Positions 1-64,000 of a stretch of 64,000 nucleotides of DNA are shown piece after piece; positions within the stretch are counted from its first letter, which is position 1, and every line of letters starts with the position of its first letter. Position numbers and translations under genes: made by a program. Under the pieces are notes generated by a model. It saw only the letters and a list, made by a program, of their open reading frames with translations. It made no database searches and had not been told where the DNA came from. Location of the stretch: positions 186,001 to 250,000 of the IMG/VR virus record IMGVR_UViG_3300036781_000418. The stretch is one strand, 5' to 3'.

Positions 1-601
1 GGCCTGCACATCCGGCCGCCGTCGCCGCCATCAAGCGCGTTTCCCGGTAAACACGGACTTCTCCTCCGTCGGCCCGAACCTGTGAAGGTCTCGGGCCGAC
101 TCGTCTCCAGATCTGGCCCGTTACACTCGAGTAAGTTTTACTACCTGCCGGCGGCCCCGAGTAAGACTTACTTAAATGTGTAACAAATAGGCGTTGAAGT
201 AGTAACTTTTACAGCGCTATGTTATAGTGGTTCCATCACTTCATAATATGGCGTGTAATAAGCCCGGACAATAAGAAAGCCGGGTAGAGGAGCTCTGTAG
301 TACCCCTTCCCGTTACAAAAGATCGTCATCACGATCCGGCGTAGCTGTACGCGGAAGCTCAGTTTTGACCGAGTAGGGTAGAAGTTTGCCCTTGCGAAGC
401 GTTTGTCGGTCCAGTTAGTTATTGCTTAAGTTTGAGTGGCAGAATATCGAGGCCATATTATGGTTTCGATAATGACGAATATTATCTAGATCTGAACCCA
501 AATTCAGAATCGAAATAAGTGCAGTTTCTATGTTTGTGCTTCGAAATATACGTTAAGATGCTACTCGCAATCACAAACCTTTTGCTCTAAGGCCCACTGC
601 A

Positions 602-1219
602 ATGTCTGATGTGAACACAGCCCGAGAAAATGGCAAGAAGATCCTTCTGGTCTCTTCGCCAGTTCAAGCAATTCTGATGAACAAAGTGCTGATCGATGAG
701 ATTCGATCCGGCTTTTGGGCGAATCACCGACCATCCGGCCATGGTGATCACTGGACTGAAGTCGAAGCGATCGTGTCGACGGACGGTCAACTCGGTCCGA
801 TCAACTGGTCGGCACCACGCACCTACAACGTACTCAACCTCGACTTCTTCAACCCCAACGCTGACAAGCTCGTCGCGCTGGCCAAGTCCGTGAAGCCGAA
901 CTCCAACGAGCGCTCCGTCAAGAAGGAGCTCATCGAACTTGGTCGCATCATCGGCGGCCGCCTGGCTTCGCGCACCTCCGAGCCGATCAAGCTCGAACGC
1001 GGCAACCACAAGCCTGGCACCTTGACCGCCTCGGTCCGCAAAGCCCGTGAAGCTGGTTGCACCTTGGCCGACGTGATCGCCCTCTCGAAAAGCGGTACGG
1101 CCGCCGCGAGCGTGAAGCCGAAGACGACCACCGTCAAGAAGCGCGTTGAAGACGCGGGTCTCGAACTTACCGGTGCGATCGCTGGTCCGATCACCCACGT
1201 CGCCGCCCTCGCCGAGTAA
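602..1219 (+). CDS. hypothetical phage protein
   Basis: 205 aa ORF with the genome's codon bias, following a ~600 bp non-coding region. Confidence 0.7.
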   Translation: MSDVNTARENGKKILLVSSPVQAILMNKVLIDEIRSGFWANHRPSGHGDHWTEVEAIVSTDGQLGPINWSAPRTYNVLNLDFFNPNADKLVALAKSVKPNSNERSVKKELIELGRIIGGRLASRTSEPIKLERGNHKPGTLTASVRKAREAGCTLADVIALSKSGTAAASVKPKTTTVKKRVEDAGLELTGAIAGPITHVAALAE

Positions 1220-1289
1220 ACCTCTGGCGCCTCACAACGGGCCGTAGACCATGTCGGTTCACGGCCTTTGTTTCATCTAGGAGCACACC

Positions 1290-3350
1290 ATGGACTTTGC
1301 CATTTTCAAGGCGGCGGTCTCGAAGCGATTCGAGTTTCTCGCCAGGCACTCGCTGTTTCGCGTCAACCTCGACGCTGACAACGGTCAAGGCACGATCATC
1401 TCGGGCCGCGACCGCATCTGGGCAACCTACCTGAGCGCCTTTCCGGCCGGCGCGGACCCCATCTTCCGTGAACGCACGGAACACGACTGCAACTGCTGCA
1501 AGTCGTTCATCCGCGCGGTCGGCAACTGCGTCGCCATCGTGGACGGCAAGTTGGAAACCCTCTGGGACCTGAAGGTCAGCGATCCAAACTACCAGATCGT
1601 CGCCGACGCGATGGCCGCCTTCGTGCGCAACGGCAAGGTGACCGACATCTTCCTGCACATGGAGTCCACGGCTGGCCGTGACAAGACGTTTGAGCAAGTC
1701 CTCGGCGGCGAGAACATCACGTGGAACCACCTCGCTGTCACGCTGCCGCGCGACACGGTGGTGGACAAGCATGACATCCCGTCGACGCTGAACGGTCCGC
1801 GCGACGACCACCAAGTCCTGCACCGCTCGCTCACCGAGTTCAGTGTGGAAGCCTTGGACATCGTGCGTGAGCTCATCGCGCAGAACTCCCTTTACCGCGG
1901 TGAAGAGGACAAGTACGCCACGACCGAGTTCCACAAGCTGAAGACGGTGTTCGACACCCTGCTCACGGACCAGGCCAAGGACCTCTTCGTCTGGACGAAG
2001 GTCAAGGGCATCTCGGGCGCGGTCTCCCGCATCCGCAACTCGACGATCGGCACCCTGCTCATCGACCTCTCCGCCGGCGTCGAGCTGGACGTTGCGGTGG
2101 CCAAGTACGAGGACAAGAAGTCGGGCACGAAGTACAAGCGCCCCACCGCCCTCGTCACCAAGGGCATGATCGACAAGGCCAAGGAAACCCTGCAGAAGCT
2201 CGGCCTGGTCTCTGCGCTGGAACGTCGCTTCGCCGGTATCAGTGACATCACGGTCGACAACATCCTGTTCGCGGACCGCAGCGCCAAGGCCCTGATGGCC
2301 GACTCCATCATGGACGAGCTGACGCCGACGTCGAACACGCGTCCCAAGAACCTCGACAAGGTCGAGGAGGTGACGATGAACGGCTTCATCACCAACATCC
2401 TGCCGCACGTCAAGACCATCGAGGTGCTGTTGGAAAACCAGCATCTGACCAACATGGTCTCGCTCATCGCGCCTGGTGATCCGACGTCGGGCTCGCTCTT
2501 CAAGTGGGACAACCGCTTCAGCTGGTCCTACAACTCCGGTGTGGCGGACTCGATCAAGGAACGTGTGAAGAACGCCGGTGGTTCGGTCAACGGTGTCCTG
2601 TGCTGCCGCTTGGCCTGGGAATACTCCGACGACCTCGACTTCCACATGTACGAACCGTCGGGCGGCACGCACATCTCCTTCTCCAACAAGCGCCAGAAGT
2701 CCATCTGTGGCGGCATGCTGGACGTTGACGCCAACGGCGGCGACGGTCAACGCCCTGATCCGTGCGAGAACATCTTCTACGAAGACAAGTCCCGCATGAA
2801 GGAAGGCGACTACCGCCTCACCGTGCACAACTGGAACCGTCGCTCGGCGGGTATCGGCTTTGAGGCTCAAGTCGAGTTCGACGGCAAGACGTTCAACTTC
2901 TCCTACCCGCGTGTCGTCGCGGACAAGGAAGAGGTCAACATCGCGGTCATCAACTACTCGAAGACCGCTGGCTTCACCATCAAGTCGGACCTCGGCCAGA
3001 TCAACCTGTCCAAGGAGTTCTGGAACTTGAAGACCCAGAACTTCCACAAGGTCAACGTGCTGATGATGTCGCCCAACTACTGGGACGGCCAAGTCGGCGT
3101 CGGCAACAAGCACTACTTCTTCATGCTCGAGGACTGCCTCAACGACGGTTCCGCGCGTGGCATCTTCAACGAGTTCCTCAAGGATGAACTCAACCCGCAC
3201 CGCAAGGTCTTCGAGATGGTTGGCTCGAAGATCAACCTTGCCAGCACCGAGGCGCAGCTCAGCGGCCTTGGTTTCTCCTCAACCCTCAAGTCCCATGTCG
3301 TGGTTCGCGTTACCGGCGCGTTCACCCGCCTCATCAAGATCGTCTTCTAA
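1290..3350 (+). CDS. large conserved phage protein with a C-terminal YfaP/DUF2135-like segment
   Basis: AGGAG RBS; HDCNCCKSF Cys motif; LAWEYSDDLDFHMYEP..GGMLDVDAN..ENIFY resembles the YfaP-type signature. Confidence 0.6.
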   Translation: MDFAIFKAAVSKRFEFLARHSLFRVNLDADNGQGTIISGRDRIWATYLSAFPAGADPIFRERTEHDCNCCKSFIRAVGNCVAIVDGKLETLWDLKVSDPNYQIVADAMAAFVRNGKVTDIFLHMESTAGRDKTFEQVLGGENITWNHLAVTLPRDTVVDKHDIPSTLNGPRDDHQVLHRSLTEFSVEALDIVRELIAQNSLYRGEEDKYATTEFHKLKTVFDTLLTDQAKDLFVWTKVKGISGAVSRIRNSTIGTLLIDLSAGVELDVAVAKYEDKKSGTKYKRPTALVTKGMIDKAKETLQKLGLVSALERRFAGISDITVDNILFADRSAKALMADSIMDELTPTSNTRPKNLDKVEEVTMNGFITNILPHVKTIEVLLENQHLTNMVSLIAPGDPTSGSLFKWDNRFSWSYNSGVADSIKERVKNAGGSVNGVLCCRLAWEYSDDLDFHMYEPSGGTHISFSNKRQKSICGGMLDVDANGGDGQRPDPCENIFYEDKSRMKEGDYRLTVHNWNRRSAGIGFEAQVEFDGKTFNFSYPRVVADKEEVNIAVINYSKTAGFTIKSDLGQINLSKEFWNLKTQNFHKVNVLMMSPNYWDGQVGVGNKHYFFMLEDCLNDGSARGIFNEFLKDELNPHRKVFEMVGSKINLASTEAQLSGLGFSSTLKSHVVVRVTGAFTRLIKIVF

Positions 3351-3362
3351 AGGAGCTACTCC

Positions 3363-3770
3363 ATGTCTCTCGAAACTCTGTTGATCACCGCCGCCAAGGA
3401 CCAGTGGCGCTTCGCCTCCCCCAAGGGCGACCTCGCCCTGGAAGACCTGTTCGGCCTGTCGCTGCAGTCCAACACGGGCAAGGCCAACCTGAACGACATC
3501 GCCATCGGCCTGCACACGGAAGCCAGCGCTTCGTCCCAAGCCATCTCGTTCGTCGAGCCCGCCATCAAGAACAGCGACTTGCCGGCTCAGAAGCTCGAGC
3601 TGGTCAAGATGGTGATCGCCATCAAGGTCGGTGAACGCGACGCCGCCCTCGCTGCCAAGTCCAAGGCCGAGCAGCGCCAGAAGATCATGCAGCTGATCGA
3701 GGCCAAGAAGAACGAGGCCATGGCCGGCCAGTCGCTCGACGAGCTGACCGCCATGCTCGCCGCGCTGTAA
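3363..3770 (+). CDS. hypothetical coiled-coil phage protein
   Basis: AAGGAG RBS; 135 aa; helical C-terminus. Confidence 0.75.
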   Translation: MSLETLLITAAKDQWRFASPKGDLALEDLFGLSLQSNTGKANLNDIAIGLHTEASASSQAISFVEPAIKNSDLPAQKLELVKMVIAIKVGERDAALAAKSKAEQRQKIMQLIEAKKNEAMAGQSLDELTAMLAAL

Positions 3771-3771
3771 T

Positions 3772-3796
3772 ACGGCGACACGAGGCGACGCCGGTT
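3772..3796 (+). repeat. dispersed intergenic repeat ACGGCGACACGAGGCGACGCCGGTT (copy 1)
   Basis: Same core at 11026-11052(-), 16591-16615, 48495-48511 (partial), 48562-48584(-) and 59838-59857. Confidence 0.85.
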
Positions 3797-3991
3797 GCAA
3801 CGACCGGCTGGTTGCTTAAGGCACCACACCAAAGGGCGACGGCCACCACCGTCGCCCTTTCTGGCACCTGGAGCTGATCCCAAACATGGTCCCAATCTTT
3901 GGGACGCCCCTCGGCCGGCCGCGTTAAATAATTCAGTTAAGCCAACGCGAATAGACGCCGCGGATAACAACCGACAACGAGGAGGTCTCGA

Positions 3992-5134
3992 ATGTCAATC
4001 AAAGGAAAAGCACTTGTCCTTATCGGACGGTGTGAACCACCCCACCTAGGGCACATGCACCTAGTTGCTGAAGCGGCCAAGAAGGCCGAGTTCGTTATCC
4101 TACTGCTGGGAAGCAGTGGTCGACCACGCAACAACAAGAACCCCTTTACCTTTGAAGAGCGCGCGGAGATTTTCTCCACATGGGCCGCCCTCCAAGGTGG
4201 TGGACTGAAGGATCGGTTGTACGTCCTGCCGTTGCGCGACTTCATGTACAACAACAACCACTGGATCCACCAAGTTCAGCAGAAGGTCAAGCACGCGCGC
4301 GACTTGGCTGAGCTGGAGCATGGCTGCACGATCAACGAGGTTCGGCTCACGGGCTCGGACCGCGACTCAACCACGTGGTACCTTCACGCGTTTCCGCAGT
4401 GGCACACCAACTTCCTGCCGCCGTTCACGATGCCTGGAAACTCGGACGTCAACGCCACGGCGATCCGGGCCGCGCTCTTCAACGACCAGTCCGTTGGGCT
4501 GGAGACGCTGCATGAAATCACGGTCGACTTCCTCGTGAACTTCCGTTCAACGGACGAGTTCAAGACGTTGAAGGCCGAGTACGACTTCATGCGTGAGTAC
4601 ATGCGGCCGTACGCCACCCTGCACCACCCACCGACCTTCCAGACCGTCGACGCCGTGATCGTTCAATCAGGTCACACGTTGATGGTGAAGCGCGCCAACC
4701 TACCTGGCTTCGGGCTGTGGGCCCTGCCTGGTGGCCACCTCAACGTCGACGAGTGGATTCGTGACGCGATCGTCCGTGAGTCGATTGAGGAGACTGGCAT
4801 CTGCTTCGGCACTGGCTCACGCGCCCGTGAGTACACCGAGGAGTTCATGAAGTCTCGGATTCGCGAGCTCAAGACGTTCGACCACCCTGAGCGGTCGCTG
4901 CGCAAGCGGTCCATCACGACGGCCGGGTACATTCGGCTGGACGACACGAAGGCCCTGCCACACGTCACTGGACAGAACATGCCGCTCTACGAAACGGGTG
5001 GTGTGATCATTCCTGAAACGTCGAAGGCCGCGTGGATTCCAAACGTGCTGCTTCCCTCCATGATGAATGAGATCTTCGAGGACCACCTCGACATCATCGA
5101 GGACCTGCAAGGTGCGATCTACGGAGTCGTGTGA
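3992..5134 (+). CDS. nadM: bifunctional NMN adenylyltransferase / ADP-ribose pyrophosphatase (NadM-Nudix)
   Basis: GRCEPPHLGH (HxGH), KNPFTFEER, NATAIR, TVDAVIVQSGH and Nudix box GGHLNVDEWIRDAIVRESIEETG. Confidence 0.9.
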   Translation: MSIKGKALVLIGRCEPPHLGHMHLVAEAAKKAEFVILLLGSSGRPRNNKNPFTFEERAEIFSTWAALQGGGLKDRLYVLPLRDFMYNNNHWIHQVQQKVKHARDLAELEHGCTINEVRLTGSDRDSTTWYLHAFPQWHTNFLPPFTMPGNSDVNATAIRAALFNDQSVGLETLHEITVDFLVNFRSTDEFKTLKAEYDFMREYMRPYATLHHPPTFQTVDAVIVQSGHTLMVKRANLPGFGLWALPGGHLNVDEWIRDAIVRESIEETGICFGTGSRAREYTEEFMKSRIRELKTFDHPERSLRKRSITTAGYIRLDDTKALPHVTGQNMPLYETGGVIIPETSKAAWIPNVLLPSMMNEIFEDHLDIIEDLQGAIYGVV

Positions 5135-5502
5135 TGCTCTACTACCTCGCCGCCCCCTACACCCGCGTGGACGATCGTGAAGCGCTGATGCGCGACGTGA
5201 TGCGGTTCAGCGGTGAGCTGATGGTCAAAAACCCGGGACACCATGTCGTCTCACCGTTGTTCAACCACTACTCACTCAACCACGTTCCCGCCCTTGGCGT
5301 GGACTACAACTTTTGGAAGAGCTACTCGCAAGATCTTCTGAAGCGCTGCGACGCCTTGATCGTGCTGACCTACGACGGTTGGCTTGATTCGACTGGCGTC
5401 ACGGATGAAATCAACTTCGCGAGAAGCCTTGGACTGGTGGTACGGTTTGCCGCCCCATCTGAACTTGACCACTGGAAACTTACCCTCTCAACAGGAGAAT
5501 GA
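5131..5502 (+). CDS. DUF1937 / nucleoside 2-deoxyribosyltransferase-like protein
   Basis: YYLAAPYT...CDALIVL..GWLDSTGVTDEINFA pattern. Confidence 0.65.
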   Translation: MMLYYLAAPYTRVDDREALMRDVMRFSGELMVKNPGHHVVSPLFNHYSLNHVPALGVDYNFWKSYSQDLLKRCDALIVLTYDGWLDSTGVTDEINFARSLGLVVRFAAPSELDHWKLTLSTGE

Positions 5503-6179
5503 TGATGACTGCACCTGCAATGAACTTCCCTGGCGCCGACAAACTGATGTCGCGCTTCTTCCGCCCGGCTGAGGGCATCGTCTGGGACTTGATGTCCGGC
5601 AAAGTCGGTGTCCAAACCTCTGAGGGCATCGTGACTCTGTCGGGTGAGGGCGACGACGCTCAAATCTCGATCAACTTGCTCGACGATTTCGGCATGCCGC
5701 TGCCCGCCTTCGCTCAGTCCACCCCCGTCGACGCCATCAAGGTCGGTGACATCATCTACCGCGGCAAGCGCGAGACGGTCTCTTTCGTCATCAAGGCTGA
5801 AGACGGCAAGTTCCGCGTGATGAACGTGGACGGCACCTCCTCCGCCTGGTCGCCGCCGAAGGTCAACGTCCTTGGCTTCGACTCCGGCGTGATGGTCCTC
5901 CGCTCGCTGATGACCATGCTGCCGAACGGCGACAAGGGCCTGGGCCAGATGCAGTCGATGCTGCTGCCCATGATGATGATGGGCGGTGACAACGCCGACC
6001 TCGAGAAGCTGATGCCCCTGATGCTGATGTCCCAGACCGGCAACTTGGGCGGTGGCGCTGACGCCGGCGGCATGGGCAACATGATGCAGATGATGATGCT
6101 CATGAAGATGATGGGCGGTGACAAGGGCGGTACCCCGCTGCTCGGTGGTAAGGGTGGCAACCCTTTCAACCGCGGCTAA
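5499..6179 (+). CDS. hypothetical protein with Met/Gly-rich low-complexity C-terminus
   Basis: AGGAG RBS; repeated LPMMMM/MMQMMML blocks. Confidence 0.75.
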   Translation: MMMTAPAMNFPGADKLMSRFFRPAEGIVWDLMSGKVGVQTSEGIVTLSGEGDDAQISINLLDDFGMPLPAFAQSTPVDAIKVGDIIYRGKRETVSFVIKAEDGKFRVMNVDGTSSAWSPPKVNVLGFDSGVMVLRSLMTMLPNGDKGLGQMQSMLLPMMMMGGDNADLEKLMPLMLMSQTGNLGGGADAGGMGNMMQMMMLMKMMGGDKGGTPLLGGKGGNPFNRG

Positions 6180-6190
6180 CCGCTAAGACG

Positions 6191-6622
6191 GTGTTGGAGG
6201 AGCTGGAGGACGCGTACACCTCCAGCTTGATTCCACTCACCGATGCGGAAAGCCGAATGTTTTCCAGAGTCCTCATCGTCGGTACGAAGTACTACGACGG
6301 ACTCGCAGAGTACGACATGTTTGCGGAAGAGGACAAGTTCCTGTTCCTCCTGCCTGATGTGAAGAACCGCTACGACATCAACGCTGTCATGCTTCACAAC
6401 GGTAAAACCAGGATTGGTCACGTATCTCGAGGGGCTGGACTTTCGAGCATGTGTGAGCAGTTCAAGAGTTGGGGTGTACACCCCAAGGAGCGGACGGCCA
6501 ATACGGTGTTGGTCTGTAAGCTGGTAGCGCGCCTCGGCGAGGATCTGATCATCGCCGCCACGCATCGTGTTAATGAACGGAAAGCGCGTAAGTACGCGCA
6601 GTTGAAACTCAAAGGAGCCTAA
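6191..6622 (+). CDS. HIRAN-domain-like protein
   Basis: IVGTKYY...PDVKNRYDINAVMLH...RIGHV matches the HIRAN pattern; start codon uncertain. Confidence 0.6.
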   Translation: MLEELEDAYTSSLIPLTDAESRMFSRVLIVGTKYYDGLAEYDMFAEEDKFLFLLPDVKNRYDINAVMLHNGKTRIGHVSRGAGLSSMCEQFKSWGVHPKERTANTVLVCKLVARLGEDLIIAATHRVNERKARKYAQLKLKGA

Positions 6623-6624
6623 TC

Positions 6625-7515
6625 ATGGGTGCAGGAAGTTGGTCACGTGATGACTATGAAACGTATGCGACGACGACGAACTACGTCAAGGCCCCGCGGG
6701 CCGAGGTGTTCCGCAACAACCGCATCGTCGATTCGCTGAATCCGGCGAAGGCGCTGCTGCGCGAAAGCTGCGACAGCGCGGACAACCCCAACGCGACGCC
6801 GGTGATCATCGCCCTCGACGTGACGGGATCGATGGGCGAATACGCCGAGCGCATCGCCAAGCAGGCGCTGCCGAAGATCATGACGAGCATCATCGAGGGC
6901 AAGCCCATCAGCGACCCCCACGTCATGTTCATGGCCTTCTCGGACATCAACACGTCGGCCTACATGGACTCCTTCCAGGTGTCGCAGTTCGAAGCCGACA
7001 TCCGCGTGCTCGAGCAGCTGCGTGAAATCTACCTGGCTGGTGGCGGTGGTGGCAACGCCTCCGAGTCGTACGACCTGCCGTGGTACTTCGCCGGCACCCG
7101 CACGAAGACCGACGCGTTCGAAAAGCGCGGCAAGAAGGGCTTCCTCTTCACGATGGGCGATGAACGTGCACCGTACCAGGCTGTCAGCGCCTCCGACTTG
7201 AACCAAGTCTTCGGCGGCCAGCATGAAACCTTCATGCCAATTGAAGCCCTGGCACGGGCCAAGGAGAAGTACAACGTCTTCCACATCGTCATCGAGCAGG
7301 GCAGCGGCTGGCGCAACGACGAGACCGCCATCAAGCAGACATGGAACGCGATGCTTGGCTCCAACGTCCTGTACCTCCGCGACTTCACCCTCCTGCCCGA
7401 GGTGATCACCGCCACGATGCGCATGACCGACGGCTCGGTCACGATCAACGACGTGCTGGCTGAGTCCACCGACCGCCAGGAACTGGCCCACTGCTTCCAG
7501 AACATCCTGGGTTAA
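6625..7515 (+). CDS. vWA (MIDAS) domain protein
   Basis: IIALDVTGSMG (DxTxS), GGGGNASESY, FLFTMGDE. Confidence 0.85.
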   Translation: MGAGSWSRDDYETYATTTNYVKAPRAEVFRNNRIVDSLNPAKALLRESCDSADNPNATPVIIALDVTGSMGEYAERIAKQALPKIMTSIIEGKPISDPHVMFMAFSDINTSAYMDSFQVSQFEADIRVLEQLREIYLAGGGGGNASESYDLPWYFAGTRTKTDAFEKRGKKGFLFTMGDERAPYQAVSASDLNQVFGGQHETFMPIEALARAKEKYNVFHIVIEQGSGWRNDETAIKQTWNAMLGSNVLYLRDFTLLPEVITATMRMTDGSVTINDVLAESTDRQELAHCFQNILG

Positions 7516-7535
7516 GCAACCAACAGCGAGCAACC

Positions 7536-8750
7536 ATGAAAACAGCTTACGTAGTGATCGGCGCCGGCTTCGGCGATGAAGGCAAGGGTTTGATCACCGA
7601 CTACCTCACACGGCGTAGTGGTGGACGAGCGGTTGCTCGCTTCAACGGTGGCGCACAAGCTGGACACACCGTCCAGCTGCCCAACGGGGTGCGCCACGTC
7701 TTTGGACACTACGCGTCTGGCACCTTGGCCAACGCTAACACGATCCTGTCGAACAAGTTCATCGTCAACCCGTTCCTCCTGAAGAAGGAGCACGACGCGC
7801 TGGCGAAGATCACGAAGGGCCGCACCCAAGTCGCCGCGATGGCTGGAGCTCGGGTGACGACCTTCTACGACATGGTCCTCAACCAGCTTAAGGAACGCGC
7901 CCGCGGTAACGACCGCCACGGTTCCTGTGGCTGTGGCATCAACGAGACGGTCACCCGCCACGAAGAGCTTCCGCTTCGCGTCGGTGACCAGGTGTCGGAG
8001 TTCTACGCCGTCCACAAGGCGATGGCCGTCAAGCTCCACAACTACGTTGAGGCGAACAACCTCGACTGGCAAGCACTTGTCCGTGAAAACGGCTCGTTGG
8101 AGCTGGATCCGATCACGCACGCCTGGTCTGCCTACTCGACCATCCAAGACCTGATCGTCAAGGTCTCCGATCGACCAGCCCACCACCTGGTGCCGTCGGT
8201 CTTTGAAGGTGCGCAGGGCCTGATGCTCGACGAACACCTTGGCGCCTTTCCACACGTGACCCGCTCGATGACGGGCCTGCCGCAGGCGGTCGCCGCCGCG
8301 ATGGACATGGGTGTGGATCACCTGATTCCGGTGTACGTCACCCGAGCCTACTCCACGCGCCACGGTGCCGGGTTGTTCAAGTACGAGGACCAGCCGATCT
8401 CCGACGGCTTCGTCTTCGTCGACCCCACCAACGTGGACAACGAGTGGCAAGGCTCGATCCGCAAGGCCCCACTCCGACTTGGTCAACTCCAGCACTTCAT
8501 CGGTTCCGACCTGGTGCGTGGTGAACGGATCGCCGAAGCGTGTGGCGTCACCCTTGGCAAAGCCCAGCTTGCCGTCACGTGCCTTGACCAGCTCGGTCCA
8601 AACGTGAACGTGATCGACATGTTTGGCGAAGTGCTGGACATCAAGACCGAAACCCTCCACAACGTCATCGCGACGGTCTGTGCGTTGGAACCCTTCTTGC
8701 TCAGCTACGGTCCCACCAACCAGGATGTTCGAGTGGCGCCTCGCGTTTAG
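7536..8750 (+). CDS. purA: adenylosuccinate synthetase-like protein (divergent PurA clade)
   Basis: GAGFGDEGKG, RFNGGAQAGHT, FEGAQG, PHVTRS, TRHGAG. Confidence 0.8.
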   Translation: MKTAYVVIGAGFGDEGKGLITDYLTRRSGGRAVARFNGGAQAGHTVQLPNGVRHVFGHYASGTLANANTILSNKFIVNPFLLKKEHDALAKITKGRTQVAAMAGARVTTFYDMVLNQLKERARGNDRHGSCGCGINETVTRHEELPLRVGDQVSEFYAVHKAMAVKLHNYVEANNLDWQALVRENGSLELDPITHAWSAYSTIQDLIVKVSDRPAHHLVPSVFEGAQGLMLDEHLGAFPHVTRSMTGLPQAVAAAMDMGVDHLIPVYVTRAYSTRHGAGLFKYEDQPISDGFVFVDPTNVDNEWQGSIRKAPLRLGQLQHFIGSDLVRGERIAEACGVTLGKAQLAVTCLDQLGPNVNVIDMFGEVLDIKTETLHNVIATVCALEPFLLSYGPTNQDVRVAPRV

Positions 8751-8844
8751 AATGAAGTATGAGGTAAGTTTGTCGTCCACCTCGTTAAGGACGACTTGAC
8801 CGACGCGACCGACGCTTAGGTCCTATGGATAGAGAGGTTCTACC

Positions 8845-10377
8845 ATGCAGACAATTATTCCCAAGAACGACGTCCTCGACGCCTCCAGAATGCGTCGTCG
8901 CGCCACCCCCGCCAAGCCACCGTTGCGCTTCAACATGGTGCTAGCCGCGGACTCCTACAAGTTCTCCCACCCGTTCTCGTACCCCAAGAACATCAGCGGC
9001 TTGTTCTCGTACATCGAGGCCCGGACACATGGTGCACACATCATGATTCCGGCCGGCTTCGAGGCCACGTTGCAGCGCTACCTGTCGGTGCCCATCACGA
9101 TGGAGGACATCGACGAGGCCGAGGCCTTCATGAAGCGCCACGGCGAACCGTTCGCCCGGAACGTCTGGGAGCACGTCCTCACCAAGTACCACGGCTACCT
9201 GCCCGTGATCATCCGTGCCGTGCCTGAGGGAACTCCCGTCAAGAGCAGCAACATCATGGTGTCGATCATGTGCGTCGACGAGCTGGTCGCCGAGAACATC
9301 TTCTGGCTGGCCTCCTTCCTTGAGACCTTCCTGCTCCGTGCCGTCTGGTACCCTACCACGCTGGCCACCAACGATTACGAGTCGAAGCTCGAGATCAAGC
9401 GCTTCTACAAGATTGCCGGTGAGGACCTTGCCGGCATCGACTTCGCCGTCCACTGCTTTGGCGCTCGAGGTACGACCTGTCACGAGCAAGCCGAGATCGC
9501 CGGTGTCCACGCCTTCATGTACAAGGGCTCGGACACGGTTGAGGGCATTCGCTACGTCAACCACTACTACGACTGCGAGATGGCCGCGTTCTCCGTGCCC
9601 GCCACCGAACACTCGGTCGCCACGTCGTTCGGGCTGACGAGTGAAGACGAAGTCCGCTACATCGACCATCAGCTGACGGCGTTCGCGAAGCAAGGTGCGA
9701 TCATCTCGCTGGTGGCCGACTCCAAGGACACGTCGCGCTTCGTGGATCACATCTGCACGACGTTCCATGACCGCATCGTCGACCTCCATGAACGGCTTGG
9801 TGTGAAGGTTGTCGTCCGTCCAGACAGCGGCGATCCGCTTGAGATCGTGCCGATGATCTTGGACAAGCTGGCCAAGGCCTTCCCGACCACTCGCACCGTG
9901 CACGGCTACATCAAACTGTACGGCGGCGTTGGTATCCTACAAGGTGACGGCGTCGACACCATGCTGATCAAGACGTTGCTCGGCAACATCATGGCCCGCA
10001 ACTACTCGCCTGCAAACATCATCTTCGGTTCGGGCGGTGCGCTCCTGCAGAAGGTTAACCGTGACACGCACAAGTGGGCGCAGAAGGGCAGCGCCATCTT
10101 GGTGAGGACTCCTGTCGCGGTCGGCGCGCACGGTGGCACCTTCACGTACGCGTGGCAAGGCATCGCCAAGGACCCCATCACCGACCCTGGCAAGAAGTCG
10201 AAGGAAGGTCTCCTGACCCTGATGCGGAACTCCTTCACCGGCCAGTACGCCACCATCCGCATCGACAAGGATCCGGTGAAAGACGAGTGGGTGGACGTGA
10301 TGGAGGACATCTACGACTGTGGACAGTTCTTCAACCTGTCCAACATGGACCAAATCCGCACACGCTGCGCCATCTGA
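8845..10377 (+). CDS. nadV: nicotinamide phosphoribosyltransferase (NAMPT)
   Basis: ADSYKFSH, SYIEAR, VWYPTT, FGARG, VPATEHS, VVRPDSGDP, LQGDG, FGSGGALLQKVNRDT, KDPITDPGKKSK. Confidence 0.93.
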   Translation: MQTIIPKNDVLDASRMRRRATPAKPPLRFNMVLAADSYKFSHPFSYPKNISGLFSYIEARTHGAHIMIPAGFEATLQRYLSVPITMEDIDEAEAFMKRHGEPFARNVWEHVLTKYHGYLPVIIRAVPEGTPVKSSNIMVSIMCVDELVAENIFWLASFLETFLLRAVWYPTTLATNDYESKLEIKRFYKIAGEDLAGIDFAVHCFGARGTTCHEQAEIAGVHAFMYKGSDTVEGIRYVNHYYDCEMAAFSVPATEHSVATSFGLTSEDEVRYIDHQLTAFAKQGAIISLVADSKDTSRFVDHICTTFHDRIVDLHERLGVKVVVRPDSGDPLEIVPMILDKLAKAFPTTRTVHGYIKLYGGVGILQGDGVDTMLIKTLLGNIMARNYSPANIIFGSGGALLQKVNRDTHKWAQKGSAILVRTPVAVGAHGGTFTYAWQGIAKDPITDPGKKSKEGLLTLMRNSFTGQYATIRIDKDPVKDEWVDVMEDIYDCGQFFNLSNMDQIRTRCAI

Positions 10378-10379
10378 TC

Positions 10380-10406
10380 AAGGGAGCTTCGGCTCCCTTC
10401 CTTCTT
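10380..10406 (+). terminator. putative intrinsic terminator
   Basis: AAGGGAGC-TTCG-GCTCCCTT hairpin right after nadV, followed by a pyrimidine run. Confidence 0.65.
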
Positions 10407-10416
10407 GGAGCTCACC

Positions 10417-10617
10417 ATGATCGTCCTTCTCATCGTCACCAAGCACGTCACCAAAGCCGGTGATGTGGCCGGCATGAACTGCCTTGTTCATGAGACGGAT
10501 CCGTACACCGCCAACATGATGAAGGCTGGCGCGCAAGAGCACAACCGCGGCAAGCCAGGCGTTGTCCGAAGCGAAATGACGACTGTGGAGATCATTGAGC
10601 TCGCCAACACCAACTAG
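10417..10617 (+). CDS. hypothetical protein
   Basis: GGAG RBS before ATG 10417. Confidence 0.55.
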   Translation: MIVLLIVTKHVTKAGDVAGMNCLVHETDPYTANMMKAGAQEHNRGKPGVVRSEMTTVEIIELANTN

Positions 10618-10743
10618 GAGTTGCTCCATGGACCAGAAGTTCGACGACTTGGACGCCGCGTTTCTCACGGCCTGCATCATGTACATCGTGCTGTTTGCGT
10701 TCTGGTGCATTGACACGGACAAGCTGAAAGATCGGATTAAGAG

Positions 10744-10989
10744 ATGGCTGAAAAGATGACCGCACAGCAGATCATTGCGGTGTTGCTGATGAACCAGGGC
10801 ATGGCCCTGCACAACGCCTCCAGCGTGATCGGTGCGAGCGAGATTTTCGAACTTGAGCGACGTGACCTGGCCTACCGTTCGGTCACGTCGCAGACCTGGC
10901 ACTACTCCAAGCTCACGCACTCCGGCGTTGAGCTCGCCCGGAAATTCCTGAACACCGAGCTGCCGAAACGCATCGGTGCACCCGAGTAG
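10744..10989 (+). CDS. hypothetical protein
   Basis: ORF in a co-directional gene run. Confidence 0.5.
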   Translation: MAEKMTAQQIIAVLLMNQGMALHNASSVIGASEIFELERRDLAYRSVTSQTWHYSKLTHSGVELARKFLNTELPKRIGAPE

Positions 10990-11071
10990 GCACCGTTGTA
11001 GGGCGCCTCACGTTATATGATCGAATGCAACCGACGACGCCTCGTGTCGCCGAAACTATGAGGTCGATGAG

Positions 11072-11344
11072 ATGAATACCGCGTTCACCAAGCTGTTCTT
11101 CCTTCACAACTCCGGCGTTCTGCCGGCCCCGACTCCTGAACAGACGGCCAGCGACTACTTCAAGTCGCTGATGAACGTGGAGATCATCCAGGCAACTGGC
11201 GAGAAGAAGGTGATTGGTGAAGCCTACGGCTACCATGAGCTCATGGACTTCTCGAAGCGGCTGATCCTCATCACGCGCATCGACACCGCGGACATGGACG
11301 AACTCCGCGGTATCCTCAAGGAAGTTATCAAGGAACTGACATGA
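11072..11344 (+). CDS. hypothetical protein
   Basis: ORF with ATGA coupling to the next gene. Confidence 0.6.
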   Translation: MNTAFTKLFFLHNSGVLPAPTPEQTASDYFKSLMNVEIIQATGEKKVIGEAYGYHELMDFSKRLILITRIDTADMDELRGILKEVIKELT

Positions 11345-12015
11345 TCTTCAAACCTCGTCCAACGTATGAACTGACCTACCACAAGCCCAACGTGGCCAGG
11401 CTGATCCGAGTCCGTAACTTTCTGGCACAGGTGCCGTTTGAACAGCTCAGCCTGTCAAACTGGGTCGTCGCTGACGGCATGTTAAACGTGGTGCCCAACA
11501 AGAAGCAGCAGATCGGCAACGTCATTGTCGAGGCCGAATGCGGCACGATCGCCTGCGCCGTCGGCTGGGCGTGCGCCGCACCGGAGAACATCGCCGAGGG
11601 GCTGTTCATGAACTACAAGACGGGAGATTATGCTGGCGCGCCAGCATACGTGGTGGATAAACAGATGTGGCTTGGTTGGGAGGCCATTGAGCAGTTCTTT
11701 GACCTTGATCCGATGCAAGCCCGCCTCTTGTTCTACAGTCGTCGCTACCATGGCTTCCTCATGACGACTGAGTCGGACGCTCGCTACGTCGACTTGGAAA
11801 CCCATGAGCTGTGGCATGACCCATTGCGGCGCGGCATCGCGCACACTGACAAGAACTTCATGCCGGCCGTCGTCTTTTTGCAGGACACGTTCAGTATACC
11901 AGCCTTGCATCAAGGCGTTATCAGCGACCATGAGCTGGTCATGAAGCGCCTTGATCGCTTCATCAGCCTGTTCGAGGAACCAAAGCGTGGCCTGATCATC
12001 TCCTCGGAGGACTGA
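11341..12015 (+). CDS. hypothetical phage protein
   Basis: CGTIACAVGWA Cys motif; coupled on both sides. Confidence 0.65.
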   Translation: MIFKPRPTYELTYHKPNVARLIRVRNFLAQVPFEQLSLSNWVVADGMLNVVPNKKQQIGNVIVEAECGTIACAVGWACAAPENIAEGLFMNYKTGDYAGAPAYVVDKQMWLGWEAIEQFFDLDPMQARLLFYSRRYHGFLMTTESDARYVDLETHELWHDPLRRGIAHTDKNFMPAVVFLQDTFSIPALHQGVISDHELVMKRLDRFISLFEEPKRGLIISSED

Positions 12016-12172
12016 TGAAGCGCGTCGTTCAAGTCTTGCTAATCTGCGGCTTGGCCACGGTGGGCACGCTCATCCACACCGTGTTGCTGTTGAATCCACT
12101 GTGGTTCAGGCGGGCGCTGCTGAACCGGTTCTACTGTTCCAACTGGAGCATGCTCACCGTCCTGCCACCGCT

Positions 12173-12574
12173 ATGACCTGGGCTCGACGTCACCACAACG
12201 GCTACGAGTGCTCGTCCAAGGGCGACCGCCGGTTCTCGGCCTTCTACGCGAAGCTGCCTGACGGCCGCTCGATCGAGGAAGCCTACCAGCTCGACGTCAA
12301 GGGTTACCGCGCCAAGGGCGACGACGCGAAGCTTGGCAAGGGTAAGCCGCCTTTGAACGGCAAGTCGCGTGAGGTGCTCTGGGAAGAGTACCTCGCCCTC
12401 TGGAAGGTGTGGGCTGAGCATCACCTGAACGACTTGGTCGACCTTTGCATGCTCCAGCGAGTTCACGTGCTGACTGATCAGTTCGCGACCTCGTCAATCA
12501 ACCAAGCTCGCGCCCTGGACTTCATCTGTGAAGAGGTCTGGGCCGCGGTGAACAATGAACCTTTTACCCTATGA
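12173..12574 (+). CDS. phage protein, possibly NADAR-like fold
   Basis: YECSSKGDRRFSAFYA..IEEAYQLDVKG..LTDQFA..INQARAL; ATG 12173 overlaps the stop of a 53 aa ORF at 12015-12176. Confidence 0.5.
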   Translation: MTWARRHHNGYECSSKGDRRFSAFYAKLPDGRSIEEAYQLDVKGYRAKGDDAKLGKGKPPLNGKSREVLWEEYLALWKVWAEHHLNDLVDLCMLQRVHVLTDQFATSSINQARALDFICEEVWAAVNNEPFTL

Positions 12575-12861
12575 ACACGCTCTCAACGTTGATCTTTGGC
12601 GACGCTCGACTTGAACTTGACGTCATTGAGTCGCTTGACAGTCGAGTTTTCTCAAGAATGTGCGACCACAGCGGCCGCACCGTGGTCACGTTATCCTGCA
12701 AAGGGCTGGGTGCCGGTCATTACTTTGTGGACGGTGACGTGCTGTCCACCAGCGTCACGCTACACAAGCTCCACAACGACAACTTGGTGTTTCCGTCAGG
12801 TAAGATTCTGACCTCGTACAGCCTCGAAGGCACGGTTAAAGAGGTCAAACTGCGTAAATAG
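12571..12861 (+). CDS. hypothetical protein
   Basis: ATGA-coupled ORF. Confidence 0.5.
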   Translation: MNTLSTLIFGDARLELDVIESLDSRVFSRMCDHSGRTVVTLSCKGLGAGHYFVDGDVLSTSVTLHKLHNDNLVFPSGKILTSYSLEGTVKEVKLRK

Positions 12862-12911
12862 ATCCTGACTAACTTGGTGTACGCGTAGCGTCGCCGAGTT
12901 AGAATGTACCT

Positions 12912-13205
12912 ACCATGTCGAAAGACACGGTGATTGTCGTAATTCGGCTTGAGTTGATGAGGGTAACACGGGGGTTCAACTCCCCCCAGCTCCACCAAAA
13001 GGGTTTACTGGAATCTTTCTGATGGGGCTGAACGGGTAATCGACTACGCTACTGAAATGATAGACGCGACATGCAAGGCGATCTGCACCGATGATGTTTG
13101 TCGGAAAGAAGCAAAATCTTTAAATGCTAACAACAGCGTTTACGCTCTCGCCGCTTAAAAACCGTGCGCAGCTGGGGCCGATCGCCTTATAATCCAAAGA
13201 TCACT
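12912..13205 (+). ncRNA. ssrA: circularly permuted (two-piece) tmRNA, tag ANNSVYALAA*
   Basis: T-arm plus CAGCTCCACCA (ends 12997) lies upstream of the GGGGCTG 5' end (13024); G3-U70 pair; resume codon GCT at 13126 after TAAAT; TAA at 13156-13158; outer ends approximate. Confidence 0.92.
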
Positions 13206-13229
13206 CAAGGGGCTTCGGCCCCTTGTTTT
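13206..13229 (+). terminator. intrinsic terminator of tmRNA
   Basis: CAAGGGGC-TTCG-GCCCCTTG-TTTT. Confidence 0.85.
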
Positions 13230-13303
13230 ATGCCCAGACCCAAACAATCTGTTGGCGTAAAACCGTAAATAGTCTATGATGCCTCCATTGGTCGAGGCAC
13301 CCC

Positions 13304-13732
13304 ATGTTTATCAAAGTCGCGCTAGCAGCTCTTACCTTCAGCTCCCTTGCGGTCGCGAGTCTCGTGACGCAACCTGAAGACAACTACCTTTCCGTCGCCA
13401 AGTCGCCGGACCTGGAGTTCACGATTGATAAACGAACGATGGTGGTCGACGTCGAGACCACCTCCTTCGAGTTCGACCTCCACACCAAGTTCGCTCATCC
13501 GATCGAGTACAAGGGTAAGGGTGCGACGGAGGTCGTTGAGCGGACGCTCGTAATGTGTCACGAGCAGGCCATGGTCACGTTGAAGCAGCGAGTCCTGGAC
13601 GAAGACGGCGGTCTGATCGACCAGCGTGACACCTCCAAAATTTACCCGTACGCCAAGCCCGGGTTTCACCGTCAACTCCTGCAGTTCTTCTGCGCCCCTG
13701 CGGAAAAGCGTAAGCCGGACACCACCGTCTGA
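13304..13732 (+). CDS. secreted/periplasmic hypothetical protein
   Basis: N-terminal signal peptide; TAAATA at 13266; GAGG RBS. Confidence 0.65.
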   Translation: MFIKVALAALTFSSLAVASLVTQPEDNYLSVAKSPDLEFTIDKRTMVVDVETTSFEFDLHTKFAHPIEYKGKGATEVVERTLVMCHEQAMVTLKQRVLDEDGGLIDQRDTSKIYPYAKPGFHRQLLQFFCAPAEKRKPDTTV

Positions 13733-13792
13733 ACCTGAACTTTACACTTACCGTTGTCACCGTTACATGACGATGTGTTAAGATGCCGATAC

Positions 13793-13869
13793 GACTCCAT
13801 AGCTCAGTTGGTTAGAGCAGCGGCCTTCAAAGCCGCCGGTCCTCGGTTCGAGCCCGAGTGGAGCCACCA
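13793..13869 (+). tRNA. tRNA with UCA anticodon (opal-reading), copy 1
   Basis: GACTCCA/TGGAGCC-ACCA acceptor; anticodon arm GCGGC-CTTCAAA-GCCGC; canonical D and T arms; short variable loop. Confidence 0.88.
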
Positions 13870-13928
13870 AATGTCGTCGTCCGTGGATGCGACGGATCAG
13901 GAGCTGTTGGCCTGAACTTTAGTCCATT

Positions 13929-14005
13929 GCGCCCATAGCTCAGCGGTCCAGAGCAACTTGCTTCAAACTTGTTGGTCCTCGGTTCGAATCCGAGTGGGCG
14001 CACCA
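13929..14005 (+). tRNA. tRNA with UCA anticodon (opal-reading), copy 2
   Basis: GCGCCCA/TGGGCGC-ACCA; anticodon arm ACTTG-CTTCAAA-CTTGT with two U-U mismatches. Confidence 0.78.
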
Positions 14006-14025
14006 TCAACCTAACGAGGCTTGCC

Positions 14026-14481
14026 ATGCTACCCGCCGTCTGCGTGCTTATCCAGCACCACCAAGACAAGGACTTCTACATCGCCGTCTCGCGTCGCGAC
14101 GACCCCTCCCACTGGGGGCTGCCTGGCGGCAAGGACGACGATGAACACGAGTCGAACATTGAAGCCGCCCAGCGTGAGTGCAACGAGGAGATCGGCATCC
14201 TCGCCGCCCTAACGTCCTTCGAGCCCATGTACGTGGGACTTTGTCCGGGTGACGTGAACTTCTGGGTGACCACCTACGCGTTCATGGACCCTGAGCCGAT
14301 CCACTTCGACGAGCTCGTGGCCGAGAAAGGCCTGGTCGTCGAGTGGAAGTCCGAGCAAGACCTCTGTGATCCGAAGTTGACGCCCTTCGCGGCCTACAAC
14401 GTCGAGGTCTTCAAGTCGCTCCGCAACCGTTGGCCAAGTGGCGTGATTCCAGTTCCTGGTGTCTCCTACTTCAAGGGCTGA
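14026..14481 (+). CDS. Nudix hydrolase
   Basis: WGLPGGK..ESNIEAAQRECNEEIG Nudix box; GAGG RBS before ATG 14026. Confidence 0.85.
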   Translation: MLPAVCVLIQHHQDKDFYIAVSRRDDPSHWGLPGGKDDDEHESNIEAAQRECNEEIGILAALTSFEPMYVGLCPGDVNFWVTTYAFMDPEPIHFDELVAEKGLVVEWKSEQDLCDPKLTPFAAYNVEVFKSLRNRWPSGVIPVPGVSYFKG

Positions 14482-14659
14482 CCATGCGCTGGGTCTACCT
14501 TATCCTGGTGGCGGCGGTGATCATCGCGATCGTCTCAATCACGGGACTCTGCTACTCCTTCGACGACCACAACTACCGCCTGGCCGGCGCGTCGTGCATT
14601 GGGTTGTTCGCGTCGTGGATGGCGATCATCGTCTTCTTTGTCAAGCTAAAGGACTAACC

Positions 14660-15028
14660 ATGCAACGCCTCAAGCTCTTTTTCAAGAAGTGGGGTCTTCG
14701 CGGCCAGCTGCAGACGATCGACGAGCAGGTTGAACGGCTCAAGGATAACTTGATCGAGCTTGAGCGGACGCTCACCTTGCTCCAGGCCGCCGAGACTGGA
14801 ATTGAGCCAGGCCCAGACGCCCCCGCCGCGCTCATGCGCGTGCAGTACCACATTGTTCAGGTGACCGACGCCATGAAGCGCAGCACGAGTCACCTCACTG
14901 AGTTCAAGCGGTTGCAGGCCATGCTTGAAGGGCTGCTGGCCGCCATGGACCTTGATCGCTTAGTCAACCAGAGCAACAGGTTGTCGGGGCCGACGATTGA
15001 TCGTATAATGGCCTCGTCAGATCGCTAA
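14660..15028 (+). CDS. hypothetical coiled-coil protein
   Basis: AAGGA RBS before ATG 14660. Confidence 0.6.
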   Translation: MQRLKLFFKKWGLRGQLQTIDEQVERLKDNLIELERTLTLLQAAETGIEPGPDAPAALMRVQYHIVQVTDAMKRSTSHLTEFKRLQAMLEGLLAAMDLDRLVNQSNRLSGPTIDRIMASSDR

Positions 15029-15057
15029 ATAGTTCCATCAACCCACTGGAGAATACC

Positions 15058-15411
15058 ATGGAATCGTGAGTCACTCAAAAGCACTACCTCTACACCATCT
15101 CCCGCCGCGACCTCCCACTCGCGCAACAGGCTGTCCAAGCTGCTCACGCGGCGATTGAACACGCCTACCAGTACGGCCGATCTCCCGATCACCACCCGTC
15201 GTACATTCACCTCACCGTTCGAAACCAGCACGAGCTGATCAAGCTCAAGGCGCGCCTGCACCTCAACGAGGTCGACACCGCCGAGTTCCACGAGCCCTAC
15301 CTTGATTGGGGACTCACGGCCATCTCTTGCCTCGTCACCGAACAACAACGTCACCTCACTAAAGGGCTCCAACTCTGGCGCCTTCCCACTCAGGAGAATC
15401 ACCATGAATGA
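15058..15411 (+). CDS. Pth2-like peptidyl-tRNA hydrolase with in-frame TGA at codon 4 (putative readthrough); absent from the ORF track
   Basis: GGAGA RBS; MES*VTQKHYLYTISRRDLPLAQQAVQAAHAAIEH...EFHEPYLDWGLTAIS..KGLQLW; RxDL..Q..HA and TA motifs of the PTH2 fold; stop overlaps the next start. Confidence 0.8.
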
Positions 15412-15901
15412 AGAACAGAAAGCCAAGCTTGAGCATCATCTTCCGATCCGCATGATCGTGCGCCTGCAAGATGGCAAGGTCCAAGGTCTGACGGAGGAAT
15501 CGTTCAGCATGAACTGGAGCGACAGCCGTGTGAACGTGTTCTGGTCGGGCAAGGCGTACAGCATGCTTGGTGAACATCAGCTGAATGGCGTGAAGTCTGC
15601 TGAACATAACAGTAAGCCTAACGATCCAAATGAGTTGATCATTGATCCTCTGGCTGAAGATTCACCGATTGAAGTAGACTGGGATAAGTGGCTCTCCGCT
15701 ACCAACAAGTACGACAAGCGAAACGCACCCTTCGTAGTGAAGTCACATGGCACTTGGCAGCTTCGCGCTATTTCAGCCGAAAGACAGGTTGCCAAACACA
15801 AGACCTTGGCGGAACAGTACCAGGCATACTACCAAGAAGAGGCTGACAAAGTCAACAAGATCAACGCAATACTAAACCCGCCAGAGGAGACCGAAGAATG
15901 A
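15404..15901 (+). CDS. hypothetical protein
   Basis: AGGAG RBS before ATG 15404 (MNEEQK). Confidence 0.7.
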   Translation: MNEEQKAKLEHHLPIRMIVRLQDGKVQGLTEESFSMNWSDSRVNVFWSGKAYSMLGEHQLNGVKSAEHNSKPNDPNELIIDPLAEDSPIEVDWDKWLSATNKYDKRNAPFVVKSHGTWQLRAISAERQVAKHKTLAEQYQAYYQEEADKVNKINAILNPPEETEE

Positions 15902-16509
15902 AGATCACCTACACCCCAAACCCGCTGAACACCGTCATCGAACTTGACGCCCATGAGCAGGAGCTGTTCAAGCTGAAGTTGAGGATCGAAGAGTACGAGA
16001 ACATGATGTTCAACGCCCACTGGAACTTGACTCGCTCGTCTGAGTACCTGGCCACCTTGCCGCGGATGAAGACGCTTGAGGACGCTCGTGCTGAAGCCAT
16101 CAAGAGGATCGACCCCGAGTACTGGTGCAGCGACGACCGCACCAAGCTGGACGACCGAATCGACGAGCTCTTTGACCACTACCTTGGTGAACTTAGCATG
16201 AACCACAGCGGTGACTGCACCTGCTTTCCGTGCTCCTGCGGTAAGTGTCACGCTGAGGGCATGCTCGGCCTCGACACGACCAAGGGCCTCAGCAAGTACA
16301 TGGCCTCCAAGATCGAACGTGCCTTCTCCTACAAGGACGGCGACGTGTGGAAGCAGCGTACCCTTGAGGAAGTCCTTGAGCGCATGCGCGGCTACGACCC
16401 GAAGATCACCGACGAAGGTGTTGACCCGGGCTGGCTCAAACGCGGTGAGGCTGAGTTCAACTCGTTCCCAAGTGGAAGGAGGAGAACACGCGTGCCCTCG
16501 CCTGGCTAG
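15898..16509 (+). CDS. hypothetical protein with Cys cluster
   Basis: HSGDCTCFPCSCGKCH putative metal-binding motif. Confidence 0.7.
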   Translation: MKITYTPNPLNTVIELDAHEQELFKLKLRIEEYENMMFNAHWNLTRSSEYLATLPRMKTLEDARAEAIKRIDPEYWCSDDRTKLDDRIDELFDHYLGELSMNHSGDCTCFPCSCGKCHAEGMLGLDTTKGLSKYMASKIERAFSYKDGDVWKQRTLEEVLERMRGYDPKITDEGVDPGWLKRGEAEFNSFPSGRRRTRVPSPG

Positions 16510-16540
16510 AGGCGTACGCCAACGAGCACTTCCCTTCACA

Positions 16541-16615
16541 CAGCGCTCACTCGTAGAGGCATTAGCTGACAGATAGTGCGGGTTCACGTTACGGCGACAC
16601 GAGGCGACGCCGGTT
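16541..16615 (+). repeat. ~75 bp intergenic element, inverted copy at 48562-48635
   Basis: CTCGTAGAGGCATTAGCTGACAGATAGTGCGGGTTCA...CGGCGACACGAGGCGACGCCGGT is nearly identical to the reverse complement of 48562-48635. Confidence 0.9.
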
Positions 16616-16702
16616 CAACCCGAAGAAGCAGTACACATAGTTCACCACAACGACCGAACAAATGCAACCGGTCACCAACCGTTAAGCCGAAAGGACCTTA
16701 CT

Positions 16703-17290
16703 ATGACATGGTCGTGAGTCACTCTACCGACCAGCTTTGAAGAGCTGAAGACCGCCATGCAGGCCGGATACCAGACCACGGGTCTGAGCTTCTGGGACCA
16801 TGGGGTGATGGTGAAGGGTTACTTCGAGGACCTGATGGGCCAGCGCACGCTGACCTGGCGGCTGCCTCAGTGGTACCTCACCCATGAGGATAAGATCAAG
16901 GACGCGCTCCGTCCAAGGATGGACCAGCTGACCACGTATCAGCTCTGGCATGACCTTGGCAAGCCGTACTGTCGCACCGTCGACGAGCAAGGTAAAGTAC
17001 ATTACCCTGACCACGCCGACGTCTCAAGTCACATCTGGCGCAAGCTTGGTGGAGATCCATTGATCGCCGACTTGATTGAACGGGACATGCTGTGTCACCA
17101 GCTTCGTCCAGCGGAGGCCCATGAGTTCGCCTCCAACCCCAACGCACTCGCACTGCTGATCACCGCCCTCTGCGAGCTGCACGCCAACGCCTCAATGTTT
17201 GGTGGCTTGGAATCCGAGTCCTTCAAGATCAAGTGGAAGCGACTCGACAAGTGCGGTAACATCATCCTCAACAGTATCTTCAAGGAGTAA
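16703..17290 (+). CDS. HD-domain phosphohydrolase with in-frame TGA at codon 5 (putative readthrough)
   Basis: AAGGA RBS; MTWS*VTLPTSFEELKTAMQAG.. is in frame with the 16757 ORF; DHG...LWHDLGKP..HYPDHA..DMLCH HD motifs. Confidence 0.75.
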
Positions 17291-17295
17291 TCCAA

Positions 17296-17550
17296 ATGAA
17301 CTTCAATTCCCGTGAAACCTACCTCGTCGCCGTAGCTCAGTGGAAGGCCGAATACGCCGCCCACAGCCTGGCTATCCGCCAGCTCAAGCATGACCGCAGC
17401 AACCTGCAACGCGAGGGGAAGGACGTCTACCGTACGTTGGTCGCCATCACCGTCGCGAAGAACCAAGCGACCGAGATGATCAACGAGCGCCTTGCCAGTA
17501 AGGAGGCGGCTCAAGCTCAGTACGAAGAAGCGCGAGTGAAGGCCGCTTAA
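17296..17550 (+). CDS. hypothetical protein
   Basis: AAGGAG RBS; 84 aa. Confidence 0.7.
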   Translation: MNFNSRETYLVAVAQWKAEYAAHSLAIRQLKHDRSNLQREGKDVYRTLVAITVAKNQATEMINERLASKEAAQAQYEEARVKAA

Positions 17551-18077
17551 CTTCGTTTATCGGCGCTGACCATGAAGCTCAGGATCGGTCGTTGGGCTGG
17601 CCCTGAGCTTCCAGCTGGTGCCACTTTTTCACGCCAACCATGCTCAAGCTGCTTGTCAAGCTCGGCCTTCGTGGCGGCGGCCATGTCAATCTTAAACAGA
17701 CCGCCAACCAGCTGGTGCGACCACTTGTTGAACAAGTTAGCTGGAGGTACGAACACGTAGCGCCCAGCGGCGACTAGTGATTCAAGGTACTCATTGATCG
17801 CCTTCTTAGCTCCCTTGAAGCGCAACTCAGCTGGAAGATAGTCTTGTGGGTTGTCATGCTCGTTACCCCAGCCTGCAATGCTGGTCAACTCACAGTCAAA
17901 CATGATGCACTCCCAGAACTCACCATCACCAAGTAGCGAACGTTCGCTCCCGTTGGTGGATGAGCGCTTCAGGTCATAGCGCTCAAGCAGGCGGTGGAGT
18001 GCGATTGATACTTCCTGCCTAACGTAAGGGAGCTGATCGGCTCCACGCTTCTGCATGTGAATTTCGCGTAGCTTCAT
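17547..18077 (-). CDS. hypothetical protein, last gene of the AAA/vWA operon
   Basis: TAATG-coupled to the vWA gene; ADQLPY motif resembles the paralog family at 22729-25806. Confidence 0.65.
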   Translation of the reverse strand: MKLREIHMQKRGADQLPYVRQEVSIALHRLLERYDLKRSSTNGSERSLLGDGEFWECIMFDCELTSIAGWGNEHDNPQDYLPAELRFKGAKKAINEYLESLVAAGRYVFVPPANLFNKWSHQLVGGLFKIDMAAATKAELDKQLEHGWREKVAPAGSSGPAQRPILSFMVSADKRS

Positions 18078-19867
18078 TAGAAGTGGCTGATGAGGGCGCC
18101 GCCCATACCGAGTTGACGAACGATAGAGTCGTAGGTGCCCACACCGTCGAAGATCGCGCCGAACTGCGATGGGTGCCCCTTGATCAGCTTCTTCAGCGTG
18201 GCGAAGTTTGCGCCTTCGGCCATGTCTGAGTCTGACATGACGATGACGTTGTACTTCTTACGGAGCAGAATTTCCAACTGGCCCGCCAAGTCATCGGTGA
18301 AGTTGGTCGCGCCACCTTGGTGCTCCTTGAACACGTGGTCCAAGCTGAACGAGGTACCGCCACCGCCTTCGTCGGCCTCAGAGGCCGACTTCAGCTTGAT
18401 GGCTGAGCCACCTGAGCCAGAGACTGTGCAGCGGTAGAACGTGTAATCGTCGGAGAACTCGCAGACGATGAACGTCTTGGCGACGCTCGACTGCTTTGAC
18501 GCCTCACGTGCGTTGGCCAACACCTTGTCGATGTGGGTGCCCATGGAACCAGACGAGTCGATGACGAGGCAGAGCTTGACCTTCTGGGCTGGCACGACGA
18601 CCTCACCTGGCTTGACGGCCGCGGCGCCAGTCTTCTGAACCATGTCGATCGAGGTGATGTTGCGACGGTGGACCTTCTGGTAGGTCGTCTCCGTCGTGTC
18701 GGACGAGCGCATCAGGCGGTCCAGCAGCGCGCGCCAGTTGTAGCGTGGCTTGACGGCCTGAACTTCACGGCGTGCGCCGGAGTTGTTACCTTGGCCACCC
18801 TTACTGGCGGTGTTCGTCTTTGGATCGGGCCCGTCTTGGGCACCGTCTTCGTGTTCACCCGCCGCCTTGCTGGTCTTCTTGGAGTGGTTCTCCATGTCGC
18901 TTTCAGACGGGGCTTCACCGGTGCGCGGATCCTCTTGGTTGTCCGAGTCGATGTGATCGTCCGTCAGGTCACCCAGCTGCTGCTCAACCTGCTTCTGTTG
19001 TGGCTTCGTCAGCTTGTCGAACTCAGACTTAACAAGCTCGTACATCTCACGGTAGGTGAGCTGGCGGTCGTAGTTGATCAGGTCGTTGAACAACCCCATC
19101 GGCAGCGGTTGGTGTCCAGCCTTCGTCAGGTCGTAGTTGGAGCGGAAGTCACCAGTCCAGTTGTGGATCAGTGGCGAGCCGCCCATCACCTTCATGTGGT
19201 GGAAGTCGCCGTGCGTGTAGTGGTAGAACTCGTGCAGAATCAGGAACTCAAGGGTCGAGTATTCGTTTGGAAACTCACCACCGTTGGCCTCGTACTTCTT
19301 GGACTTCGGCTTGATCTTTTGGGCGTGCGCGAAGTTCAGCAGGGTCTGCATGAACGGCACGTTGAAGATGAACTCGCCGTTGCCCGTCGCGGCCGCCGTG
19401 TCGACGTCCTTGAACTGCTTGTTGTCCTTCTCATCGTCGCCTGGAATCAAGATGATACGTGGCGAGATGATTGGCTTCTTGTTGTAGTAGTTCCGAAGCG
19501 GGAAGATCGAGCGGTTCTCGGCCTTCACACGACGGACGAGCTTGGAGAACAGCACTGGTGAGAACTGTGGACCGCTGTTGTCGGCGTGCTGGCCTTCTTT
19601 GCGAGCGTCCGAATAGCGCTTGAACAGCTCCTGCTCAATGATGTTCTTTTGGATTGAGTGGTACAGGATCGGCGCCTTCGTCGCGATCGAGCTGAACTTC
19701 GCCGCCTTCGCGTCGATCTCGTCCTTGATCACCGACTCCTTTTTGCCCTCAAGCTGGGCGAGGTACGAGAGCGCCGCCTTGATGCGCGCGTCGGCCCAGG
19801 TCGACTGCGGGGAGACCGTGTCGACCTTGGCCTTGATGTTGTTGATCATCTCGGCTTCATTGATCAC
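18077..19867 (-). CDS. metallopeptidase-vWA fusion (DUF2201-like), MoxR partner
   Basis: ILHEFYH (HExxH); acidic/Gly linker; LVIDSSGSM MIDAS; GGATNF; VMSDSD. Confidence 0.85.
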   Translation of the reverse strand: MINEAEMINNIKAKVDTVSPQSTWADARIKAALSYLAQLEGKKESVIKDEIDAKAAKFSSIATKAPILYHSIQKNIIEQELFKRYSDARKEGQHADNSGPQFSPVLFSKLVRRVKAENRSIFPLRNYYNKKPIISPRIILIPGDDEKDNKQFKDVDTAAATGNGEFIFNVPFMQTLLNFAHAQKIKPKSKKYEANGGEFPNEYSTLEFLILHEFYHYTHGDFHHMKVMGGSPLIHNWTGDFRSNYDLTKAGHQPLPMGLFNDLINYDRQLTYREMYELVKSEFDKLTKPQQKQVEQQLGDLTDDHIDSDNQEDPRTGEAPSESDMENHSKKTSKAAGEHEDGAQDGPDPKTNTASKGGQGNNSGARREVQAVKPRYNWRALLDRLMRSSDTTETTYQKVHRRNITSIDMVQKTGAAAVKPGEVVVPAQKVKLCLVIDSSGSMGTHIDKVLANAREASKQSSVAKTFIVCEFSDDYTFYRCTVSGSGGSAIKLKSASEADEGGGGTSFSLDHVFKEHQGGATNFTDDLAGQLEILLRKKYNVIVMSDSDMAEGANFATLKKLIKGHPSQFGAIFDGVGTYDSIVRQLGMGGALISHF

Positions 19868-22419
19868 TTGAACAGCTCCGTCACGTACTTGCGCATCTTG
19901 CCGTTGAAGTCAACGACGTCGGTGATGATGTCGGCGTCGGCTGACGCCAGGTGGATGACCACCTCACGGAGCGCGGCCTTCGCGGCGTCGACCATCTTGT
20001 TGGAGACGTCGTGCGCCTTCATCGCGTGCACGACTTCACGCATGATGTATTCTAGCTTAGCGATCTCTTCGTCTTGAACCTTGATGGCCAGGGTCTTCTT
20101 GTCCATGTTCTTCGTCTTACCGAAGGCTTGGAAGGCGTTCTTCGCGTCGTTCTTGACGGCGTCCATCAGGAACTCGCTGAGCTCTTCCTTGAACTGGACG
20201 GAGTCGACGGACGTGATGTAGTTCACGAACTCGAGGTCGTTCAGCAGGTGCTTGGAGTGGTCGTCAAACGGACGTTGGAGCAGGCTCTTGAGGTCCTTCA
20301 GCGAGTCGACCTTGCGCTTGAACAGCTCACCAAGGGTGAAGTCGTCCGTCGACATGATCCAGTCGTTGATGCTTTCGATCGACTCAGGGGAGTCGACGCC
20401 GTGCTTGTGCTTGATCACGTACTCAAGGGTGTGCTGCACGGCGCGGGAGATGGCGGTGCGGATAGCCGCTTCGCTCTCAGTCACGTCGTGTTCTGGGTCC
20501 TCAAGCTTCTTGGACTCACGCTTGTACGTGCGGTCGACCGACTTCGCCATGTTCGTCAGCATGTCCGTGTACTCACGAGCGGAGACGTATAGGCCGGTGT
20601 CGGCGATGTTCAAGACGAAGTGCGGGTCGGCGCCGTTGACCTTACCACTGCGGGTGCGGAAGCGGTCCACCAACGCGTAGAGGACGTTGTGCGAGATCTG
20701 TGAAGCCTCTGGTGAGACCTTCAGGTCGACTGTACTCAAGTGCTTCTTGAACTTGTCCCACGACACGCCGACTGGAATCACGTCCATGACGTCGCGCACG
20801 TGCTTGGTCAGCTCCTGCGTACCCTTACCAGTTGGGTTGACGGCGGCCACGACGACGGAGTCGTCCGGCAGCTTGTACTCAGGCGTGAACTCCTTCTCCA
20901 ACAGAACCTTACGGATCGCGTTGAAGACCTTCACGTTGGTGCGGTTCATTTCGTCGAAGAAGATCAGGTAGTGAACGTCTTGGCCCTTCCAAGCGGCGAA
21001 GCGGGCGTCGCCCTTCTCCTTGCCGAAGAACTTGACGAGACGTTCCTTGAGGTTTGCCTCACCGGTCTTCATCTGCTTCTGGATGTCGTCCCAGAGCGGC
21101 GGCTTGGAGAACGAAACCTGCAGGCCGTCCTTACCACGCTTGGAGAGCGGCACGCCGATGACTTCTTCCGCGGAGAGGTTCTGCACGTCGATGAAGACTG
21201 GAACGAGGTTCAAGTCGGTCGCGAGGTCGGTGATGTGCTTCGTCTTACCCGCACCTGGCAGGCCGCCGATGACTGGGATGTACTTGCGGGCGTTGCCCAG
21301 CTTCATCTTCGTCTCGATCTGGTGCTTCAGCGTCGAGCGCCAGTCGGCGTCGTCCACGTTGTCTGGGTTACCCTCGAAGCCGTGGTCTTCCTTGATCAGC
21401 TCGTTGACGGCCTTGATGACCGCTTCGGAGATCGCGGCCTTGTCGCCGGTCTTGTAGTTCTGGAAGTTGATCTGCACGTTCTTCAACAGTGCGTCCGCGT
21501 CTTCCTTGGACTTCAGTGGGAAGGCGGAGTTGATGTAGATCAGGAGCTGTTCCCAACGGCGTGGCGAGACGCGCACGTCCGCGTTGATGTCGTCGTGGGA
21601 GAGGATGCCCTTGTGCTCTTCCTTCGTCATCAAGTCGTAGAACTTCTGGAGCAGCTTCTCGTTCAGCTGAACCTTCTTGTTGTTCTTGTACTTGTTGATG
21701 ATGTAGGCGAACCACTCGTCCGTGCTTGGGGTGTCGAAGTTCAGCATGCGGAAGTCCTCGTTTTCGAGGATGTCGCCCACACCGGAGTCGACCAAGTTCG
21801 ACGCGAAGATCACGTAGAGGTCGTCTGGGAGTGGGTTGGAACCGATGCGACCGTTCAGGATCGAACGCAGCATGTTGCGGATCGAGCTGGACGTCTGACG
21901 GAAGTACTCGTCCAGGAACAGGATGGCGCGGTACTTCGAGCGGATGTCCTTGATCTCGTCTGGAATGGCCTTGTCGGAACCGCCAAGCTCTTCCCAAATT
22001 TGCTTCAAGTCACCACGGGCCATGACGGCCTTGATCACGCCGGAGTCGGTGGCCTTCGAGGCCTCCTTGACTTCGGAGTACAGGGCCGACTTAGCCAGCT
22101 CGATGTCGTACTCTGAGCCACCCTTCGTGTCGATGTGCAGGTGCTCGGTCTTTGAGGCGCCGCTCGGCTTGACCACGATGAACGGGATGTCGATGATGTG
22201 CTCTTCGACGATGTGCGGGGTTTCAATGATGATCAGCTCAAGGCCGAGCAGCGTGGCCATGTCCTTGACGAACGAGGTCTTACCAACCCCGGTGTCGCCA
22301 CCGAGCAGGTAGCCGGCCTGGCTTAGGCCGTCATGCTTGGCGTGCATGTTGTCAAAGATGTGCTCAAGGGTCTCGACTTTGCCGCTAATGTCGAGGTTTG
22401 CAACGTCTAGTTTCTTCAT
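19864..22419 (-). CDS. MoxR-like AAA+ ATPase with two tandem AAA modules
   Basis: Module 1 GDTGVGKT / LFLDEYFR / FASN; module 2 GLPGAGKT / IFFDEMNR / AAVNP. Confidence 0.88.
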   Translation of the reverse strand: MKKLDVANLDISGKVETLEHIFDNMHAKHDGLSQAGYLLGGDTGVGKTSFVKDMATLLGLELIIIETPHIVEEHIIDIPFIVVKPSGASKTEHLHIDTKGGSEYDIELAKSALYSEVKEASKATDSGVIKAVMARGDLKQIWEELGGSDKAIPDEIKDIRSKYRAILFLDEYFRQTSSSIRNMLRSILNGRIGSNPLPDDLYVIFASNLVDSGVGDILENEDFRMLNFDTPSTDEWFAYIINKYKNNKKVQLNEKLLQKFYDLMTKEEHKGILSHDDINADVRVSPRRWEQLLIYINSAFPLKSKEDADALLKNVQINFQNYKTGDKAAISEAVIKAVNELIKEDHGFEGNPDNVDDADWRSTLKHQIETKMKLGNARKYIPVIGGLPGAGKTKHITDLATDLNLVPVFIDVQNLSAEEVIGVPLSKRGKDGLQVSFSKPPLWDDIQKQMKTGEANLKERLVKFFGKEKGDARFAAWKGQDVHYLIFFDEMNRTNVKVFNAIRKVLLEKEFTPEYKLPDDSVVVAAVNPTGKGTQELTKHVRDVMDVIPVGVSWDKFKKHLSTVDLKVSPEASQISHNVLYALVDRFRTRSGKVNGADPHFVLNIADTGLYVSAREYTDMLTNMAKSVDRTYKRESKKLEDPEHDVTESEAAIRTAISRAVQHTLEYVIKHKHGVDSPESIESINDWIMSTDDFTLGELFKRKVDSLKDLKSLLQRPFDDHSKHLLNDLEFVNYITSVDSVQFKEELSEFLMDAVKNDAKNAFQAFGKTKNMDKKTLAIKVQDEEIAKLEYIMREVVHAMKAHDVSNKMVDAAKAALREVVIHLASADADIITDVVDFNGKMRKYVTELFK

Positions 22420-22422
22420 GGC

Positions 22423-22638
22423 TTAGTCGTAGTTGTGGTACTTCTTGTGGGCGACCGGGTGGGTCTTGGCGAGCTGCTGGTGGGCGAAGGCACGGAGCGC
22501 TTCGAGCTCCTCTTCCTCAGTCTTGAACTTCGGCAGCTTCTTGGCTTCTTCCAGCTTGGCGGCCTCGTCTACCTTGACGGTTGGGACGGAGAGCTCGACG
22601 GGCGGCTTGTTCTCTCCTTGGTAGCGAAATAGCTTCAT
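22423..22638 (-). CDS. small hypothetical protein
   Basis: AGGA RBS; first gene after the minus-strand TAAATA. Confidence 0.65.
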   Translation of the reverse strand: MKLFRYQGENKPPVELSVPTVKVDEAAKLEEAKKLPKFKTEEEELEALRAFAHQQLAKTHPVAHKKYHNYD

Positions 22639-22666
22639 TGTTGGGTTCCTGGTAAGGCGATAGGGC

Positions 22667-22702
22667 TATTTACGTCGACATGGCAACACAGCAGCCTAAA
22701 TA
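22667..22702. promoter_or_regulatory. divergent pair of TAAATA late-type promoters
   Basis: TATTTA at 22667-22672 (-) and TAAATA at 22697-22702 (+); the motif recurs upstream of many genes in this GC-rich genome. Confidence 0.65.
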
Positions 22703-22728
22703 TGAAATCTATTGAACTCGTCCTTAAA

Positions 22729-23202
22729 ATGATCCTTCAGCAGCTTTTCGAAGCCGACATGTACAGCGAGGTTGGACCACGGTCTACCGCGTACAAGGAG
22801 TTGGCCAACCGATTCGACCTGACCATGTCGTCCGGTAAGGGGCTCCCAGCAGTCGGCAAATCCAGCGTTCGGTTCGCCTACGGCCTGAAGCCAAAGGGCG
22901 GTGACACTGGCGAGACGAAAGCCGGCGAGGACCGCCTACCGTACAAGCTCCGGCTCAAAGGGTTCCTGAACGAGCTTGTCAAGCTCCTGAAGGACGAGCT
23001 GGCTGAAGGTCGAGGGGTTGACATCCTGTTCGGTGGTGCCGCCAAGGCTAAGCACCCAGTCGACGCTGACACGATCAAGGACATCGTCCACCAGGCCACG
23101 ATGAACGCGATAGTGCCAGGTGGTGCCTACTCGTCGTCCGCCCCACTCGCCTACGCCGACTGTATCGGTTGGGTCATCAACTTTCCAGAGGACGCTAAGT
23201 GA
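22729..23202 (+). CDS. paralog family member 1 (putative virion/internal protein)
   Basis: MILQQLFE start; EDRLPYKLRLKGFL and IGWVI motifs. Confidence 0.65.
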   Translation: MILQQLFEADMYSEVGPRSTAYKELANRFDLTMSSGKGLPAVGKSSVRFAYGLKPKGGDTGETKAGEDRLPYKLRLKGFLNELVKLLKDELAEGRGVDILFGGAAKAKHPVDADTIKDIVHQATMNAIVPGGAYSSSAPLAYADCIGWVINFPEDAK

Positions 23203-24080
23203 AGCTCGACCTACTCTTTGAATCCGCCGCTCAGGTTCGACCGTTCGCGAACGAGATGTACGCCAAGTTCCGAGCCATCGCCAAGAAGTACGACCTGGTC
23301 TTCGACATCCCGCTCGGCTGGCCGCAGATCAGCAGCAAGCAGGTCGGCTTCGGCGGCACCCTCAAGCTGATCAGGGGTAAAGCGGACGCTGAACAGCTGC
23401 CGTTGAACATCCTAGTTAAGGGCTGCCTTAAGGAGATCTCCAACGAGCTTGGTCGACTGATGGACGAAGGCCACACCATCCAGGTGTTGCCTGGCCTGCG
23501 CAGCCAAGACCACAACGTCGGTGGCTACAACGCCCCTAAGGGCACGCCCCGGCCGAACCTACGGGTCAGTGTTACGAACAAGGACGAGATCTTCCGTAAG
23601 CTGATGGACGGTGTCGAGTTCAAGCATGCTGGACACAGCATGGCGGCCGGCCCGACGGTCGGCTGGACGGTCTCCGTTCCAACGGACTACATCAAAGAGA
23701 AGGCCAAGCTCTACGTGCTGAGCGCCACGATCTACACTAGAAACGATCGTGCCAAGGCCTACAAGTTTACAGCGCACGCGTTCGTGCCACTGACTGACAA
23801 GTCAACGCTTGAAGAGATCGGCAAGTTCGGAAACATCGGTTACCACGCCACCACCGACAAGCAGTCACCCGAGCTGGTGCAAAAGCTGTTCACCTTCACC
23901 AAGCAACTTTACGGTGGGTCACCGAAGGTTGACAAGCTGACCTTGGCCGACATCAACTGGTTTGGCGTAAGCTACACCGGTAGCAAGAAGCAGTACCGAC
24001 GCGACTCCAACGAACTATCACTTGCCGAGTTCAAGAAGCTGGCAAAGTTTATCCATGACAACGCAGTGCAAGTACCATGA
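23199..24080 (+). CDS. paralog family member 2
   Basis: MKLDLLFE; AEQLPLNILVKGCL; VGWTV. Confidence 0.7.
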   Translation: MKLDLLFESAAQVRPFANEMYAKFRAIAKKYDLVFDIPLGWPQISSKQVGFGGTLKLIRGKADAEQLPLNILVKGCLKEISNELGRLMDEGHTIQVLPGLRSQDHNVGGYNAPKGTPRPNLRVSVTNKDEIFRKLMDGVEFKHAGHSMAAGPTVGWTVSVPTDYIKEKAKLYVLSATIYTRNDRAKAYKFTAHAFVPLTDKSTLEEIGKFGNIGYHATTDKQSPELVQKLFTFTKQLYGGSPKVDKLTLADINWFGVSYTGSKKQYRRDSNELSLAEFKKLAKFIHDNAVQVP

Positions 24081-24964
24081 AGATTGAACAACTACTCACC
24101 GAACAAGTCGACCACGCGTTGGCCAAGCAACTGACCGCCCAGGTGCGTGAAATGGCGGCCAAGATGGAGTTTGTCATCAGCACCGACAGCGGTTGGCCAG
24201 CGGTAAACCGAAACGAAGTGCTCATTGGCTTTTCCCTCTATGAAAAGGGCGGCCAGTCGGCTAACCTAGACGATCGCCTGCCGTACGCAATCAGAGTCAA
24301 GGGCTTTCTCAGGTTGATGGAGCCGTTGCTCGGTAAGCTGCTTGATGAAGGTCGATCGTTGTCCATCCTTGTTAGGTCTGAAAAGACGAAGCGCATTCCA
24401 GTGTCGAGTAAGGCGGACCTACGCAAGGCGCTTGAAGAAGGCGTCAAGTCGCCGTCCAGTGGCAGCTTTGCAAAGATTGGCTGGGCCGTTGGTGACACGC
24501 CTGAAGGCATTGCTGCGGCCGACGCGGGTGGCCGCACGAAGATCGCACGGGTTGACATCACAATCGGCGAGCTGTCAGGCAAAATCGAATTGATTGGTTC
24601 AGCCAAAACGCCGTCACCTGAACGTGTGTGGAACAGCGTGCAGTTCTTTACGGTGTTGCCTGAAAAAGATCCAATGGTGAAGGCGGTGCGCACCACGCCA
24701 GACACGTCTTCCGTCTACACCATCTTCTACGATCACCAAGGCAAGAAGCCAAACGAAACGATTGCCCGCAAGCTGAACGTGATAGCCAAGAAGTACGGTG
24801 GTCCAGACTTGATGGCTGACCCTGAAAAGCAGCACAAGATCTTTAACTTTGCAGTCAACACGAAGGTTTCACCAAAGGGCCCACGCACCGCGGTCGAGCT
24901 GACGCCTGAGCAGTTGAAGGCCCTGCTTGCCGACCTGTTGAAGCTGAAGAACGAGTACTTCTAA
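24077..24964 (+). CDS. paralog family member 3
   Basis: MKIEQLLTE; DDRLPYAIRVKGFL; IGWAV. Confidence 0.7.
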   Translation: MKIEQLLTEQVDHALAKQLTAQVREMAAKMEFVISTDSGWPAVNRNEVLIGFSLYEKGGQSANLDDRLPYAIRVKGFLRLMEPLLGKLLDEGRSLSILVRSEKTKRIPVSSKADLRKALEEGVKSPSSGSFAKIGWAVGDTPEGIAAADAGGRTKIARVDITIGELSGKIELIGSAKTPSPERVWNSVQFFTVLPEKDPMVKAVRTTPDTSSVYTIFYDHQGKKPNETIARKLNVIAKKYGGPDLMADPEKQHKIFNFAVNTKVSPKGPRTAVELTPEQLKALLADLLKLKNEYF

Positions 24965-25806
24965 TGAAACTAGAAACCCTGCTTGAGACAGCCGACGAAC
25001 GCGAGGCCATCGAGATCCACAAGAAGTTCAAAGAAGTCGCCAAGGGACTTGAAGTTAGGCAGGTCAACGGCCAGGCTGGCCCACACATGACGACCAAGGG
25101 CGCGTGGTACGGTGGCGGCTTCACGCCTGAAGGCGGCCAAACCGCCGAACGCAAGGCGGGTGACGATCGTATTCCGTTCGACCTGCGCGTGCGTGGGTAC
25201 TTGAAGCATGTTGCCAGCGTTCTTGAGCAGCACGTCAAGGCCGGTGACGTCGTCAAGATCGCCAAGGGGCCGAACCGCAACAACGTGACCGATGTCAAGG
25301 CGGGCGACGACGTCTTCAAGCTCCTTCAGCAGAACGTGATCAAGACGTCCTCGTCCATGTGGGACAATGCAATGGACTCCGTGATGTGGTTCATCGGTCA
25401 ACCGGACGACGGCACCCGGTTGGTTCACATGTACGTCTCCGTCTCGCTTCGATACGACACGGCCGCTGGAGCCGTCGGTGATCGTCACAAGGGCATGAAC
25501 TACAGTGCGTCGGTCGACAACGCGGAATACCTAGCACTGCAGCGGAAGTTCAACTCGCTTGCCAAGAAGGCGACGGGTAAGACCTACCTCTACGTCAGTC
25601 AACGAAACGAGTTGCAGGCCAAGCTCATCAAGGCACTGCCACAGCTGATCGACGATAAGGCCAAGCTGTCCTTTATAGCCAAGCACCATGATGACATCGA
25701 TCTGGTGTCCATGGAGCTCAAGCAACATCCATACGAGAAGATCACGAAGCTGTCATCGGAAAAGTTCATGGAGAAGCTCAAGCTTGTCGTTGACCTCCTG
25801 ACCTGA
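24964..25806 (+). CDS. paralog family member 4
   Basis: MKLETLLE; DDRIPFDLRVRGYL; VMWFI. Confidence 0.7.
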   Translation: MKLETLLETADEREAIEIHKKFKEVAKGLEVRQVNGQAGPHMTTKGAWYGGGFTPEGGQTAERKAGDDRIPFDLRVRGYLKHVASVLEQHVKAGDVVKIAKGPNRNNVTDVKAGDDVFKLLQQNVIKTSSSMWDNAMDSVMWFIGQPDDGTRLVHMYVSVSLRYDTAAGAVGDRHKGMNYSASVDNAEYLALQRKFNSLAKKATGKTYLYVSQRNELQAKLIKALPQLIDDKAKLSFIAKHHDDIDLVSMELKQHPYEKITKLSSEKFMEKLKLVVDLLT

Positions 25807-25873
25807 GAAACGTGTTAGAGGGCGCACGCTTCGCGATACAATGTGCACATGCCCTTAGATTAAAAGGGCACTA

Positions 25874-26170
25874 ATGTCTGAACGAATTTGGTACAAGGCT
25901 CGTCTGAAAGAGGCGGCCAGCAACATCTACACCGAGAGCTTCTACCCCGAGGCGAAGAAGCGGACTGGAACCCGATGGGTCTGGTTCACGCAGGAGGACG
26001 TCACCTCCCAAAACCAACGGGTCCTTGTCACTTCCGGCATGAGTCGCAACAAGTTCAGGATGATGACCCTTGAACTGGCGTTGGCCTTCCTTGAACCAGC
26101 GTGCAAGGCGACGAAGGCCGAGACGACCATGTTGAACGACCTGAGCTCACACCTCGAACGAAACATCTGA
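25874..26170 (+). CDS. hypothetical protein
   Basis: TACAAT -10-like box upstream; coupled to the next gene. Confidence 0.6.
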   Translation: MSERIWYKARLKEAASNIYTESFYPEAKKRTGTRWVWFTQEDVTSQNQRVLVTSGMSRNKFRMMTLELALAFLEPACKATKAETTMLNDLSSHLERNI

Positions 26171-26670
26171 TGCCGACCACCCACCTCTACATCGATTTGG
26201 AGGATACGATCATCGCCCCAGTCGCGGAGGGGTGGACGAACGTGCACCTGGTAAACTCAGAGAAGGTGAAGGCCTTCATTCAAGAGCTGAAGCCGGACCA
26301 CGTTCACATCTTCTCGTTCGCGATCCACTCAGACCATGACCGCATGCTGTTCAACATGTGGGTGCGTGAGCGGTTGGAGCGGGCACTTGGTGTCACGTTC
26401 GGCTTCGTTCCAACGACGGACGAGATCACGGAGATGACATGTCGAGGAAAGGGAATCAGCCCCCAGTACACGACCTTCAACGACCTGTGCGACTTCTTCG
26501 GCAAGGCTGAGGCGTTCCGTCAGGTGATGCGACACCAGTGGAAGGGCGTGGTCAACCATCCCAACACCTCGGTCAACGTCATCTTGCTGGACGACGACGT
26601 GATCAACGAGTCGTTCACCTGGCCTGATCTCAAAATTGAGGGACGTACGATCAACGTCAACAAACTATGA
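26170..26670 (+). CDS. HAD-superfamily-like protein
   Basis: LYIDLEDTII motif I; VILLDDD motif IV. Confidence 0.6.
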   Translation: MPTTHLYIDLEDTIIAPVAEGWTNVHLVNSEKVKAFIQELKPDHVHIFSFAIHSDHDRMLFNMWVRERLERALGVTFGFVPTTDEITEMTCRGKGISPQYTTFNDLCDFFGKAEAFRQVMRHQWKGVVNHPNTSVNVILLDDDVINESFTWPDLKIEGRTINVNKL

Positions 26671-26767
26671 TACGTACCTACGGTTCAATGCTCGTCTATC
26701 GTCGTCTGCGGCTGGTCTTGTCCGGAACCGCGAACGACCTTTCATCAGCCTCTCACTTCACACCGCC

Positions 26768-27073
26768 ATGGCCAATATCGCTCAATTTCAAACCTTTGCC
26801 ACCACGCCAACTCCTCAACCAACTCCAGTCCCAGCGAGCAAGCGAGACTTCGTTGTCGGGCAGCTGAAGTTGGGTATCCGTACCGTCACCTTCAAGAAGG
26901 CCGACGGCACGATCGCCATCCATGAAGCCACGTTGGCCGACTTCCTGATGCCGCACCACAAGCGGTCCAGCTTCGCCAACCGCGCTGAGAACGAACACGT
27001 CGTCTCGTTCTACAGCATCACCCGTCAAGACTGGCGCTCCTTCCGCGTCGACAGCCTGATTGCCTGCGTATGA
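26768..27073 (+). CDS. WYL-like/SH3-fold (DUF2693-type) protein
   Basis: VTFKKADGT..ATL...FYSITRQDWRSFRVDSLI. Confidence 0.7.
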   Translation: MANIAQFQTFATTPTPQPTPVPASKRDFVVGQLKLGIRTVTFKKADGTIAIHEATLADFLMPHHKRSSFANRAENEHVVSFYSITRQDWRSFRVDSLIACV

Positions 27074-27411
27074 CCACTGACCTCAACGTCATCATCTTTA
27101 CCGTCCTGGGTTTCAAGGACATCGTCGCCGAGAAGTTCATCAGGGACAGCGTGAGCAACACGACCATCAGCGTCAAGAACCCGCTGTTCGTCGAGCTGAC
27201 CGGTGACAGCACCGCGGCCGGCGTGGCCGTCTCGTTTGACCCAATCAGCCTGATGTACGAGGCCAACCAGGTCCTGGAGATTCCGCTGACCAGCATCCTC
27301 GTGATGCCGGTGTCAGTCGACGCCGAGCTGGAGAAGGCCTACGTCGCCGCCACGGCCGGAATTCGCGCTGGTTCAGGTGGCTCTGGTGCGCCGGCGATCC
27401 TCCACAGCTGA
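27070..27411 (+). CDS. hypothetical protein, possible Sm-like fold
   Basis: ATGA-coupled; beta-rich pattern DIVAE..ISVKNP. Confidence 0.5.
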   Translation: MTTDLNVIIFTVLGFKDIVAEKFIRDSVSNTTISVKNPLFVELTGDSTAAGVAVSFDPISLMYEANQVLEIPLTSILVMPVSVDAELEKAYVAATAGIRAGSGGSGAPAILHS

Positions 27412-27511
27412 TCGACACTGAACCACACAACGACCAGGGCCGGGAGGCCCTGGGGTCGTCTCGGTGAGCCCTAGTGGTGTAAATAGAACACACCAACTTA
27501 GGACGACCCTC

Positions 27512-28318
27512 ATGCAGACCCTACACGAGCTTCTCAACCTGATCAAGGAAGCGGACGACGACACTGACACTGAGACGGAGGCTCCGGAGAAGGACGAACC
27601 GACCGATGAACCGAAGAAGGAGAAGTCGATCGACGTCAACACGTACGCCTACGCCCTTGAGGACATGAAGGACGCGCTGCCGACCAAGCACGGTAAGGCG
27701 ATGGCCGCCCTGTGGTCGAAGCCAGGCAAGCTGCTCTGGCACGGCATGCCGCTGTTCACGACGGACGGCAAGCACCACGAGTACGCTATCCACGGTGAGG
27801 GCTTCGACAAGATCGAGGAAGCCTGCCTGGAAGAGGTGTCCAACTTGACGCTCGAGGAAGAGATTGACGTGGACGGCGTCGGCGAGTTTGAGGACGACAC
27901 CTTCAACATCCAGTGGGAGGTCACCTTCGACCCGAAGGACCACACGAAGATGGAGTGGGTCGGCTACCACAAGGAACAGGACGCCTTCATCATCGGCTAC
28001 GATCTTTGGGCGGACAGCTCAACGGAGGAGGCCTTCAACCAAGCCTTCGACAAGGAGTTCGAACATGTCACCGGTCAAGACCATGACCTCAAGGACGATG
28101 ACGAGGACGACCACAACAAGATCTACAACGCCGCCTGGAAGAAGTACCAGAGCGGTCAGTACGGCTTCTTCGGCGTTGTCTTCGGCGTGAAGTACAAGAA
28201 CGGTGGCCTGGTAGCCAAGGTGCTGACCCCGTTCACTCACTCAGGCGGCTTCCACCGTGGCTCATACCCACTCCTGAAGGAAGACGCGATGTGGCCAAAC
28301 CTCTTCGTGCCGGATTAA
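27512..28318 (+). CDS. acidic hypothetical protein (putative late/virion)
   Basis: TAAATA at 27480; AGGA RBS; MQTLHELLNLIKE. Confidence 0.7.
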   Translation: MQTLHELLNLIKEADDDTDTETEAPEKDEPTDEPKKEKSIDVNTYAYALEDMKDALPTKHGKAMAALWSKPGKLLWHGMPLFTTDGKHHEYAIHGEGFDKIEEACLEEVSNLTLEEEIDVDGVGEFEDDTFNIQWEVTFDPKDHTKMEWVGYHKEQDAFIIGYDLWADSSTEEAFNQAFDKEFEHVTGQDHDLKDDDEDDHNKIYNAAWKKYQSGQYGFFGVVFGVKYKNGGLVAKVLTPFTHSGGFHRGSYPLLKEDAMWPNLFVPD

Positions 28319-28319
28319 G

Positions 28320-28736
28320 ATGAAGCTCAACATCCTACTGGAAGACGACATGTCACATGAGGACATCATGGACGTGCTTGAACTCATCAAGAAGAAGTTT
28401 GAGCGGACGTACGAGGTTGAGATAGACAAGGAAGTCCCACGGCTGATCTTCTACATCGCCTCAACGAAGGACTTTCCGTTTGATGATGACGATCGCGTTG
28501 GTGAGGACTTTGCGGTCAAGGTTGGTCGCGTTGCCGGCAACTGGGCGATCATGTCAAAGGTTCCAAACGGTACGACCCCACAAAGCCGGGGTCGTACGAA
28601 CATCATTGAGGTTGATGAGGACGGCAAGATCATTCCACAGCTTGAACAGATTCTGCCGAAGTTGGTCAAGGACCTGAAGCGGCTGGAAGCCGACAACCAT
28701 TGGAAGATTGAATGGTGCGACAACCATGAAGCTTGA
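28320..28736 (+). CDS. hypothetical protein with MKLNILLE N-terminus
   Basis: Shared N-terminal motif. Confidence 0.65.
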   Translation: MKLNILLEDDMSHEDIMDVLELIKKKFERTYEVEIDKEVPRLIFYIASTKDFPFDDDDRVGEDFAVKVGRVAGNWAIMSKVPNGTTPQSRGRTNIIEVDEDGKIIPQLEQILPKLVKDLKRLEADNHWKIEWCDNHEA

Positions 28737-28763
28737 AAACCTAAATGAGGAACTGTTCGACGT

Positions 28764-29183
28764 ATGAAACTCAACCACCTACTTGAAACCGAGATGGACG
28801 CCGAAGAGTACGACCTTGCGTTGATGCTCATGAAGAAGCAGTTCGATAAAATTCCAGGCGTGAAGGTGATCACGTACCCAGCTAAAAACTCTGGAGTAAG
28901 TCATATTACGCTGAGGTTGGGCGAGGTTAGACGTGTTGGCACCGATGAAATTTCCGACTGTGACATCACAGTTTGGAACCGATTCAAGGATAAGGATAAT
29001 GGCTGGCAAGTCAAGGGTATCTTTTACACCAAAAAAGGTCAAGTGAACCCAGAGCTGATTCATCGAACCACACATGACGACAGCGCCGTTATCAAGGTAG
29101 TGCACTCGGTTATAGATCAGATCAAGGACAATCTTACTACTCTTGAAAATGCCGGTAAGATCGTATGGACGCGCGTCAAGTGA
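28764..29183 (+). CDS. hypothetical protein with MKLNHLLE N-terminus
   Basis: Shared N-terminal motif; more AT-rich than its neighbours. Confidence 0.65.
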   Translation: MKLNHLLETEMDAEEYDLALMLMKKQFDKIPGVKVITYPAKNSGVSHITLRLGEVRRVGTDEISDCDITVWNRFKDKDNGWQVKGIFYTKKGQVNPELIHRTTHDDSAVIKVVHSVIDQIKDNLTTLENAGKIVWTRVK

Positions 29184-29460
29184 AGACCCAGTCCCGAGAA
29201 AAGTGGGCGAACTTTTTGGCGCTTCGCTAAATAGGCGATACAATTACAACTTACGCTGCTTCATTGCAGCACGGGAAGAAACTTCAAATGTCGGTTCTAG
29301 GTTATTCAGTCACATCGTTGCCAGTCAGTGGACTCGGTTGCGGCGCGCCTGCATATGCCTCCCCGCTTACGAGGGCTCTCGGTTAGAAAGTTAGTTTACT
29401 AACATGATTACCGAGGGCCTAGACGAAAGTTTAGGCCCTCGATTGTTATGTGTGCTTTGT

Positions 29461-29534
29461 CAGAGTGTGGTGCCAAGTGGACGGCGACCTGCTTTGGAGA
29501 CAGGAACATGTCGGTTCGAGGCCGACCGCTCTGA
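29461..29534 (+). tRNA. tRNA-Pro(UGG), atypical, no encoded CCA
   Basis: CAGAGTG/CGCTCTG-A; TTTGGAG loop; weak D arm. Confidence 0.55.
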
Positions 29535-29732
29535 CAAAGCACATCTAGCGAGAACCCAAGTGCAAGGTTAGCCAAGCACAACGGTGCGATAGAATGCATT
29601 CATGCAAGTTGATGTTGAAGTTTGACATCGACAAAACAACTGAGGCCTTGCTTCAGTGACCTACCTCGGTAGGTACGCTCATTAAAAATTTGACGTGACA
29701 TCTAGTCCAAGGGCACCAACCCTTGGACATCT

Positions 29733-29806
29733 GCGCCCATAGCTCAATGGTAGAGTATCGCTTTGACATGGCGATTACGAAGGTTCGATTCCTTCTGGGC
29801 GCACCA
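29733..29806 (+). tRNA. tRNA-Val(GAC)
   Basis: TCGCT-TTGACAT-GGCGA; CCA encoded. Confidence 0.9.
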
Positions 29807-29809
29807 TTG

Positions 29810-29957
29810 TTCATAAACCCAAGAGTTACCGCTTGCAATCGGTTATCTACTTTAACTTGGTGTAAAAACCCGGAGTGCGGTTCGAGTCCGCACAACGCCC
29901 ATACTGGCTTCGGGGGCAATCTCCGAGAGCTACTTTTGTTGCTCTTGGGTTTATGAA
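29810..29957 (+). ncRNA. Y-RNA-like element A
   Basis: 16 bp outer stem TTCATAAACCCAAGAG/CTCTTGGGTTTATGAA; TACCG-N9-GGTTATC; internal T-arm GTGCGG-TTCGAGT-CCGCAC. Confidence 0.65.
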
Positions 29958-29966
29958 TTTTTCTGT

Positions 29967-30052
29967 GTGGACATGACTGAGAGGCTGAAGGTGACGGGCT
30001 GTAACCCCGTTCTGTAAAAAGCGCGTAGGTTCGAATCCTACTGGCCACACCA
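29967..30052 (+). tRNA. tRNA-Tyr(GUA)
   Basis: ACGGG-CTGTAAC-CCCGT; long variable arm; CCA. Confidence 0.9.
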
Positions 30053-30061
30053 AGTTTAGAT

Positions 30062-30135
30062 GCGGGATTCGTATAGTGGTATTACCTCAGCCTTCCAAGC
30101 TGATGATGAGGGTTCGATTCCCTTATCCCGCTCCA
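30062..30135 (+). tRNA. tRNA-Gly(UCC)
   Basis: TCAGC-CTTCCAA-GCTGA; U73-CCA. Confidence 0.93.
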
Positions 30136-30150
30136 CATTAAGAGGCTTGA

Positions 30151-30618
30151 ATGGCTAGAGGAAGAATTGAAGTCTCACGTGAGCAACTCCTCCAAGCAAT
30201 TGAATCGACAGATTCTGCCGTTCAAGCTTCTAAGCAGTTAGGATTGATGTACACCACGTTTATTCGCAGGTGTAAAGAGCATCAACTATATGCTCCAAAT
30301 CAAGGTGGTAAAGGAACTCAAAAACCTCGACCACAGATGAAAATCGCTCTTGAGGATATCTTCAACGGTAAACATTTGATGGATTCAAAAGCCATTAAAC
30401 GGAAACTGTTTGAAGCAGGTCTTAAGAAAGAAGAATGCGAGTGTTGTGGAATAGGTCCAGTGTGGAATGGCAAGAAGCTTACGCTTCAGCTTGACCACAT
30501 TGATGGAGATCGAACTCACAATGCTTTTGAGAATCTGAGAATTCTCTGCCCTAACTGTCACACTCAGACAGCCACATTTAGTAAGGGTAAAAATAGGACA
30601 CATGCGTCTGTGGCGTAA
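30151..30618 (+). CDS. HNH endonuclease (free-standing, homing-type)
   Basis: CECCG..LQLDHIDGDRTHNAFENLRILCPNCHTQT; AT-rich; stop lies inside the downstream tRNA-Leu. Confidence 0.9.
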   Translation: MARGRIEVSREQLLQAIESTDSAVQASKQLGLMYTTFIRRCKEHQLYAPNQGGKGTQKPRPQMKIALEDIFNGKHLMDSKAIKRKLFEAGLKKEECECCGIGPVWNGKKLTLQLDHIDGDRTHNAFENLRILCPNCHTQTATFSKGKNRTHASVA

Positions 30619-30689
30619 TTGGTAGCCGCGCTAGGTTGAGGGCCTAGTCCTATAATGGGGTGCAGGTTCGAGTCCTGTCAGACGCACCA
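30604..30689 (+). tRNA. tRNA-Leu(GAG)
   Basis: CTAGG-TTGAGGG-CCTAG; long variable arm; ACCA. Confidence 0.9.
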
Positions 30690-30696
30690 TGTTTTT

Positions 30697-30771
30697 GGGG
30701 GAGTACCTCAGTGTTAGAGGGCCCGCTTTTTAAGCGGAAAGTCGAAGGTTCAACTCCTTCCTCCCCCACCA
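30697..30771 (+). tRNA. tRNA-Lys(UUU)
   Basis: CCCGC-TTTTTAA-GCGGA; ACCA. Confidence 0.85.
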
Positions 30772-30775
30772 GTTT

Positions 30776-30891
30776 GAGAACCGTCGTTGATTGGTTATCG
30801 GAAAAGTCAGGGGTGCTTAAACCCCAGGATGAGCATGGTTCAAGCCCGTGCACCCTCGCAAGAGGTTTTACCGATCTGCATTTTTGTTCTC
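30776..30891 (+). ncRNA. Y-RNA-like element B
   Basis: GAGAAC/GTTCTC outer stem; AACCG-N9-GGTTATC; internal T-arm-like GCATGG-TTCAAGC-CCGTGC. Confidence 0.6.
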
Positions 30892-30901
30892 TCCGTTTTC
30901 C

Positions 30902-30996
30902 GACGAACCGTCGTCGAAGGGTTATCTAGTTCACGACTAAAGGGCGCGTATGTGTCCGGCTGCAGAAGCCATCACCCTTCACATCATTTGTTTGTC
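30902..30996 (+). ncRNA. Y-RNA-like element C
   Basis: GACGAAC/GTTTGTC and GAAGGGT/ACCCTTC stems enclosing three small hairpins; AACCG-N9-GGTTATC. Confidence 0.65.
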
Positions 30997-31000
30997 ACTT

Positions 31001-31075
31001 GGGCTTCTAGTATAGGGGGAATTACTACTGTCTTGCACGCAGTGAATCGGGGTTCGAGTCCCCGGAGGTCCACCA
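31001..31075 (+). tRNA. tRNA-Ala(UGC)
   Basis: ACTGT-CTTGCAC-GCAGT; G3-U70; ACCA. Confidence 0.9.
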
Positions 31076-31084
31076 AGTTTTAAT

Positions 31085-31161
31085 CGGAGTGTAGCGCAGT
31101 CTGGTAGCGCATCTGCTTTGGGAGCAGAGGGTCCCAGGTTCGAATCCTGGTACTCCGACCA
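31085..31161 (+). tRNA. tRNA-Pro(UGG)
   Basis: CGGAGTG; TCTGC-TTTGGGA-GCAGA; ACCA. Confidence 0.95.
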
Positions 31162-31221
31162 CGTTTTCGCACGGCACGGATGACCGTTATCATCCACACT
31201 ACTACGACTACAAGGAACTAA

Positions 31222-31509
31222 ATGGTACACGTAAAGATCATGTCCGGTGAGGACACGCACGATTCTTACCCAGGTAAGAACTACACGCTGATCACAGTCA
31301 ATGACCGAGATCGGATTCAGTTCGGCGAATGGGGTTCGCTCTTCGGTAACCCAGCCAACACAGCTGACGATCGCGGTGGAAACACCGAGGTGATGATCGT
31401 GATTCGCGAGAAGAGTTCAGAGCAGGAGACGTACCCGCTGTTGGGGAACGTCTACATCATGAACGATCAAGGTAAGACGATTGCGACTCGCCAGAAGAGC
31501 ATCAATTAA
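31222..31509 (+). CDS. hypothetical protein
   Basis: AAGGA RBS; 95 aa between tRNAs. Confidence 0.65.
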   Translation: MVHVKIMSGEDTHDSYPGKNYTLITVNDRDRIQFGEWGSLFGNPANTADDRGGNTEVMIVIREKSSEQETYPLLGNVYIMNDQGKTIATRQKSIN

Positions 31510-31516
31510 GAACAAC

Positions 31517-31624
31517 GCGGACGTAGCTCAGTTGGATTAGAGCTCGGCACACAAAACAAAGGCGGCCGGCTTGCCGATCAGTAGTGTGACGCGGTCAGAG
31601 GTTCGAGCCCTCTCGTACGCACCA
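31517..31624 (+). ncRNA. tRNA-like RNA with an expanded anticodon loop
   Basis: Normal acceptor, D and T arms with ACCA; CACAC/GTGTG stem closes a ~31 nt loop with no 7-nt anticodon loop. Confidence 0.7.
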
Positions 31625-31806
31625 AACGCGGACTCTCCCTGCTCACAGCGCTCGGAACGCCCATACAACCCATGGAAGAGCTCCTAGCTAGTACCTAGAG
31701 GCGGACTTTCGGCATCACTTAAAAACTGGTGCGGTTGGTGGTTAGCTTGTATGGTGCTCCCTGAGTAAAGAGGACCCGACCGGACAAGTCGCAAAACTGT
31801 TCCGAT

Positions 31807-31882
31807 GCAGGGGTAGCTCAGTTGGTAGAGTACTTGTTTGCCAAGCAAGACGTCGCGGGTTCGAACCCCGTTCCCTGCTCCA
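31807..31882 (+). tRNA. tRNA-Gly(GCC)
   Basis: CTTGT-TTGCCAA-GCAAG; TCCA. Confidence 0.93.
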
Positions 31883-31888
31883 AATTTT

Positions 31889-31978
31889 GGACACTTGGCC
31901 GAGAGGCTTAAGGCACCGGTCTTGAAAACCGACGGGCCCTTACGGGTCCCGTGAGTTCGAATCTCACAGTGTCCGCCA
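31889..31978 (+). tRNA. tRNA-Ser(UGA)
   Basis: CCGGT-CTTGAAA-ACCGA; long variable arm; GCCA. Confidence 0.92.
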
Positions 31979-31983
31979 GAACA

Positions 31984-32045
31984 TAGCAACCGCACGTGCA
32001 GGGTTATCATCCATTCGCTCTCCCTGTACAACCTCTTTGTTGCTA
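31984..32045 (+). ncRNA. minimal Y-RNA-like element D
   Basis: TAGCAAC/GTTGCTA and GTGCAGGG/CCCTGTAC stems; pyrimidine-rich loop; AACCG-N9-GGTTATC. Confidence 0.65.
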
Positions 32046-32056
32046 GTATTTCAGTT

Positions 32057-32180
32057 AGGGATGTCGTCCAGTGGTAGGACAGCCGCCTCAACGTCGTGAA
32101 TGACATCTTTAGTTGCGCAAGTAACCGCCGCTTCATGGTTATCCAAGCAGCTTACGTGGGTTCGATCCCCACCATCCCTA
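32057..32180 (+). ncRNA. tRNA (Gly-like) with the Y-type stem inserted in the anticodon loop
   Basis: AGGGATG/CATCCCT; D and T arms intact; ~53 nt insert AAC..CTTTAGTTGC-GCAA-GTAACCG-N9-GGTTAT. Confidence 0.7.
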
Positions 32181-32224
32181 ACCCCTTGACTTCAAGGGAA
32201 AGTATCCATTGGGTTCTTTCCTTT

Positions 32225-32354
32225 GGGGTCGTAGTGTAGTGGACAGCACGTTAACATCGATTGCTCCCTTTGTTGGACTTTGAATCCAACCGCTCGTGAT
32301 TGGTTATCTTTCTACAAAAAGACAGGATGGGTTCGAATCCCATCGACTCCACCA
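32225..32354 (+). ncRNA. tRNA-like RNA (G3-U70, ACCA) with the Y-type stem inserted 5' of the anticodon arm
   Basis: GGGGTCG/CGACTCC-ACCA; insert TAAC..CTTTGTTGGA-CTTTGAA-TCCAACCG-N9-GGTTA. Confidence 0.7.
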
Positions 32355-32367
32355 AAATTCTTTCCAT

Positions 32368-32496
32368 GCAGTCTTGGCGTAACGGTAGCGCGCGAACAGT
32401 CGTTCGCATCTTTAGTTGTCGCAAGGCAACCGTTCGTGAATGGTTATCTAAAGTACAAAGACGAGGTCCGTGGTTCAATTCCCGGGGACTGCACCA
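32368..32496 (+). ncRNA. tRNA-like RNA (ACCA) with the Y-type stem inserted in the anticodon stem
   Basis: GCAGTCT/GGACTGC-ACCA; insert AAC..CTTTAGTTGTC-GCAA-GGCAACCG-N9-GGTTA. Confidence 0.7.
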
Positions 32497-32564
32497 ACTA
32501 TTGGAGACGACAATGACAAACGAGAAAGGGCGATTGTGTTAGGTTAACTACACAAGGAGCCCAA

Positions 32565-32942
32565 ATGAGCCGAACCTTTCGGTGCAAGAACTACGAAGAC
32601 ACGCAGAACACGAGCTGGGACCGTCAAGGTCGCAAGATCGGTGGTTTCTACTGCGAGTACAGCTACGCGAACGAAGTCTACGACAGCAACCTTCACTGGG
32701 GCTGGCGGTACGTGCACATCTTTCGCCCTCCAACTCAGGAGGAGCTGATCAAGGCGTACTGGCGGAACCACGGCGAAAGCCGACACCGCTGCGCTCGCTC
32801 TCCCAGTCGGTACCACCGCGGCACGAGGATGGCGGAGAATCGTCGAATCAACAACCAGGAGCTGCATAAGTTCCTGAAGAACCCAGATCACGAGCCGATG
32901 CTCGAGGCCAACCCTCGAAACTGCTGGTGGGACTGGAGCTGA
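32565..32942 (+). CDS. hypothetical basic protein
   Basis: AAGGAG RBS; 125 aa. Confidence 0.7.
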   Translation: MSRTFRCKNYEDTQNTSWDRQGRKIGGFYCEYSYANEVYDSNLHWGWRYVHIFRPPTQEELIKAYWRNHGESRHRCARSPSRYHRGTRMAENRRINNQELHKFLKNPDHEPMLEANPRNCWWDWS

Positions 32943-33048
32943 TTTTCCGTTGTGAGCCTTGATCGGCCAAAGTCGCTGACTTATACGGAACCTGTGCAGC
33001 CTCATCAGCTGCACCGTGGTGACCATGGACAGTCACCGATCATTCAAC

Positions 33049-33135
33049 GCGGGTGTGGCGAAATTGGTGGCCGCGCTAGGTTTAGGTCCTAGTGGATTTA
33101 CATCCTTGCAGGTTCGAATCCTGTCACCCGTACCA
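33049..33135 (+). tRNA. tRNA-Leu(UAG)
   Basis: CTAGG-TTTAGGT-CCTAG; long variable arm; ACCA. Confidence 0.92.
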
Positions 33136-33299
33136 GTTTGGGGAGCATGGTTAGCGCCGTGTTCAGGCTAGCTTGGCCAAGCGGTTTAGTAGCGGACGGC
33201 CGTTCGCGAGCGACTTAGAGATGATGGTAGTGCTGTTCGACTCAGCGCCATCGAAAGCCACCCAAAACCCATAAATACTCCATACGTTTTGGAGTAGCC

Positions 33300-33629
33300 A
33301 TGAAGGTTGCACAGTTGTTCGAAGAGCTGAAAGCCTACACAGGTGGTCGGCTTTCAAAGACTCTCGAGAATGCAATGTTGGAGTTCTGCGATGCGTTTGA
33401 CATCGACAGCTTCTCGGTCTCAACTGAGAAGTTTCATCAGCCGCATCCAACTAAAGGTTGGAGCGATACGGTAAACGTGAAGAACTTCTTCATCAACATG
33501 GGGACTGAAAAGAACGCGACGCTGTTGAAACGGTACTTGAAGGACAAGGGCTTTGGAGTCGAAGATCGATACCGCCCTGAACATGTCGTCAATACTTGGA
33601 ACGTTCCAAAGAAGTTCAAGTCAAAGTAA
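33300..33629 (+). CDS. hypothetical protein with MKVAQLFEE N-terminus
   Basis: TAAATA at 33272; GGAG RBS. Confidence 0.7.
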   Translation: MKVAQLFEELKAYTGGRLSKTLENAMLEFCDAFDIDSFSVSTEKFHQPHPTKGWSDTVNVKNFFINMGTEKNATLLKRYLKDKGFGVEDRYRPEHVVNTWNVPKKFKSK

Positions 33630-33632
33630 CAC

Positions 33633-33720
33633 GCGTCGTGACCCTACATCGGTCTTCTAAGCCGATGACGAAAAAGAGTAGGATGGACGTCCACGGGTTC
33701 GATTCCTGCACGCCGCTCCA
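33633..33720 (+). ncRNA. D-arm-less tRNA-Arg(UCU)-like RNA
   Basis: GCGTCGT/ACGCCGC-TCCA; ATCGGT-CTTCTAA-GCCGAT nested in a CCTAC/GTAGG stem; T-loop TTCGATT. Confidence 0.55.
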
Positions 33721-33738
33721 TAACACAGAGGACCGATC

Positions 33739-34101
33739 ATGATTTTGCTTGAGTACCCCGACAACAAGAGCGCCCGCCAACACCTTACCTTGGGTAAGGA
33801 CTACGCGGTCGTTCGAGAGCTTGGCAACGGTCTCGTGATCGAGGCCGACAACTCAACTCCTGAGTCGCCCAACTTTCACACGCTGTTGGCTTCACGCTTC
33901 AAGGAAGTCGGTGTTGTGGTAAACCGTGACTGCACGAAAGCGAAGCCGATGCCGTTGGAGCTTGGACCGAGAGCGGTCGAGCTCAACATCATCTGGGACC
34001 ATGATGACATTGAAGACCTAGCTCCCGACCTTGACTCACGTTACGCCCACTTCAAGTGTGGTTCATGTGGGCACGATTGGTGGGCGGATTTAGGCGATTA
34101 A
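33739..34101 (+). CDS. hypothetical protein with C-terminal CxxC
   Basis: GAGGA RBS; KCGSCGHDW. Confidence 0.65.
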   Translation: MILLEYPDNKSARQHLTLGKDYAVVRELGNGLVIEADNSTPESPNFHTLLASRFKEVGVVVNRDCTKAKPMPLELGPRAVELNIIWDHDDIEDLAPDLDSRYAHFKCGSCGHDWWADLGD

Positions 34102-34104
34102 CTT

Positions 34105-34192
34105 GGAGATGTGGCAGAGTGGCCTATCGCACAACCTTGGAAAGGTTGAGGACTTTATCGTCCCATGGGTTCGAATCCCATCATCTCCTCCA
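34105..34192 (+). tRNA. tRNA-Ser(GGA)
   Basis: CAACC-TTGGAAA-GGTTG; long variable arm; CCA. Confidence 0.9.
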
Positions 34193-34198
34193 GACAGA

Positions 34199-34276
34199 AG
34201 CAGGGTAGCTCAGCCAGGTAGAGCGCTGGTCTCATAAGCCAGAGGTCGTGGGTTCAAATCCCTCCCGTTGCAACCA
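34199..34276 (+). tRNA. tRNA-Met/Ile2(CAU)
   Basis: CTGGT-CTCATAA-GCCAG; imperfect acceptor stem; ACCA. Confidence 0.75.
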
Positions 34277-34357
34277 ACACGTGGACCCTTGTTCACGGTA
34301 CAGCGACCGTAGCGTCGCAGTAGAATTGACTCATCAACAACGCATTGGACCGATGCT

Positions 34358-34669
34358 ATGCAACACAAGATGAACCAACTGATGCGTGTCAGCAAGACAC
34401 TTGGTTTCACTGAGTTCGCGTTTCCACTCGAACTCACGTACGGTCCAGCCTACGACGGCTACTGGATTGATCGAGTTGGACGTCTCTTTTCCACCAAGCG
34501 TGGTGAAGTTACGCCGCTGATCGCCAAGTGCACGGCCTTCGTCAAGGGCAACAGCTACGGCCTCATCATCCGTGGTAAGAACAAGTCGGTCTCTGGAACC
34601 GAACTGCTCCATGAACTGCGCAGCTCGCCCGAATGGCCGGTGCTGCTCGAACAATGGGGCAACATGTAA
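34358..34669 (+). CDS. hypothetical protein
   Basis: ORF between tRNAs; TAGAAT upstream. Confidence 0.55.
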   Translation: MQHKMNQLMRVSKTLGFTEFAFPLELTYGPAYDGYWIDRVGRLFSTKRGEVTPLIAKCTAFVKGNSYGLIIRGKNKSVSGTELLHELRSSPEWPVLLEQWGNM

Positions 34670-34675
34670 GATCAT

Positions 34676-34761
34676 GCGCATGTGGTGTAATTGGTAGCCA
34701 CACTTCTCTCAAAAGGAAGCGTCCGTAGGGCGTGTCGGTTCGAGTCCGACCATGCGCACCA
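34676..34761 (+). tRNA. tRNA-Leu(CAA)
   Basis: CTTCT-CTCAAAA-GGAAG; ACCA. Confidence 0.92.
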
Positions 34762-34893
34762 GGTGAGACCCCCGAAGTGACTAGGACGCGAGGCGGTCAT
34801 CGAGTAGAGGCGGCCACGGAATCGTGGCGGTAAGTAGTGAACACAACCTCCTCTACCGACCAGTGAGGTGACTGGATGAGAAAGCAGGGTTAA

Positions 34894-34993
34894 ACGCACT
34901 GATGAGCTGGTGAGAGTCCAGCGAAACGGGAAGGTGAACAGCCGATCGAGCGCTAGGTCGCGGCTCTCGACGCAGTATCCTTTCCGTATGCGT
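34894..34993 (+). ncRNA. type I hammerhead ribozyme
   Basis: Stem I ACGCA/TGCGT; core CTGATGA; stem II GCTGG/CCAGC; GAAA; stem III CGGGAAGG/CCTTTCCG; GTA cleavage triplet ending at 34988. Confidence 0.85.
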
Positions 34994-35007
34994 AAATAGA
35001 AACATAT

Positions 35008-35093
35008 GCTGGAGTAGCCAAGTGGTTGACGGCAACTGCCTTGTAAGCAGTCGGAGTTATCCCGCGCAGGTTCGAATCCTGTCTCCAGCTCCA
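35008..35093 (+). tRNA. tRNA-Thr(UGU) with an unusually long variable arm
   Basis: ACTGC-CTTGTAA-GCAGT; extra arm CGGAGTTATCCCGC; TCCA. Confidence 0.8.
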
Positions 35094-35336
35094 AGAAGTT
35101 CCAGGTGACTACGTGTAGGGGGTCTGGCCCAGTGCACACAGAAAATGCGTAGGATATTGGCCGTGAGAACCATGGTTTATGAGGCATGAGAAAAAGATTT
35201 GTCGGGACTGTGCCTCCGGAAACGACATGACCTGCACGAGAATAAGAGCAATGGTAAGCTTTGCAGGGTGCCACAAATATTTGTCAACGCGGAAGCAGTT
35301 GACCGGGGCTCTGTGTTTCATCCCCAACCTATCAAT

Positions 35337-35415
35337 GTCGAAGTGGGAGAGTGGATTACTTCCGACAGGCTGCAACCCTGTAGACGCATCGGTTCGATTC
35401 CGGCCTTCGACTCCA
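35337..35415 (+). tRNA. tRNA-Cys(GCA)
   Basis: ACAGG-CTGCAAC-CCTGT; U73-CCA. Confidence 0.85.
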
Positions 35416-35528
35416 AACGGGACCCTACGTAAGGGTAAAACGTCTGACCTGACGGGGAAACGCTTGAAGGGGCGCCTGACGGTGGGAGAAACAGACGACG
35501 AAACTGTAGGTCCTTCGGTTTCAACAAT

Positions 35529-35614
35529 GCGACTGTGGCGTAATTGGTAGCCGCGCAACGCTCAGAACGTTGTGGTCCTAGACCGTGGAGGTTCGAGTCC
35601 TCTCAGTCGCACCA
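35529..35614 (+). tRNA. tRNA-Leu(CAG)
   Basis: CAACG-CTCAGAA-CGTTG; ACCA. Confidence 0.92.
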
Positions 35615-35623
35615 TTGATCAAT

Positions 35624-35711
35624 AGCGGGGTAGAGCGTAGTTTGGTAGCGTGTTGGGCTCATAACCCAGCGTCGTAAGACCCCGGAGGTTCGAGTCCTCC
35701 TCCCGCAACCA
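35624..35711 (+). tRNA. initiator-like tRNA-fMet(CAU) with an extra arm
   Basis: 1:72 mismatch; GGG/CCC anticodon stem; CTCATAA loop; variable hairpin GTC-GTAA-GAC. Confidence 0.75.
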
Positions 35712-35718
35712 CAACAAT

Positions 35719-35844
35719 GGTCCAATAGTGTAGTAGCACGATCAACAAAAGCACATCATCATGGCGGTAGCCAAGCCTAGGAGAGCGCATCTCCCACTGA
35801 TGAAGGAGCAGGTGGAGAATCGGGACTCCTGCGTTGGATCACCA
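35719..35844 (+). ncRNA. tRNA-like RNA with a large structured central insertion
   Basis: GGTCCAA/TTGGATC-ACCA; short D arm; TCATCA/TGATGA stem; GCAGG/CCTGC T-stem with an oversized loop. Confidence 0.55.
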
Positions 35845-35849
35845 GAATT

Positions 35850-36014
35850 AAGCAACCGATAGATAACGGTTATCAGAAAGTAGCGTCGAAAGACTTGTGG
35901 GTTCGAGTCCCACCTGAGAGTCACCTAAGACGTGATGGTTTGTACTCAGTGGCGGAATTGGTAAACGCACAACTCCGGCCGCAAGGCCATCTCCGTGTCG
36001 CTCCTTTGTTGCTT
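35850..36014 (+). ncRNA. YrlA-like Y RNA (circularly permuted tRNA-Leu-like module)
   Basis: AAGCAAC/GTTGCTT outer stem; AACCG-N9-GGTTATC; then T-arm, loop-closed acceptor stem CTGAG/CTCAG, D-arm TGGCGGAATTGGTAAACGC. Confidence 0.75.
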
Positions 36015-36038
36015 TTCATAAACTAGAGGAACTTTCCC

Positions 36039-36485
36039 ATGTCAACCAAGTATGAACTCCACGTCACCACGTGGGAGTGTGATGCTGATCATCACTTGAC
36101 CAAGATTCTCGAGAATCTTAGCCGTGACGACGTTACCGCGTTCGTTGAACTGGCCAAGAAGTTCGCCTCAACACACGCCACACCACCGGGCGTCGGCAAC
36201 CACAGTGTGGCCGACGACGTGCTCGTTGAGGCGGTCCAGTCGGTGCTGACAAAGTACCCAGACGCTTACTATCTTCAGCTGCTCTTTGAACAAGACGCAC
36301 CTAAAGATTACCAAGGTGACATCAGCCTTGCTGACTTTTACTGGCAGGCCCTATGCGAGTCGCTGTTGGACTATCCAGTGATCGAGCCGTACCAAGACGA
36401 GTACCACTTTTGCCGCGTCTACTGCGTCCACAAGGTCTATGAAGTCCCAGTCGCGAAGGTCGACGTCACGGAGTGTTTCCAATGA
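36039..36485 (+). CDS. hypothetical protein
   Basis: GAGGA RBS. Confidence 0.7.
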   Translation: MSTKYELHVTTWECDADHHLTKILENLSRDDVTAFVELAKKFASTHATPPGVGNHSVADDVLVEAVQSVLTKYPDAYYLQLLFEQDAPKDYQGDISLADFYWQALCESLLDYPVIEPYQDEYHFCRVYCVHKVYEVPVAKVDVTECFQ

Positions 36486-36754
36486 GACCGCTGAACGCAC
36501 GCCAGATCGGCGAGCTTGAAGCCCGTGAGTTTCTCGGCGACGAAACGTGGAAGCGTTGGAAGATCGCGTATGACGAAGCCATGGGCTACCGCAAGACGCT
36601 GAAAGGCAAACCGACGGAGGAGCAGCTGCTGACCCTCCAGAACAACGCAATGGACATCGAGTTCTACGGCTCCGTGCTGTTCCACTCGGCGACCCTTGCA
36701 AACCGAAACATGTGCGGCTGCACTCGATGCGGCCAAGCACGACAGAACAAGTAA
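36473..36754 (+). CDS. hypothetical protein
   Basis: Likely start ATG 36482, coupled to the upstream stop. Confidence 0.55.
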   Translation: MFPMRPLNARQIGELEAREFLGDETWKRWKIAYDEAMGYRKTLKGKPTEEQLLTLQNNAMDIEFYGSVLFHSATLANRNMCGCTRCGQARQNK

Positions 36755-36881
36755 ACCGCTCGTTGTTGATTATCCCTTCCACCCTTAGGGACCTTAGTGT
36801 AACTGGTAGCATTCCGGATTGATACTCCGGGGGATGGGTTCGAATCCCTGGTCAAACTCGACGACACTTCTTTGTTTACTT
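36749..36881 (+). ncRNA. Y-type stem enclosing a near-complete tRNA-Ile(GAU)
   Basis: AAGTAAAC/GTTTACTT and GTTGTTGA/TCGACGAC stems; inner D-arm, CCGGA-TTGATAC-TCCGG, T-arm; no CCA. Confidence 0.65.
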
Positions 36882-37010
36882 CTCAAAAACGCCGGCCTTC
36901 ACGGGTCGGACCTTCGCCGAACGTGGTAGGCGTATCGCTGGCTAAATCGATTATGCGGGCGTAGCTAAGTAAAGACAACTCTTTCTAGTTATCGGACTAA
37001 ACTGGACCAT

Positions 37011-37100
37011 GGAGATATGGCTGAGAGGCTTAAGGCGACGGTTTGCTAAATCGTAGGCCCTTCACCGGGCCCGTGGGTTCGAATCCCACTATCTCCTCCA
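37011..37100 (+). tRNA. tRNA-Ser(GCU)
   Basis: ACGGT-TTGCTAA-ATCGT; long variable arm; CCA. Confidence 0.9.
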
Positions 37101-37280
37101 AACACGATGTCACGTCAGATTTTGAGAACTCCGAGGGCCGCACCTCGATAACTTGCGGTCGGTGGTCACGCCATCGTGAATAACGCGTGACGGGTTCGGC
37201 TCTACCCCAGTTAGCAAATGAGCAGGCACGGCAGGAGTCTTTAACGCATCGTTGGACGGAGGTCCATCATGTCCGCTTAT

Positions 37281-37367
37281 GGGGAGTTGGTAGCGTGGCG
37301 CTTAACCGGTTTCGAAAGCCGGCCGCCCTCTTACGGGGGCAGGGTTCGATTCCCTAACTCCCCTCCA
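37281..37367 (+). tRNA. tRNA-Ser(CGA), 8/4-type fold
   Basis: GGGGAGTT/AACTCCCC 8 bp acceptor; AGGG/CCCT 4 bp T stem; tiny D loop; CCGGT-TTCGAAA-GCCGG. Confidence 0.7.
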
Positions 37368-37380
37368 ACTTTACACCATC

Positions 37381-37680
37381 ATGAAACTTCGCTACGTTCT
37401 TCAGGCACTCAGGGACCAGCTCCCTATTCGCCGCTTCCTACGCAACTTTCTCGTGACGAGAAACGCGTGGGGCCTGTTCCACATCAACTCACACGTCGCA
37501 CAGCGCTCAGGTAAGCCTAAGGTCGGCTACCCAACGAAGGCGTCGGCGATTCGAGCTGGTGAGAATATGGGGAAGAAGACGGGCTACCACTACAGCCCGT
37601 ACAAGTGCTGCCACTGCGCCGACTTTCACATCGGTCGGAACCGCGACTCCATCGCAGCCCGACCTGAACAACGACCTTAG
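37381..37680 (+). CDS. hypothetical protein with C-terminal zinc knuckle
   Basis: YKCCHCADFHIG. Confidence 0.65.
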   Translation: MKLRYVLQALRDQLPIRRFLRNFLVTRNAWGLFHINSHVAQRSGKPKVGYPTKASAIRAGENMGKKTGYHYSPYKCCHCADFHIGRNRDSIAARPEQRP

Positions 37681-38798
37681 ACGGCCGTTGGTGTGCTTGG
37701 CGCGGCCAAGGTGGTCATAGCCGCCGAGATCTGCGTCGAACCGACGAAGCCGGTGTTGATGTACTGGAACGTCGCGCCAGCCACACCCTTAACGGCGAAG
37801 CCAGTGCTGCCGTTCGAGTAGATCGTCGAAGCCAGCGACGCGAAGGTGCCGCCGTTGGCGACCACCGCAACGTCCGCGTTCAGCGAATCGTTCGTCACGT
37901 ACATGCCTTCCACGACCAACGTGCCACCCAGCACCGAGACGGCACCAGTTGCGTTGTTGGCTTCAAGGCCGCCGTTCGACAGGTAGATCTTGCCAGACCG
38001 CATGATGATGGCGGGTGAAGCACCGCACTCGGACACGAAGTTGCGAGCGTAGCCCGACACGTTCAGCAGGTCGACGGCCGCGGTGGAACCGCTGGCGACC
38101 TTGATGTCGACATTGACCCAGTGCATTGGCGAGGCCGTGACCGAGGTGCCGTTCACGAGGATGGCGCGCTGGCCGGCGTTCTGCATGGCGATCTTGACGT
38201 TGCGCAGTTCGAGCAGTCCAGCATTGACGCCGGTCATGGTGATAGCATCACCAGCACTTGGGTTGACCATCACGTCGCACAAGCCAAGGATCGTGTTGAA
38301 CTCGTTGCCGTTCAGCGTGGTCGACGGGTTGTAGGTGACGGAGCCGTTGATCGTGGTGCCAGCACCGGTGGAACCACCGAAGCCGACGATCACGGTGCGA
38401 GGGCGTGACACGCTCACGGCACCTGAGTAGACGCCTGGAAATACGAGGATGGTTGCCAAGGCACCGTCGGCCACGACCGTCAGCGCGTTGTCATGTGCCT
38501 TCTGGATAGTCAGGAACGGCTTGGAGATCGAACCGTCACCAGTCGTGTCGTTGCCGGTCTTGGAGACGAAGATGGCGGGCGTGAACGGTGCGATCGTCGT
38601 TGGCGCGCTGCCGCCACCTTCTTCGAACTCGATCCAGGCGGTGCCGTCCCAGGTGTAGTAGGTACCAGGCGCAACGCCTTCATCCGTAATGAGGATGATG
38701 TTGCCAGGCTTGATGTCGTTTGGGTAGGTCGCGGCGAAGGAGTCGGCGCGAGCACGGGTCATCGTCTGTGGACCCTTACCAATAGCACGATAGGTCAT
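37677..38798 (-). CDS. beta-helix (pectin-lyase-like/DUF1565-type) protein, possibly structural
   Basis: IFVSKTGNDTTGDGSISKPFLTIQKA..VFPGVY; AAGGA RBS; TAAATA at 38827-38832(-). Confidence 0.7.
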   Translation of the reverse strand: MTYRAIGKGPQTMTRARADSFAATYPNDIKPGNIILITDEGVAPGTYYTWDGTAWIEFEEGGGSAPTTIAPFTPAIFVSKTGNDTTGDGSISKPFLTIQKAHDNALTVVADGALATILVFPGVYSGAVSVSRPRTVIVGFGGSTGAGTTINGSVTYNPSTTLNGNEFNTILGLCDVMVNPSAGDAITMTGVNAGLLELRNVKIAMQNAGQRAILVNGTSVTASPMHWVNVDIKVASGSTAAVDLLNVSGYARNFVSECGASPAIIMRSGKIYLSNGGLEANNATGAVSVLGGTLVVEGMYVTNDSLNADVAVVANGGTFASLASTIYSNGSTGFAVKGVAGATFQYINTGFVGSTQISAAMTTLAAPSTPTAV

Positions 38799-38906
38799 AG
38801 TGTTCCTTGTCAGGTAGTCATCCTGGTATTTAGCAAACCAACACACCAGGTTGTTCAACGTGAACCCACCCACGTACAATAGAGCAACCACCACCCAAGG
38901 AACGCT

Positions 38907-39584
38907 ATGCTGCTCGCGGCCCTAGCCCTCTCAACCACGATCTCGACCTGTTCCTGGAACAACCCAGGTGCCGATCCGTACATGGGTCGTTTTGAGGACG
39001 CGATCGACCGCTACGAGTTCATCGACGAAGACGTGCGGGCCAGGCTGAAGGCCAAGGTTGCGGCACATGAGTACGACGACATGGTGGAGATCAAGCGTGA
39101 CGAGATCCACGGACGGCAGGAGTACTCCAACGAGCTCTCCAACATGAACTTCGGCAAGGGTCGGGTCTGCGTGACGGTGGACCGGTCTGGTTGGAAGCCG
39201 GAGCACGTTGAACGTGGCCTGGTGTTCTGTGTCGACGGCACCTGCATCTTGATTCCCACGGTTTGCCGTAACGTGACCGTAATAACTCGGCTTCAACGGC
39301 TGACGGGTGGCGCCTCAGCTGGGCCGCTTGAAGGCCAGACGTTCGGTCTCGGTCCAGCTCCAGTGTCGCCACCCACCTCGCTACCGGTCGATGACGTCAC
39401 GTACGGCCTCTCGGCGACACCGGTGGGGCCGAGTACGTTTAGTTCGCCACCGATGTTGTACCAACCAATCGTCGTTCCACCGTTGCCGCCACTCACCGCG
39501 ATCCCCGTCGTGCCCGAGCCGTCCAGCCTGTGGCTGATGCTCGTCGGGCTGGCCATGATCGCGGTTCGAAAGCTCCGTCGGTAA
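38907..39584 (+). CDS. PEP-CTERM protein (MHFG-family-like)
   Basis: Signal peptide; CSWNNPGADPYMG..MNFGKGRVC..CRNV; C-terminal VPEPSSLWLMLVGLAMIAVRKLRR. Confidence 0.85.
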   Translation: MLLAALALSTTISTCSWNNPGADPYMGRFEDAIDRYEFIDEDVRARLKAKVAAHEYDDMVEIKRDEIHGRQEYSNELSNMNFGKGRVCVTVDRSGWKPEHVERGLVFCVDGTCILIPTVCRNVTVITRLQRLTGGASAGPLEGQTFGLGPAPVSPPTSLPVDDVTYGLSATPVGPSTFSSPPMLYQPIVVPPLPPLTAIPVVPEPSSLWLMLVGLAMIAVRKLRR

Positions 39585-39886
39585 TGGCCACCTACGACTC
39601 CAAGGCTGAGTGCCCGCTCTGTCGTCGTCCGCTCGGTGACGACAAGATTGAGTGGCACCACCTGACACCAAAGTCCAAGGGTGGTGAGACCACCTACCCA
39701 CTCCACGCGATCTGTCACCGCAAGATCCACGCCACCTTCAACAACGACGAGCTTGCCGCGACGTACAACACGTTCGGTGCGCTGCGGTCCCATTCAGCAA
39801 TAGACTCGTTCGTGAAGTGGGTTCGCAAGAAGGACGGCACGTTCTATGATCGGTCAGCTCCAGCCAAACGAAAGAAACGAAAATGA
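39584..39886 (+). CDS. small HNH endonuclease-like protein
   Basis: CPLCRR..EWHHLTPKSKGG..LHAICHRKIH. Confidence 0.8.
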   Translation: MATYDSKAECPLCRRPLGDDKIEWHHLTPKSKGGETTYPLHAICHRKIHATFNNDELAATYNTFGALRSHSAIDSFVKWVRKKDGTFYDRSAPAKRKKRK

Positions 39887-40185
39887 GCGACAAAAACCAG
39901 CTTGAGCCAGACGACCTTGCGATCGTGATCAAGAGCCTTACTGGCAAGTCCATCGGCAAGATAGTCACCTGCCTCCACAAGAACCCCATGGGGCCTGACC
40001 CCGTGTTCGGTGACGTGTGGCTGGTCCAGTCCTCACACGCCGACCTCATGGTCTTCGTGGACGGCACGACCTCGAACCAAGCCCACATGCCGCAGGACTG
40101 GCTGAAGAAGATTCCCAAAGACCCCATCCCGGACGATGAAGACGTCCTTGAACTTAACCCTACTAAGGAACTGGAGAACGTATGA
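39883..40185 (+). CDS. hypothetical protein
   Basis: ATGA-coupled ORF. Confidence 0.6.
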   Translation: MSDKNQLEPDDLAIVIKSLTGKSIGKIVTCLHKNPMGPDPVFGDVWLVQSSHADLMVFVDGTTSNQAHMPQDWLKKIPKDPIPDDEDVLELNPTKELENV

Positions 40186-40487
40186 TCGACCAAACAGTGA
40201 TCACGTACTACGCTATCGTCATGACGCTCAACGTCCTCAACATTGTGTTTTGGATTTGGTACGATCGTACCACGGGTGGACTGACCGACGGCGAGTTCAC
40301 AATCGGCACGTTGCTGTTGTGTATCGCGTTCTTTGCACTTGGTTGGGTGCCTATCTTGGGCTTGATCATCGTGATCATGACAACCTTTGCGGCCATCGGA
40401 ACGGCGTATGACGAAAACCTCTTGCGCTTCAAGGACTTTATCCACATGCCCATCGTGCGTAAGCGAGAACCGAAGAACCCAGATTGA
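40182..40487 (+). CDS. membrane protein
   Basis: Two to three hydrophobic segments; GGAG RBS. Confidence 0.6.
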   Translation: MIDQTVITYYAIVMTLNVLNIVFWIWYDRTTGGLTDGEFTIGTLLLCIAFFALGWVPILGLIIVIMTTFAAIGTAYDENLLRFKDFIHMPIVRKREPKNPD

Positions 40488-40598
40488 GGTTCATGAGTAG
40501 AACCCAAGGGCTTACTATGGTCAGGCGTCGACGCTAAATAGGCAGTCGATCAAGAAGATCGACGCTTTGATCTAACTTTACCTTTTTGGAGATATTTT

Positions 40599-41678
40599 AT
40601 GAAGATGCATCTGATTTTCTTGAACGACCACTCTGGCTCAATGCAGGGTATCACGCGCTACGCGATGGCTGACTACAACTCAGTCACCAAGGCCGCTGCC
40701 GACGCCGCAGCCGCCCACAACATCCCCTCGACCTTCACGACAATTTCCTTCGGCAAGTACAACGGTGGCCGCTTTGCAGGGCGTGGCTACGCACCGATGC
40801 TGGAATCCCAGTTCGTGCCGTCTGACATCGCCAAGGCCATGACGAGCTGGCCAGCCGACGGCGGCACCCCGCTGTGGGAGGCCTTGATCCTTGCGATCAA
40901 CACCGCCATGTCGGCGCCGGACTACGCCGACCCTGAAACCACCTTCAACGTCGTGCTGACGACCGACGGCCAAGCGACCGACGATTACGAGTACGGCGGC
41001 GCAGCCCAGAAGCTGATGAAGGAGTGCATCGCCACCGACCGCTGGACCTTCGTGTTCCGCGTTCCGCGTGGTGGTGCTCGTTCGATCATCCAGAAGGGTG
41101 TGGACGAAGGCAACGTGATCGAGTGGGAACAGTCCGCAAAGGGTGTCGCCGATTCGACGGCCGCCACGTCGCGTGGTATGCAGGACATGTACCTTGGTCG
41201 CACGCAAGGTGTCCGTTCGACGAAGACCTTCTACTCGAGCCTGAAGGACGTCACCTCCGCCGACGTCAAGGCCGTGCTGACGGACATCTCAAAGGAAGTC
41301 CAACTCTGGCCGGTGTCAGCACCGGAAGCTGGCACGCAGATCCGCACGTTCGTCGAGTCCCGTCTTAACGATGGCAAAGGTGGCAAGCTGCTCAAGGGTG
41401 GTGCGTTCTACCAGCTGGTGAAGACCGAGACGAAGATCCAGGACTACAAGCTCATCGCCATCCGCGACAAGACGTCCGCCTCGATCTACTGCGGTGCCGC
41501 AGCCCGTGACATGCTCGGCCTGCCGAAGTACGGTGACGTTCGCGTTGCGCCGCAGGACCACGGCAACTTCGACGTGTTCATCCAGTCAACCAGCGTGAAC
41601 CGCAAGGTCGATGCTGGCACCCAGATCATGTACTGGCCTGGTGTCGGTGTTGCGTACAAGGAGGGCGCCTCAGCCTAA
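40599..41678 (+). CDS. vWA domain protein
   Basis: FLNDHSGSM, GGTPLWEA, VLTTDG; TAAATA at 40535. Confidence 0.85.
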   Translation: MKMHLIFLNDHSGSMQGITRYAMADYNSVTKAAADAAAAHNIPSTFTTISFGKYNGGRFAGRGYAPMLESQFVPSDIAKAMTSWPADGGTPLWEALILAINTAMSAPDYADPETTFNVVLTTDGQATDDYEYGGAAQKLMKECIATDRWTFVFRVPRGGARSIIQKGVDEGNVIEWEQSAKGVADSTAATSRGMQDMYLGRTQGVRSTKTFYSSLKDVTSADVKAVLTDISKEVQLWPVSAPEAGTQIRTFVESRLNDGKGGKLLKGGAFYQLVKTETKIQDYKLIAIRDKTSASIYCGAAARDMLGLPKYGDVRVAPQDHGNFDVFIQSTSVNRKVDAGTQIMYWPGVGVAYKEGASA

Positions 41679-41740
41679 ACTGCTGGGTTACCCCAACCAA
41701 ACAAAGGGGCCTTGTGCCCCTTCTTTCATTTGAGGACAAG

Positions 41741-42241
41741 ATGGCTGGATATCACGTTACCAACATTCCGCGCGGCGAGTACGGCGAGCTCTCAAAGATC
41801 CAAGAGGAGCTGCTTGAGGCGATCGACTCCGAACACCAGGGCGTCAAGCTCATGGTGGCTCAAGAGTTGTCGGACATCATCGGCGCGATTCAAGGCTACC
41901 TGGCCAAGCACATGCCCGACACCACGCTCACCGACCTGGTGCAGATGAGTGAGGTCACCCAGCGCGCCTTCAAGGCCGGGGGTCGCACACCGAAGCCTGA
42001 GACCGATGGCACGGGCAAGTATTCAGTGTCAGACTTGATGAGTCTTACACCAGGTGCTCGAACCAAGACGCCGTTCATCGACGGCCAAGTGATCAAGTCA
42101 TCTTGGGTGCGGGCAAATCGTGAAGGCCACATTGAACTAGTCGTGTTGGAGTTGATGTCGGGCCTGCAGCTGGAACTGCTGGCGGCTGAACGCAACGACC
42201 TGCAAACCATCGGCGTGATCTTTGGAAAGGACACCGTATGA
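41741..42241 (+). CDS. MazG-like nucleotide pyrophosphohydrolase
   Basis: KIQEELLEAID..AQELSDIIGA (EExxE..ExxD). Confidence 0.65.
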   Translation: MAGYHVTNIPRGEYGELSKIQEELLEAIDSEHQGVKLMVAQELSDIIGAIQGYLAKHMPDTTLTDLVQMSEVTQRAFKAGGRTPKPETDGTGKYSVSDLMSLTPGARTKTPFIDGQVIKSSWVRANREGHIELVVLELMSGLQLELLAAERNDLQTIGVIFGKDTV

Positions 42242-42458
42242 GTCACATCAGTCGGGATATTAAGGACTTCAACGACGCGCTCGATGACGAACTGATAAAC
42301 GCCCTTGACCGCGCCATTTTTGATGAACTCATGAATGAGCAGGATTTTCCTGACCGTGAGCTTGTCATGCGAGTGTGGGACGCAACCCTGGCCAACGGCG
42401 TGCGCAACGTCTTTGACGGTCCACTGCTGTACAAAATTATCAAGTGCAAGGACGAAAA

Positions 42459-43193
42459 ATGAACACCATCGACTACTCCCTCCTGGCTGACGCCACCAAG
42501 CACTACCGTGACATGGGCTACGCGGCGATTGAGGTGCCGTGGCGCGTCTCTGTCGAGGTCTTGAACATCACCAAGCCAGCGTACGTCACCAACACGGACT
42601 ACAAGATCGAGGGTACCAACAAGGCCCTGATCGCGTCGGGTGAACAGGGCTTCATGTACCTGATGAACAAGGGCCACCTTCCACCAGGCGGCTACCAGAC
42701 CATCACGCCCTGCTTCCGCAACGAGCAGTACGACGCGACACACTCCAAGCAGTTCATGAAGTTGGAGTTGATCGAAGTGGTGGCGGAGTGCCAGGCGATC
42801 GGCCAGCACCACGTGCGAGCGCTGTTGGACGTCGTACTGAACGCCATGAAGAAGCTGGCGCCGTCGGACTACCACCGTGAACGACTGATGGTCGTGCAGC
42901 AGTCGGAGTGGGACCCGTTGGCGGTGCCCGGCACGGTGCAGCTGGACATCGAGGCTGAGTTCAACGACAAGCGCGTCGAACTTGGTTCCTTCGGTGCACG
43001 TCGCGCCCACTTCGGTGCGTGGGTCTACGGCACCGGCCTCGCTGAACCTCGGTTCTCCAAGACCATGCAGGCCCTGAGCCAACAGCAGTACCTTGAGGCC
43101 ACCGTAAATAGGAGCGATGAAACGAACGACACCCATGTACAAGCTGCTCCTCACCCTATTCTTGAGCGTCTCACTCGACGCGCAGGCACTTGA
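42459..43193 (+). CDS. stand-alone class II aminoacyl-tRNA-synthetase-like catalytic domain
   Basis: Motif 1 GYAAIEVP; LIASGEQ; motif 2 TPCFRNE..FMKLE; motif 3 ELGSFG..GTGLAEPR; no anticodon-binding domain. Confidence 0.7.
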   Translation: MNTIDYSLLADATKHYRDMGYAAIEVPWRVSVEVLNITKPAYVTNTDYKIEGTNKALIASGEQGFMYLMNKGHLPPGGYQTITPCFRNEQYDATHSKQFMKLELIEVVAECQAIGQHHVRALLDVVLNAMKKLAPSDYHRERLMVVQQSEWDPLAVPGTVQLDIEAEFNDKRVELGSFGARRAHFGAWVYGTGLAEPRFSKTMQALSQQQYLEATVNRSDETNDTHVQAAPHPILERLTRRAGT

Positions 43194-43932
43194 CGCTCCA
43201 CTGCCGCTGACGGCCTGCGTGGCGCTGACACCGTACGGTCTGCCCGTCACACAGAAGCAACGCACCACGAAGATCTGTCGCACGGGCTACGTGCTTGAGC
43301 ACGACGACGTCCACCACGTTCCAGTGTGGGTGGCGTACTCGCTCACGCCCGACCAGGCAACGGGCTGCTACCCACGTGTGAGCCACTTCGTGCCTGAGCC
43401 TGGCCTGCCACCTGGTGCGTCCGCTCAGTTAAAGGATTACGCCAAGCACGGCTACGACATCGGCCACCAGGCCAACGACTCCGACATGCGCTGGTCAAAG
43501 CTGACCGAGGAAGAGTCCAACATCTTCGCCAACGCCGCGCCACAGTTGCCCGAGTTCAACCGCGGCATCTGGAAGAAGCTTGAGGACACTACCCGTGGTT
43601 GGGCCATCAGCCGTGGCCACAAGCTTAAGGTCTACATCGCGCCCGTCGTGAACGCCCAAGACAAGGCGATCGGCGTCGACCAAGTTATTGTGCCACACGC
43701 CTTCGTGAAGGTGTTGGTTGACACCCAGACGAACGAGGTGCTGGCGTTCCTGTTCAAGCACGAGGGCTCGAAGGCCGACCTAAGCACGTTCGTGACGAGC
43801 TTGGCTGAAGCGCAGCGTCAGAGCGGCGTCATCTTCCCAGTGCCGCCGAACGCGGTCCTATCCACCACCATTTGGCCGGTGACGTTGAAGTCGAACCGCG
43901 CGGCCAAGTCCAACGTGTGCCTGTTGAAATGA
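43135..43932 (+). CDS. secreted DNA/RNA non-specific endonuclease (NucA/EndoG family)
   Basis: Signal peptide; PVWVAY, GYDIGHQA, NAAPQLPEFNRGIWKKLE, VPHAFVK. Confidence 0.88.
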   Translation: MYKLLLTLFLSVSLDAQALDAPLPLTACVALTPYGLPVTQKQRTTKICRTGYVLEHDDVHHVPVWVAYSLTPDQATGCYPRVSHFVPEPGLPPGASAQLKDYAKHGYDIGHQANDSDMRWSKLTEEESNIFANAAPQLPEFNRGIWKKLEDTTRGWAISRGHKLKVYIAPVVNAQDKAIGVDQVIVPHAFVKVLVDTQTNEVLAFLFKHEGSKADLSTFVTSLAEAQRQSGVIFPVPPNAVLSTTIWPVTLKSNRAAKSNVCLLK

Positions 43933-44119
43933 GCGGCTCTGTCTACGTCGTCATGGACCCTGGCAAGGATGGCATGCACTACCCTGACAAGATCGTCTCC
44001 ATCCATGCCGACTTCACCAAGGCCTACGAGGAACGCAAGCTCCTTCAAGACCGTCGTGAGTATGAGGACACCTTCATGGAGTACGAGCCCTACTACGTTC
44101 GTCACTGGCACCTATCATC

Positions 44120-44386
44120 ATGATCAACATTCCGCCAATCTACCTTCCACTCATCAAGAACCTCGACCCTAAGACGTTAGCGGCTGAGCTCTGCTCGGTG
44201 CAGCCCATGACGCAGGAGACTGGTGACGCCCTCAAGTGCATCATCAAGACAGCGGCGGAAGTTGAAGCCGAGGAACCAGCACAAGGCGCCGAGCGCCACG
44301 TCTTCTGCAAAGGTTGGGAGATCTACTACGGCACTGAGTGGATCGACTACGATGTGTGGGCGAAGATCAAGCGGGCTGGGCTGTGA
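44120..44386 (+). CDS. short protein with a gp23-capsid-like VQPM segment
   Basis: LPLIKNLDPKTLAAELCSVQPMT. Confidence 0.45.
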   Translation: MINIPPIYLPLIKNLDPKTLAAELCSVQPMTQETGDALKCIIKTAAEVEAEEPAQGAERHVFCKGWEIYYGTEWIDYDVWAKIKRAGL

Positions 44387-44578
44387 AGGAGGTCTTCGTC
44401 GATCCACCTAATCGCACGGTGGCAGGCGCCGACTACACTGAGACCAGCCTGGTCTACCGCCTGAGGAAGCGGGCCGAAATTCGTCGGCAAATTCCTACAC
44501 GTAAGTCGGTGCAAGAAGGCACGCCCGACCGACTTGCGGATCTACTTGAAGAGGCCGCCACCGAACTAGAGAGGCTCT

Positions 44579-44857
44579 ATGCTGACCTTCTATCCAAAAG
44601 ACCTGCCGATCTGGGGTGATCGATTCTGCTTCACCAACGACATCACGCTCGTGACGAAGGAGAAGTATGACCACACCAGCTTTGATACTTACCGTGCATT
44701 CTTGACTTTCCTTGAAGAATGCGGTGTGACGTTCACTGACCCAAACAACAAGGTCGAACTCCGTTCGACACCTTACCCATATGAACGGTGGGGCGTTGAT
44801 CCACATACGGTGGTTCAAGGCGACGTCATCTACGGTACAATTACTACTCGATCGTAA
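44579..44857 (+). CDS. hypothetical protein
   Basis: GAGG RBS. Confidence 0.5.
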   Translation: MLTFYPKDLPIWGDRFCFTNDITLVTKEKYDHTSFDTYRAFLTFLEECGVTFTDPNNKVELRSTPYPYERWGVDPHTVVQGDVIYGTITTRS

Positions 44858-44941
44858 GGAGGAAGCTATGTCACAGCTAAACGCGGTTCCAACGGAATCC
44901 CACGACACTCTGTAAACGGAGTCTCACCCAAGTTCCGACGC

Positions 44942-45256
44942 ATGTCGGAACTCTACCGCTTCTTCGCAAGCGGCAAGTCGAGTAAGCTCGACTTCAGCGA
45001 CGAGGCGCTCTTGTCGCTCTACAACCACGAGTCCTACGGCACCCCACTCAGCGAGCAGAACGGCTTCGCGGTGGGTAAGCAGTACCTGAACCTTCAGGTC
45101 ACGATGTGGCGGGAGGACCTTCGCCGCGGTTGGCTCTTCAAGTCCGAGCTGTACGAAGACCCGAACCTGCCGCACTGGTGGTTGGACTCAGTTCTTCAAC
45201 ACACGTACACTGGTGCTACCTGGGCGCAGCTTCAGGCCGAGTGTCGCCGTATTTGA
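44942..45256 (+). CDS. hypothetical protein
   Basis: ORF with the genome's codon bias. Confidence 0.6.
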   Translation: MSELYRFFASGKSSKLDFSDEALLSLYNHESYGTPLSEQNGFAVGKQYLNLQVTMWREDLRRGWLFKSELYEDPNLPHWWLDSVLQHTYTGATWAQLQAECRRI

Positions 45257-45295
45257 GCGCGTAGCGTACAATGCGCTCATACACGAAGGACACAT

Positions 45296-45523
45296 ATGAG
45301 CGCACGCAACGACCTGGGACTTATCGCTGGACTCTTGACGGTTGAACTGGACGTCAAGACACGGCAGTTCACTGAAATCACGGCGATGGAAACGATCAAC
45401 GTCGAGGAGGCGAAGATCAAGGAGTCCATCCTTATGTTCATCCAAGCTGATCTCGTCCGACTGCACAAGATCCACACGGAGGCGGTCATGGCCGTCGCTC
45501 GCTGTGAGAAGGAACCGGCGTGA
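45296..45523 (+). CDS. hypothetical protein
   Basis: TACAAT box; AAGGA RBS. Confidence 0.6.
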   Translation: MSARNDLGLIAGLLTVELDVKTRQFTEITAMETINVEEAKIKESILMFIQADLVRLHKIHTEAVMAVARCEKEPA

Positions 45524-46047
45524 CCCACCTACCACTGCATCCTGACGATCTGACACCGCTCTGGGAGATGGTGCGGCCATGGGCCCAACGTCGCTTCGCT
45601 AAAAGTCAGATTACGCCGGACGAAGGCGTGATTCGCATGGACGTCAACGACTTCGACATCACCGTCAAGAACCGACGCACCTGGTCGTTCTACATGCAAC
45701 TCACCGGTTTTGGTACGGCCAACGGTGAGGTGACCTACGGCTCGGCCAACATCGACGTGATTTTCTCCCCGCCCGACCACTACGACGTCATCGAGTTCCG
45801 GGCCTCAATTCACCAAGGACAGTTCACGGGCGTGCGGCTCGGTCCAAACTTCTTGGGCCTCGGCAACAAGCACCCGGTCACCAGCATCCGCAACGAAACC
45901 ATCTTGCAGGAAGTCGCCGCCATGTTGAAGGGACACTCTACCATCACCCGCACCCGCTTGGCTGACTTCAAGCCGATCGCGCCGCCTCCAATCGCCCCGC
46001 CGCCAGCTACACCGCTCTTGCGCCGTCTGTTTTGGTGGTGGCGCTGA
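45520..46047 (+). CDS. hypothetical protein
   Basis: GTGA-coupled ORF. Confidence 0.6.
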   Translation: MTHLPLHPDDLTPLWEMVRPWAQRRFAKSQITPDEGVIRMDVNDFDITVKNRRTWSFYMQLTGFGTANGEVTYGSANIDVIFSPPDHYDVIEFRASIHQGQFTGVRLGPNFLGLGNKHPVTSIRNETILQEVAAMLKGHSTITRTRLADFKPIAPPPIAPPPATPLLRRLFWWWR

Positions 46048-46466
46048 TGGGCATGATCCGAATTTACCAGGGCAAGAGCAAGCCGAAGCCGAAGAAACCC
46101 GGCTGGGAGCAGGAGAAGCAGCAACACGACGAGTGGCTGGCCAAGGTAAACTCCATGACCCTTGGCGTGACGAAGCCGAAGAAATGGACCAAGGAGAAGA
46201 TCGACCCGGTCGTGAAGAAGCCCGTCGTGAACAAGACAAGGTTAACGAAGGCCGGAAAAAGTGTGATGACGCCTGGCGACACGAGCACGAAACCCGTGCT
46301 GCGGCCGGAAATTCTCTACAGAGACGATCCGGAAATGTTGGCTCGAGAACTCAAAGCCCGGGAACGCCAGTTCAACGTCGCGCCCGCGTACAACAAGGGC
46401 GGTGATCAGTACGTGTCTGAGGAGGAGCTGGTGAAGCTCTTATCCGGCAACAAACGCCGGTCATAA
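46047..46466 (+). CDS. basic phage protein
   Basis: C-terminal VAPAYNKGGDQYV motif. Confidence 0.6.
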   Translation: MGMIRIYQGKSKPKPKKPGWEQEKQQHDEWLAKVNSMTLGVTKPKKWTKEKIDPVVKKPVVNKTRLTKAGKSVMTPGDTSTKPVLRPEILYRDDPEMLARELKARERQFNVAPAYNKGGDQYVSEEELVKLLSGNKRRS

Positions 46467-46605
46467 CGTGTAACGGCCGGCAGACCTGACATTAAAGTGT
46501 AACGCGGGGGAACTTTTGGCCAGAGTGTTAAAAAGTGTTTAGAATGACCATGTTCGCACCAAGCGAACGATCGATCGCTCAACTTGTGTCATAAGGACTT
46601 TCAAC

Positions 46606-47439
46606 ATGAAAAAACTCCTGCTTTCTGTACTGGTGGTCGCGGCGTCGTTCGCCGTCCACGCAGATCCGGTCCCGGATCCTGGCATGCTCACCTTGACCGG
46701 CTATCAGAACGGCTCCGCGCCGATCGGTACCGTGACGGTGAATCCGCCCGGCTTGTTCAACAACCAAAGCGAACTGGTCGCGGTCAGCGGCCTCAAGGGT
46801 TCGTTCGACGATGGCTTTGGTGCTGTCAGTCTCAACGCGCTGTTCTGCGTCGAGCTGTTCGCTCCCACGGGCAACATCGGTCAATCCCTGGCCTACACGC
46901 AGAACACGCCGGGTCTCGGCGCCTACAGCATGGGTTTCACGGCGCTGCAGTCCTCGCGCCTGAACAACCTGTTCGCCAAGGAATTCGCGACCTACGGCGT
47001 CGTTGGTGGAACTACGGCCACGCAGTCGGCCGCCACGCAGCTCTCCATCTGGGAGATCCTGTACGGCGGTGATGCTGGCTTCGGTGATCTGACGGGCAAC
47101 CTGCTGGAAACCCTGGGTGTGGCCGACACGAACGGCTTCTGGTCGACCGACCTGGCCGGTGCACGCACCACGGCTGAAGGCCTGCTGGCTGGCATCGACT
47201 CGTACGACTCCTCGGGCTTCAACGTCTCGCTGACGTCGTACAACAACGGCCTGTCGAAGCCCGGCTACCAGGACTTCATCTCGGTGGACGTCAGTCTCGG
47301 TTCGCAATGCGGTCTGAACCCGCTGGGTTGCGATCCGACCACGGTGCCGGAACCTGACTCGCTCGCTCTCACCGGTGTCGGTCTGATGGGTCTCGGCTTC
47401 GTCGCTCGCCGTCGCAAGGCCAAGCAGCTGCAAAGCTGA
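46606..47439 (+). CDS. PEP-CTERM sorting-domain protein
   Basis: Signal peptide; FCVEL..AATQLSIWEILY; C-terminal VPEPDSLALTGVGLMGLGFVARRRK. Confidence 0.9.
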   Translation: MKKLLLSVLVVAASFAVHADPVPDPGMLTLTGYQNGSAPIGTVTVNPPGLFNNQSELVAVSGLKGSFDDGFGAVSLNALFCVELFAPTGNIGQSLAYTQNTPGLGAYSMGFTALQSSRLNNLFAKEFATYGVVGGTTATQSAATQLSIWEILYGGDAGFGDLTGNLLETLGVADTNGFWSTDLAGARTTAEGLLAGIDSYDSSGFNVSLTSYNNGLSKPGYQDFISVDVSLGSQCGLNPLGCDPTTVPEPDSLALTGVGLMGLGFVARRRKAKQLQS

Positions 47440-47463
47440 TCAGCCACAAGCTGATTCCTGAGC

Positions 47464-47492
47464 AAAGCCCCTGGTAACCCCAGGGGCTTTTT
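47464..47492 (+). terminator. intrinsic terminator
   Basis: AAAGCCCCTGG-TAAC-CCAGGGGCTTT-TT. Confidence 0.85.
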
Positions 47493-47587
47493 GACGTTCG
47501 TAACTCTGTAAAGTTCCAGCAGTCCGGTCAGGGCTGCCACGCGGACCCTCTAAATAATGCATCGCAACCGCATTACTAGGAGAAACC

Positions 47588-48475
47588 ATGTCCGCAATTC
47601 TCACCAAGCTCGTCGCATGGCTGAAGTCCATCTTCGCGTCCGCCGAAGTTCAAGTCAAGCAGGAAGTCACGACCATCGAGGCCGTGGCCAAGCAGAAGAT
47701 TCAGGCCGCTGAACAGACCGTCGTGACCACCTTCGAGCAGAAGCTCCAAGGCTGGATTCCAGACGCGATCGACACGCGCGACCAGGTGTTCACGCTGTCC
47801 GCCCCACTGCCACCGTCCGTCGACCTGCGCTCCCAACTCAAGCCAGTCGACAACCAAGGTGCGCTCAACTCGTGCGTCTCCCACGCCGTCACGTCCGCAC
47901 TTGAAACCGTGCTGAAGGTCTCCGACCTCTCGCGTCTCTTCACGTACTACAACGCACGTTCGCTTGAAGGCCGCACGGGCATGGACGCTGGCTGCGCGAT
48001 TCGAAACGCCGTCAAGGGCGCCGTCACCTACGGCATCGCACCTGAAACCGACTGGCCGTACGTCACCACGCAGGTTCTGGTCGCCCCACCAACGAAGTCT
48101 TACACCGACGGTACCCCGTTGAAGGCACGCATCGGCTACGCCCAAGTCACGACCTTGACCGCGCTGAAGACCGCCCTCGCCACGGGTCTGCCAGTCGTCT
48201 TCGGCTTCACGGTCCCTGACGTCTTCGCCAGCGCCGTTCAGTCCGTCGGCACCGCCTACACGGGCGTCCTGCCGTACCCAACTGCCGCAAACAAGTTCAT
48301 CGGTGCGCACGCGGTCCTGGCCGTCGGCTACGATGACCCGTCGGGCATGGTGATCGTGCGTAACTCGTTCGGTCCTGCATGGGGCAAGTCCGGTTACTTC
48401 ATGATGCCGTATGCATGGTTCGCCAACATGACCGGCCTGGTGTCAGACGCATGGGTGCTGAGCCCTAAGGCCTAA
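47588..48475 (+). CDS. papain-like C1 cysteine peptidase
   Basis: SVDLR..NQGALNSC, HAVLAVGYDD, VRNSFGPAWGKSGYF. Confidence 0.92.
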   Translation: MSAILTKLVAWLKSIFASAEVQVKQEVTTIEAVAKQKIQAAEQTVVTTFEQKLQGWIPDAIDTRDQVFTLSAPLPPSVDLRSQLKPVDNQGALNSCVSHAVTSALETVLKVSDLSRLFTYYNARSLEGRTGMDAGCAIRNAVKGAVTYGIAPETDWPYVTTQVLVAPPTKSYTDGTPLKARIGYAQVTTLTALKTALATGLPVVFGFTVPDVFASAVQSVGTAYTGVLPYPTAANKFIGAHAVLAVGYDDPSGMVIVRNSFGPAWGKSGYFMMPYAWFANMTGLVSDAWVLSPKA

Positions 48476-48561
48476 CACACGTCCGTACGACTCTACGAGG
48501 CGACGCCGGTTCACTCCGGTCGTCGCCTTTGTTGTACCTACTGTCGAACTACGGCGTGTGC

Positions 48562-48635
48562 ACCGGCGTCGCCTCGTGTCGCCGCCAACTGAACCCGCAC
48601 TATCTGTCAGCTAATGCCTCTACGAGCGAGTGCTG
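48562..48635 (-). repeat. ~75 bp intergenic element, second copy
   Basis: Reverse complement of 16541-16614 with few substitutions. Confidence 0.9.
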
Positions 48636-48820
48636 AAGGTAAATACGCCGAACTCTGGAGCACCTCATGAACATCGTCCTTCGTCTGAACGACCTTTACC
48701 TCTCACTCGTCATGACGAACACGTTGGAGCAGTTCACGAACTGCCTGATGCTCGTCGTGTTCTGCACCCTGACCTGATACGAAGGTTGTTCACGGCCGGT
48801 GAGGCCGTTAGAATGGTGGC

Positions 48821-49348
48821 ATGAGCTCGAAACGTCCACCACCAAAGAACCCGTTCCCGATCCAAACCAACACGTTTGGAAAGGCGCCCGCGGCCATCTA
48901 CCTCTGTCACCTGCTGAACGAGGCGAAGGACGTGAACATGCTGCGTCGAATCTCCGCCTTGTTCCAAGCGCAGCGCACCCTCCTCAAAGAGGTCGTGGCC
49001 GCCCACAAGGACTACGACGTGCTGTCAACCAAGTCCTTAGGCGCCCTGCTCACGATGATGGCCAACAACATCCGAGATCAGGTGGGCCAAGGCATCCGTA
49101 AGGACGCACCCTTCTTCGCCGACCTCGTCGTCAACATCCTCGACGGTGACATCAAGACGTGGCGCAACCGCCAAGCTGAAGCCAAGAAGCGCTTCGTCAA
49201 GCTCCAGCGGACCGCCGCCCCAGGCACGGTCTTCGAGCAAAACTGGTGTCCAGCCGACGAGGTGGAGGGCGAGAAGACCGTCGAGCTGCTCAGGGAGCGG
49301 TCGAAGAAGTACCTCGAGCGCAAGGGCAAGAAGGACACGTTGTACTGA
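48821..49348 (+). CDS. hypothetical protein
   Basis: TAGAAT a few nt before ATG (possibly leaderless). Confidence 0.6.
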   Translation: MSSKRPPPKNPFPIQTNTFGKAPAAIYLCHLLNEAKDVNMLRRISALFQAQRTLLKEVVAAHKDYDVLSTKSLGALLTMMANNIRDQVGQGIRKDAPFFADLVVNILDGDIKTWRNRQAEAKKRFVKLQRTAAPGTVFEQNWCPADEVEGEKTVELLRERSKKYLERKGKKDTLY

Positions 49349-49554
49349 CATGACGATCTTCAAACTTATCGGTACATGGGTCTTGGCTGCCAAGGACGCT
49401 CGTGTTGAGCGTGTTAGGTTTAAGTTGTTCCTGGCACAAGCCAGACTCCGTAGCATGCAGCAAAATTCCCGCAGCTTCACGTCCTCAGAGTTCGTCGAGC
49501 AAGACGTTCGCGTGGCCAGACTGCAGTACAGCCTACAACGATTGGAGCGGCGCC

Positions 49555-50046
49555 ATGAAGCCAGTTAAGTTCTTCGCCGTGCTGGCCATGTGCTGTTGGC
49601 TCAACGCCTGGTTTCTCGAGCCTGGCGTCTACAACTTCTACGCGATGGTCACGTTGCCTGGCACGTTCCTCCATGAGTCCGCCCACTACCTGATGGCAGC
49701 CATGTTGGACGGTCACCCTGGCAACTTCAACCTCATTCCATCTGGTGACATTCTTGGCTCGGTAACCTTCTACCCAAACTGGTACAACCCAGCGCCGGTC
49801 AGCTGGGCGCCGCTCCTGCTGATGCCGTTCACCGCCTTCTTCGCGGCCATGGCGGCCCGCGCCCAGCTGCTGATGCTGCCAGTCTGGGGCTACGTCTCAG
49901 CGTGCTCATGGGCGGCCAGCACGCCGTCACCACAAGACTACCACAACGCGCTGGTGATGCCGACCAGCTTTCCGTTTGGCGTCATCATCTTGGCGGCCGT
50001 CACGTGGGCCGTCTACAAGATCACTCGCCGTATGGTGTTCACATGA
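49555..50046 (+). CDS. membrane metallopeptidase (M50B-like)
   Basis: PGTFLHESAH (HExxH) in a TM context; PSPQD. Confidence 0.65.
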   Translation: MKPVKFFAVLAMCCWLNAWFLEPGVYNFYAMVTLPGTFLHESAHYLMAAMLDGHPGNFNLIPSGDILGSVTFYPNWYNPAPVSWAPLLLMPFTAFFAAMAARAQLLMLPVWGYVSACSWAASTPSPQDYHNALVMPTSFPFGVIILAAVTWAVYKITRRMVFT

Positions 50047-50375
50047 GCGTAAATACGGACGAGCCGAAGCTCTGGGAGATCCTAGTTCCGACGGTGCGAC
50101 GTGCTGACGGCAAACCCATCCGCACTCGCTTCCACCGGGTCTGGGACAATAAGGTTCGTGAAATCAGCGGTGGTCTCACGATTCTTACCCCAGCGAAAGG
50201 CCAGTGGGTAGCTCCTGATGGGGAGCTGTTTGTTGAACGCATGATCCCAGTAAGGATACTTGCAACACGGTCCCAGATTGAGGAGATCGTTGATCACACG
50301 CTAGGTTACTATGACCAACTCGCGGTACTCTGTTACTGCGTCAGCAGTGAGGTGATCTTAAAGCACAGGAGTTGA
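50043..50375 (+). CDS. hypothetical protein
   Basis: ATGA-coupled ORF. Confidence 0.6.
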   Translation: MSVNTDEPKLWEILVPTVRRADGKPIRTRFHRVWDNKVREISGGLTILTPAKGQWVAPDGELFVERMIPVRILATRSQIEEIVDHTLGYYDQLAVLCYCVSSEVILKHRS

Positions 50376-50379
50376 AACT

Positions 50380-50766
50380 ATGACGACCATTCTTCGATGG
50401 CCGCCGACCTCGGTAACGCACCATGAAGTCTACAAGGACCAGTTCACCTGGGTCAGCGAAGACGAACGCGACAAGCTGATCGCCGAAGTTCAACGGATCG
50501 CGGCCGACTACATCGTCTTGGCTCCTCGTTCGGCTAACTTGATCCACAGCTTCGCCACCATGGCGGAGACTGCTGGCTACCACTTGTCCATGGGCATGGA
50601 CATTCGCAACCACTACTTGCTCTACCACACGAGCCCGCTGACGAAGCGGTGGCGCGATAACCCCTACTCGCACGACATCCGCTTCGGTATCGACTTTTCA
50701 CCTGACCACCCAGACGCGATCTCAACTCTGATCTTGAAGGAAGTATGGATTCAACTTCATCCGTAA
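50380..50766 (+). CDS. hypothetical protein
   Basis: AGGAG RBS. Confidence 0.6.
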   Translation: MTTILRWPPTSVTHHEVYKDQFTWVSEDERDKLIAEVQRIAADYIVLAPRSANLIHSFATMAETAGYHLSMGMDIRNHYLLYHTSPLTKRWRDNPYSHDIRFGIDFSPDHPDAISTLILKEVWIQLHP

Positions 50767-51365
50767 AGGTGCTGTTCCTCGACGTGGACGGCGTGCTGAA
50801 CACATCGACCAGCTGCCTGCTGAAGTGCGGCATGTACCTGTCGACGTGCGCCCAGCGTGACGCGTGGTGGGAGCTGTTTCACCTGGTCGGTCATGATGAC
50901 CAGGTGCCGTACGGTCCGACCTACAGTGTCAACTCGATCGACCCAATGGCCGTCGGGCTGGTGAACCGCTTGTTGGACAAGGAACCGACCCTGCGGATCG
51001 TATTCTCCAGCTCGCACCGTTCGTTCTTTGCGGCCTCAACCTACGAGTACCCGTGCGAGTTCGCCTCGCCGATTCACTTGGAGCGGCTGACGACGTACCT
51101 CACGTCGCTTGGTATCAAGATTCAGGGTCGGTTGATCGGCATCACACCGCGCCTGCACACTCGCCGTGGTCTGGAGATCAACACCTGGCTGCAGGCCTAC
51201 GACGGTCCGGAGATCACGCACCACGCGGCGGTCGACGACGAGGCGGCTATCTACCCGTACGAGACGACGCTGATCCGAACCGACGCGAAGTTCGGCCTGA
51301 CGGCGGACAAGTACTTCGAGCTCTGCAACGCGCTGGGCATCCACGAATCACCGATCATCTACTGA
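50745..51365 (+). CDS. HAD domain protein (Swiss-army-knife RNA-repair type)
   Basis: VLFLDVDGVLN, IVFSSSHR, RGLEINTWL, AAVDD, GLT. Confidence 0.8.
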   Translation: MDSTSSVKVLFLDVDGVLNTSTSCLLKCGMYLSTCAQRDAWWELFHLVGHDDQVPYGPTYSVNSIDPMAVGLVNRLLDKEPTLRIVFSSSHRSFFAASTYEYPCEFASPIHLERLTTYLTSLGIKIQGRLIGITPRLHTRRGLEINTWLQAYDGPEITHHAAVDDEAAIYPYETTLIRTDAKFGLTADKYFELCNALGIHESPIIY

Positions 51366-51517
51366 CCATGGCTGGAACAAACGACGTCACGGGCGACAAG
51401 CTCATCAACAAGCGAAACTCAGACGCGTACCGCGACAACTGGGACGCGATCTTCGGCAAGAAGGAAGTTCCACCGCCGAAAGAAGAAGAGCCGACTGATG
51501 AGCCGGCTCCTGAATAA

Positions 51518-51593
51518 CTGTCCGTAGCTCAATTGGATAGAGCCACGCCCTCCTAAGGCGTAGATCCCAGTTCGAATCTGGGCGGATGGACCA
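51518..51593 (+). tRNA. tRNA-Arg(CCU)
   Basis: ACGCC-CTCCTAA-GGCGT; A20; ACCA. Confidence 0.9.
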
Positions 51594-52667
51594 TCAGTCC
51601 TCGAACTGATCCATGTAATCCAACCAACGACGACGTGAACGATCCAAGTAGCGGAGCAGCGTTTGACGCGTGTTCTGCACGAAGAACGTTGGGTTGGCAC
51701 GCACCATCGACAGAACCTTCGTGATGTCATGGACGTCAGTAGGGTCAGCGTAGATTGGGTACGACCAGTCGATCTCAGCCGAGGTGACGAGTGGCCGACC
51801 GACGAAGGTCGCGTCCGCGGCCACGATGTTGAACGTCTCGCTGAACGAGACCTGCATCAGAATGTCGATGCCCGCCATCGTCGTCAGGAAGTCCTCGTGG
51901 CTCTGCCACTCGTGAGTCACCAACGTGAACTGGTCCGACGGCAGGACCGCGAACAGGTCATGGATGTTCTTGAACGGCGGTGCGCCACCCTGGTCGATCC
52001 GCGTGTTGACGTGGAAGCGCAGCTTTTGTCCAGTCTGCTTCACCAGCCTGATCGCGGCCATGGCCTGCTGCAGGTGGTTCTTCATTGGGCGCATGGCGCC
52101 GAAGCAGGCGATGTCAAGCGTGTCCTGCTGTGTGTAGTTGTGCGGGTGGCTTGGCAGCGGTTCAAAGTTCGTTGGGTAGTAGTTCATGAGCAGCGGAAGC
52201 AGCTCGTCGAGCTCATCGTCCGTGTAGCCCATCAACGACGCGCACAGCTTGATGTCCTCACGGATGCGTTCGGAGTTGCACGCAACCGTAACACCAGCCG
52301 CGAGGTACCCGAAGATGCGCTCCATCGCTGGACCTTCGGTCGCGATGAACGGCACGTCACTGTGAACCCGCACAACCCACTTACGACCAGCGTGGCGTGG
52401 AAGCGCCATCAGCTCGGTGAACTTCGATGGGAGCACCCAGATGCCTTCAATGAAGACAACCTTCGGGTTGTACGCTACGACCGTCGCGTCAATGGTGTTA
52501 CCGTCGATCGTGATGACCACGTCGCTGGTGACCTCTTCCGCGTTTAGCATGTCACTCACGAACTTAGCGGAGTTGTACATCCCGGTTGCGATTTGATTTG
52601 AACCCGAGTATGAGGGATCAGAAAGATAATCTGCTCGGCGCTTAAGGAGGAAGAGTGCGGTGGTCAT
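51594..52667 (-). CDS. GT-B glycosyltransferase (family 4-like)
   Basis: CFGAMRPMKNH..VSFSETFNIVAADA; TAAATA at 52692-52697(-). Confidence 0.75.
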   Translation of the reverse strand: MTTALFLLKRRADYLSDPSYSGSNQIATGMYNSAKFVSDMLNAEEVTSDVVITIDGNTIDATVVAYNPKVVFIEGIWVLPSKFTELMALPRHAGRKWVVRVHSDVPFIATEGPAMERIFGYLAAGVTVACNSERIREDIKLCASLMGYTDDELDELLPLLMNYYPTNFEPLPSHPHNYTQQDTLDIACFGAMRPMKNHLQQAMAAIRLVKQTGQKLRFHVNTRIDQGGAPPFKNIHDLFAVLPSDQFTLVTHEWQSHEDFLTTMAGIDILMQVSFSETFNIVAADATFVGRPLVTSAEIDWSYPIYADPTDVHDITKVLSMVRANPTFFVQNTRQTLLRYLDRSRRRWLDYMDQFED

Positions 52668-52760
52668 GAACTTTGCTGCTGTTGGTCCTTCTATTTATCG
52701 AAGTGCGCCGTAAAACGGTGCTACAATGACCTTCCCTTCTCAACTTTACGGAGCACCATC

Positions 52761-53684
52761 GTGGAGCTTTTCGGAATCATGTTTAACGGCTTGGCCATGC
52801 TGTGCTTGGTGGTCATCAGCCTCTTCATCTTCGCGGGGATCTGGCTTGATCGTCGCGGAACATGGTGGGCATGGAAATGGGCGGGTACGGCCGCACTGTT
52901 CGCCTACGTCTACTACATCAGCAACCTCCCGTACAACTTCGACGCCGTCCTTGGTGTGTTGACCTCCGCCGCCTTCTGGAAACCAGTCGGTACGTTCATC
53001 GGCGTCGGGCTGCTGTACACCGTCGTTGAGTTCCTCGCTGGCAACTACCGCATGGCCCGCAAGATCGCCGCGCTGTGGCAGTCCTTCCTCTCGAGCCGTC
53101 TGTCGTTGCGGTTGCCTGGTCAGCAACACTCGTCCACTGACCTGTCGTTCCTGCAGTTCGCCGACCCGTCGTACGCCGCCAAGGCCGCCGCGGTCGACGC
53201 TGACCTTGCCACGACCAAGTCGCTGATCGCGAAGTTGGGCAAGCAAGTCTACGTACCGCTCGCCGAACTGGGTGGTGAGAACGCGCAAGCCAGCGAAGAG
53301 TTGGCCGGCCTCATCACCAAGTACGGTTGGAACTACAGCTACGTGGGCCGCCTTGATGAGGGTCACTACGTTGGTGACTACAACGACCAGCTCAAGGAAC
53401 GCCTGGGCGACTTCGTCGGCAGCGTGCGCTTCTACGCGGACTACATCGACTTGAACATCGTGACGTCCTCCGCGCCACCGACCCTCGAACCGTCCGTGAA
53501 CAAGCTGCGCCTCGGCAAGTCCATCTGCGCCTGGGCCCTGCTGTGGCCGTTCTACGCGATCCACCTGCTGCTGGGTGACCTGCTGCAACACGTCGCCGAC
53601 GCCCTCGCCTCCCTGTTCGCCAAGTTCGGCAGCCGCTTCGTGAAGCTCGCCTTCGCCGGCGTCTTCGACATGAAGACCAGCTGA
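52761..53684 (+). CDS. multi-pass membrane protein
   Basis: Several TM segments; GGAG RBS; GTG start. Confidence 0.65.
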   Translation: MELFGIMFNGLAMLCLVVISLFIFAGIWLDRRGTWWAWKWAGTAALFAYVYYISNLPYNFDAVLGVLTSAAFWKPVGTFIGVGLLYTVVEFLAGNYRMARKIAALWQSFLSSRLSLRLPGQQHSSTDLSFLQFADPSYAAKAAAVDADLATTKSLIAKLGKQVYVPLAELGGENAQASEELAGLITKYGWNYSYVGRLDEGHYVGDYNDQLKERLGDFVGSVRFYADYIDLNIVTSSAPPTLEPSVNKLRLGKSICAWALLWPFYAIHLLLGDLLQHVADALASLFAKFGSRFVKLAFAGVFDMKTS

Positions 53685-53734
53685 TCACCAACGCTGTAAC
53701 CTAAATAGGGAGGCGTTGCCTCCCTATTTCCATT

Positions 53735-54802
53735 ATGACCGCTCTCAAAACCTTCGAGCCAAACACCCTTGGTCGTGACATTGTCCTTGGTGACATGCAC
53801 GGCAAGCTTGGGCTCGTGCAGAAGGTGCTGACCCACCTGAACTACGATCCACAAGTTGACCGTCTCTTCTCGGTTGGTGACCTTGTTGACCGTGGCGAGG
53901 ACAACCTCGGCTGCCTACGACTCCTGCGTCAGGGCCTGAACGCCGTACAGTCCAACCATGGCGAGTTCATGTCCCACGCCTACTTCGGTCCGAACGACTC
54001 GACGTTGGCGATGAACTGGCCCAGCAACGGCGGCATGTGGGCGATCGACCAATGGGTTGAGTGGCACGACTTTCTGCACACCAACAAGCACATGAGTCAA
54101 GAGGCGGCCGAGTTGGCCGAACTTGCTGAGCTCCAACGTGAGCTGCCCGTGCTGATCACCATCAACCACCGCAACGGCAAGAAGTACCACATCGTCCACG
54201 CGGAGTTGCCGTACCTTCGGATGTACGAGCCGATCACGGACCGTCAGCTGTCTGACCCTGCCAAGGTACAGTTCATGTCGGATCGAAAGTATGACCGGTA
54301 CAACCTTGAGCGCTGCTTCCTTTGGCTGCGTGACATGTTCGGCTCGTTCCATGAGGCGGACATGTCGAACGAAGCCGTCTTTAAGCGGCGAGTTGCGGGA
54401 ATGGCCCACCACTCGCACATCAACATGCGTGAAATCTTCACGGACCAGCTGAGCCACGTAATCTCAGGCCACACGCCAGTACACCGCCCGTTCACCATGG
54501 TGGGCCAGACGAACATCGACACGGGCTCCTATAAGGAGTTTAAGTACAAGTGGGCCGGTGTCACCGCGTTGGTCCTAGACGACTGGACCTTCTGGAAGGC
54601 TCGATCCGAAGGTGTCGAGCAGGTTCAGCCGATGACTATGACCTTTGAGGACTTTGAAAGCTATGGACAGAACAATGACGTTCAAGTGCTCCCCGGAACA
54701 GGAGGAGTACATCATGGATCACCTACAACGGGGGACGAAGGACGTCCTGATCCATCACTCGGAACGGACGTGGATTGCGAACCACGTACACAAGAAGGTT
54801 GA
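53735..54802 (+). CDS. metallophosphoesterase (NinI/PphA-like Ser/Thr phosphatase)
   Basis: GDMHG, GDLVDRG, SNHG, VHA, GHTP, IDTG. Confidence 0.9.
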   Translation: MTALKTFEPNTLGRDIVLGDMHGKLGLVQKVLTHLNYDPQVDRLFSVGDLVDRGEDNLGCLRLLRQGLNAVQSNHGEFMSHAYFGPNDSTLAMNWPSNGGMWAIDQWVEWHDFLHTNKHMSQEAAELAELAELQRELPVLITINHRNGKKYHIVHAELPYLRMYEPITDRQLSDPAKVQFMSDRKYDRYNLERCFLWLRDMFGSFHEADMSNEAVFKRRVAGMAHHSHINMREIFTDQLSHVISGHTPVHRPFTMVGQTNIDTGSYKEFKYKWAGVTALVLDDWTFWKARSEGVEQVQPMTMTFEDFESYGQNNDVQVLPGTGGVHHGSPTTGDEGRPDPSLGTDVDCEPRTQEG

Positions 54803-55054
54803 AGGTGCCTGTTCCATCAAGGGCGCTGACCTTGACATCACCACGGGAGCATGGACCGTAACCGTTCATACACCCGATAATACTCGCGCCGAACTGTAGG
54901 CCGTCGACTTAAAATGGTGACATGAAACTTGTAGTCAAACAACCGAAGCAGCGCAATAAGCGGCTTCACGAGGTGTTGGGACGATGCAAGAGCGGTAAGA
55001 TGAAGGATCGTCGACGGCTCGCTAAGAACCAGGACGATCGCAACTGGAAGAAGT

Positions 55055-55537
55055 ATGACTGCGAATGACCTAGACGATTTGGACGTGCTGATCACACGGG
55101 CATTGCTCAACGAGCGCATCAACGTCTTCGGTGAAGATGCCGGTGGTCGCAACTACTACCAACCCTTCTTCTCGACGGTGGCCTTGGTTGACACCATCTT
55201 TGGCGCAAAACGGTTTGAGCGCTCTTTTCAAGTGTCCACCATCGTCACCTACGCCATTGAGTTCCTGCTGGTGACGTCAACGATCGGTGAACTCTACGAT
55301 TCATTGGGCATGCGTCGTGAAGAGCAAGGCATGGACGAGCCAGTCGTCGACACCGTGAACAAGCTGAACAACGCCAAGTTGATCGGCGACCGCAACCTCG
55401 AGCTTGGCCTGCGCGCCGCCTTCCAAGGTGTCGGTATTCCGGACGTTGCCTGGACGCTGCCGAACAAAACCATCAAGGGTGCTGACGGCAACGAACGCAC
55501 CCAGATCATCTTCTTCCTCGACAAAATTCCGATGTAG
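55055..55537 (+). CDS. hypothetical protein
   Basis: 160 aa ORF. Confidence 0.6.
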   Translation: MTANDLDDLDVLITRALLNERINVFGEDAGGRNYYQPFFSTVALVDTIFGAKRFERSFQVSTIVTYAIEFLLVTSTIGELYDSLGMRREEQGMDEPVVDTVNKLNNAKLIGDRNLELGLRAAFQGVGIPDVAWTLPNKTIKGADGNERTQIIFFLDKIPM

Positions 55538-55731
55538 GTGACCCTATGCGCTGGCGCTGGTTTATTCGACTCCTTGAATATCTGCACCTTCGGTGCCGTC
55601 ATGAAGACGTGTTCATCGAGACGATCCATGAACAGAGCCTGCGCGGTGGCTACGCCCATTGGTCCAACGTCTTCAAGTGCCAGAAGTGCGGCCGATTCAG
55701 CACTCACGAACTCGACCTTTAGGAGAACCAC

Positions 55732-56835
55732 ATGGAACGATACCTGGTCGGCGGTGCAGTCCGCGACGCGCTGATGAACGTGACACCAAAAGACCGTGAC
55801 TGGGTCCTTGTCGGCGCTACGCAGCAGGACATTGACGACATGGTCAAGGAAGGGTACCAGTGGGTTGGTGCCGACTTCCCCGTGCTGATCCACCCAAAAA
55901 CGAAAGAGGAGCACGCCCTCGCCCGAGTCGAACGTAAAGTCGGCCATGGCTACAACGGCTTTGAGGTGGACACGGAGGGCGTCACCCTCGAGCAGGACCT
56001 GGCACGTCGCGACCTGACCATCAACGCGATGGCTTGGGACACGAGCCCATCGATGGTGTACGAAGACGACATCATCGACCCGTACGGCGGTCGCAATGAC
56101 ATCAAGCACAAGATCATCCGTCACACGACGATGGCCTTCGTTGAAGATCCGCTCCGAGCCCTGCGTGTCGCGCGCTTCGCCGCCCGCCTCAGCTTCAGCG
56201 TCCACCCCACCACACACGACCTCATCAAGCACATGGGAACGTCCGGTGAACTGGAACACCTGACCGACGAACGTGTCTGGGCCGAGGTGAAGAAGGGCCT
56301 AAGCGGTCCGCACCCCACCGTCTTCATGTACCAGCTCTACAACCTCGGCATCATCAAGCACTGCGCAGTACTGCGTGAGGTCTTTCCATGGACCTACGAG
56401 TTCGTCGCCTACGGCGTGACGAAGTACCTGCGCATGGTCAAGGAGGAAGATCGCTTCGAACTGGGCCTGGCCTGCATGATGGCGTGTGGTGACGTTGAAA
56501 AGATCAAGGCCATTCCGTCCAGGACGAAGAAGGTCTACAACAACATCGGCTACCTGAACGAGATCCATGACTGGTCAAACGTGGCGGCCGACAAGTTGGT
56601 GACGGTCATCACGAAGATCGGCGGCCTACGTGAAGGCACGATGTTTGACGACATCGTCACCTGCCTCCAGCTGACGAAGCCAACGCAGATCGAGATCATC
56701 GACATCTTGACGGCCAGCCGCATGGTGATGCAGCAAGTTCGAGCCGACCAGTTCCCAGACCTTGAAGGCCAAGCGCTCGGGGCCGCGATGATCCAAGAAC
56801 GTGCGAAGCGCGTTGCTGAGCTGTTGTTACAATAA
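55732..56835 (+). CDS. cca: tRNA nucleotidyltransferase (CCA-adding enzyme)
   Basis: [53 protein letters not shown]. Confidence 0.93.
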
Positions 56836-56862
56836 CAACATCGACCACCTACAAGGAAAGCA

Positions 56863-57111
56863 ATGTCCCGCAACAGCAAAGGTTACCGCACCGTCGCTCG
56901 CCGCAAGGCCAACACACTGGCCCGTAAGAACGGCAACCCAGGACCGGCAAAGACGATGCCGCAGCACGGCAAGCGCTGGACCTACCGCCACAACCCCGAA
57001 GTCGCGAAGCGCGTCGCGGAAATGATCAAGGCGACGGCGGTCGCCGATCGCCAAGCCAAGACCTCCGGCAAGGCGCTCCTCGCCAAGGCCGGTGGCGCAT
57101 CGAAGGAGTAA
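56863..57111 (+). CDS. small basic protein
   Basis: AAGGA RBS; K/R-rich. Confidence 0.65.
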   Translation: MSRNSKGYRTVARRKANTLARKNGNPGPAKTMPQHGKRWTYRHNPEVAKRVAEMIKATAVADRQAKTSGKALLAKAGGASKE

Positions 57112-57114
57112 TCC

Positions 57115-57615
57115 ATGGAAGCCAAGGTCATCGACTCGAAGACGCTTCGACGTCTTGTGTACTACTACGGGCCATGGCACGAGTACCGTGACACGGTGTG
57201 GAGCGACGAAGAGCACACGTGGGTCGCAACGGGCACCAAGTACACTCGTGACACCGACATCTGCGACCTCTTCGGCGCGATCTGCAAGGCCTTGCTGAAC
57301 ATCAGCATGTTGATGCTCATGCTTTCCGTCGCGGCCTTCGTACTCGGTGACCTTGGTGCTTGGGTTCTGGCTGCCGTTCAAGCACACCACTGGATCGAAG
57401 TAGGTCCAGGCTTCGTGGTGGTCTCTGTCATGTTGGCGATGATCGCGTTTCTTGCCGTCATCATGGGCATCTACTACGGCGGCAACTGGCTGATTAAGAA
57501 GATTGACGAACGTCGTGGCCGTAAGGCCGTGGCGTCAGGTGTCAACTACATGACGATCGGCGACGCCTGGAAAGCATGGCGCGAGAAGTACTGCTTCAAG
57601 TTGGAGATCCGCTGA
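57115..57615 (+). CDS. membrane protein
   Basis: Two TM segments. Confidence 0.6.
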   Translation: MEAKVIDSKTLRRLVYYYGPWHEYRDTVWSDEEHTWVATGTKYTRDTDICDLFGAICKALLNISMLMLMLSVAAFVLGDLGAWVLAAVQAHHWIEVGPGFVVVSVMLAMIAFLAVIMGIYYGGNWLIKKIDERRGRKAVASGVNYMTIGDAWKAWREKYCFKLEIR

Positions 57616-58004
57616 TGTTCGCCGTCCTCACCCTGTTGACGCTGCTGCAGCTCAAGCACTTCATCATCGACTTTCCAATGCAGGGTCCGTTCCAGTACTT
57701 GAACAAGGGAACGTACGGTCACCCAGGCGGCCTGCTCCACGCGCTCAACCACGGCATCGGCACCCTGTTGGCGCTGTGCGGTCTCAGTCTCTTCGGAGTT
57801 CACGTCGCGCTGGTGACGGTGGTGTGGTTGTTCCTGTTCGACATGGTGATTCACTACCACATCGACTGGGCCAAGATGAGCCTCAACAAGAAGCTTGGCT
57901 GGGGACCGACGACGCATGAAGAGTTCTGGTGGCTCCTTGGTCTTGACCAGCTCCTCCACCAACTGACCTACCTCCTGATCGTTTACCTGGCACTTGCACC
58001 ATGA
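57615..58004 (+). CDS. DUF3307 family membrane protein
   Basis: KHFIIDFPMQ..HYHIDWAK..LGLDQLLHQL. Confidence 0.85.
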   Translation: MFAVLTLLTLLQLKHFIIDFPMQGPFQYLNKGTYGHPGGLLHALNHGIGTLLALCGLSLFGVHVALVTVVWLFLFDMVIHYHIDWAKMSLNKKLGWGPTTHEEFWWLLGLDQLLHQLTYLLIVYLALAP

Positions 58005-58504
58005 GCATTCCAAAGAAGTGTGACTTGAACTTCTTCATCGACTCGGACGGCGTCGTCGCTGACTTCGTCACGACGAAGCTGAAGTTGGGCATGACGTCTG
58101 AACAGTTCAAGCACGAGCCCGGCGCCTACACGTACCTTGGCTTCATGCCCGGCGCTGAAGACGCACTGACACGGTTGAAGATGTACGACGACGCGAACAT
58201 CGCCCGTGTTTGGATCGCCACCAAGACACCGGCTGGCGCACCGTACGCATACTCCGAGAAGGCGCTCTGGTACCGTTGGAACGCGCCATGGCTTGAGGAC
58301 CGCGTGATTCTCATCCATGACAAGTCGCTGCTTGGTACGGAGAACGACGTGCTCGTCGACGACCGCGCCCACAAGGGCGGTTGTGAGCACTTCCGCGGCA
58401 CGTTCATCAACTTCGGTTCGGATCAGTACCCCAACTGGTCAGTGGTTCTCCAGAAGCTGGAGGACATCATCATTCAACGTCAACAGGCAAAGGATCAACC
58501 ATGA
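58001..58504 (+). CDS. 5'(3')-deoxyribonucleotidase (NT5C, HAD)
   Basis: FIDSDGVVADF, MPGA, EKALW, LVDDR. Confidence 0.8.
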   Translation: MSIPKKCDLNFFIDSDGVVADFVTTKLKLGMTSEQFKHEPGAYTYLGFMPGAEDALTRLKMYDDANIARVWIATKTPAGAPYAYSEKALWYRWNAPWLEDRVILIHDKSLLGTENDVLVDDRAHKGGCEHFRGTFINFGSDQYPNWSVVLQKLEDIIIQRQQAKDQP

Positions 58505-58773
58505 GTGCTGAACATGAACGTGTCGTCGCGATCAACGAAGCGGTCGACAACCTCGTCAACTACCTGCAATCGTTGCCCAAGGAACAGTACGCCAAGGCGA
58601 TGGTGCTCCAGAACCGCATCTGGGCGGCCATGAACGAAGCCGGTGACGATCCGCAACAGCGCCTCGTCCACTTCATGAAGGTCTTCGCTCAGGTGACCGC
58701 CGAGCAGGCCAACCTGATGGTCGCGGCCGTCTGCAAGTACGTGGGCGACGAAGTTCCGAAAGCGCCGACTTGA
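58501..58773 (+). CDS. hypothetical protein
   Basis: ATGA-coupled ORF. Confidence 0.6.
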   Translation: MSAEHERVVAINEAVDNLVNYLQSLPKEQYAKAMVLQNRIWAAMNEAGDDPQQRLVHFMKVFAQVTAEQANLMVAAVCKYVGDEVPKAPT

Positions 58774-58979
58774 CGTCCATTCTCCGCAAGATCGCGGTCG
58801 ACCTCCTACACGGTCGACTTCCGCCTTCAGCTTCGGTGGAGTTGAAGGAGGAGCGTCTCAAGCTCTGTGAGGGCTGCGACAACTTCAAACCACTGGCTCG
58901 TCAGTGTGGTCTTTGCGGATGTTTCATGGACATCAAGGCCAAGCTCCTCGAAGCCACCTGTCCAATTGACCTATGGTGA
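58770..58979 (+). CDS. small Cys-rich protein (DUF6171-like)
   Basis: RLKLCEGC..QCGLCGCFMDIK..CPIDLW. Confidence 0.65.
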   Translation: MTSILRKIAVDLLHGRLPPSASVELKEERLKLCEGCDNFKPLARQCGLCGCFMDIKAKLLEATCPIDLW

Positions 58980-58983
58980 CCCT

Positions 58984-59784
58984 ATGCACGTAAACATGAA
59001 CACCCCTACCGCCGTGGAAACTCGTTCCGGCCTCTTCATCGACTTGGCTGATCCAGACCCAGCCACCATCCTGACGACCGATATCTTCTGGGCCCTGTCG
59101 CGCCAGCCACGCTTCGGTGGCGCCTCTACCTGCGAGGAGATCTACACGGTCGCCCAGCACTCCGTGCTTGCGGCCCACCTGGTCTACAACCTGCTCTTCA
59201 GCGGCTCCATCTTGGAGGACGCTCCGGTTTACCCCAGTGGTGGTAATACCGTGACCGGCGAGCTGTGGATGCGCTTCCGTCAGTTCGTAATGTACAAGGT
59301 TGGCGAAGGTCGGGCCGATCACGTTGAGACCATCAAGACGATGGAGCTGTTCACGGCCCTGACTCAGGGCGCCCATGAACCCAAGCTGCGCGTCGTCTTG
59401 GAAGGCCTCCGCCACGACTGGGCCGAAGGTTACCTGATCGACTTGCCCACGCCGGTCAAGCGCTACCAAGGAGTTCGTGCCGCCTACGAGGAGCTCGAGC
59501 AGAAGGTCATGGGCGCGATCAACGCGCGCTACGACCTTGATGTCATCACCCCACACCTGCCGATCATGGACATCATGGTCAAGTGGGCCGACGACCAGGC
59601 CTTGGCGATCGAGGCCGCGCAGTTCATTCCATCAGGTGGCATCGGCTGGATGGTGTGGTCGAAGCCCCTGCCGCCTGACTTGACCGTGGAGATGGAGGTC
59701 TGGGACGGAGTATGGGACCAGGTTGAAGCTCGCCGCCAGCTGACCGAGCTCAACGGACACCTGATGCGTCAGTACCACGCGTAA
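58984..59784 (+). CDS. HD-domain 5'-deoxynucleotidase-like (YfbR/YfdR family)
   Basis: ALSRQPRFGG, YTVAQHSV, RHDWAEGYLIDLPTPVK, VKWAD. Confidence 0.8.
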   Translation: MHVNMNTPTAVETRSGLFIDLADPDPATILTTDIFWALSRQPRFGGASTCEEIYTVAQHSVLAAHLVYNLLFSGSILEDAPVYPSGGNTVTGELWMRFRQFVMYKVGEGRADHVETIKTMELFTALTQGAHEPKLRVVLEGLRHDWAEGYLIDLPTPVKRYQGVRAAYEELEQKVMGAINARYDLDVITPHLPIMDIMVKWADDQALAIEAAQFIPSGGIGWMVWSKPLPPDLTVEMEVWDGVWDQVEARRQLTELNGHLMRQYHA

Positions 59785-59942
59785 CCTGACCGACCTCAAC
59801 TGACGGCCTCCTCGTGAGGCCGTCATCGTCTGCACCGTACGGCGACACGAGGCGACGACAGGGCCTTCCGAAGCACGGCGACGTAGAGACATACACGGCA
59901 CGTGCCTGTAAATAGCTGATCACCACCGGTACCTTTGAGCAC

Positions 59943-60698
59943 ATGTACAAGAACCTATCCGATCTTCTCAAGGAAGACTTCGACGACACCGTCCACAAGG
60001 CCTTCGGGACCGTCAACTCCGCCTTCTCTGACGTCTACGGCCGGTTCAAGCGTAAGCAGGACGAAGCTGAGGCCATGGACGCCAAGTCAAAGGCCGCCGC
60101 GGACGCTGAGCAGAAGAAGAACGACAAGGTCAACGCGACCATCTCCGCGGCCGAAGGCGACCAGCACCTGAAGGCCATCATGTACGGTGACCTGTTCGGT
60201 GCACAGACAATGTACGACGAGCATGGTGACTTTGAAGACCCGGCCTGGCACAGCCTGTCGGCCGAGAAGGTGCAGGACCTGCAGAAACTGGCGAAGAACT
60301 TCAAGGCTGACATGACGACCCTCAAGAAACAACTGACCCAGCGCATGGCTAAATCAGACCAGATTAAGGCGTACGAGCGCAGTGAAGTCGCTGGTTGGAT
60401 GAACGACCGCACGGTCAACCGAGGCATCCTTAGCCTCCTACAAAACCCAGTCATCAGCGGCATCTTCGCCAACCTCCTTACAAGTCGAAACGTTGAGACG
60501 GCCGTTGATAAAATCTACAACAACTTCGTCGCTGGCATCGTCAAACAAAACAAGCGTGTTAGCTCAAAGATGTCCTCACCGCTATCTGACGAACGACTGG
60601 TGCGTTTTCAAGGCGCGTTGGTGAATCAAGTTGAGAGCCGTGCCAACCTGTTTGTGGATGCGCTTGAGAAACTTGAGCACGAAACCATCCGTGAGTAA
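59943..60698 (+). CDS. hypothetical late protein
   Basis: TAAATA at 59909; MYKNLSDLLKE. Confidence 0.65.
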   Translation: MYKNLSDLLKEDFDDTVHKAFGTVNSAFSDVYGRFKRKQDEAEAMDAKSKAAADAEQKKNDKVNATISAAEGDQHLKAIMYGDLFGAQTMYDEHGDFEDPAWHSLSAEKVQDLQKLAKNFKADMTTLKKQLTQRMAKSDQIKAYERSEVAGWMNDRTVNRGILSLLQNPVISGIFANLLTSRNVETAVDKIYNNFVAGIVKQNKRVSSKMSSPLSDERLVRFQGALVNQVESRANLFVDALEKLEHETIRE

Positions 60699-60727
60699 AT
60701 AAGAGTACACCACTTGGAGTCCATCCG

Positions 60728-61048
60728 ATGAAATATGAGAACCTACAGACCCTAGCCGCACTGTTCAAGCCACGCTTGGAAGAGTCCGGGGCTGGCAAGT
60801 CGAACGTTGAGCGATCACTAGGTTCCGTAAATGACGCCCTGGCCATGCTGCATCGACTGCTGAAGCCAGGCGGTCAACTCCAAGACGACCTGAAGCGTGG
60901 TCAGTTCATGCACCTTGACAAGGCCGAAGACGAGCACGGTGAGAACGTCACGCAGCGCCTGGCCTCGATTACCAGCACCTACATCAAGGAAGTTGAACGC
61001 CTGACGACGGAGCTGGAGCTCATGGTTCACTCCAAACCTGACACCTGA
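60728..61048 (+). CDS. hypothetical late protein
   Basis: TAAATA at 60696; GGAG RBS. Confidence 0.65.
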   Translation: MKYENLQTLAALFKPRLEESGAGKSNVERSLGSVNDALAMLHRLLKPGGQLQDDLKRGQFMHLDKAEDEHGENVTQRLASITSTYIKEVERLTTELELMVHSKPDT

Positions 61049-61102
61049 TCCTCAGTTTCATTGTCTTCGATCTGCCTCATCAGGTACGTCTCAACGTAGA
61101 AT

Positions 61103-61723
61103 GTGCCTAATGAGGCAGCATCGTTTGGAGAACCTGTGACTAAGATTCTGTACGTGTACGAACATGAGTTGGAGCTTGACGTTGGATTTGAGCTCCTGAA
61201 GCTGGAGCGGTTGGAACGCTACGCGTTCGTCGGTCAGCGCTGTGGATCCCCATCTGGCCGCGCCCTGTTCGCCAGCCTGCGAGACGAGCCGGCGATCCGC
61301 TGTTTCAACTGCGGCCTGAAGGCCAGCGTTTGGATCGTGGACCGCTCCGCGAACGAGCAGTACCCTAACCGACAGCAGGGCGTCATAAATCGTCGGATGA
61401 ACCTCTTCGGCCGGAACGCTGAAGGCGAGCTGGTGATGATGACCCAGGACCACATCATCCCAGTATCCAAGGGTGGTTTCACGGTCCTCGAGAACTTGCG
61501 TCCCGCGTGTGAGCGCTGTAACTCACGACGTGGGAACACGATGAACGCGAACGATCTAAAATTCATGAAGCAGCACCCACACCTGCACCTTCATGGTAAG
61601 GTCAAGAAAGGCAAGAAGCGGCATGCGCCAAGACATGAACAAGCTCCTGACGGAACGGGAGCGCCAACACTCGCACGCGAAGTACCGTGCAATCCGTCAC
61701 ACGAAGTACAACTCGCTGCTTAA
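61103..61723 (+). CDS. HNH endonuclease
   Basis: CFNCG..MTQDHIIPVSKGG..ENLRPACERCNSRRG; start uncertain. Confidence 0.8.
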   Translation: MPNEAASFGEPVTKILYVYEHELELDVGFELLKLERLERYAFVGQRCGSPSGRALFASLRDEPAIRCFNCGLKASVWIVDRSANEQYPNRQQGVINRRMNLFGRNAEGELVMMTQDHIIPVSKGGFTVLENLRPACERCNSRRGNTMNANDLKFMKQHPHLHLHGKVKKGKKRHAPRHEQAPDGTGAPTLAREVPCNPSHEVQLAA

Positions 61724-62618
61724 CGACGGCGAAGTTGGCGGGAAGCAGGGCGTCACCAAGCCCCACAAGCAGCGCTACGACCAGAAGTCCTTCAACGAGA
61801 ACCTCAACCCACTGTTGGGGTACCTCCACCGCAGCGTGGGTCGGCCTTGGGACAAGGTCTACTCCGAGATCTGCGAGGCCTTTGACACACGCAAGGTCAT
61901 CAACCGCCACATCCTCGTGCACCTCGCCGACTTCGTCATCCTTGACGCGGTGATGAGGGACGGGGTCGTGTCCAAGCTTGACACGGGCTACACTGGCAAG
62001 CGTGAGAAGGACTACGAAGCGCGGTGGCGGCCGCTGTCTGAATGGACCGAGTCGCAGTCCTACCCGCTCTACTACAAGCACCCCATCGACGGCCTGTTGA
62101 AGATCCAAAAGGGTCCGTCGTACCGTCAAGTTCGGAAGCAGCGCGATCAAGCCCGTGAAGCTGAACATGCCAAGGTCTACCGTCGCATCGCGCCGTTGGT
62201 TGAGGCGATCAACCACAACGGCATTTGGTACCGCTGCGAGTGGGAGCCCTACCCAGAACCAACCGTCATCTACGTCTGCCCGCCGCTGAGAACTCCTGAG
62301 ATGTACGGCGTCGCCTCTTGGAGCGACCTCTCTGACGAAACCAAGCGCAAGCACGGCCAAGCGGTGAACCGCTACGACTACAAGCCTGGCCACATCCCTG
62401 GTTACGAGCTGTGCAAGGTGATCGAGAACATCAGCCGAGTCGAACGTTTCTCAAAGGAAGTGCTTGGTTCAACCGTGCGGCGCGGCGCCGACGGTAACAA
62501 GCCCAAGCTGGCAAAGTTCTACCTGCGTGACGTCACCCAGTGTTCACACAACCAGCTGCGTGACTACGGCCTGGTGAACACCCACGTCGCCAAACAGCGC
62601 TCGCGCCGCGGTCGCTAA
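61623..62618 (+). CDS. conserved-looking basic hypothetical protein
   Basis: MRQDMNKLLTERER..NENLNPL..VGRPWDKVYSEIC. Confidence 0.65.
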   Translation: MRQDMNKLLTERERQHSHAKYRAIRHTKYNSLLNDGEVGGKQGVTKPHKQRYDQKSFNENLNPLLGYLHRSVGRPWDKVYSEICEAFDTRKVINRHILVHLADFVILDAVMRDGVVSKLDTGYTGKREKDYEARWRPLSEWTESQSYPLYYKHPIDGLLKIQKGPSYRQVRKQRDQAREAEHAKVYRRIAPLVEAINHNGIWYRCEWEPYPEPTVIYVCPPLRTPEMYGVASWSDLSDETKRKHGQAVNRYDYKPGHIPGYELCKVIENISRVERFSKEVLGSTVRRGADGNKPKLAKFYLRDVTQCSHNQLRDYGLVNTHVAKQRSRRGR

Positions 62619-62699
62619 ATACACCGTGCCACCCTGGCACGTCTAAACGGAGTCTTAATTTGGGCTCTTACTCCGTGAGCCGTTTCAATAGGAGATACC

Positions 62700-63527
62700 A
62701 TGATGTATCAACAAAAGCTTGTCGTTTCCGTGAAGGCGAATGGCAAGGTCCTGCGGGAGCAGGGCGACAACGTCTTCGTGCCGTTCGGTTCGGAGTACAG
62801 CCTCTTCATCAAGAACTTGAACACCGTGCGCGCGTCGGTTAGCATCAGCATCGACGGCGAAGACGCCACCAGCGGCTACTCACTGATCGTCGGTCCCAAC
62901 GAGTCGTTGGAGGTTGAGCGCTTCATCAAGGACGGCAACCTTCAGGCTGGCCAGCGCTTCAAGTTCATCGAGCGCACGAACAAGGTTGAGCAGCACCGCG
63001 GTGTCGGCTCCGAGGATGGTCTGATCCGTGTGGAGTACCAGTTCGAAAAGCCGTACGTTCCGCCAGCCTACACGATCACCAGCACCTACTTCAACAACCC
63101 ACCACCAACGTACTACACGTGCGCTCGTGGGCGAATCGGCAGTGTGCAACCTAGTGCACAGGACTATGTAAAGGACTATTCAAAGGGTCTCGACAACGTC
63201 TTCCTGAACAGCACGTTCTGCAGCACTACCGGCGCCGCGACGTTCGACAGCGGTGAGGTCGCTCAAGCGCAGAATGTGGCCTTGAACGACGTGGGTATCA
63301 CGGTCGGCGGCTCGGTCTCGCAGCAGCTGTTTCACCAGGTGCTCGACTTCCAGAAGGAGGCGGCGAAGCACGTGATCGTCATGCACATGCGTGGTCAGGT
63401 TGGTGAGACGGTGATCAAGACTCCAGTCACCGTGAAGCACAAGGTTGAATGCCCAACCTGCGGAACTAAGAACAAGTCGTTCACGAAGTTCTGCGGCGAG
63501 TGCGGCACAGGTTTGTCAATGGTGTGA
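62700..63527 (+). CDS. hypothetical protein with C-terminal double zinc ribbon
   Basis: CPTCG..KFCGECG; AGGAG RBS. Confidence 0.75.
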   Translation: MMYQQKLVVSVKANGKVLREQGDNVFVPFGSEYSLFIKNLNTVRASVSISIDGEDATSGYSLIVGPNESLEVERFIKDGNLQAGQRFKFIERTNKVEQHRGVGSEDGLIRVEYQFEKPYVPPAYTITSTYFNNPPPTYYTCARGRIGSVQPSAQDYVKDYSKGLDNVFLNSTFCSTTGAATFDSGEVAQAQNVALNDVGITVGGSVSQQLFHQVLDFQKEAAKHVIVMHMRGQVGETVIKTPVTVKHKVECPTCGTKNKSFTKFCGECGTGLSMV

Positions 63528-63575
63528 CCCAACTCTAGTTGATCCCCTCGCTCGTGGTGTCGTTAAAATGGCACC

Positions 63576-63989
63576 ATGAAGATCTACCTCAACCGCAAGT
63601 TCACTGAGAACCTCAACACGTTCGGCAACGGTATCCTCATGGGGATCGTCGAGTCGCCGACGATCCTGTGGGCCATCGTTCGATGGCCCTTTCGGCTTGT
63701 CAAGAACATCTGCCTTACCATCTTCGAGTACGGTGGCGCTGAGGTTGGGTTGACGGTGCTCTTGATTGGAACAATTGTTGGGATTATAACCATCCTCATT
63801 GGTGTCCTCACCATGGCAACAAACGGGGCTGACGCCACGCCATCAGAGATCCGCGAGGCTCGAGCGGTCAGCGCCTGCACCGACCAGGCTATCAAGGACG
63901 CTGGCGTCAAGAACGGTGACGTTCCACTGATCCACCTGCAGGTTAAGAACATCGTCAAGGTCTGCGCGACGAAGGAGGCCCTCAAGTGA
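63576..63989 (+). CDS. membrane protein
   Basis: TM segment; TAAAAT box immediately upstream. Confidence 0.55.
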   Translation: MKIYLNRKFTENLNTFGNGILMGIVESPTILWAIVRWPFRLVKNICLTIFEYGGAEVGLTVLLIGTIVGIITILIGVLTMATNGADATPSEIREARAVSACTDQAIKDAGVKNGDVPLIHLQVKNIVKVCATKEALK

Positions 63990-64000
63990 GCTTTAACCCA

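Follow-up and report, generated by a model that had tools for sequence, protein, structure and literature searches.

Two UGA-reading tRNA genes and a shortened release-factor-1 gene with an in-frame UGA, their candidate target, in a standard-code jumbo phage

A 343-kb jumbo phage that uses UGA as its commonest stop codon carries two tandem tRNA genes, here called Sup1 and Sup2, whose UCA anticodon reads UGA. The same phage also carries, about 87 kb away, a shortened RF1-like release factor gene interrupted by a conserved in-frame UGA, at a position which is Trp in RF1 of Escherichia coli and Thermotoga maritima and Phe in that of Thermus thermophilus. We tentatively propose that the two tRNAs are true UGA decoders, probably inserting Trp, and that they open this interrupted gene; this link is inferred from sequence alone. 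The preliminary description had reported the tRNA pair and its features from the sequence, and our analysis confirms that observation. Its interpretation, in which the amino acid was left undetermined and the RNAs were considered as suppressors, uncharged competitors of RF2 or nuclease decoys, is partly supported.

The sequence analysed (the window) is a stretch of 64,000 nucleotides corresponding to positions 186,001-250,000 of the contig IMGVR_UViG_3300036781_000418 (JGI Ga0376653_0000087, 342,591 bp). Both tRNA genes were found by ARAGORN with anticodon tca and matched the Rfam tRNA model RF00005 over its full length, with 64.2 bits (E 5.9e-13) for Sup1 and 62.5 bits (E 1.7e-12) for Sup2, against a gathering score of 29 bits. 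Both have the anticodon loop CUUCAAA, a 7-bp acceptor stem and a 5-bp T stem, a 5-nt variable loop (CGGTC and TGGTC, respectively), A73 and an encoded CCA. The conserved tertiary nucleotides U8, A14, G18-G19, A21, U33, G53, T54-Psi55-C56, A58 and C61, as well as the R15:Y48 pair, are all present in both genes. The U-U mismatches in the anticodon stem of Sup2 that had been described are also flagged by Rfam. A pattern built on the features shared by the two genes matches twice in the window, against 0.00 expected in shuffled sequences. As described, the pair lies outside the tRNA arrays.

Coordinates of the tRNA pair, its neighbours and the candidate target (window numbering unless stated)
Feature	Position	Strand	Description
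Permuted (two-piece) tmRNA gene	12905..13249	+	Tag ANNSVYALAA; 543 nt upstream of Sup1; ARAGORN; Rfam beta_tmRNA 113.9 bits, tmRNA_permuted 105.8 bits
Flanking ORF (142 aa)	13304..13732	+	Between the tmRNA and Sup1; no Pfam or PHROG hit; predicted Adhesin_E-like fold (ESM Atlas, TM 0.75); not SmpB
Leader repeat, copy 1	13734..13744	+	CCTGAACTTTA, 49 nt upstream of Sup1
Sup1	13793..13869	+	tRNA gene, anticodon UCA; A2.C71 mismatch; fully paired G+C-rich anticodon stem (GCGGC/GCCGC)
Leader repeat, copy 2	13911..13921	+	CCTGAACTTTA, 8 nt upstream of Sup2
Sup2	13929..14005	+	tRNA gene, anticodon UCA; U29.U41 and U30.U40 mismatches in the anticodon stem; acceptor stem identical to that of the phage's own tRNA-Val(GAC)
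Nudix hydrolase gene	14026..14481	+	Starts 20 nt after Sup2; Pfam NUDIX 3.3e-09; PHROG MutT/NUDIX
tRNA arrays in the window	29.4-37.4 kb		
Second tRNA array	contig 253.6-259.5 kb		17 tRNAs, including an ordinary tRNA-Trp(CCA)
RF1dN, RF1-like gene lacking domain 1	contig 286,587-287,261 (locus L276, 18726-19400)		224 codons; TGA at codon 36; ends in TAA

Two points of the preliminary description need to be corrected. The acceptor-stem mismatch of Sup1 had not been reported, and the statement that the two tRNAs have different bodies is overstated. They are 77% identical, with an identical T stem and a near-identical variable loop, and all differences fall in paired stem positions or in the normally variable positions 16, 17, 20, 44, 59 and 60. 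The pairs 3-70, 4-69, 27-43 and 31-39 changed on both sides and still pair. Moreover, the exact 11-mer CCTGAACTTTA precedes both genes and occurs nowhere else exactly in the window, and we read it as a remnant of the duplicated unit. Sup1 and Sup2 are thus diverged tandem duplicates. After 23% divergence, they retain an identical 7-nt anticodon loop with the A36-A37-A38 motif typical of tRNAs reading U-starting codons, together with A73, CCA and all conserved tertiary positions, which is the pattern of purifying selection on two working tRNAs. The anticodon stem of Sup2 is nevertheless weak, and its minimum-energy fold computed with ViennaRNA is not a cloverleaf, so that this copy may be weak or inactive.

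The phage belongs to the XacN1/RsoM2USA-like jumbo phages and has a GC content of 57%. Its AAA protein and NAMPT are 41% and 40% identical to those of the Ralstonia jumbo phage RsoM2USA, its nearest cultured relative. The major capsid protein of RsoM2USA has about 300 relatives in IMG/VR. The window contains 23 tRNA genes in addition to the tmRNA. The Sup pair is located in a region of NAD-salvage genes, and no terminator-like site was detected between the upstream ORF and the tRNAs or after Sup2, so that the pair is probably co-transcribed with the Nudix gene.

The genome uses the standard code. TGA ends 43 of 80 crude genes in the window and 74 of 151 in the 121 kb assembled by walking along the contig, 27 of them in ATGA start/stop overlaps, and the standard-code gene calls of JGI are dense throughout the part examined. 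A structural screen of these 121 kb, which recovers the RF1dN site, finds no other convincing interrupted gene, whereas two composition-based screens missed the RF1dN site and are uninformative. Two same-frame pairs of ORFs joined by a TGA, NAMPT + 79 codons and 104 + 88 codons, are no more than chance adjacency allows and have no homology support. The genome thus does not show the features of a stop-codon-recoded (code 4-like) phage in the 38% of its length that was examined.

The pair is lineage-specific. The pattern of its shared arms occurs only in the source contig in IMG/VR, and it was not found elsewhere in the JGI metagenomes scanned. None of 31 relatives fetched around the AAA gene has a UCA tRNA or a tmRNA within 10 kb; these relatives conserve only the AAA-DUF2201 pair and not the tRNA flanks, which precludes an empty-site comparison. 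UCA tRNAs of the same general build are rare but recurrent, being found in 3 other IMG/VR contigs, 28 metagenome contigs and 5 bacterial MAG or genome contigs. Most of them have A73, several encode CCA, and one phage of 185-349 kb also carries two.

Concerning the amino acid, the preliminary description correctly excluded tRNA-Sec and correctly stated that the identity is undetermined on classical rules. Compared with the experimentally defined bacterial identity sets (Table 1 of PMC9976931), neither tRNA fits any set completely. For Trp, G73 and C34 are lacking, although C35, A36 and A9 are present and U34 is as in natural code-4 tRNA-Trp(UCA). For Arg, A20, the main determinant for E. coli ArgRS, is replaced by U and position 36 is A instead of U or G, so that only C35 and A73 fit, while the phage's own tRNA-Arg(CCU) does have A20. 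Gly and Cys lack U73, although Sup2 does have G1-C72, C2-G71 and G3-C70. For Lys, U34 and A73 fit, but positions 35 and 36 are C and A instead of U. With the anticodon masked, the body of Sup1 is closest to phage tRNA-Lys(UUU) genes (78-80%) and to an amber suppressor of Sinorhizobium phage Phosso (81%), suggesting Lys ancestry rather than Lys identity; the nearest body to Sup2 in the collected set is Sup1. On the other hand, the anticodon arm of Sup1 resembles that of the phage's own tRNA-Trp(CCA). All seven ordinary phage tRNA-Trp(CCA) genes collected, including that of this phage, have G73. The use of A73 to exclude Trp in the preliminary description is however weakened, since a 2025 screen describes a phage tRNA-Trp(UCA) with A73 that is charged by a phage TrpRS (PMC12636597).

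No aminoacyl-tRNA synthetase or release factor gene lies in the window. Walking the contig rightwards, we reached a release factor gene which had been called as two ORFs of 35 and 184 aa. They are in the same frame, separated by a single TGA. Searched separately, the two pieces are collinear on RF1, matching positions 107-137 and 157-332 of the prfA model with 157 bits, against 89 bits for RF2 and 33 bits for PrfH, and Pfam gives PCRF and RF-1. The only alignment spanning the TGA used a stored database protein (P0035:1-80) and not a read-through reference. The score is well below the NCBIfam equivalog cut-off of 400 bits for the full-length four-domain protein and domain 1 is absent: the gene, which we call RF1dN, belongs to an RF1-derived truncated family and is not an orthologue of prfA. 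It retains the catalytic GGQ motif (GAGGQHRNK) and has PPT (RIPPTE), the RF1-type PxT decoding motif, both conserved in homologues. An independent Logan assembly of the same sample shows the same split. The family is large, with 3,544 database hits, and is known here only from metagenomes. GenBank phages contain only distant RF1 homologues, and a tblastn search found none in Ralstonia, Xanthomonas or Agrobacterium phages, so those phages lack this gene. We found no description of this target in the literature searches that we ran.

The in-frame UGA is conserved. DNA was retrieved for five homologues from separate contigs of 1.2 to 481 kb. All six family members thus checked as DNA, 64-86% identical in protein and with a GC content of 0.42-0.56, have TGA at codon 36 in the context GGC-TGA-A; all encode their two other Trp residues by TGG, and all end in TAA. 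In database entries, 47 ‘full-length’ homologues display Trp at position 36, and a tree of the family suggested switching between TGG and stop. However, the DNA of one of them (locus L281) has TGA at codon 36, its source having translated with code 4. The Trp of these entries is therefore circular evidence and the two apparent states are gene-caller artefacts, so that both inferences are withdrawn. The evidence for Trp now rests only on canonical RF1 of E. coli and T. maritima, TGA being one transition from TGG. In a related phage (locus L278), the interrupted gene lies beside SmpB, a permuted tmRNA and a tRNA array, while in the phage studied here it is the Sup pair that neighbours the tmRNA, which may be a member of the same termination and rescue gene set.

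We suppose, tentatively, that Sup1 and Sup2 are functional elongator-type tRNAs which the phage uses not to recode its genome but to read through a programmed in-frame UGA in at least one of its own genes. Since UGA is recognized only by RF2, full-length RF1dN could be made only when UGA decoding beats RF2. The suppressor tRNAs would therefore switch on, or boost, a phage factor terminating at UAA and UAG, shifting how termination works in the infected cell. What the analysis establishes is limited to the two tRNA genes and their conserved architecture, the standard-code use of TGA, the RF1dN gene and the conservation of its UGA at an aromatic, usually Trp, position. That the tRNAs are expressed from the surrounding operon and charged, that they insert Trp, that they act on this UGA, and the regulatory logic itself, all remain inferences. 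Several features do not fit easily with this view. A73 and the Lys-like body of Sup1 do not match bacterial Trp identity, and no TrpRS or other synthetase was seen in the roughly 131 kb of the contig examined, 62% of the genome lying outside it. The RF1dN homologues of L278 and of a second locus, L279, have the same UGA but no UCA tRNA within 10 kb on either side, and it is not excluded that ordinary near-cognate read-through by tRNA-Trp(CCA) would be enough. The tRNAs and RF1dN do not form an operon, and efficient UGA suppression would also extend about half of the phage's own proteins. Among the options of the preliminary description, that of suppressors is nevertheless clearly favored; nothing that we found supports a decoy or an uncharged RF2 competitor, although neither is excluded.

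Alternatively, though we consider this unlikely, the tRNAs could cause broad UGA read-through without a specific phage target, damaging host proteins (UGA is the main stop codon in G+C-rich hosts) or bypassing a host response that depends on RF2 or UGA termination, with the tmRNA, peptidyl-tRNA hydrolase and RF1dN cleaning up the consequences. The vicinity of the tmRNA is in line with this possibility, as are PTH2, two RNA ligases, a CCA-adding enzyme and RNA-repair-type domains encoded by the phage. TGA-terminated phage genes are also somewhat more often followed by a second in-frame stop within 10 codons (45% vs 27%, Fisher p = 0.03), a weak hint of tolerance to read-through, and in E. coli a phage-derived UGA suppressor is toxic in proportion to RF2 weakness (PMC12636597). 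However, with half of its genes ending in TGA, many in ATGA overlaps, the phage would harm itself. No RF2 inhibitor or host target was identified, and this reading does not explain the conserved UGA in RF1dN.

Still less likely, the UGA of RF1dN would be read by ordinary near-cognate tRNA-Trp(CCA), as a low-level attenuator or RF2 sensor, and Sup1 and Sup2 would insert another amino acid for some other purpose, such as Arg via C35, an ArgRS determinant, or Lys via A73 and the Lys-like body. The homologues without a nearby UCA tRNA, although most of the L278 and L279 genomes was not covered, and the phage's own tRNA-Trp(CCA) are compatible with this view. Against it, the determinants A20 for ArgRS and U35 and U36 for LysRS are absent, and the presence of two conserved UGA decoders in a genome with a conserved UGA-interrupted gene would be a coincidence. 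It is also improbable that the pair is evolutionary debris, i.e. duplicated tRNA genes whose anticodons drifted to UCA and which, neutral or nearly inactive, were retained by chance in one lineage. The restriction of the pair to this contig, the absence of a UCA tRNA at the syntenic site in the 31 relatives and the stem mismatches of each copy could suggest it, but the identical anticodon loops, the CCA, the tertiary positions and the compensated stems kept by both copies argue against it, as does the recurrence of UCA tRNAs with A73 and CCA in other large phage contigs. The least likely is a non-translational role, as uncharged A-site competitors of RF2, decoys for an anticodon nuclease or other tRNA-targeting defence, or sources of tRNA fragments: phages carry tRNAs that evade or absorb such defences, this phage invests heavily in RNA repair, and the weak anticodon stem of Sup2 is unusual for a decoder, but no host tRNA with this anticodon exists to be mimicked except the architecturally different tRNA-Sec, the encoded CCA, A73, EF-Tu-compatible T arm and A36-A37-A38 loop are all features of a decoding tRNA, and no nuclease or defence link was found.

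Phage opal suppressors as such are already known. What is new here is a tandem, selected pair in a G+C-rich phage that relies on TGA, and a specific, conserved and testable candidate target. The current model explains suppressor tRNAs of phages that still use the suppressed codon only as steps towards genome recoding in low-GC phages. If the link holds, it would explain a recurring oddity of phage genomes and add a new kind of translational gate, read-through control of a termination factor. It would also flag a large family of RF1-derived proteins that gene callers currently split or translate with the wrong code. The tRNAs may also interest genetic-code engineers as natural UGA decoders with A73. 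A broader and more doubtful reading would be that jumbo phages of this group run an as yet undescribed termination switch, in which a domain-1-less RF1 gene is kept silent by a universally conserved in-frame UGA at a Trp codon and is opened when RF2 loses the competition at UGA, a job done in this phage by the dedicated tRNA pair. This would be the trans-acting, read-through counterpart of prfB autoregulation. Suppressor tRNAs in standard-code, G+C-rich phages would then be gene-specific regulators rather than relics or first steps of genome recoding.

The association of a UCA tRNA with an RF1-type gene in the same phage echoes the ‘code-change module’ of TGA-recoded phages of the Jade clade, which consists of suppressor tRNA(UCA), RF1 and TrpRS (Borges et al., 10.1101/2021.08.26.457843), and the proposed logic is the same, to weaken UGA termination while securing UAA/UAG termination, with Trp as the inserted residue. 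Here, however, the genome is G+C-rich and retains TGA as its most used stop, whereas the published route to recoding starts from low GC and rare TGA. Only one UGA-interrupted gene was found in 121 kb, and it is the RF1-type gene itself, devoid of domain 1 and distant from the tRNAs; no TrpRS was found in the part of the contig examined. The phage TrpRS:tRNA-Trp(UCA) pairs AP1 and HF2 (PMC12636597) and code-4 bacterial tRNA-Trp(UCA) are likewise class-I tRNAs with a UCA anticodon decoding UGA as Trp, and the HF2 tRNA has A73 like Sup1 and Sup2. These phage tRNAs lie beside a dedicated TrpRS in recoded phages, and the Sup1 body is Lys-like rather than Trp-like outside the anticodon arm. Bacterial tRNA-Sec (selC) shares the UCA anticodon and the CUUCAAA loop, and ARAGORN labels both genes ‘SeC’ from the anticodon, but it has an 8/5 acceptor/T architecture, a long extra arm and G73.

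Within the same broad phage group, unexplained suppressor tRNAs are recorded in the standard-code jumbo phages Atu_ph07 (UCA; PMC6102473), RsoM2USA (CUA; PMC8504454) and XacN1 (two CUA; PMC5852040), in genomes that still use the corresponding stop codon and apart from or at the edge of the tRNA arrays. Those reports found no targets, in silico read-through of XacN1 having found nothing, while here there are two tandem diverged copies, both UCA, and a candidate target. Finally, the interrupted RF1dN gene recalls the autoregulation of prfB (RF2), in which a release factor gene also carries a conserved early in-frame UGA (codon 26 in prfB, codon 36 here), making its expression dependent on the efficiency of RF2 termination at UGA. 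While prfB requires a +1 frameshift and senses its own product, in RF1dN the frame continues unchanged, so that read-through is needed. Its product is of RF1 type and should not recognize UGA; the loop would therefore not be autoregulatory but would report RF2 or suppressor activity in trans.

Beyond the window, the source contig carries a truncated RF1-like release-factor gene, which lacks domain 1 but keeps GGQ and PxT, and which is interrupted by a single in-frame TGA at codon 36. All 6 family members checked as DNA have the same TGA, in the context GGC-TGA-A, and all end in TAA. At this position canonical RF1 has Trp in E. coli and T. maritima and Phe in T. thermophilus. The 'full-length' versions of this RF1-like protein found in the database (entries P0010-P0119, the 222-226-aa class, and the homologue at locus L281) show Trp at position 36 only because their sources translated TGA with code 4, whereas other sources split the gene into ORFs of 35 aa and about 183 aa. 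The family is systematically mis-called in public data.

Coordinates of the features considered in this section (contig, source contig; L numbers, individual loci)
Feature	Location	Strand
Truncated RF1-like gene	contig 286,587-287,261 (locus L276 18726-19400), outside the window	
RF1-like homologue translated with code 4 by its source	locus L281 278-949	
Permuted tmRNA	window 12905-13249	+
tRNA and RNA maintenance set	window 50745-51365, 53735-54802, 55732-56835; contig ~176.8, ~260.0 and ~262.4 kb; Logan gene list beyond 288 kb	
Second tRNA array	contig 253.6-259.5 kb (locus L125 14943-20760), just beyond the window	
Unusually long tRNAs: Thr(TGT), Cys(GCA), Met(CAT)	window 35008-35093, 35337-35415, 35624-35711	
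Two proteins with a PEP-CTERM motif	window 38907-39584 and 46606-47439	
NAMPT gene and the same-frame codons after it	window 8845-10377 and 10405-10617	
AAA/MoxR-like ATPase and DUF2201 gene pair	window 18077-22638	-
Bacterial UCA tRNA, Gemmatimonadales MAG JBOHSB010000462.1	locus L121 269-341	
Two UCA tRNAs of another large phage	locus L091 2474-2549 and 3754-3830	
Amber suppressor of Sinorhizobium phage Phosso	locus L004 5998-6073	
Opal suppressor of an unrelated phage	locus L096 2465-2538	

Directly upstream of the suppressor pair, the phage encodes a permuted (two-piece) tmRNA with the tag ANNSVYALAA, whose best match is beta_tmRNA (113.9 bits). No SmpB was seen in the roughly 131 kb examined, whereas a related phage (locus L278) has SmpB next to its tmRNA. 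The genome also carries a large tRNA and RNA maintenance set, which comprises a HAD domain of RNA-repair proteins, a metallophosphoesterase, a CCA-adding enzyme, two RNA ligases, the peptidyl-tRNA hydrolase PTH2, a YqeY/GatB-like domain protein and a Ro60/TROVE protein. The second tRNA array contains 17 genes, including a tRNA-Trp(CCA) with G73, and together with the tRNAs of the window this makes at least 40 tRNA genes in this phage. Three of the window's tRNAs are unusually long for their assigned isotype, Thr(TGT) with 86 nt, Cys(GCA) with 79 nt and Met(CAT) with 88 nt, suggesting either extra-arm insertions or mis-assignment by ARAGORN.

Two phage proteins end in a PEP-CTERM sorting motif (Pfam PF07589), which hints at a host with an exosortase system rather than Ralstonia. 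The NAMPT gene ends in TGA and is followed in the same frame by 79 codons with coding-like composition. This may be chance adjacency or a read-through extension; homologues end where NAMPT ends. The AAA/MoxR-like ATPase together with the DUF2201 metallopeptidase-like gene forms the only block conserved with relatives in this region, and it is inverted relative to all flanking genes. The RsoM2USA orthologue of the ATPase was reported as a virion protein (PMC8504454).

UCA tRNAs were also encountered in other genomes. In the Gemmatimonadales MAG, a bacterial UCA tRNA with Gly-type acceptor features (G1-C72, C2-G71, G3-C70, U73) sits in a Thr-[UCA]-Tyr-Thr tRNA cluster, where a tRNA-Gly(UCC) would be expected. 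It could be a natural glycine opal suppressor or, alternatively, a sign of a code-25-like reassignment. Another large phage (locus L091, the same phage as locus L101, contig up to 349 kb) carries two UCA tRNAs 1.2 kb apart, of which one is canonical with A73 and CCA, while the other is aberrant, with loop CCTCAAA and an unusual D arm. Finally, the amber (CUA) suppressor of Sinorhizobium phage Phosso and the opal (UCA) suppressor at locus L096, which come from unrelated phages, share the 5′ strand of the acceptor stem (GCUUCCA) and A73, and the anticodon stem of the Phosso tRNA (GCGGU/ACCGC) matches those of other opal suppressors found here (loci L089 and L118). This suggests a common suppressor chassis reused with different anticodons.

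Follow-up and report, generated by a model that had tools for sequence, protein, structure and literature searches.

An intriguing question is raised by the genome of a soil jumbo phage (342,591 bp), in which two neighboring genes for enzymes predicted to act on tRNA 3' ends each carry an in-frame stop codon a few codons after their start: are these codons the ends of tiny upstream reading frames, or are they read through, and if so, by what? The analysis centered on a stretch of 64,000 nucleotides from IMG/VR record IMGVR_UViG_3300036781_000418 (positions 186,001 to 250,000), hereafter the window (Table 1). In the gene for an HD-like protein, ATG16703-ACA-TGG-TCG-TGA is followed by GTC ACT CTA and runs in frame (54 nt, 18 codons) into ATG16757, the start of a 177-aa ORF (16757..17290). 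While ATG16703 is preceded by a Shine–Dalgarno-like sequence, ATG16757 is preceded by gagctgaagaccgcc, which contains no good Shine–Dalgarno sequence. The second copy of this arrangement is located 1.6 kb upstream in a gene with a predicted Pth2 fold, where ATG15058-GAA-TCG-TGA is followed by GTC ACT CAA and GGAG is found at 15048-15051. Both leaders share the 13-mer TCGTGAGTCACTC, which occurs exactly twice in the genome, both times at these sites, whereas about 0.01 matches are expected by chance for a given 13-mer.

Table 1. Features of the locus (positions are those of the window).
Coordinates	Strand	Feature	Details
12886..13249	+	Permuted (two-piece) beta-proteobacterial-type tmRNA	tag ANNSVYALAA; ARAGORN 12905-13249; RF01850, 113.9 bits, 12886-13228; neighbor in the same translation-rescue cluster
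13793..13869	+	tRNA with anticodon UCA (opal suppressor 1)	77 nt, 7/5 acceptor/T stems, 5-nt variable loop, encoded CCA, A2-C71 mismatch; RF00005, 64.2 bits
13929..14005	+	tRNA with anticodon UCA (opal suppressor 2)	77 nt, canonical cloverleaf, encoded CCA; RF00005, 62.5 bits
15058..15411	+	Gene with predicted Pth2 fold	leader M-E-S, in-frame TGA 15067-15069, then 113 codons ending at TGA15409-15411
15064..15076	+	Copy 1 of TCGTGAGTCACTC	spans the proposed gate codon
15898..16509	+	Cys-rich 203-aa gene of unknown function	between the Pth2-fold and HD genes in relatives (same position in 8 loci); no Pfam or PHROG hit; possible third member of the module
16585..16625	+	Intergenic repeat (TACGGCGACACGAGGCGACGCCGGTT)	78-118 nt upstream of ATG16703; possible phage promoter or regulatory site for the HD gene
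16691..16695	+	Shine–Dalgarno-like AAGGA	7 nt before ATG16703
16703..17290	+	HD-like gene, full length as proposed	4-codon leader M-T-W-S, in-frame TGA, then 190 codons to TAA17288-17290
16712..16724	+	Copy 2 of TCGTGAGTCACTC	spans the proposed gate codon
16715..16717	+	In-frame TGA of the HD gene (codon 5), proposed gate codon	context TCG TGA GTC
55741..56121		PolyA_pol head-domain gene (PF01743)	separate from the HD-like gene

The need for read-through is most apparent for the Pth2-fold gene. No ATG, GTG or TTG occurs anywhere after its internal TGA, and it is the only gene-like frame of this kind among 443 in the genome. Moreover, its Pfam and fold matches begin within a few residues of the TGA. 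In the case of the HD gene, the 13 codons between the TGA and Met16757 are conserved as protein in relatives. The segment xPxSFEELKxAM is retained in homologues, with Ser encoded by AGC here but by TCC in relatives, and residues 7–16 form helix 1 (pLDDT >= 95) of a structural model with a pLDDT of 97, which spans Met14, i.e. Met16757. Homologues in the locus L002 and in GAP32, ME3 and Arash start upstream with no stop at all, so that Met14 is internal. These findings support the sequence-only reading, which had proposed that the leader belongs to the gene and that Met16757 is not an independent start. The alternative that the leader is merely a regulatory upstream ORF, with the HD protein being produced independently from ATG16757 or by termination–reinitiation, is unlikely, even though ATG16757 is invariant in homologues and is picked by gene callers, and an ATG or GTG directly follows the stop in a few related loci (L053, L032, L046 and L058). 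All 106 leaders that were identified (see below) are in frame, which reinitiation would not require.

The most likely decoding agent, which the sequence-only reading did not name, is the pair of tRNA(UCA) genes located about 1.05 kb upstream. Both score far above the gathering score of 29 bits of the general tRNA model of Rfam. Their amino acid identity could not be inferred from their nearest tRNAs, as they show 65–77% identity to several isoacceptors and neither has a clear identity set; the anticodon arm resembles the phage's own tRNA-Trp(CCA) in relatives. ARAGORN labels both as tRNA-SeC because of their anticodon. Yet, selenocysteine insertion is highly unlikely: tRNA-Sec is characterized by 8/5 or 9/4 acceptor/T stems, a long variable arm and a length of about 90–100 nt, the phage tRNAs instead match the general tRNA model, and relatives use TAG at the same position. 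In addition, no hairpin follows either UGA. Fold z-scores are −0.4 to −1.1 for three of the four stretches analyzed, and the 54 nt after the Pth2 UGA are essentially unstructured (−1.5 kcal/mol, z = +0.65). No Rfam cis-element was detected in 12700-17400, and a 3' stimulatory RNA structure of the kind associated with programmed read-through was not found. A switch to genetic code 4 or 25 is just as improbable, as TGA is the commonest terminator of the genome and ends 230 of 443 or 199 of 364 gene-like frames (about 52–55%), depending on the frame set, while only the two leader TGAs and no convincing internal TGA were found. An excess of TAA at same-frame gene junctions (31 of 35) could reflect avoidance of read-through fusions, but is confounded by ATGA-type overlaps.

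To assess whether this arrangement is conserved, homologues of both genes were collected. A nucleotide search of the region against 50,697 phage records yielded only tRNA-level matches and no close relative, and a peptide-pattern search with the HD protein alone in IMG/VR found nothing. Homologues were instead reached through the Pth2 neighbor and by local tblastn. In about 100 distinct phage loci, including the cultured phages RsoM2USA, GAP32, ME3, XacN1 and Arash, homologues of the two genes carry an in-frame stop at codons 2–5. In total, 106 distinct leader-stop contexts were found across both gene families, comprising 101 TAG, 4 TGA and one TAA, with leaders that are mostly 2–3 codons long. 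At the position of the HD TGA, TAG is found in 12 of 13 close homologues. TAA is nearly never used even in AT-rich phages. In view of this conservation, the possibility that the genes are broken or that the TGAs are assembly errors can be considered remote, although the sequence is known from only a single metagenome assembly: the same 13-mer is present in two genes, five of the genomes with this feature are cultured and finished, and the proteins downstream of the stop are under clear purifying selection.

Strikingly, the type of stop codon tracks the anticodon of the neighboring tRNA. A TAG leader co-occurs with a tRNA(CUA) in the same locus in 34 viral and 20 metagenome loci, and a TGA leader with a tRNA(UCA) in 3 of 3 cases. 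One TAG leader is accompanied by a tRNA(UUA), which is compatible through wobble. No mismatched pair was seen (Fisher p = 1.3e-4 for stop type against anticodon), and relatives without a leader stop mostly lack suppressors (p = 8e-7 for leader presence against suppressor presence). One apparent exception, locus L029, was found to contain a tRNA(CUA) that ARAGORN had missed. These statistics are not corrected for phylogeny and many of the loci are related; furthermore, 29 leader-stop loci show no suppressor on the available DNA, and while most of these are short contigs, absence cannot be excluded. On the Pth2 tree, the TGA label, which is found in three lineages, needs 3 changes, at least 2 of which are forced by well-supported branches. 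The sister of the window phage on this tree, L035, is TAG-type with two tandem tRNA(CUA) genes. This pattern also bears on the possibility that the UGA is read at low level by a host near-cognate tRNA such as tRNA-Trp, as in phage Q-beta, without need for the phage tRNAs. UGA tends to be the leakiest stop codon in bacteria, and the context effects described below would equally apply to near-cognate decoding. However, this improbable scenario does not explain why most relatives use TAG with tRNA(CUA), why every TGA-type phage carries tRNA(UCA), and why relatives without leader stops mostly lack suppressors.

The sequence context of the stop codons is likewise distinctive. All 4 TGA leaders read TCG TGA GT, whereas among the 199 real TGA terminators of this genome TCG precedes none and GT follows only 2. 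TAG leaders have a purine at +4 in 99 of 101 cases. Notably, the Pth2-fold gene itself ends in TGA, so that the suppressor must be context-limited or partly tolerated. The sequence-only reading had alternatively considered that GTGA-G-TCAC is a perfect 9-bp palindrome that could serve as a DNA operator. GTGAGTCAC is in fact an inverted repeat of 4-nt arms around a central G and not a self-complementary 9-mer. It occurs three times in the window against 1.1 expected, a weak enrichment that was reached in 11 of 100 shuffles, and the third copy (51912) lies inside a minus-strand gene and is chance. The motif sits at the same place in both genes, and the 13-nt identity goes beyond the 8 nt (TCGTGAGT) shared with the other TGA-type phages, which leaves the additional CACTC unexplained. 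Nevertheless, an operator is not supported and appears very unlikely, as the palindrome is absent from the TGA-type relatives L046 (GTGAGTGTCC) and L058 (GTGAGTGTTG) as well as from about 100 TAG-type leaders, and the site lies inside the coding leader, downstream of the ribosome-binding site.

Both gene products are predicted to act on tRNA 3' ends. The HD protein resembles the C-terminal domain of class II tRNA nucleotidyltransferases, in agreement with the sequence-only reading. Its best sequence and fold matches are CC-/A-adding enzymes, such as the Aquifex aeolicus CC-adding enzyme (PDB 3WFO-3WFS, UniProt O67911), with which the motif HDxGKP...GK.HF..H aligns (profile E = 0.002) and the fold matches with a TM of about 0.6 and a probability of 1.0 over residues 7–189. 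In contrast to these enzymes, it is a stand-alone protein of 190 aa without a nucleotidyltransferase head, aligning only to residues about 207–449 of those enzymes. H28, H78-D79, H95, H99, D123 and H127 are invariant in 34 sequences, and the all-helical model also gave fold hits to the HD proteins PhnZ, GlnD and PgpH. Pfam HD (PF01966) is not reached, with no Pfam family at E <= 0.1 for the 177-aa ORF, although one homologue (P0100) carries a precomputed PF01966 hit; the PHROG match is phrog_14850 of unknown function. For the second protein, a model with a pLDDT of 93 shows a Pth2 alpha/beta fold. The top 15 PDB hits are all Pth2-family or related structures (1wn2, 1q7s Bit1, 2zv3, 3erj, 1xty), with TM values of 0.64–0.76 for most (0.74 for the best-supported match, E = 5e-6). 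The sequence match to Pfam PTH2 is weak (E = 0.045, 14.4 bits against a cut-off of 23), while one distant homologue (P0234) has PF01981. Interestingly, HD and Pth2 are fused in both orders in some phages (homologues P0105 and P0115, and XacN1 ORF364). A complex prediction for the two proteins scored 0.45 against a best control of 0.00, which is rated as weak support.

Taken together, the two TGAs are most likely programmed gate codons, although charging of the phage tRNAs and decoding by them are inferred without RNA or proteome data, the only sequencing run containing this sequence being a soil-metagenome DNA run. In this model, ribosomes initiate at ATG16703 or ATG15058 and meet UGA after 3–4 codons, where host release factor 2 competes with the opal-suppressor tRNAs. 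If the charged suppressor wins, an amino acid is inserted and the full-length enzyme is made, whereas only a tri- or tetrapeptide is released if RF2 wins, with the local context favoring the suppressor. The output of both genes would therefore be set by the activity of the phage suppressor tRNA relative to RF2. The inserted residue cannot be read from database proteins: a Gln at the leader position results from gene callers that silently translate the TAG using code 15, and a Tyr codon (TAC) at the stop position in L002 is a single case that says little. It is likewise inferred, with about evenly balanced confidence, that the gate functions as a feedback or dosage sensor, or as a timer tied to phage tRNA expression. 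More speculatively, the suppressor tRNA of standard-code jumbo phages may not be a decoding aid but a dedicated trans-acting regulator of a tiny regulon of tRNA-3'-end enzymes, which in turn act on the suppressor or on the by-products of suppression. This natural orthogonal feedback circuit would be old enough to span phages of several proteobacterial host groups (cultured hosts include Ralstonia, Xanthomonas, Acinetobacter and enterobacteria) and would have been rewired at least twice from UAG/CUA to UGA/UCA. This remains a tentative idea that the evidence does not rule out.

No report of such gating was found in the literature searched, yet several known systems share individual aspects. In phages with recoded stop codons (code 15/4 crAss-like, Lak and other gut phages; bioRxiv 10.1101/2021.08.26.457843; PMC13037316), a phage-encoded tRNA(CUA) or tRNA(UCA) decodes in-frame stops while the host uses the standard code, which has been proposed to regulate when the genes are translated. 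There, dozens to hundreds of mostly late genes carry many in-frame stops and the recoded stop is depleted as a terminator, while here only two genes with a single stop each were found to be affected in a genome of 57% GC. The present arrangement is a possible intermediate on the road to full reassignment. In prfB, an early in-frame UGA serves as a sensor at which a termination factor competes with an alternative decoding event, but this event is a +1 frameshift and the sensed factor is the gene's own product, whereas in-frame suppression by a dedicated tRNA is proposed here. Lambda bar minigenes are likewise 2–4-codon ORFs linked to peptidyl-tRNA hydrolase biology; they are free-standing and act through peptidyl-tRNA drop-off in pth-defective hosts, whereas the mini-ORF described here directly abuts a Pth2-fold gene in frame and covaries with a suppressor tRNA. 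Synthetic amber-suppressor gates (PMC7969014; PMC13276491) follow the same logic, in that a premature stop makes expression of the target gene dependent on a separately expressed suppressor tRNA, but are engineered. Suppressor tRNAs have been noted in the cultured jumbo phages XacN1 (PMC5852040), RsoM2USA (PMC8504454) and phiKp24 (PMC8386662), for which no targets were reported. XacN1 and RsoM2USA carry homologues of the gated genes, and candidate targets are found at gene starts, i.e. 'MK-TAG-TIKAM' in XacN1 ORF364 as well as 'ML-TAG' and 'MKS-TAG' in RsoM2USA.

These leaders also expose a systematic annotation error. The genes are truncated, split or missing in GenBank records, as exemplified by GAP32_397-399, with none annotated in 11 of the 20 phage records that matched, and PHROGs splits the families into fragments. 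Finally, the repeat upstream of the HD gene is present in 4 copies in the window, and 11 copies of its core ACGAGGCGACG, which look intergenic, occur in the genome.

As stated in the sequence-only reading, an AAGGA motif is followed seven bases later by ATG16703 ACA TGG TCG TGA GTC ACT CTA, and this stretch continues in a single frame into the 177-codon ORF of the HD-like gene, whose own ATG16757 has no good Shine-Dalgarno sequence. Strikingly, a second gene starts the same way: GGAG, six bases, and then ATG15058 GAA TCG TGA GTC ACT CAA. The 13-mer TCGTGAGTCACTC occurs only at these two places in the genome, while a third GTGAGTCAC at 51912 lies inside a minus-strand gene and is a chance occurrence. 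The window covers bases 186001-250000 of a single 342,591-bp contig with 57% GC that IMG/VR classes as complete, with terminal repeats, and that is represented in only one sequencing run, a soil-metagenome DNA run. The contig carries 40 tRNA genes and a tmRNA and is thus a jumbo phage. The tmRNA is of the permuted (two-piece) beta-proteobacterial type with the tag ANNSVYALAA, which hints at a beta-proteobacterial host. Two related loci, L004 and L005, also carry a tmRNA 1.3-1.6 kb upstream of the gene for the predicted Pth2-fold protein.

Coordinates of the features discussed (positions in the window unless stated otherwise)
Feature	Position	Remark
Shine-Dalgarno-like AAGGA of the HD-like gene	16691-16695	
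In-frame TGA of the HD-like gene	16715-16717	
ORF of the HD-like gene as called	16757..17290	177 codons
GGAG upstream of the predicted Pth2-fold gene	15048-15051	
In-frame TGA of the predicted Pth2-fold gene	15067-15069	
Frame after the TGA of the predicted Pth2-fold gene	15070-15411	113 codons
tRNA(UCA) 1	13793-13869	77 nt
tRNA(UCA) 2	13929-14005	77 nt
NUDIX-domain ORF	14080-14481	directly downstream of the two tRNA(UCA) genes
Permuted tmRNA	12886-13249	
Cys-rich protein of unknown family	15898-16509	203 aa
Conserved motif, candidate promoter or regulatory site	16585-16625, 3766-3806, 48481-48521, 59833-59873	7 more copies in the genome
PolyA_pol (class II nucleotidyltransferase head) domain	55741-56121	in a 370-aa frame
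RF-1/GGQ-domain ORF	genome 286707-287261 (locus L132:308-862)	184 aa; outside the window
Gene-like frame with a start-free 5' part	52614-53684	356 codons
tRNA array	29461-37367	

The second gene requires read-through. After its TGA, the frame runs for 113 codons without a single ATG, GTG or TTG, and in a six-frame coding-potential census of the genome it is the only one of 443 gene-like frames with no start codon. Its product has a weak Pfam PTH2 hit, and a pLDDT-93 model matches solved Pth2 peptidyl-tRNA hydrolases, mostly at TM 0.64-0.76, with a best E-value of 5e-6. The matches begin within a few residues of the TGA, so that this protein can only be made from ATG15058 through the stop.

A plausible decoder lies next door. 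ARAGORN finds two tRNAs with anticodon UCA about 1.05 kb upstream, with 7-bp acceptor stems, 5-bp T stems, a 5-nt variable loop and an encoded CCA, which match the general tRNA model at 64 and 62 bits. Judged by sequence and architecture, they are therefore ordinary opal-suppressor tRNAs, not tRNA-Sec. As, in addition, no hairpin follows either UGA, a selenocysteine reading is strongly disfavoured. Neither does the genome use an altered code: TGA ends 52-55% of gene-like frames, and censuses for internal in-frame TGA and for further ATG-leader-TGA arrangements turned up nothing beyond these two genes that exceeds the TAA/TAG background. Interestingly, where two coding frames abut in the same frame, the intervening stop is TAA in 31 of 35 cases, although TGA is the commonest terminator overall. 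This could reflect avoidance of read-through fusions in a phage with an opal suppressor, but it is confounded by ATGA-type overlaps.

Fourteen IMG/VR loci encode the predicted Pth2-fold protein at 63-79% identity. In 13 of the 14, an ATG or GTG is followed after 1-3 codons by an in-frame stop, but this stop is TAG; the remaining locus, L007, has a divergent N-terminus. Ten of the 14 loci have tRNA(CUA) genes within 4 kb, and the HD homologues in the same loci show ATG ACG TAG GTT and variants in 12 of 13. In at least 8 related loci, the Cys-rich protein (CTCFPCSCGKCH), for which no family hit was obtained, is likewise conserved between the Pth2-fold and HD genes, and it may belong to the same module.

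Cultured phages show the same arrangement. Ralstonia phage RsoM2USA carries ML-TAG and MKS-TAG, Acinetobacter phage ME3 carries MT-TAG, and Salmonella phage Arash carries ML-TAG, with its tRNA(CUA) annotated as tRNA-Phe. Cronobacter phage GAP32 (290461-291027) carries MAQ-TAG plus an internal TAG in the HD gene, around which the GenBank record splits that gene into three CDS. In Xanthomonas phage XacN1, ORF364 is an HD-Pth2 fusion preceded by MK-TAG. The gate codons thus cause annotation artefacts: the Pth2-fold gene is unannotated in 11 of the 20 matching phage records, PHROGs holds fragment families (phrog_26054, phrog_34073), and database proteins that show Gln at the leader position are TAG codons translated under code 15 by the gene caller.

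A profile search gave 79 more viral loci and 80 metagenome loci, which allowed the leader stop to be compared with the anticodon of the neighboring suppressor.

Leader stops and suppressor tRNAs in viral and metagenome loci
Set	Leader and suppressor in the locus	Loci
66 unique viral sequences	TAG leader + tRNA(CUA)	34
	TAG leader, no suppressor within 5 kb	9
	TGA leader + tRNA(UCA): window, L046, L058	3
	No leader, tRNA(CUA) present	3
	No leader, no suppressor	17
58 further unique metagenome sequences	TAG leader + tRNA(CUA)	20
	TAG leader, no suppressor (mostly 1-3 kb contigs)	20
	TAG leader + tRNA(UUA), compatible through wobble	1
	TAA-leader candidate	1
	No leader, tRNA(CUA) present	4
	No leader, no suppressor	12

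No locus combines a stop with the wrong anticodon, although many loci are short contigs. One apparent absence, in locus L029, turned out to hold a tRNA(CUA) with a weak anticodon stem that ARAGORN had missed, and 15 of the 17 viral loci with neither a leader nor a suppressor form one distinct clade. The single candidate TAA-type leader (MKKYNNL-TAA-INDSKLRVVVREDL) stems from locus L199 on a 1.9-kb metagenome contig of 23% GC (Ga0114951_10076891), on which there is no tRNA against which to compare it. Fisher tests, which are not corrected for relatedness, give p = 1.3e-4 for stop type against anticodon and p = 8e-7 for leader presence against suppressor presence. On a maximum-likelihood tree of the Pth2-fold proteins, the TGA label needs three changes, at least two of them forced by well-supported branches: the window is sister to L035, which is TAG-type with two tandem tRNA(CUA) genes, L046 is sister to the TAG-type L026, and L058 sits in the ME3/GAP32 clade. 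The UCA tRNAs are 75-83% identical to CUA suppressors of other loci. In relatives they share the anticodon arm GCGGTCT-NNN-AAACCG, as does the phage's own tRNA-Trp(CCA).

All four TGA leaders, from three phages, read TCG TGA GT, while among 199 real TGA terminators of this genome TCG precedes none, GT follows two, and G at +4 is the rarest choice at 25 of 199. Across 101 distinct TAG leaders, position -1 is G in 61, +4 is a purine in 99 and +5 is T in 78. In E. coli, a 3' purine favours suppressor tRNAs over release factors, and it is inferred here that the same preference may apply. The palindrome that the sequence-only reading had offered as a possible DNA operator exists only in the window; an operator is unlikely because the palindrome is not conserved. 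The extra five identical bases (CACTC) shared by the two leaders may reflect gene conversion when the lineage switched from TAG to TGA.

The 13 codons between the TGA and Met16757 are conserved as protein, with PTSFEELKTAM here against PNSFEELKAAM, PTSFDELKAAM and KLEALRSKM in relatives, and Ser is coded by AGC here and by TCC in relatives. Homologues in locus L002, GAP32, ME3 and Arash, and in several database proteins, start upstream with no stop, and in those the invariant Met14 is an internal residue. In the AlphaFold model (pLDDT 97.1), residues 7-16 form the first helix.

For the HD-like protein itself, Pfam gives no hit and PHROGs gives phrog_14850, 'unknown function'. However, a profile of 34 homologues finds the Aquifex CC-adding enzyme (PDB 3WFO-3WFS), in which YxxxHDCGKP...GKxHFPDHA aligns with LFHDIGKP...GKVTFYEHDKV at E = 0.002. 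Foldseek ranks the same enzyme first in the PDB (TM 0.6, probability 1.0), and in Swiss-Prot models it ranks CC-/A-adding enzymes of Aquifex, Deinococcus and Thermus first, followed by the GlnD HD domain. This agrees with the resemblance to the HD domains of tRNA nucleotidyltransferases suggested by the sequence-only reading. Notably, the phage encodes a separate nucleotidyltransferase head domain, which is probably its CCA-adding enzyme. The HD and Pth2 domains occur fused in both orders (P0105, P0115 and XacN1 ORF364), and a complex prediction scored 0.45 against a best control of 0.00, which is rated as weak support.

The simplest account is that the phage suppressor tRNA decodes the early stop in competition with RF2 (RF1 in TAG-type relatives), so that both enzymes would be made only in proportion to suppressor activity. 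In the absence of translation, charging or expression data, this remains the most likely reading rather than a demonstrated one. Reinitiation is unlikely, since all leaders are in frame, one gene has no start codon after its stop, and the stop type follows the anticodon; pseudogenes are excluded. Conceivably, the gate serves as a feedback or dosage sensor for the suppressor-to-release-factor ratio, by analogy with prfB, or as a timer tied to phage tRNA expression; these two readings are considered the likeliest. Both products are predicted to act on tRNA 3' ends, and the genes lie beside a tmRNA. The genome also carries an ORF with an RF-1/GGQ domain (GAGGQHRNK) that lacks the N-terminal and codon-recognition parts of a full release factor and looks like a PrfH/ArfB-type ribosome-rescue factor. 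All of this fits a role in handling the by-products of suppression, or in limiting the suppressor itself.

Suppressor tRNAs in such phages have been noted before. The XacN1 paper states that reading through the genome's amber stops in silico did not reveal targets of its CUA suppressors (PMC5852040), and the RsoM2USA and phiKp24 papers only note the suppressor (PMC8504454; PMC8386662). Work on recoded phages concerns genome-wide reassignment (10.1101/2021.08.26.457843; PMC13037316). No description of leader-stop gating of these genes was found in full-text searches, although prior description outside the literature covered cannot be excluded.

A conserved motif, (T)ACGGCGACACGAGGCGACGCCGGTT, occurs 11 times in the genome at positions that look intergenic, and in several copies an RBS-like GAGGG/AGGG follows within about 60 nt. 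One copy lies 78-118 nt upstream of the HD gene's ATG, and the motif is a candidate phage promoter or regulatory site. In one further gene-like frame, the first 49 codons after a TGA contain no start codon yet score as coding, but this frame overlaps the 5' end of a minus-strand gene and may thus be spurious. Finally, several members of the large tRNA array are unusually long for their type (Thr 86 nt, Met 88 nt and Cys 79 nt by ARAGORN), which may reflect introns or mis-calls.

What the first reader, a model, noticed from the sequence alone, without database searches (positions are those of the whole stretch)
17547..25806. Double-AAA MoxR plus HExxH-vWA operon divergently paired with four paralogous variable proteins
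Seen: back-to-back TAAATA boxes precede the 851-aa two-module ATPase and peptidase-vWA on one side, and on the other four genes sharing D(R/Q)LP(Y/F)xxR(V/L)KG(F/Y)L..(I/V)xW in the N-terminal half with unrelated C-terminal halves. Known: MoxR-vWA pairs act as chaperones or remodelers and usually have one AAA module. Inference: a late-expressed, possibly virion-packaged remodeling or protease machine with interchangeable adaptors or clients.
Basis: partly seen in the sequence, partly recalled or inferred. Interest (0 to 1): 0.65.

Follow-up and report, generated by a model that had tools for sequence, protein, structure and literature searches.

The report
Jumbo-phage MoxR–vWA operon plus leader-tagged paralogs
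In a 343-kb T4-like jumbo phage, a widely conserved chaperone-like operon (small protein, double AAA+ ATPase, metalloprotease-vWA protein) lies back-to-back with five fast-evolving paralogs whose first nine residues resemble the T4 signal that sends proteins into the capsid. The paralogs therefore look more like packaged cargo than dedicated adaptors of the ATPase.

Summary
On the minus strand lie a 71-aa gene, an 851-aa ATPase made of two homologous MoxR-type AAA+ modules, and a 596-aa HExxH (DUF2201_N) peptidase-vWA protein. Two TAAATA boxes sit in the 63-bp divergent gap.

On the plus strand, four genes share a ~150-aa N-domain (BLAST E 1e-15 to 1e-7).

The MoxR plus peptidase-vWA pair of group 2.2 jumbo phages is already described (Iyer et al. 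2021). The double-AAA form is a large unnamed metagenomic family of at least 311 clusters. Its RsoM2USA orthologue was assigned to a band from purified virions.

The paralogs adjoin the ATPase only in the three closest genomes, out of roughly 28 distinct ATPase loci examined. Elsewhere they form tandem arrays with no ATPase in the sequence available.

New here: 63 of 64 family members begin MK(L/I)x(E/D/Q)L(L/F)xE, similar to the T4 capsid-targeting sequence MKTYQEFIAE. About 40 genes of this genome carry the same leader, and the genome encodes a gp21-type prohead protease.

Best reading: the paralogs are capsid-targeted internal proteins placed next to a virion-assembly chaperone operon. An adaptor or client relationship is not shown.

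The parts
22667..22672 (-). TAAATA box, with 28 nt between it and the ATG of the 71-aa gene. Candidate promoter (-10-like element) of the ATPase operon.
22697..22702 (+). TAAATA box, with 26 nt between it and ATG 22729. Candidate promoter of the paralog operon.
22423..22638 (-). 71-aa protein, first gene of the ATPase operon. A small gene occupies this position in nearly all related loci. Its C-terminus is conserved (NPxLYxKI-like, often ending aromatic-Asp).
19864..22419 (-). 851-aa ATPase with two tandem homologous MoxR-type AAA+ modules (about residues 1-350 and 351-620) and a helical C-terminal region. Walker A, Walker B and sensor-1 residues of both modules are invariant in 30 homologues.
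18077..19867 (-). 596-aa protein: DUF2201_N HExxH metallopeptidase domain, an acidic low-complexity linker, and a C-terminal vWA domain with a complete MIDAS. Its GTG start overlaps the ATPase stop codon by 4 nt.
17547..18077 (-). Fifth paralog (176 aa, N-domain only). Its start overlaps the vWA stop codon by 1 nt. L014 and L015 have the same arrangement.
22729..23202 (+). Paralog 1 (157 aa from the revised start, N-domain only). Leader MILQQLFEA.
23199..24080 (+). Paralog 2 (293 aa): N-domain plus a unique C-half. Leader (V/M)KLDLLFES. pI 9.5.
24077..24964 (+). Paralog 3 (295 aa): N-domain plus C-half. Leader MKIEQLLTE. It has a full-length orthologue in L014 (36% identity). The AlphaFold2 model has mean pLDDT 85.
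24964..25806 (+). Paralog 4 (280 aa): N-domain plus a unique C-half. Leader MKLETLLET.

Best explanation
Two different things lie back-to-back and are probably transcribed from the same class of TAAATA promoter.

(1) A conserved three-gene operon. It encodes a small ~70-aa protein, a tandem-duplicated MoxR-type AAA+ ATPase with both nucleotide sites intact, and an HExxH-metallopeptidase-vWA protein with an intact MIDAS. This is the double-AAA form of the MoxR/peptidase-vWA chaperone-cochaperone pair already described in group 2.2 (T4-like-head) jumbo phages. That pair was proposed to act in virion assembly and in proteolytic processing of structural proteins. Inferred mechanism: the vWA/MIDAS domain holds a client, the ATPase remodels it, and the peptidase cuts it. 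The ATPase may itself stay with the particle.

(2) A lineage-specific, fast-diversifying family of five basic proteins. Each has a nine-residue leader MK(L/I)x(E/D/Q)L(L/F)xE, a conserved ~140-aa alpha/beta N-domain, and in three of the five a hypervariable C-half. By analogy with the T4 capsid-targeting sequence (MKTYQEFIAE, cut by prohead protease gp21 after Glu), these are most likely capsid-targeted internal or ejected proteins. They form one of about a dozen leader-bearing gene clusters (~40 genes) in this genome.

What is shown: gene content, domain homology, residue conservation, the distribution of the leader, and the synteny pattern.

What is inferred: packaging, cleavage, timing of expression, and any contact between the paralogs and the ATPase machine.
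For: Operon identity and conservation:
- Pfam and PHROG assignments.
- The catalytic motifs of both AAA modules are invariant in 30 homologues and present in at least 90% of 56.
- HExxH and MIDAS residues are invariant in 52 homologues.
- A small gene, the ATPase and the vWA gene are contiguous in the related loci examined. A P0002 homologue follows the ATPase in 20 of the 22 IMG/VR loci.
- At least 311 ATPase clusters and 147 vWA clusters exist, many on contigs of 100-360 kb.
- Iyer et al. 2021 describe the pair and name Atu_ph07 ASV44729.1 and ASV44728.2 as examples. Those are the proteins my searches reached.
- RsoM2USA ORF86 was assigned to a band from purified virions. Its calculated mass confirms that it is the ATPase orthologue.

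Leader and packaging hypothesis:
- 63 of 64 family members have (L/I)xE within residues 3-12.
- In the AlphaFold2 model the first 10 residues have pLDDT 52, while most of the N-domain scores 89 or more. This fits a linear signal rather than part of the fold.
- Conservation is at the peptide level. Leu6 is encoded by five different codons.
- A weight matrix built only from non-window family members finds 42 N-termini in the genome above the 99.9th percentile of internal starts, where about 4 are expected. These belong to unrelated families.
- The family is basic, with median pI 9.26.
- The genome encodes T4-type MCP, portal and Peptidase_S77 prohead protease.
- The T4 CTS sequence and its properties are taken from the literature.
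- RsoM2USA ORF89 starts MKTFKQFLSE and was assigned to a virion band.
- The family occurs in tandem arrays, is patchily distributed, and has heterogeneous C-halves.
Against: - There are no proteomic or expression data for this phage or for any member of the paralog family. Cleavage after the leader Glu is unobserved.
- The leader is one to two residues shorter than the T4 CTS, and the resemblance is by eye plus a pattern. It could be another kind of N-terminal signal, or a conserved first helix.
- T4 internal proteins are small. These proteins have a conserved folded domain of unknown role.
- The RsoM2USA virion assignments are band-level ('most likely correspond'), and the ATPase itself has no such leader.
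- The paralog downstream of the vWA gene is translationally coupled to it in three genomes. Leader-bearing genes of other families follow the vWA gene in L018/L033 and L028. A functional tie to the machine is therefore not excluded.
Confidence: 0.5

Rival explanations
1. The paralogs are interchangeable adaptors or clients that dock through their shared N-domain onto the MoxR-peptidase-vWA machine. The variable C-halves would set specificity.
For: - The divergent pairing with matching TAAATA boxes is conserved in G000, L014 and L015.
- One paralog is translationally coupled to the vWA gene in all three.
- A conserved-N, variable-C architecture is adaptor-like.
- Leader-bearing genes of other families directly follow the vWA gene in L018/L033 and L028, and they flank the operon in RsoM2USA.
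Against: - The family is absent from the flanks of about 25 other distinct ATPase loci, including ones 57-59% identical, and from the whole RsoM2USA genome.
- Family arrays occur with no ATPase or vWA gene in the readable flanks: 14.6 kb of L009, all of the 12.7-, 6.6- and 7.0-kb contigs L010-L012, and 16 kb of gene calls on a 25-kb contig.
- Two distant members lie about 60 kb away in the same genome.
- The density of leader genes near the operon (0.138 per kb) is close to the genome-wide value (0.102 per kb).
- No support came from co-folding, which gave no verdict and so counts neither way.
Confidence: 0.15
2. The paralogs are unpackaged cytoplasmic accessory proteins (host takeover or anti-defence). 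They diversify in an arms race and sit in a hyperplastic region that happens to adjoin the ATPase operon. The MKLxxLLxE start would be only a conserved N-terminal helix or an expression-related feature.
For: - The family occurs in tandem arrays, has a patchy lineage-specific distribution and has no known domain.
- Other genes preceded by TAAATA in the window are enzymes, not structural proteins.
Against: - The same leader heads about 40 proteins of unrelated families, conserved at the peptide level and not the nucleotide level.
- It is predicted to be detached from the fold.
- It resembles a proven packaging signal, in a genome that has the matching protease.
- A leader-bearing protein of a sister phage was assigned to a virion band.
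Confidence: 0.25
3. The paralogs are divergent ATP-grasp-like enzymes (ligases).
For: ATP-grasp enzymes recur among the weak structural hits: Foldseek against PDB with best E 0.017, and the ESM Atlas shape search with TM 0.31-0.35 over 130-145 residues.
Against: - A second-look alignment gives only Z 3-4 over about 66-76 residues for ATP-grasp chains.
- The best Z values (5-6) go to generic ferredoxin-like alpha/beta sandwiches.
- No conserved acidic or catalytic residues are present.
- None of the 64 members has an ATP-grasp Pfam hit.
- N-domain-only members exist.
Confidence: 0.03

Closest known systems
MoxR AAA+ / metallopeptidase-vWA pair of group 2.2 jumbo phages (Atu_ph07 ASV44729.1 + ASV44728.2; Iyer et al. 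2021, PMC7824862)
   Same: - The ATPase is immediately followed by a DUF2201_N HExxH peptidase fused to a vWA domain.
- The second AAA module plus tail aligns to the Atu_ph07 ATPase (26% by tblastn, E 1e-6; 23% by BLASTP, E 3e-10).
- Both belong to phrog_1297 and phrog_1314.
- Both occur in phages with a T4-type head.
   Different: - Here the ATPase has an extra, homologous and catalytically intact N-terminal AAA module (851 aa against 417 aa).
- The vWA protein is about 170 aa longer, with an acidic linker.
- A conserved small gene precedes the operon.
- The vWA domain does not reach the PF09967 model.
Ralstonia phage RsoM2USA ORF87-86-85 (PMC8504454)
   Same: - An orthologous trio: the ATPase is 41% identical over 96% of its length, and the vWA protein 42%.
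- Homologues of ORF91 and ORF92 are also neighbours in the window.
- ORF86 was assigned to a band from purified virions.
   Different: - The operon lies in the opposite orientation relative to the ORF91/92 homologues.
- It is flanked by LRR-like paralogs (ORF88-90, 81-82) of a different family.
- The family studied here is absent from the whole genome.
T4 internal proteins IPI/IPII/IPIII and their capsid-targeting sequence
   Same: - A short N-terminal leader begins MK and ends (L/I)xE.
- The proteins are basic.
- They are non-conserved and diversifying, and encoded in variable clusters.
- The genome encodes a gp21-type protease, a Gp23 capsid protein and a gp20 portal.
   Different: - The leader is 8-9 residues rather than 10, with a different consensus.
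- The proteins are larger and share a folded 140-aa domain.
- About 40 genes carry the leader, against a handful in T4.
- Packaging and cleavage have not been demonstrated.
Cellular MoxR-vWA pairs (RavA-ViaA, CbbQ-CbbO, CobS-CobT) and Rea1/midasin. This comparison is from my own knowledge and was not tested here.
   Same: An AAA+ ATPase of the MoxR/dynein-related clade works with a MIDAS-containing vWA partner. Midasin likewise strings several AAA modules in one chain.
   Different: Those cellular pairs have a single AAA module per chain and no HExxH peptidase on the vWA partner. Midasin has six modules with the MIDAS domain on the same polypeptide.

Membership tests
MoxR-type AAA+ ATPase (Pfam AAA_3 / AAA_5 clade) | Pfam AAA, AAA_3 or AAA_5 match above the curated cut-off | tested here: met
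   AAA 31.2 bits (cut-off 21.2), AAA_3 30.9 (27), AAA_5 31.0 (22). JGI names homologues 'MoxR-like ATPase'.
MoxR-type AAA+ ATPase (Pfam AAA_3 / AAA_5 clade) | Walker A GxxGxGK(T/S), Walker B hhhhDE and sensor-1 Asn are present and conserved | tested here: met
   Both modules have them: G44-V-G-K47-T48, D170-E171 and N208 in the first; G389-x-G391-K392-T393, D489-E490 and N528 in the second. All are invariant in 30 homologues.
MoxR-type AAA+ ATPase (Pfam AAA_3 / AAA_5 clade) | Gene adjacent to a vWA/MIDAS partner | tested here: met
   The vWA gene overlaps the ATPase stop codon. A P0002 homologue lies directly downstream of the ATPase in 20 of 22 IMG/VR loci. L039 has it upstream and L029 shows none. 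It also follows the ATPase in L005 and L014-L018.
MoxR-type AAA+ ATPase (Pfam AAA_3 / AAA_5 clade) | Ring oligomer with ATP-dependent remodelling activity | not testable with these tools
   Needs biochemistry or cryo-EM.
DUF2201-type metallopeptidase-vWA protein | DUF2201_N domain with an HExxH zinc motif | tested here: met
   PF13203 scores 30.8 bits against a cut-off of 23.2. H212, E213 and H216 are invariant in 52 homologues.
DUF2201-type metallopeptidase-vWA protein | C-terminal vWA domain with MIDAS (DxSxS...T...D) | tested here: met
   D437, S439, S441, T521, D546 and D548 are invariant. At the Pfam level only a weak VWA_4 hit was found (17.2 bits, below 27), and PF09967 gave no hit.
Jumbo-phage group 2.2 MoxR/peptidase-vWA system (Iyer et al. 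2021) | Homology to the named exemplars, in a phage with T4-type head genes | tested here: met
   Module 2 matches ASV44729.1. The exemplar vWA protein carries DUF2201_N plus DUF2201. Gp23, T4 portal and Peptidase_S77 are present in G000.
Jumbo-phage group 2.2 MoxR/peptidase-vWA system (Iyer et al. 2021) | One AAA module per ATPase chain, as in the exemplar | tested here: not met
   Two homologous modules are present. It is therefore filed as a variant, not an identical member.
T4-type CTS-bearing internal head proteins | N-terminal leader of about 10 residues ending in (L/I)xE | tested here: met
   Present in 63 of 64 family members. Consensus MKLxQL(L/F)E. The T4 CTS is MKTYQEFIAE.
T4-type CTS-bearing internal head proteins | A gp21-type prohead protease is encoded by the same phage | tested here: met
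   Peptidase_S77 at G000 129812-130219, E 5e-26, above the cut-off.
T4-type CTS-bearing internal head proteins | Basic, poorly conserved mature proteins encoded in variable clusters | tested here: met
   Median pI is 9.26. No isolate-phage homologue was found. Copy number varies between G000, L014 and L015, and the C-halves fall into many BLAST clusters.
T4-type CTS-bearing internal head proteins | Presence in the capsid, with the leader removed by the protease | not testable with these tools
   Only indirect evidence exists: the leader-bearing RsoM2USA ORF89 was assigned to a virion band.
ATP-grasp superfamily | Significant structural or sequence match, and conserved nucleotide- or Mg-binding residues | tested here: not met
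   Z is only 3-4 over about 70 residues. There are no Pfam hits in 64 members and no conserved acidic residues.

The most novel reading that the evidence does not exclude
A T4-like capsid-targeting leader marks about 40 proteins (roughly 9% of the genes) of this jumbo phage lineage. The phage would then load a very large, rapidly diversifying set of proteins into its head for ejection into the host. The virion-associated double-AAA MoxR / metalloprotease / vWA machine, whose vWA gene is often directly followed by a leader-bearing gene, would be the device that loads, unfolds or trims this cargo.
Probability: 0.15. Interest if true: 0.8.

Novelty: new variant of a known kind. Interest (0 to 1): 0.5.

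Why it matters
The function of the MoxR/peptidase-vWA pair in jumbo phages has been predicted but never tested. This work shows three things about it:
- A double-AAA form with two intact ATP sites is a large, conserved family.
- It always travels with a small third gene.
- Its orthologue has published band-level evidence of being in virions.

More usefully, the leader gives a simple sequence rule for listing candidate packaged or ejected proteins in T4-like-head jumbo phages. Very little is known about what such large capsids carry besides DNA. If the rule holds, it marks dozens of fast-evolving proteins as likely first-contact effectors against host defences. It would also offer a packaging tag for this phage group, as the CTS does for T4.

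Tried and rejected
- **Co-folding.** The vWA protein (52-row alignment) was folded with the coupled paralog P0003 (39 rows). The score was 0.00 against a mark of 0.32, giving no verdict. It is not evidence either way.
- **Fold identification of paralog P0006.**
  - The second model, from 64 sequences, had pLDDT 85.2.
  - Foldseek against PDB and BFVD gave nothing at E <= 0.001.
  - VIA-align wide search gave a best Z of 6.3, to PilO and other generic ferredoxin-like sandwiches.
  - The Atlas shape search gave TM <= 0.35.
  - The Atlas feature search gave no usable hit.
  - The recurring ATP-grasp hits were rejected after a second look (Z 3-4).
- **Sequence annotation of the paralogs.**
  - Pfam, PHROGs and NCBIfam found nothing.
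  - The word search found only self hits.
  - tblastn against 50,697 phage records found nothing.
- **Solved-structure search.** PDB sequence searches with the ATPase and the vWA protein found nothing useful.
- **C-halves.** An HMM built from 47 non-window C-halves hits none of the three window C-halves. hhalign of N-domain against C-domain gave probability 5%, so the C-half is not a detectable duplicate of the N-domain.
- **Locus retrieval with the family.** The search for related loci with the family alignments failed because no stretch was conserved enough. Logan and NCBI contigs could not be searched whole, so absence of an ATPase next to the arrays holds only for the readable flanks.
- **Promoter and terminator scan.** The sigma-70 and intrinsic-terminator scan of 17000-26600 found nothing above shuffles.
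- **C-terminal Asp of the small protein.** I considered it as a universal MIDAS or HbYX-like ligand. It holds only in the nearer clade, so it is not claimed.
- **Enrichment of leader genes near the operon.** The densities are 0.138 per kb near the operon and 0.102 per kb genome-wide, which is not convincing.

Full report
**Source and setting**

The window is bases 186001-250000 of a 342,591-bp IMG/VR virus record with direct terminal repeats, estimated complete. G+C is about 57%. The genome encodes a T4-type major capsid protein (Gp23, E 2e-86), a T4-type portal (E 2e-77) and a gp21-type prohead protease (Peptidase_S77, E 5e-26) at 128-133 kb. It is therefore a jumbo phage with a T4-like head. 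The only related isolate in the phage collection is Ralstonia phage RsoM2USA.

**Check of the observation**

- Minus strand: a 71-aa gene (22423-22638), the 851-aa ATPase (19864-22419), the 596-aa HExxH-vWA protein (18077-19867) and a 176-aa gene (17547-18077).
  - Only 3 nt separate the 71-aa gene from the ATPase gene. The next two junctions overlap by 4 nt and 1 nt. This is one tightly coupled operon.
- Plus strand: four genes (22702 or 22729-23202, 23199-24080, 24077-24964, 24964-25806). Their junctions overlap by 4, 4 and 1 nt.
- The 63-bp divergent gap holds TAAATA on each strand.
  - The hexamer occurs 21 times in the window against 3.15 expected, and no shuffle out of 100 reaches that count.
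  - It occurs 111 times in the genome. It is mostly flanked by G/C and lies 25-45 nt before a start codon.
- The four plus-strand proteins share about 150 N-terminal residues (BLASTP E 1e-15 to 1e-7).
- Their C-halves show no significant similarity to one another.

Three corrections follow.
- The 176-aa gene downstream of the vWA gene is a fifth member of the family (E 3e-5 with the four-sequence HMM, 5.6e-22 with a 64-sequence HMM).
- The first plus-strand gene almost certainly starts at ATG 22729. The ATG at 22702 overlaps the TAAATA box, and only the 22729 start aligns with the other paralogs.
- The ATPase operon has a third conserved gene, the 71-aa one.

**The ATPase operon**

- The ATPase has two AAA modules. 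They align with each other colinearly (E 2e-7), and each hits phrog_1297 on its own. This is a tandem duplication.
- Walker A, Walker B and sensor-1 residues of both modules are invariant in 30 homologues of 37-68% identity, and are present in at least 90% of 56. Both sites are probably active.
- The second module plus the C-terminal tail corresponds to the single-module ATPase of Agrobacterium phage Atu_ph07.
- The partner protein carries DUF2201_N above the Pfam cut-off.
- Its HExxH motif and a complete MIDAS (DxSxS, T, D) are invariant in 52 homologues.
- The word search found at least 311 clusters of full-length double-AAA ATPases of about 850 aa, and at least 147 clusters of the partner. 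Many lie on contigs of 100-360 kb.
- A vWA-protein gene follows the ATPase gene in 20 of the 22 IMG/VR loci and in every other related locus read (L005, L014-L018). A small gene with a conserved C-terminal NPxLYxKI-like motif precedes it in most of them.

**What is already known about the operon**

- Iyer et al. 2021 (PMC7824862, section 3.4.5) reported a previously unrecognised MoxR AAA+ / vWA pair in group 2.2 jumbo phages. In it the vWA protein is fused to an N-terminal metallopeptidase.
- They proposed a role in virion assembly and in peptidolytic processing of structural proteins, by analogy with the MoxR-vWA system needed for tail development of Acidianus two-tailed virus.
- Their exemplars, ASV44729.1 and ASV44728.2, are the Atu_ph07 genes my searches reached.
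- The RsoM2USA paper (PMC8504454) assigns one of ten bands from purified virions to ORF86 (96.44 kDa). I confirmed that this is the ATPase orthologue, with a calculated mass of 96.43 kDa.
- The pair itself is therefore known. New here are the double-AAA form, its breadth in metagenomes, and the third gene.

**The paralog family**

- No Pfam, PHROG or NCBIfam model matches it.
- The word search found only self hits, and no isolate phage has a homologue.
- The exhaustive profile search found 59 further representatives at E <= 1e-3. They are either about 150-176 aa (N-domain only) or about 260-326 aa.
- An AlphaFold2 model of P0006 built from 64 sequences is confident (pLDDT 85.2).
- The model matches nothing specific. 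The N-domain is a generic ferredoxin-like alpha/beta sandwich (best Z 6.3). The recurring ATP-grasp hits do not survive a second look.

**Linkage test**

- The family flanks the operon in G000 (four divergent paralogs plus one coupled to the vWA gene).
- It does so in L015 as well (ATPase 68% identical; four plus one).
- It also does so in L014 (67% identical; one divergent plus two downstream).
- It is absent from the flanks of L006 (58%), L016 (59%), L017 (57%), L018 (39%), RsoM2USA (41%) and the 22 IMG/VR loci (30-59%). One of those 22 loci, L020, is the L006 contig again.
- It is absent from the whole RsoM2USA genome and from the whole 93-kb L006 contig.
- Conversely, L009, L010, L011 and L012 carry tandem arrays of three to six members with no ATPase or vWA gene in the available flanks.
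- G000 has two distant members about 60 kb away from the operon.
- The pairing is therefore a feature of one narrow sub-clade, not of the system.
- Co-folding of the vWA protein with the coupled paralog gave no verdict.

**A new lead: the leader**

- The most conserved part of the family is its first nine residues, MK(L/I)x(E/D/Q)L(L/F)xE. Of 64 members, 63 have (L/I)xE within residues 3-12.
- In the model these residues have pLDDT 52, while most of the N-domain that follows scores 89 or more.
- The T4 capsid-targeting sequence is MKTYQEFIAE. Its first ten residues suffice to send proteins into the prohead, and gp21 cuts after the Glu.
- T4 internal proteins are basic, poorly conserved and thought to evolve in an arms race with host restriction (PMC8442874, PMC9026906).
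- I built a weight matrix from the 59 non-window members only and scanned G000. It finds 42 N-termini above the 99.9th percentile of internal start positions, where about four are expected.
- These belong to unrelated families, arranged in about a dozen clusters. One is an LRR-like family beside the capsid gene.
- The RsoM2USA homologue of that LRR-like family, ORF89, starts MKTFKQFLSE and was assigned to a virion band.
- Conservation is at the peptide level. Leu6 is encoded by five different codons.
- The family is basic, with median pI 9.26.
- First genes of leader clusters often have TAAATA 24-32 nt upstream. The same box lies 43 nt before the prohead protease gene.
- The T4 late promoter is TATAAATA (my own knowledge). 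A late, head-related expression class is therefore plausible but unproven. Other TAAATA-preceded genes in the window are enzymes.

**Conclusion**

The region juxtaposes two things:
- a conserved, probably virion-assembly MoxR/peptidase-vWA operon, in a double-AAA variant of a known system;
- a lineage-specific cluster of leader-tagged basic proteins, best read as capsid-targeted internal proteins.

Its 'interchangeable adaptors or clients of this machine' inference fails the synteny test.

A looser tie is not excluded. The gene directly after the vWA gene is leader-bearing in three independent lineages: G000/L014/L015, L018/L033 and L028. Overall, though, leader-gene density near the operon is hardly above the genome average.

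Noticed in passing
window 28320-28736, 28764-29183, 33300-33629 (plus strand); genome-wide in G000 at about 11.4-13.7 kb, 75.6-78.5 kb, 87-90 kb, 95-98 kb, 133.9-135.4 kb, 257-258 kb, 269-275 kb, 286 kb and 335-338 kb: About 40 genes of unrelated families start with the same MK(L/I)xxL(L/F/H)E leader as the paralogs (42 N-termini above the 99.9th percentile of internal starts). They are clustered in small operons. None of the three window examples has a Pfam domain.
   Followed up: partly
window-wide (21 sites); G000 129712, 130387, 133861, 135363: TAAATA is about 7-fold over-represented. It is oriented with the genes, usually flanked by G/C, and lies 25-45 nt before starts. There is no conserved -35 region and no TATAAATA anywhere. 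It precedes the prohead protease gene and the LRR-like genes next to the capsid gene, but also enzyme genes.
   Followed up: partly
window 22423-22638 (minus strand), and the equivalent gene in L005, L006, L014-L018, L021-L033, L037: A 60-110-aa gene directly upstream of the ATPase is conserved across the clade. Its N-terminus is variable and its C-terminus is conserved, for example ...HKKYHNYD, ...FKKIVNFD, ...YHKIINWD. It ends in aromatic-Asp in the nearer relatives only. It matches no known family.
   Followed up: partly
L005 (RsoM2USA) 5198-7689 and 14344-15524; G000 83975-84823, 118109-120108, 133864-135356: A second paralog family, LRR-like, has variable N-terminal parts and a conserved C-terminus (ELIDAGYE..AQL). 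It flanks the ATPase operon in RsoM2USA. In G000 it lies beside the capsid gene. One member, ORF89, was assigned to a virion band in the RsoM2USA paper.
   Followed up: partly
L018 12438-15066, L033 14402-17030, L028 14858-15394: In more distant relatives the gene or genes immediately after the vWA gene also carry the leader, but belong to other families. This hints at a recurring position for leader-tagged genes. It is not statistically convincing with the loci in hand.
   Followed up: partly
G000 269493-270554 and 273347-274126 (outside the window): Two distant members of the paralog family (HMM E 6e-8 and 5e-4) lie about 60 kb from the operon, among other leader-bearing genes. In the first, the domain sits in the C-terminal half.
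   Followed up: no
window 3992-5134, 43117-43932, 47588-48475, 53735-54802, 62700-63527: Accessory enzymes preceded by TAAATA: an NMN-adenylyltransferase/NUDIX fusion, a non-specific endonuclease (Endonuclease_NS), a papain-family peptidase C1, and a metallophosphatase. There is also a zinc-ribbon protein whose domain pattern (Zn_ribbon_3, DUF7577) recurs in a protein next to an RNA ligase and family arrays in L009 and L012.
   Followed up: no
L019 12478-14891: In this IMG/VR relative the peptidase-vWA gene is read as two overlapping ORFs (residues 9-279 and 303-596 of the query). This may be a frameshift, a sequencing error or a genuine split.
   Followed up: no
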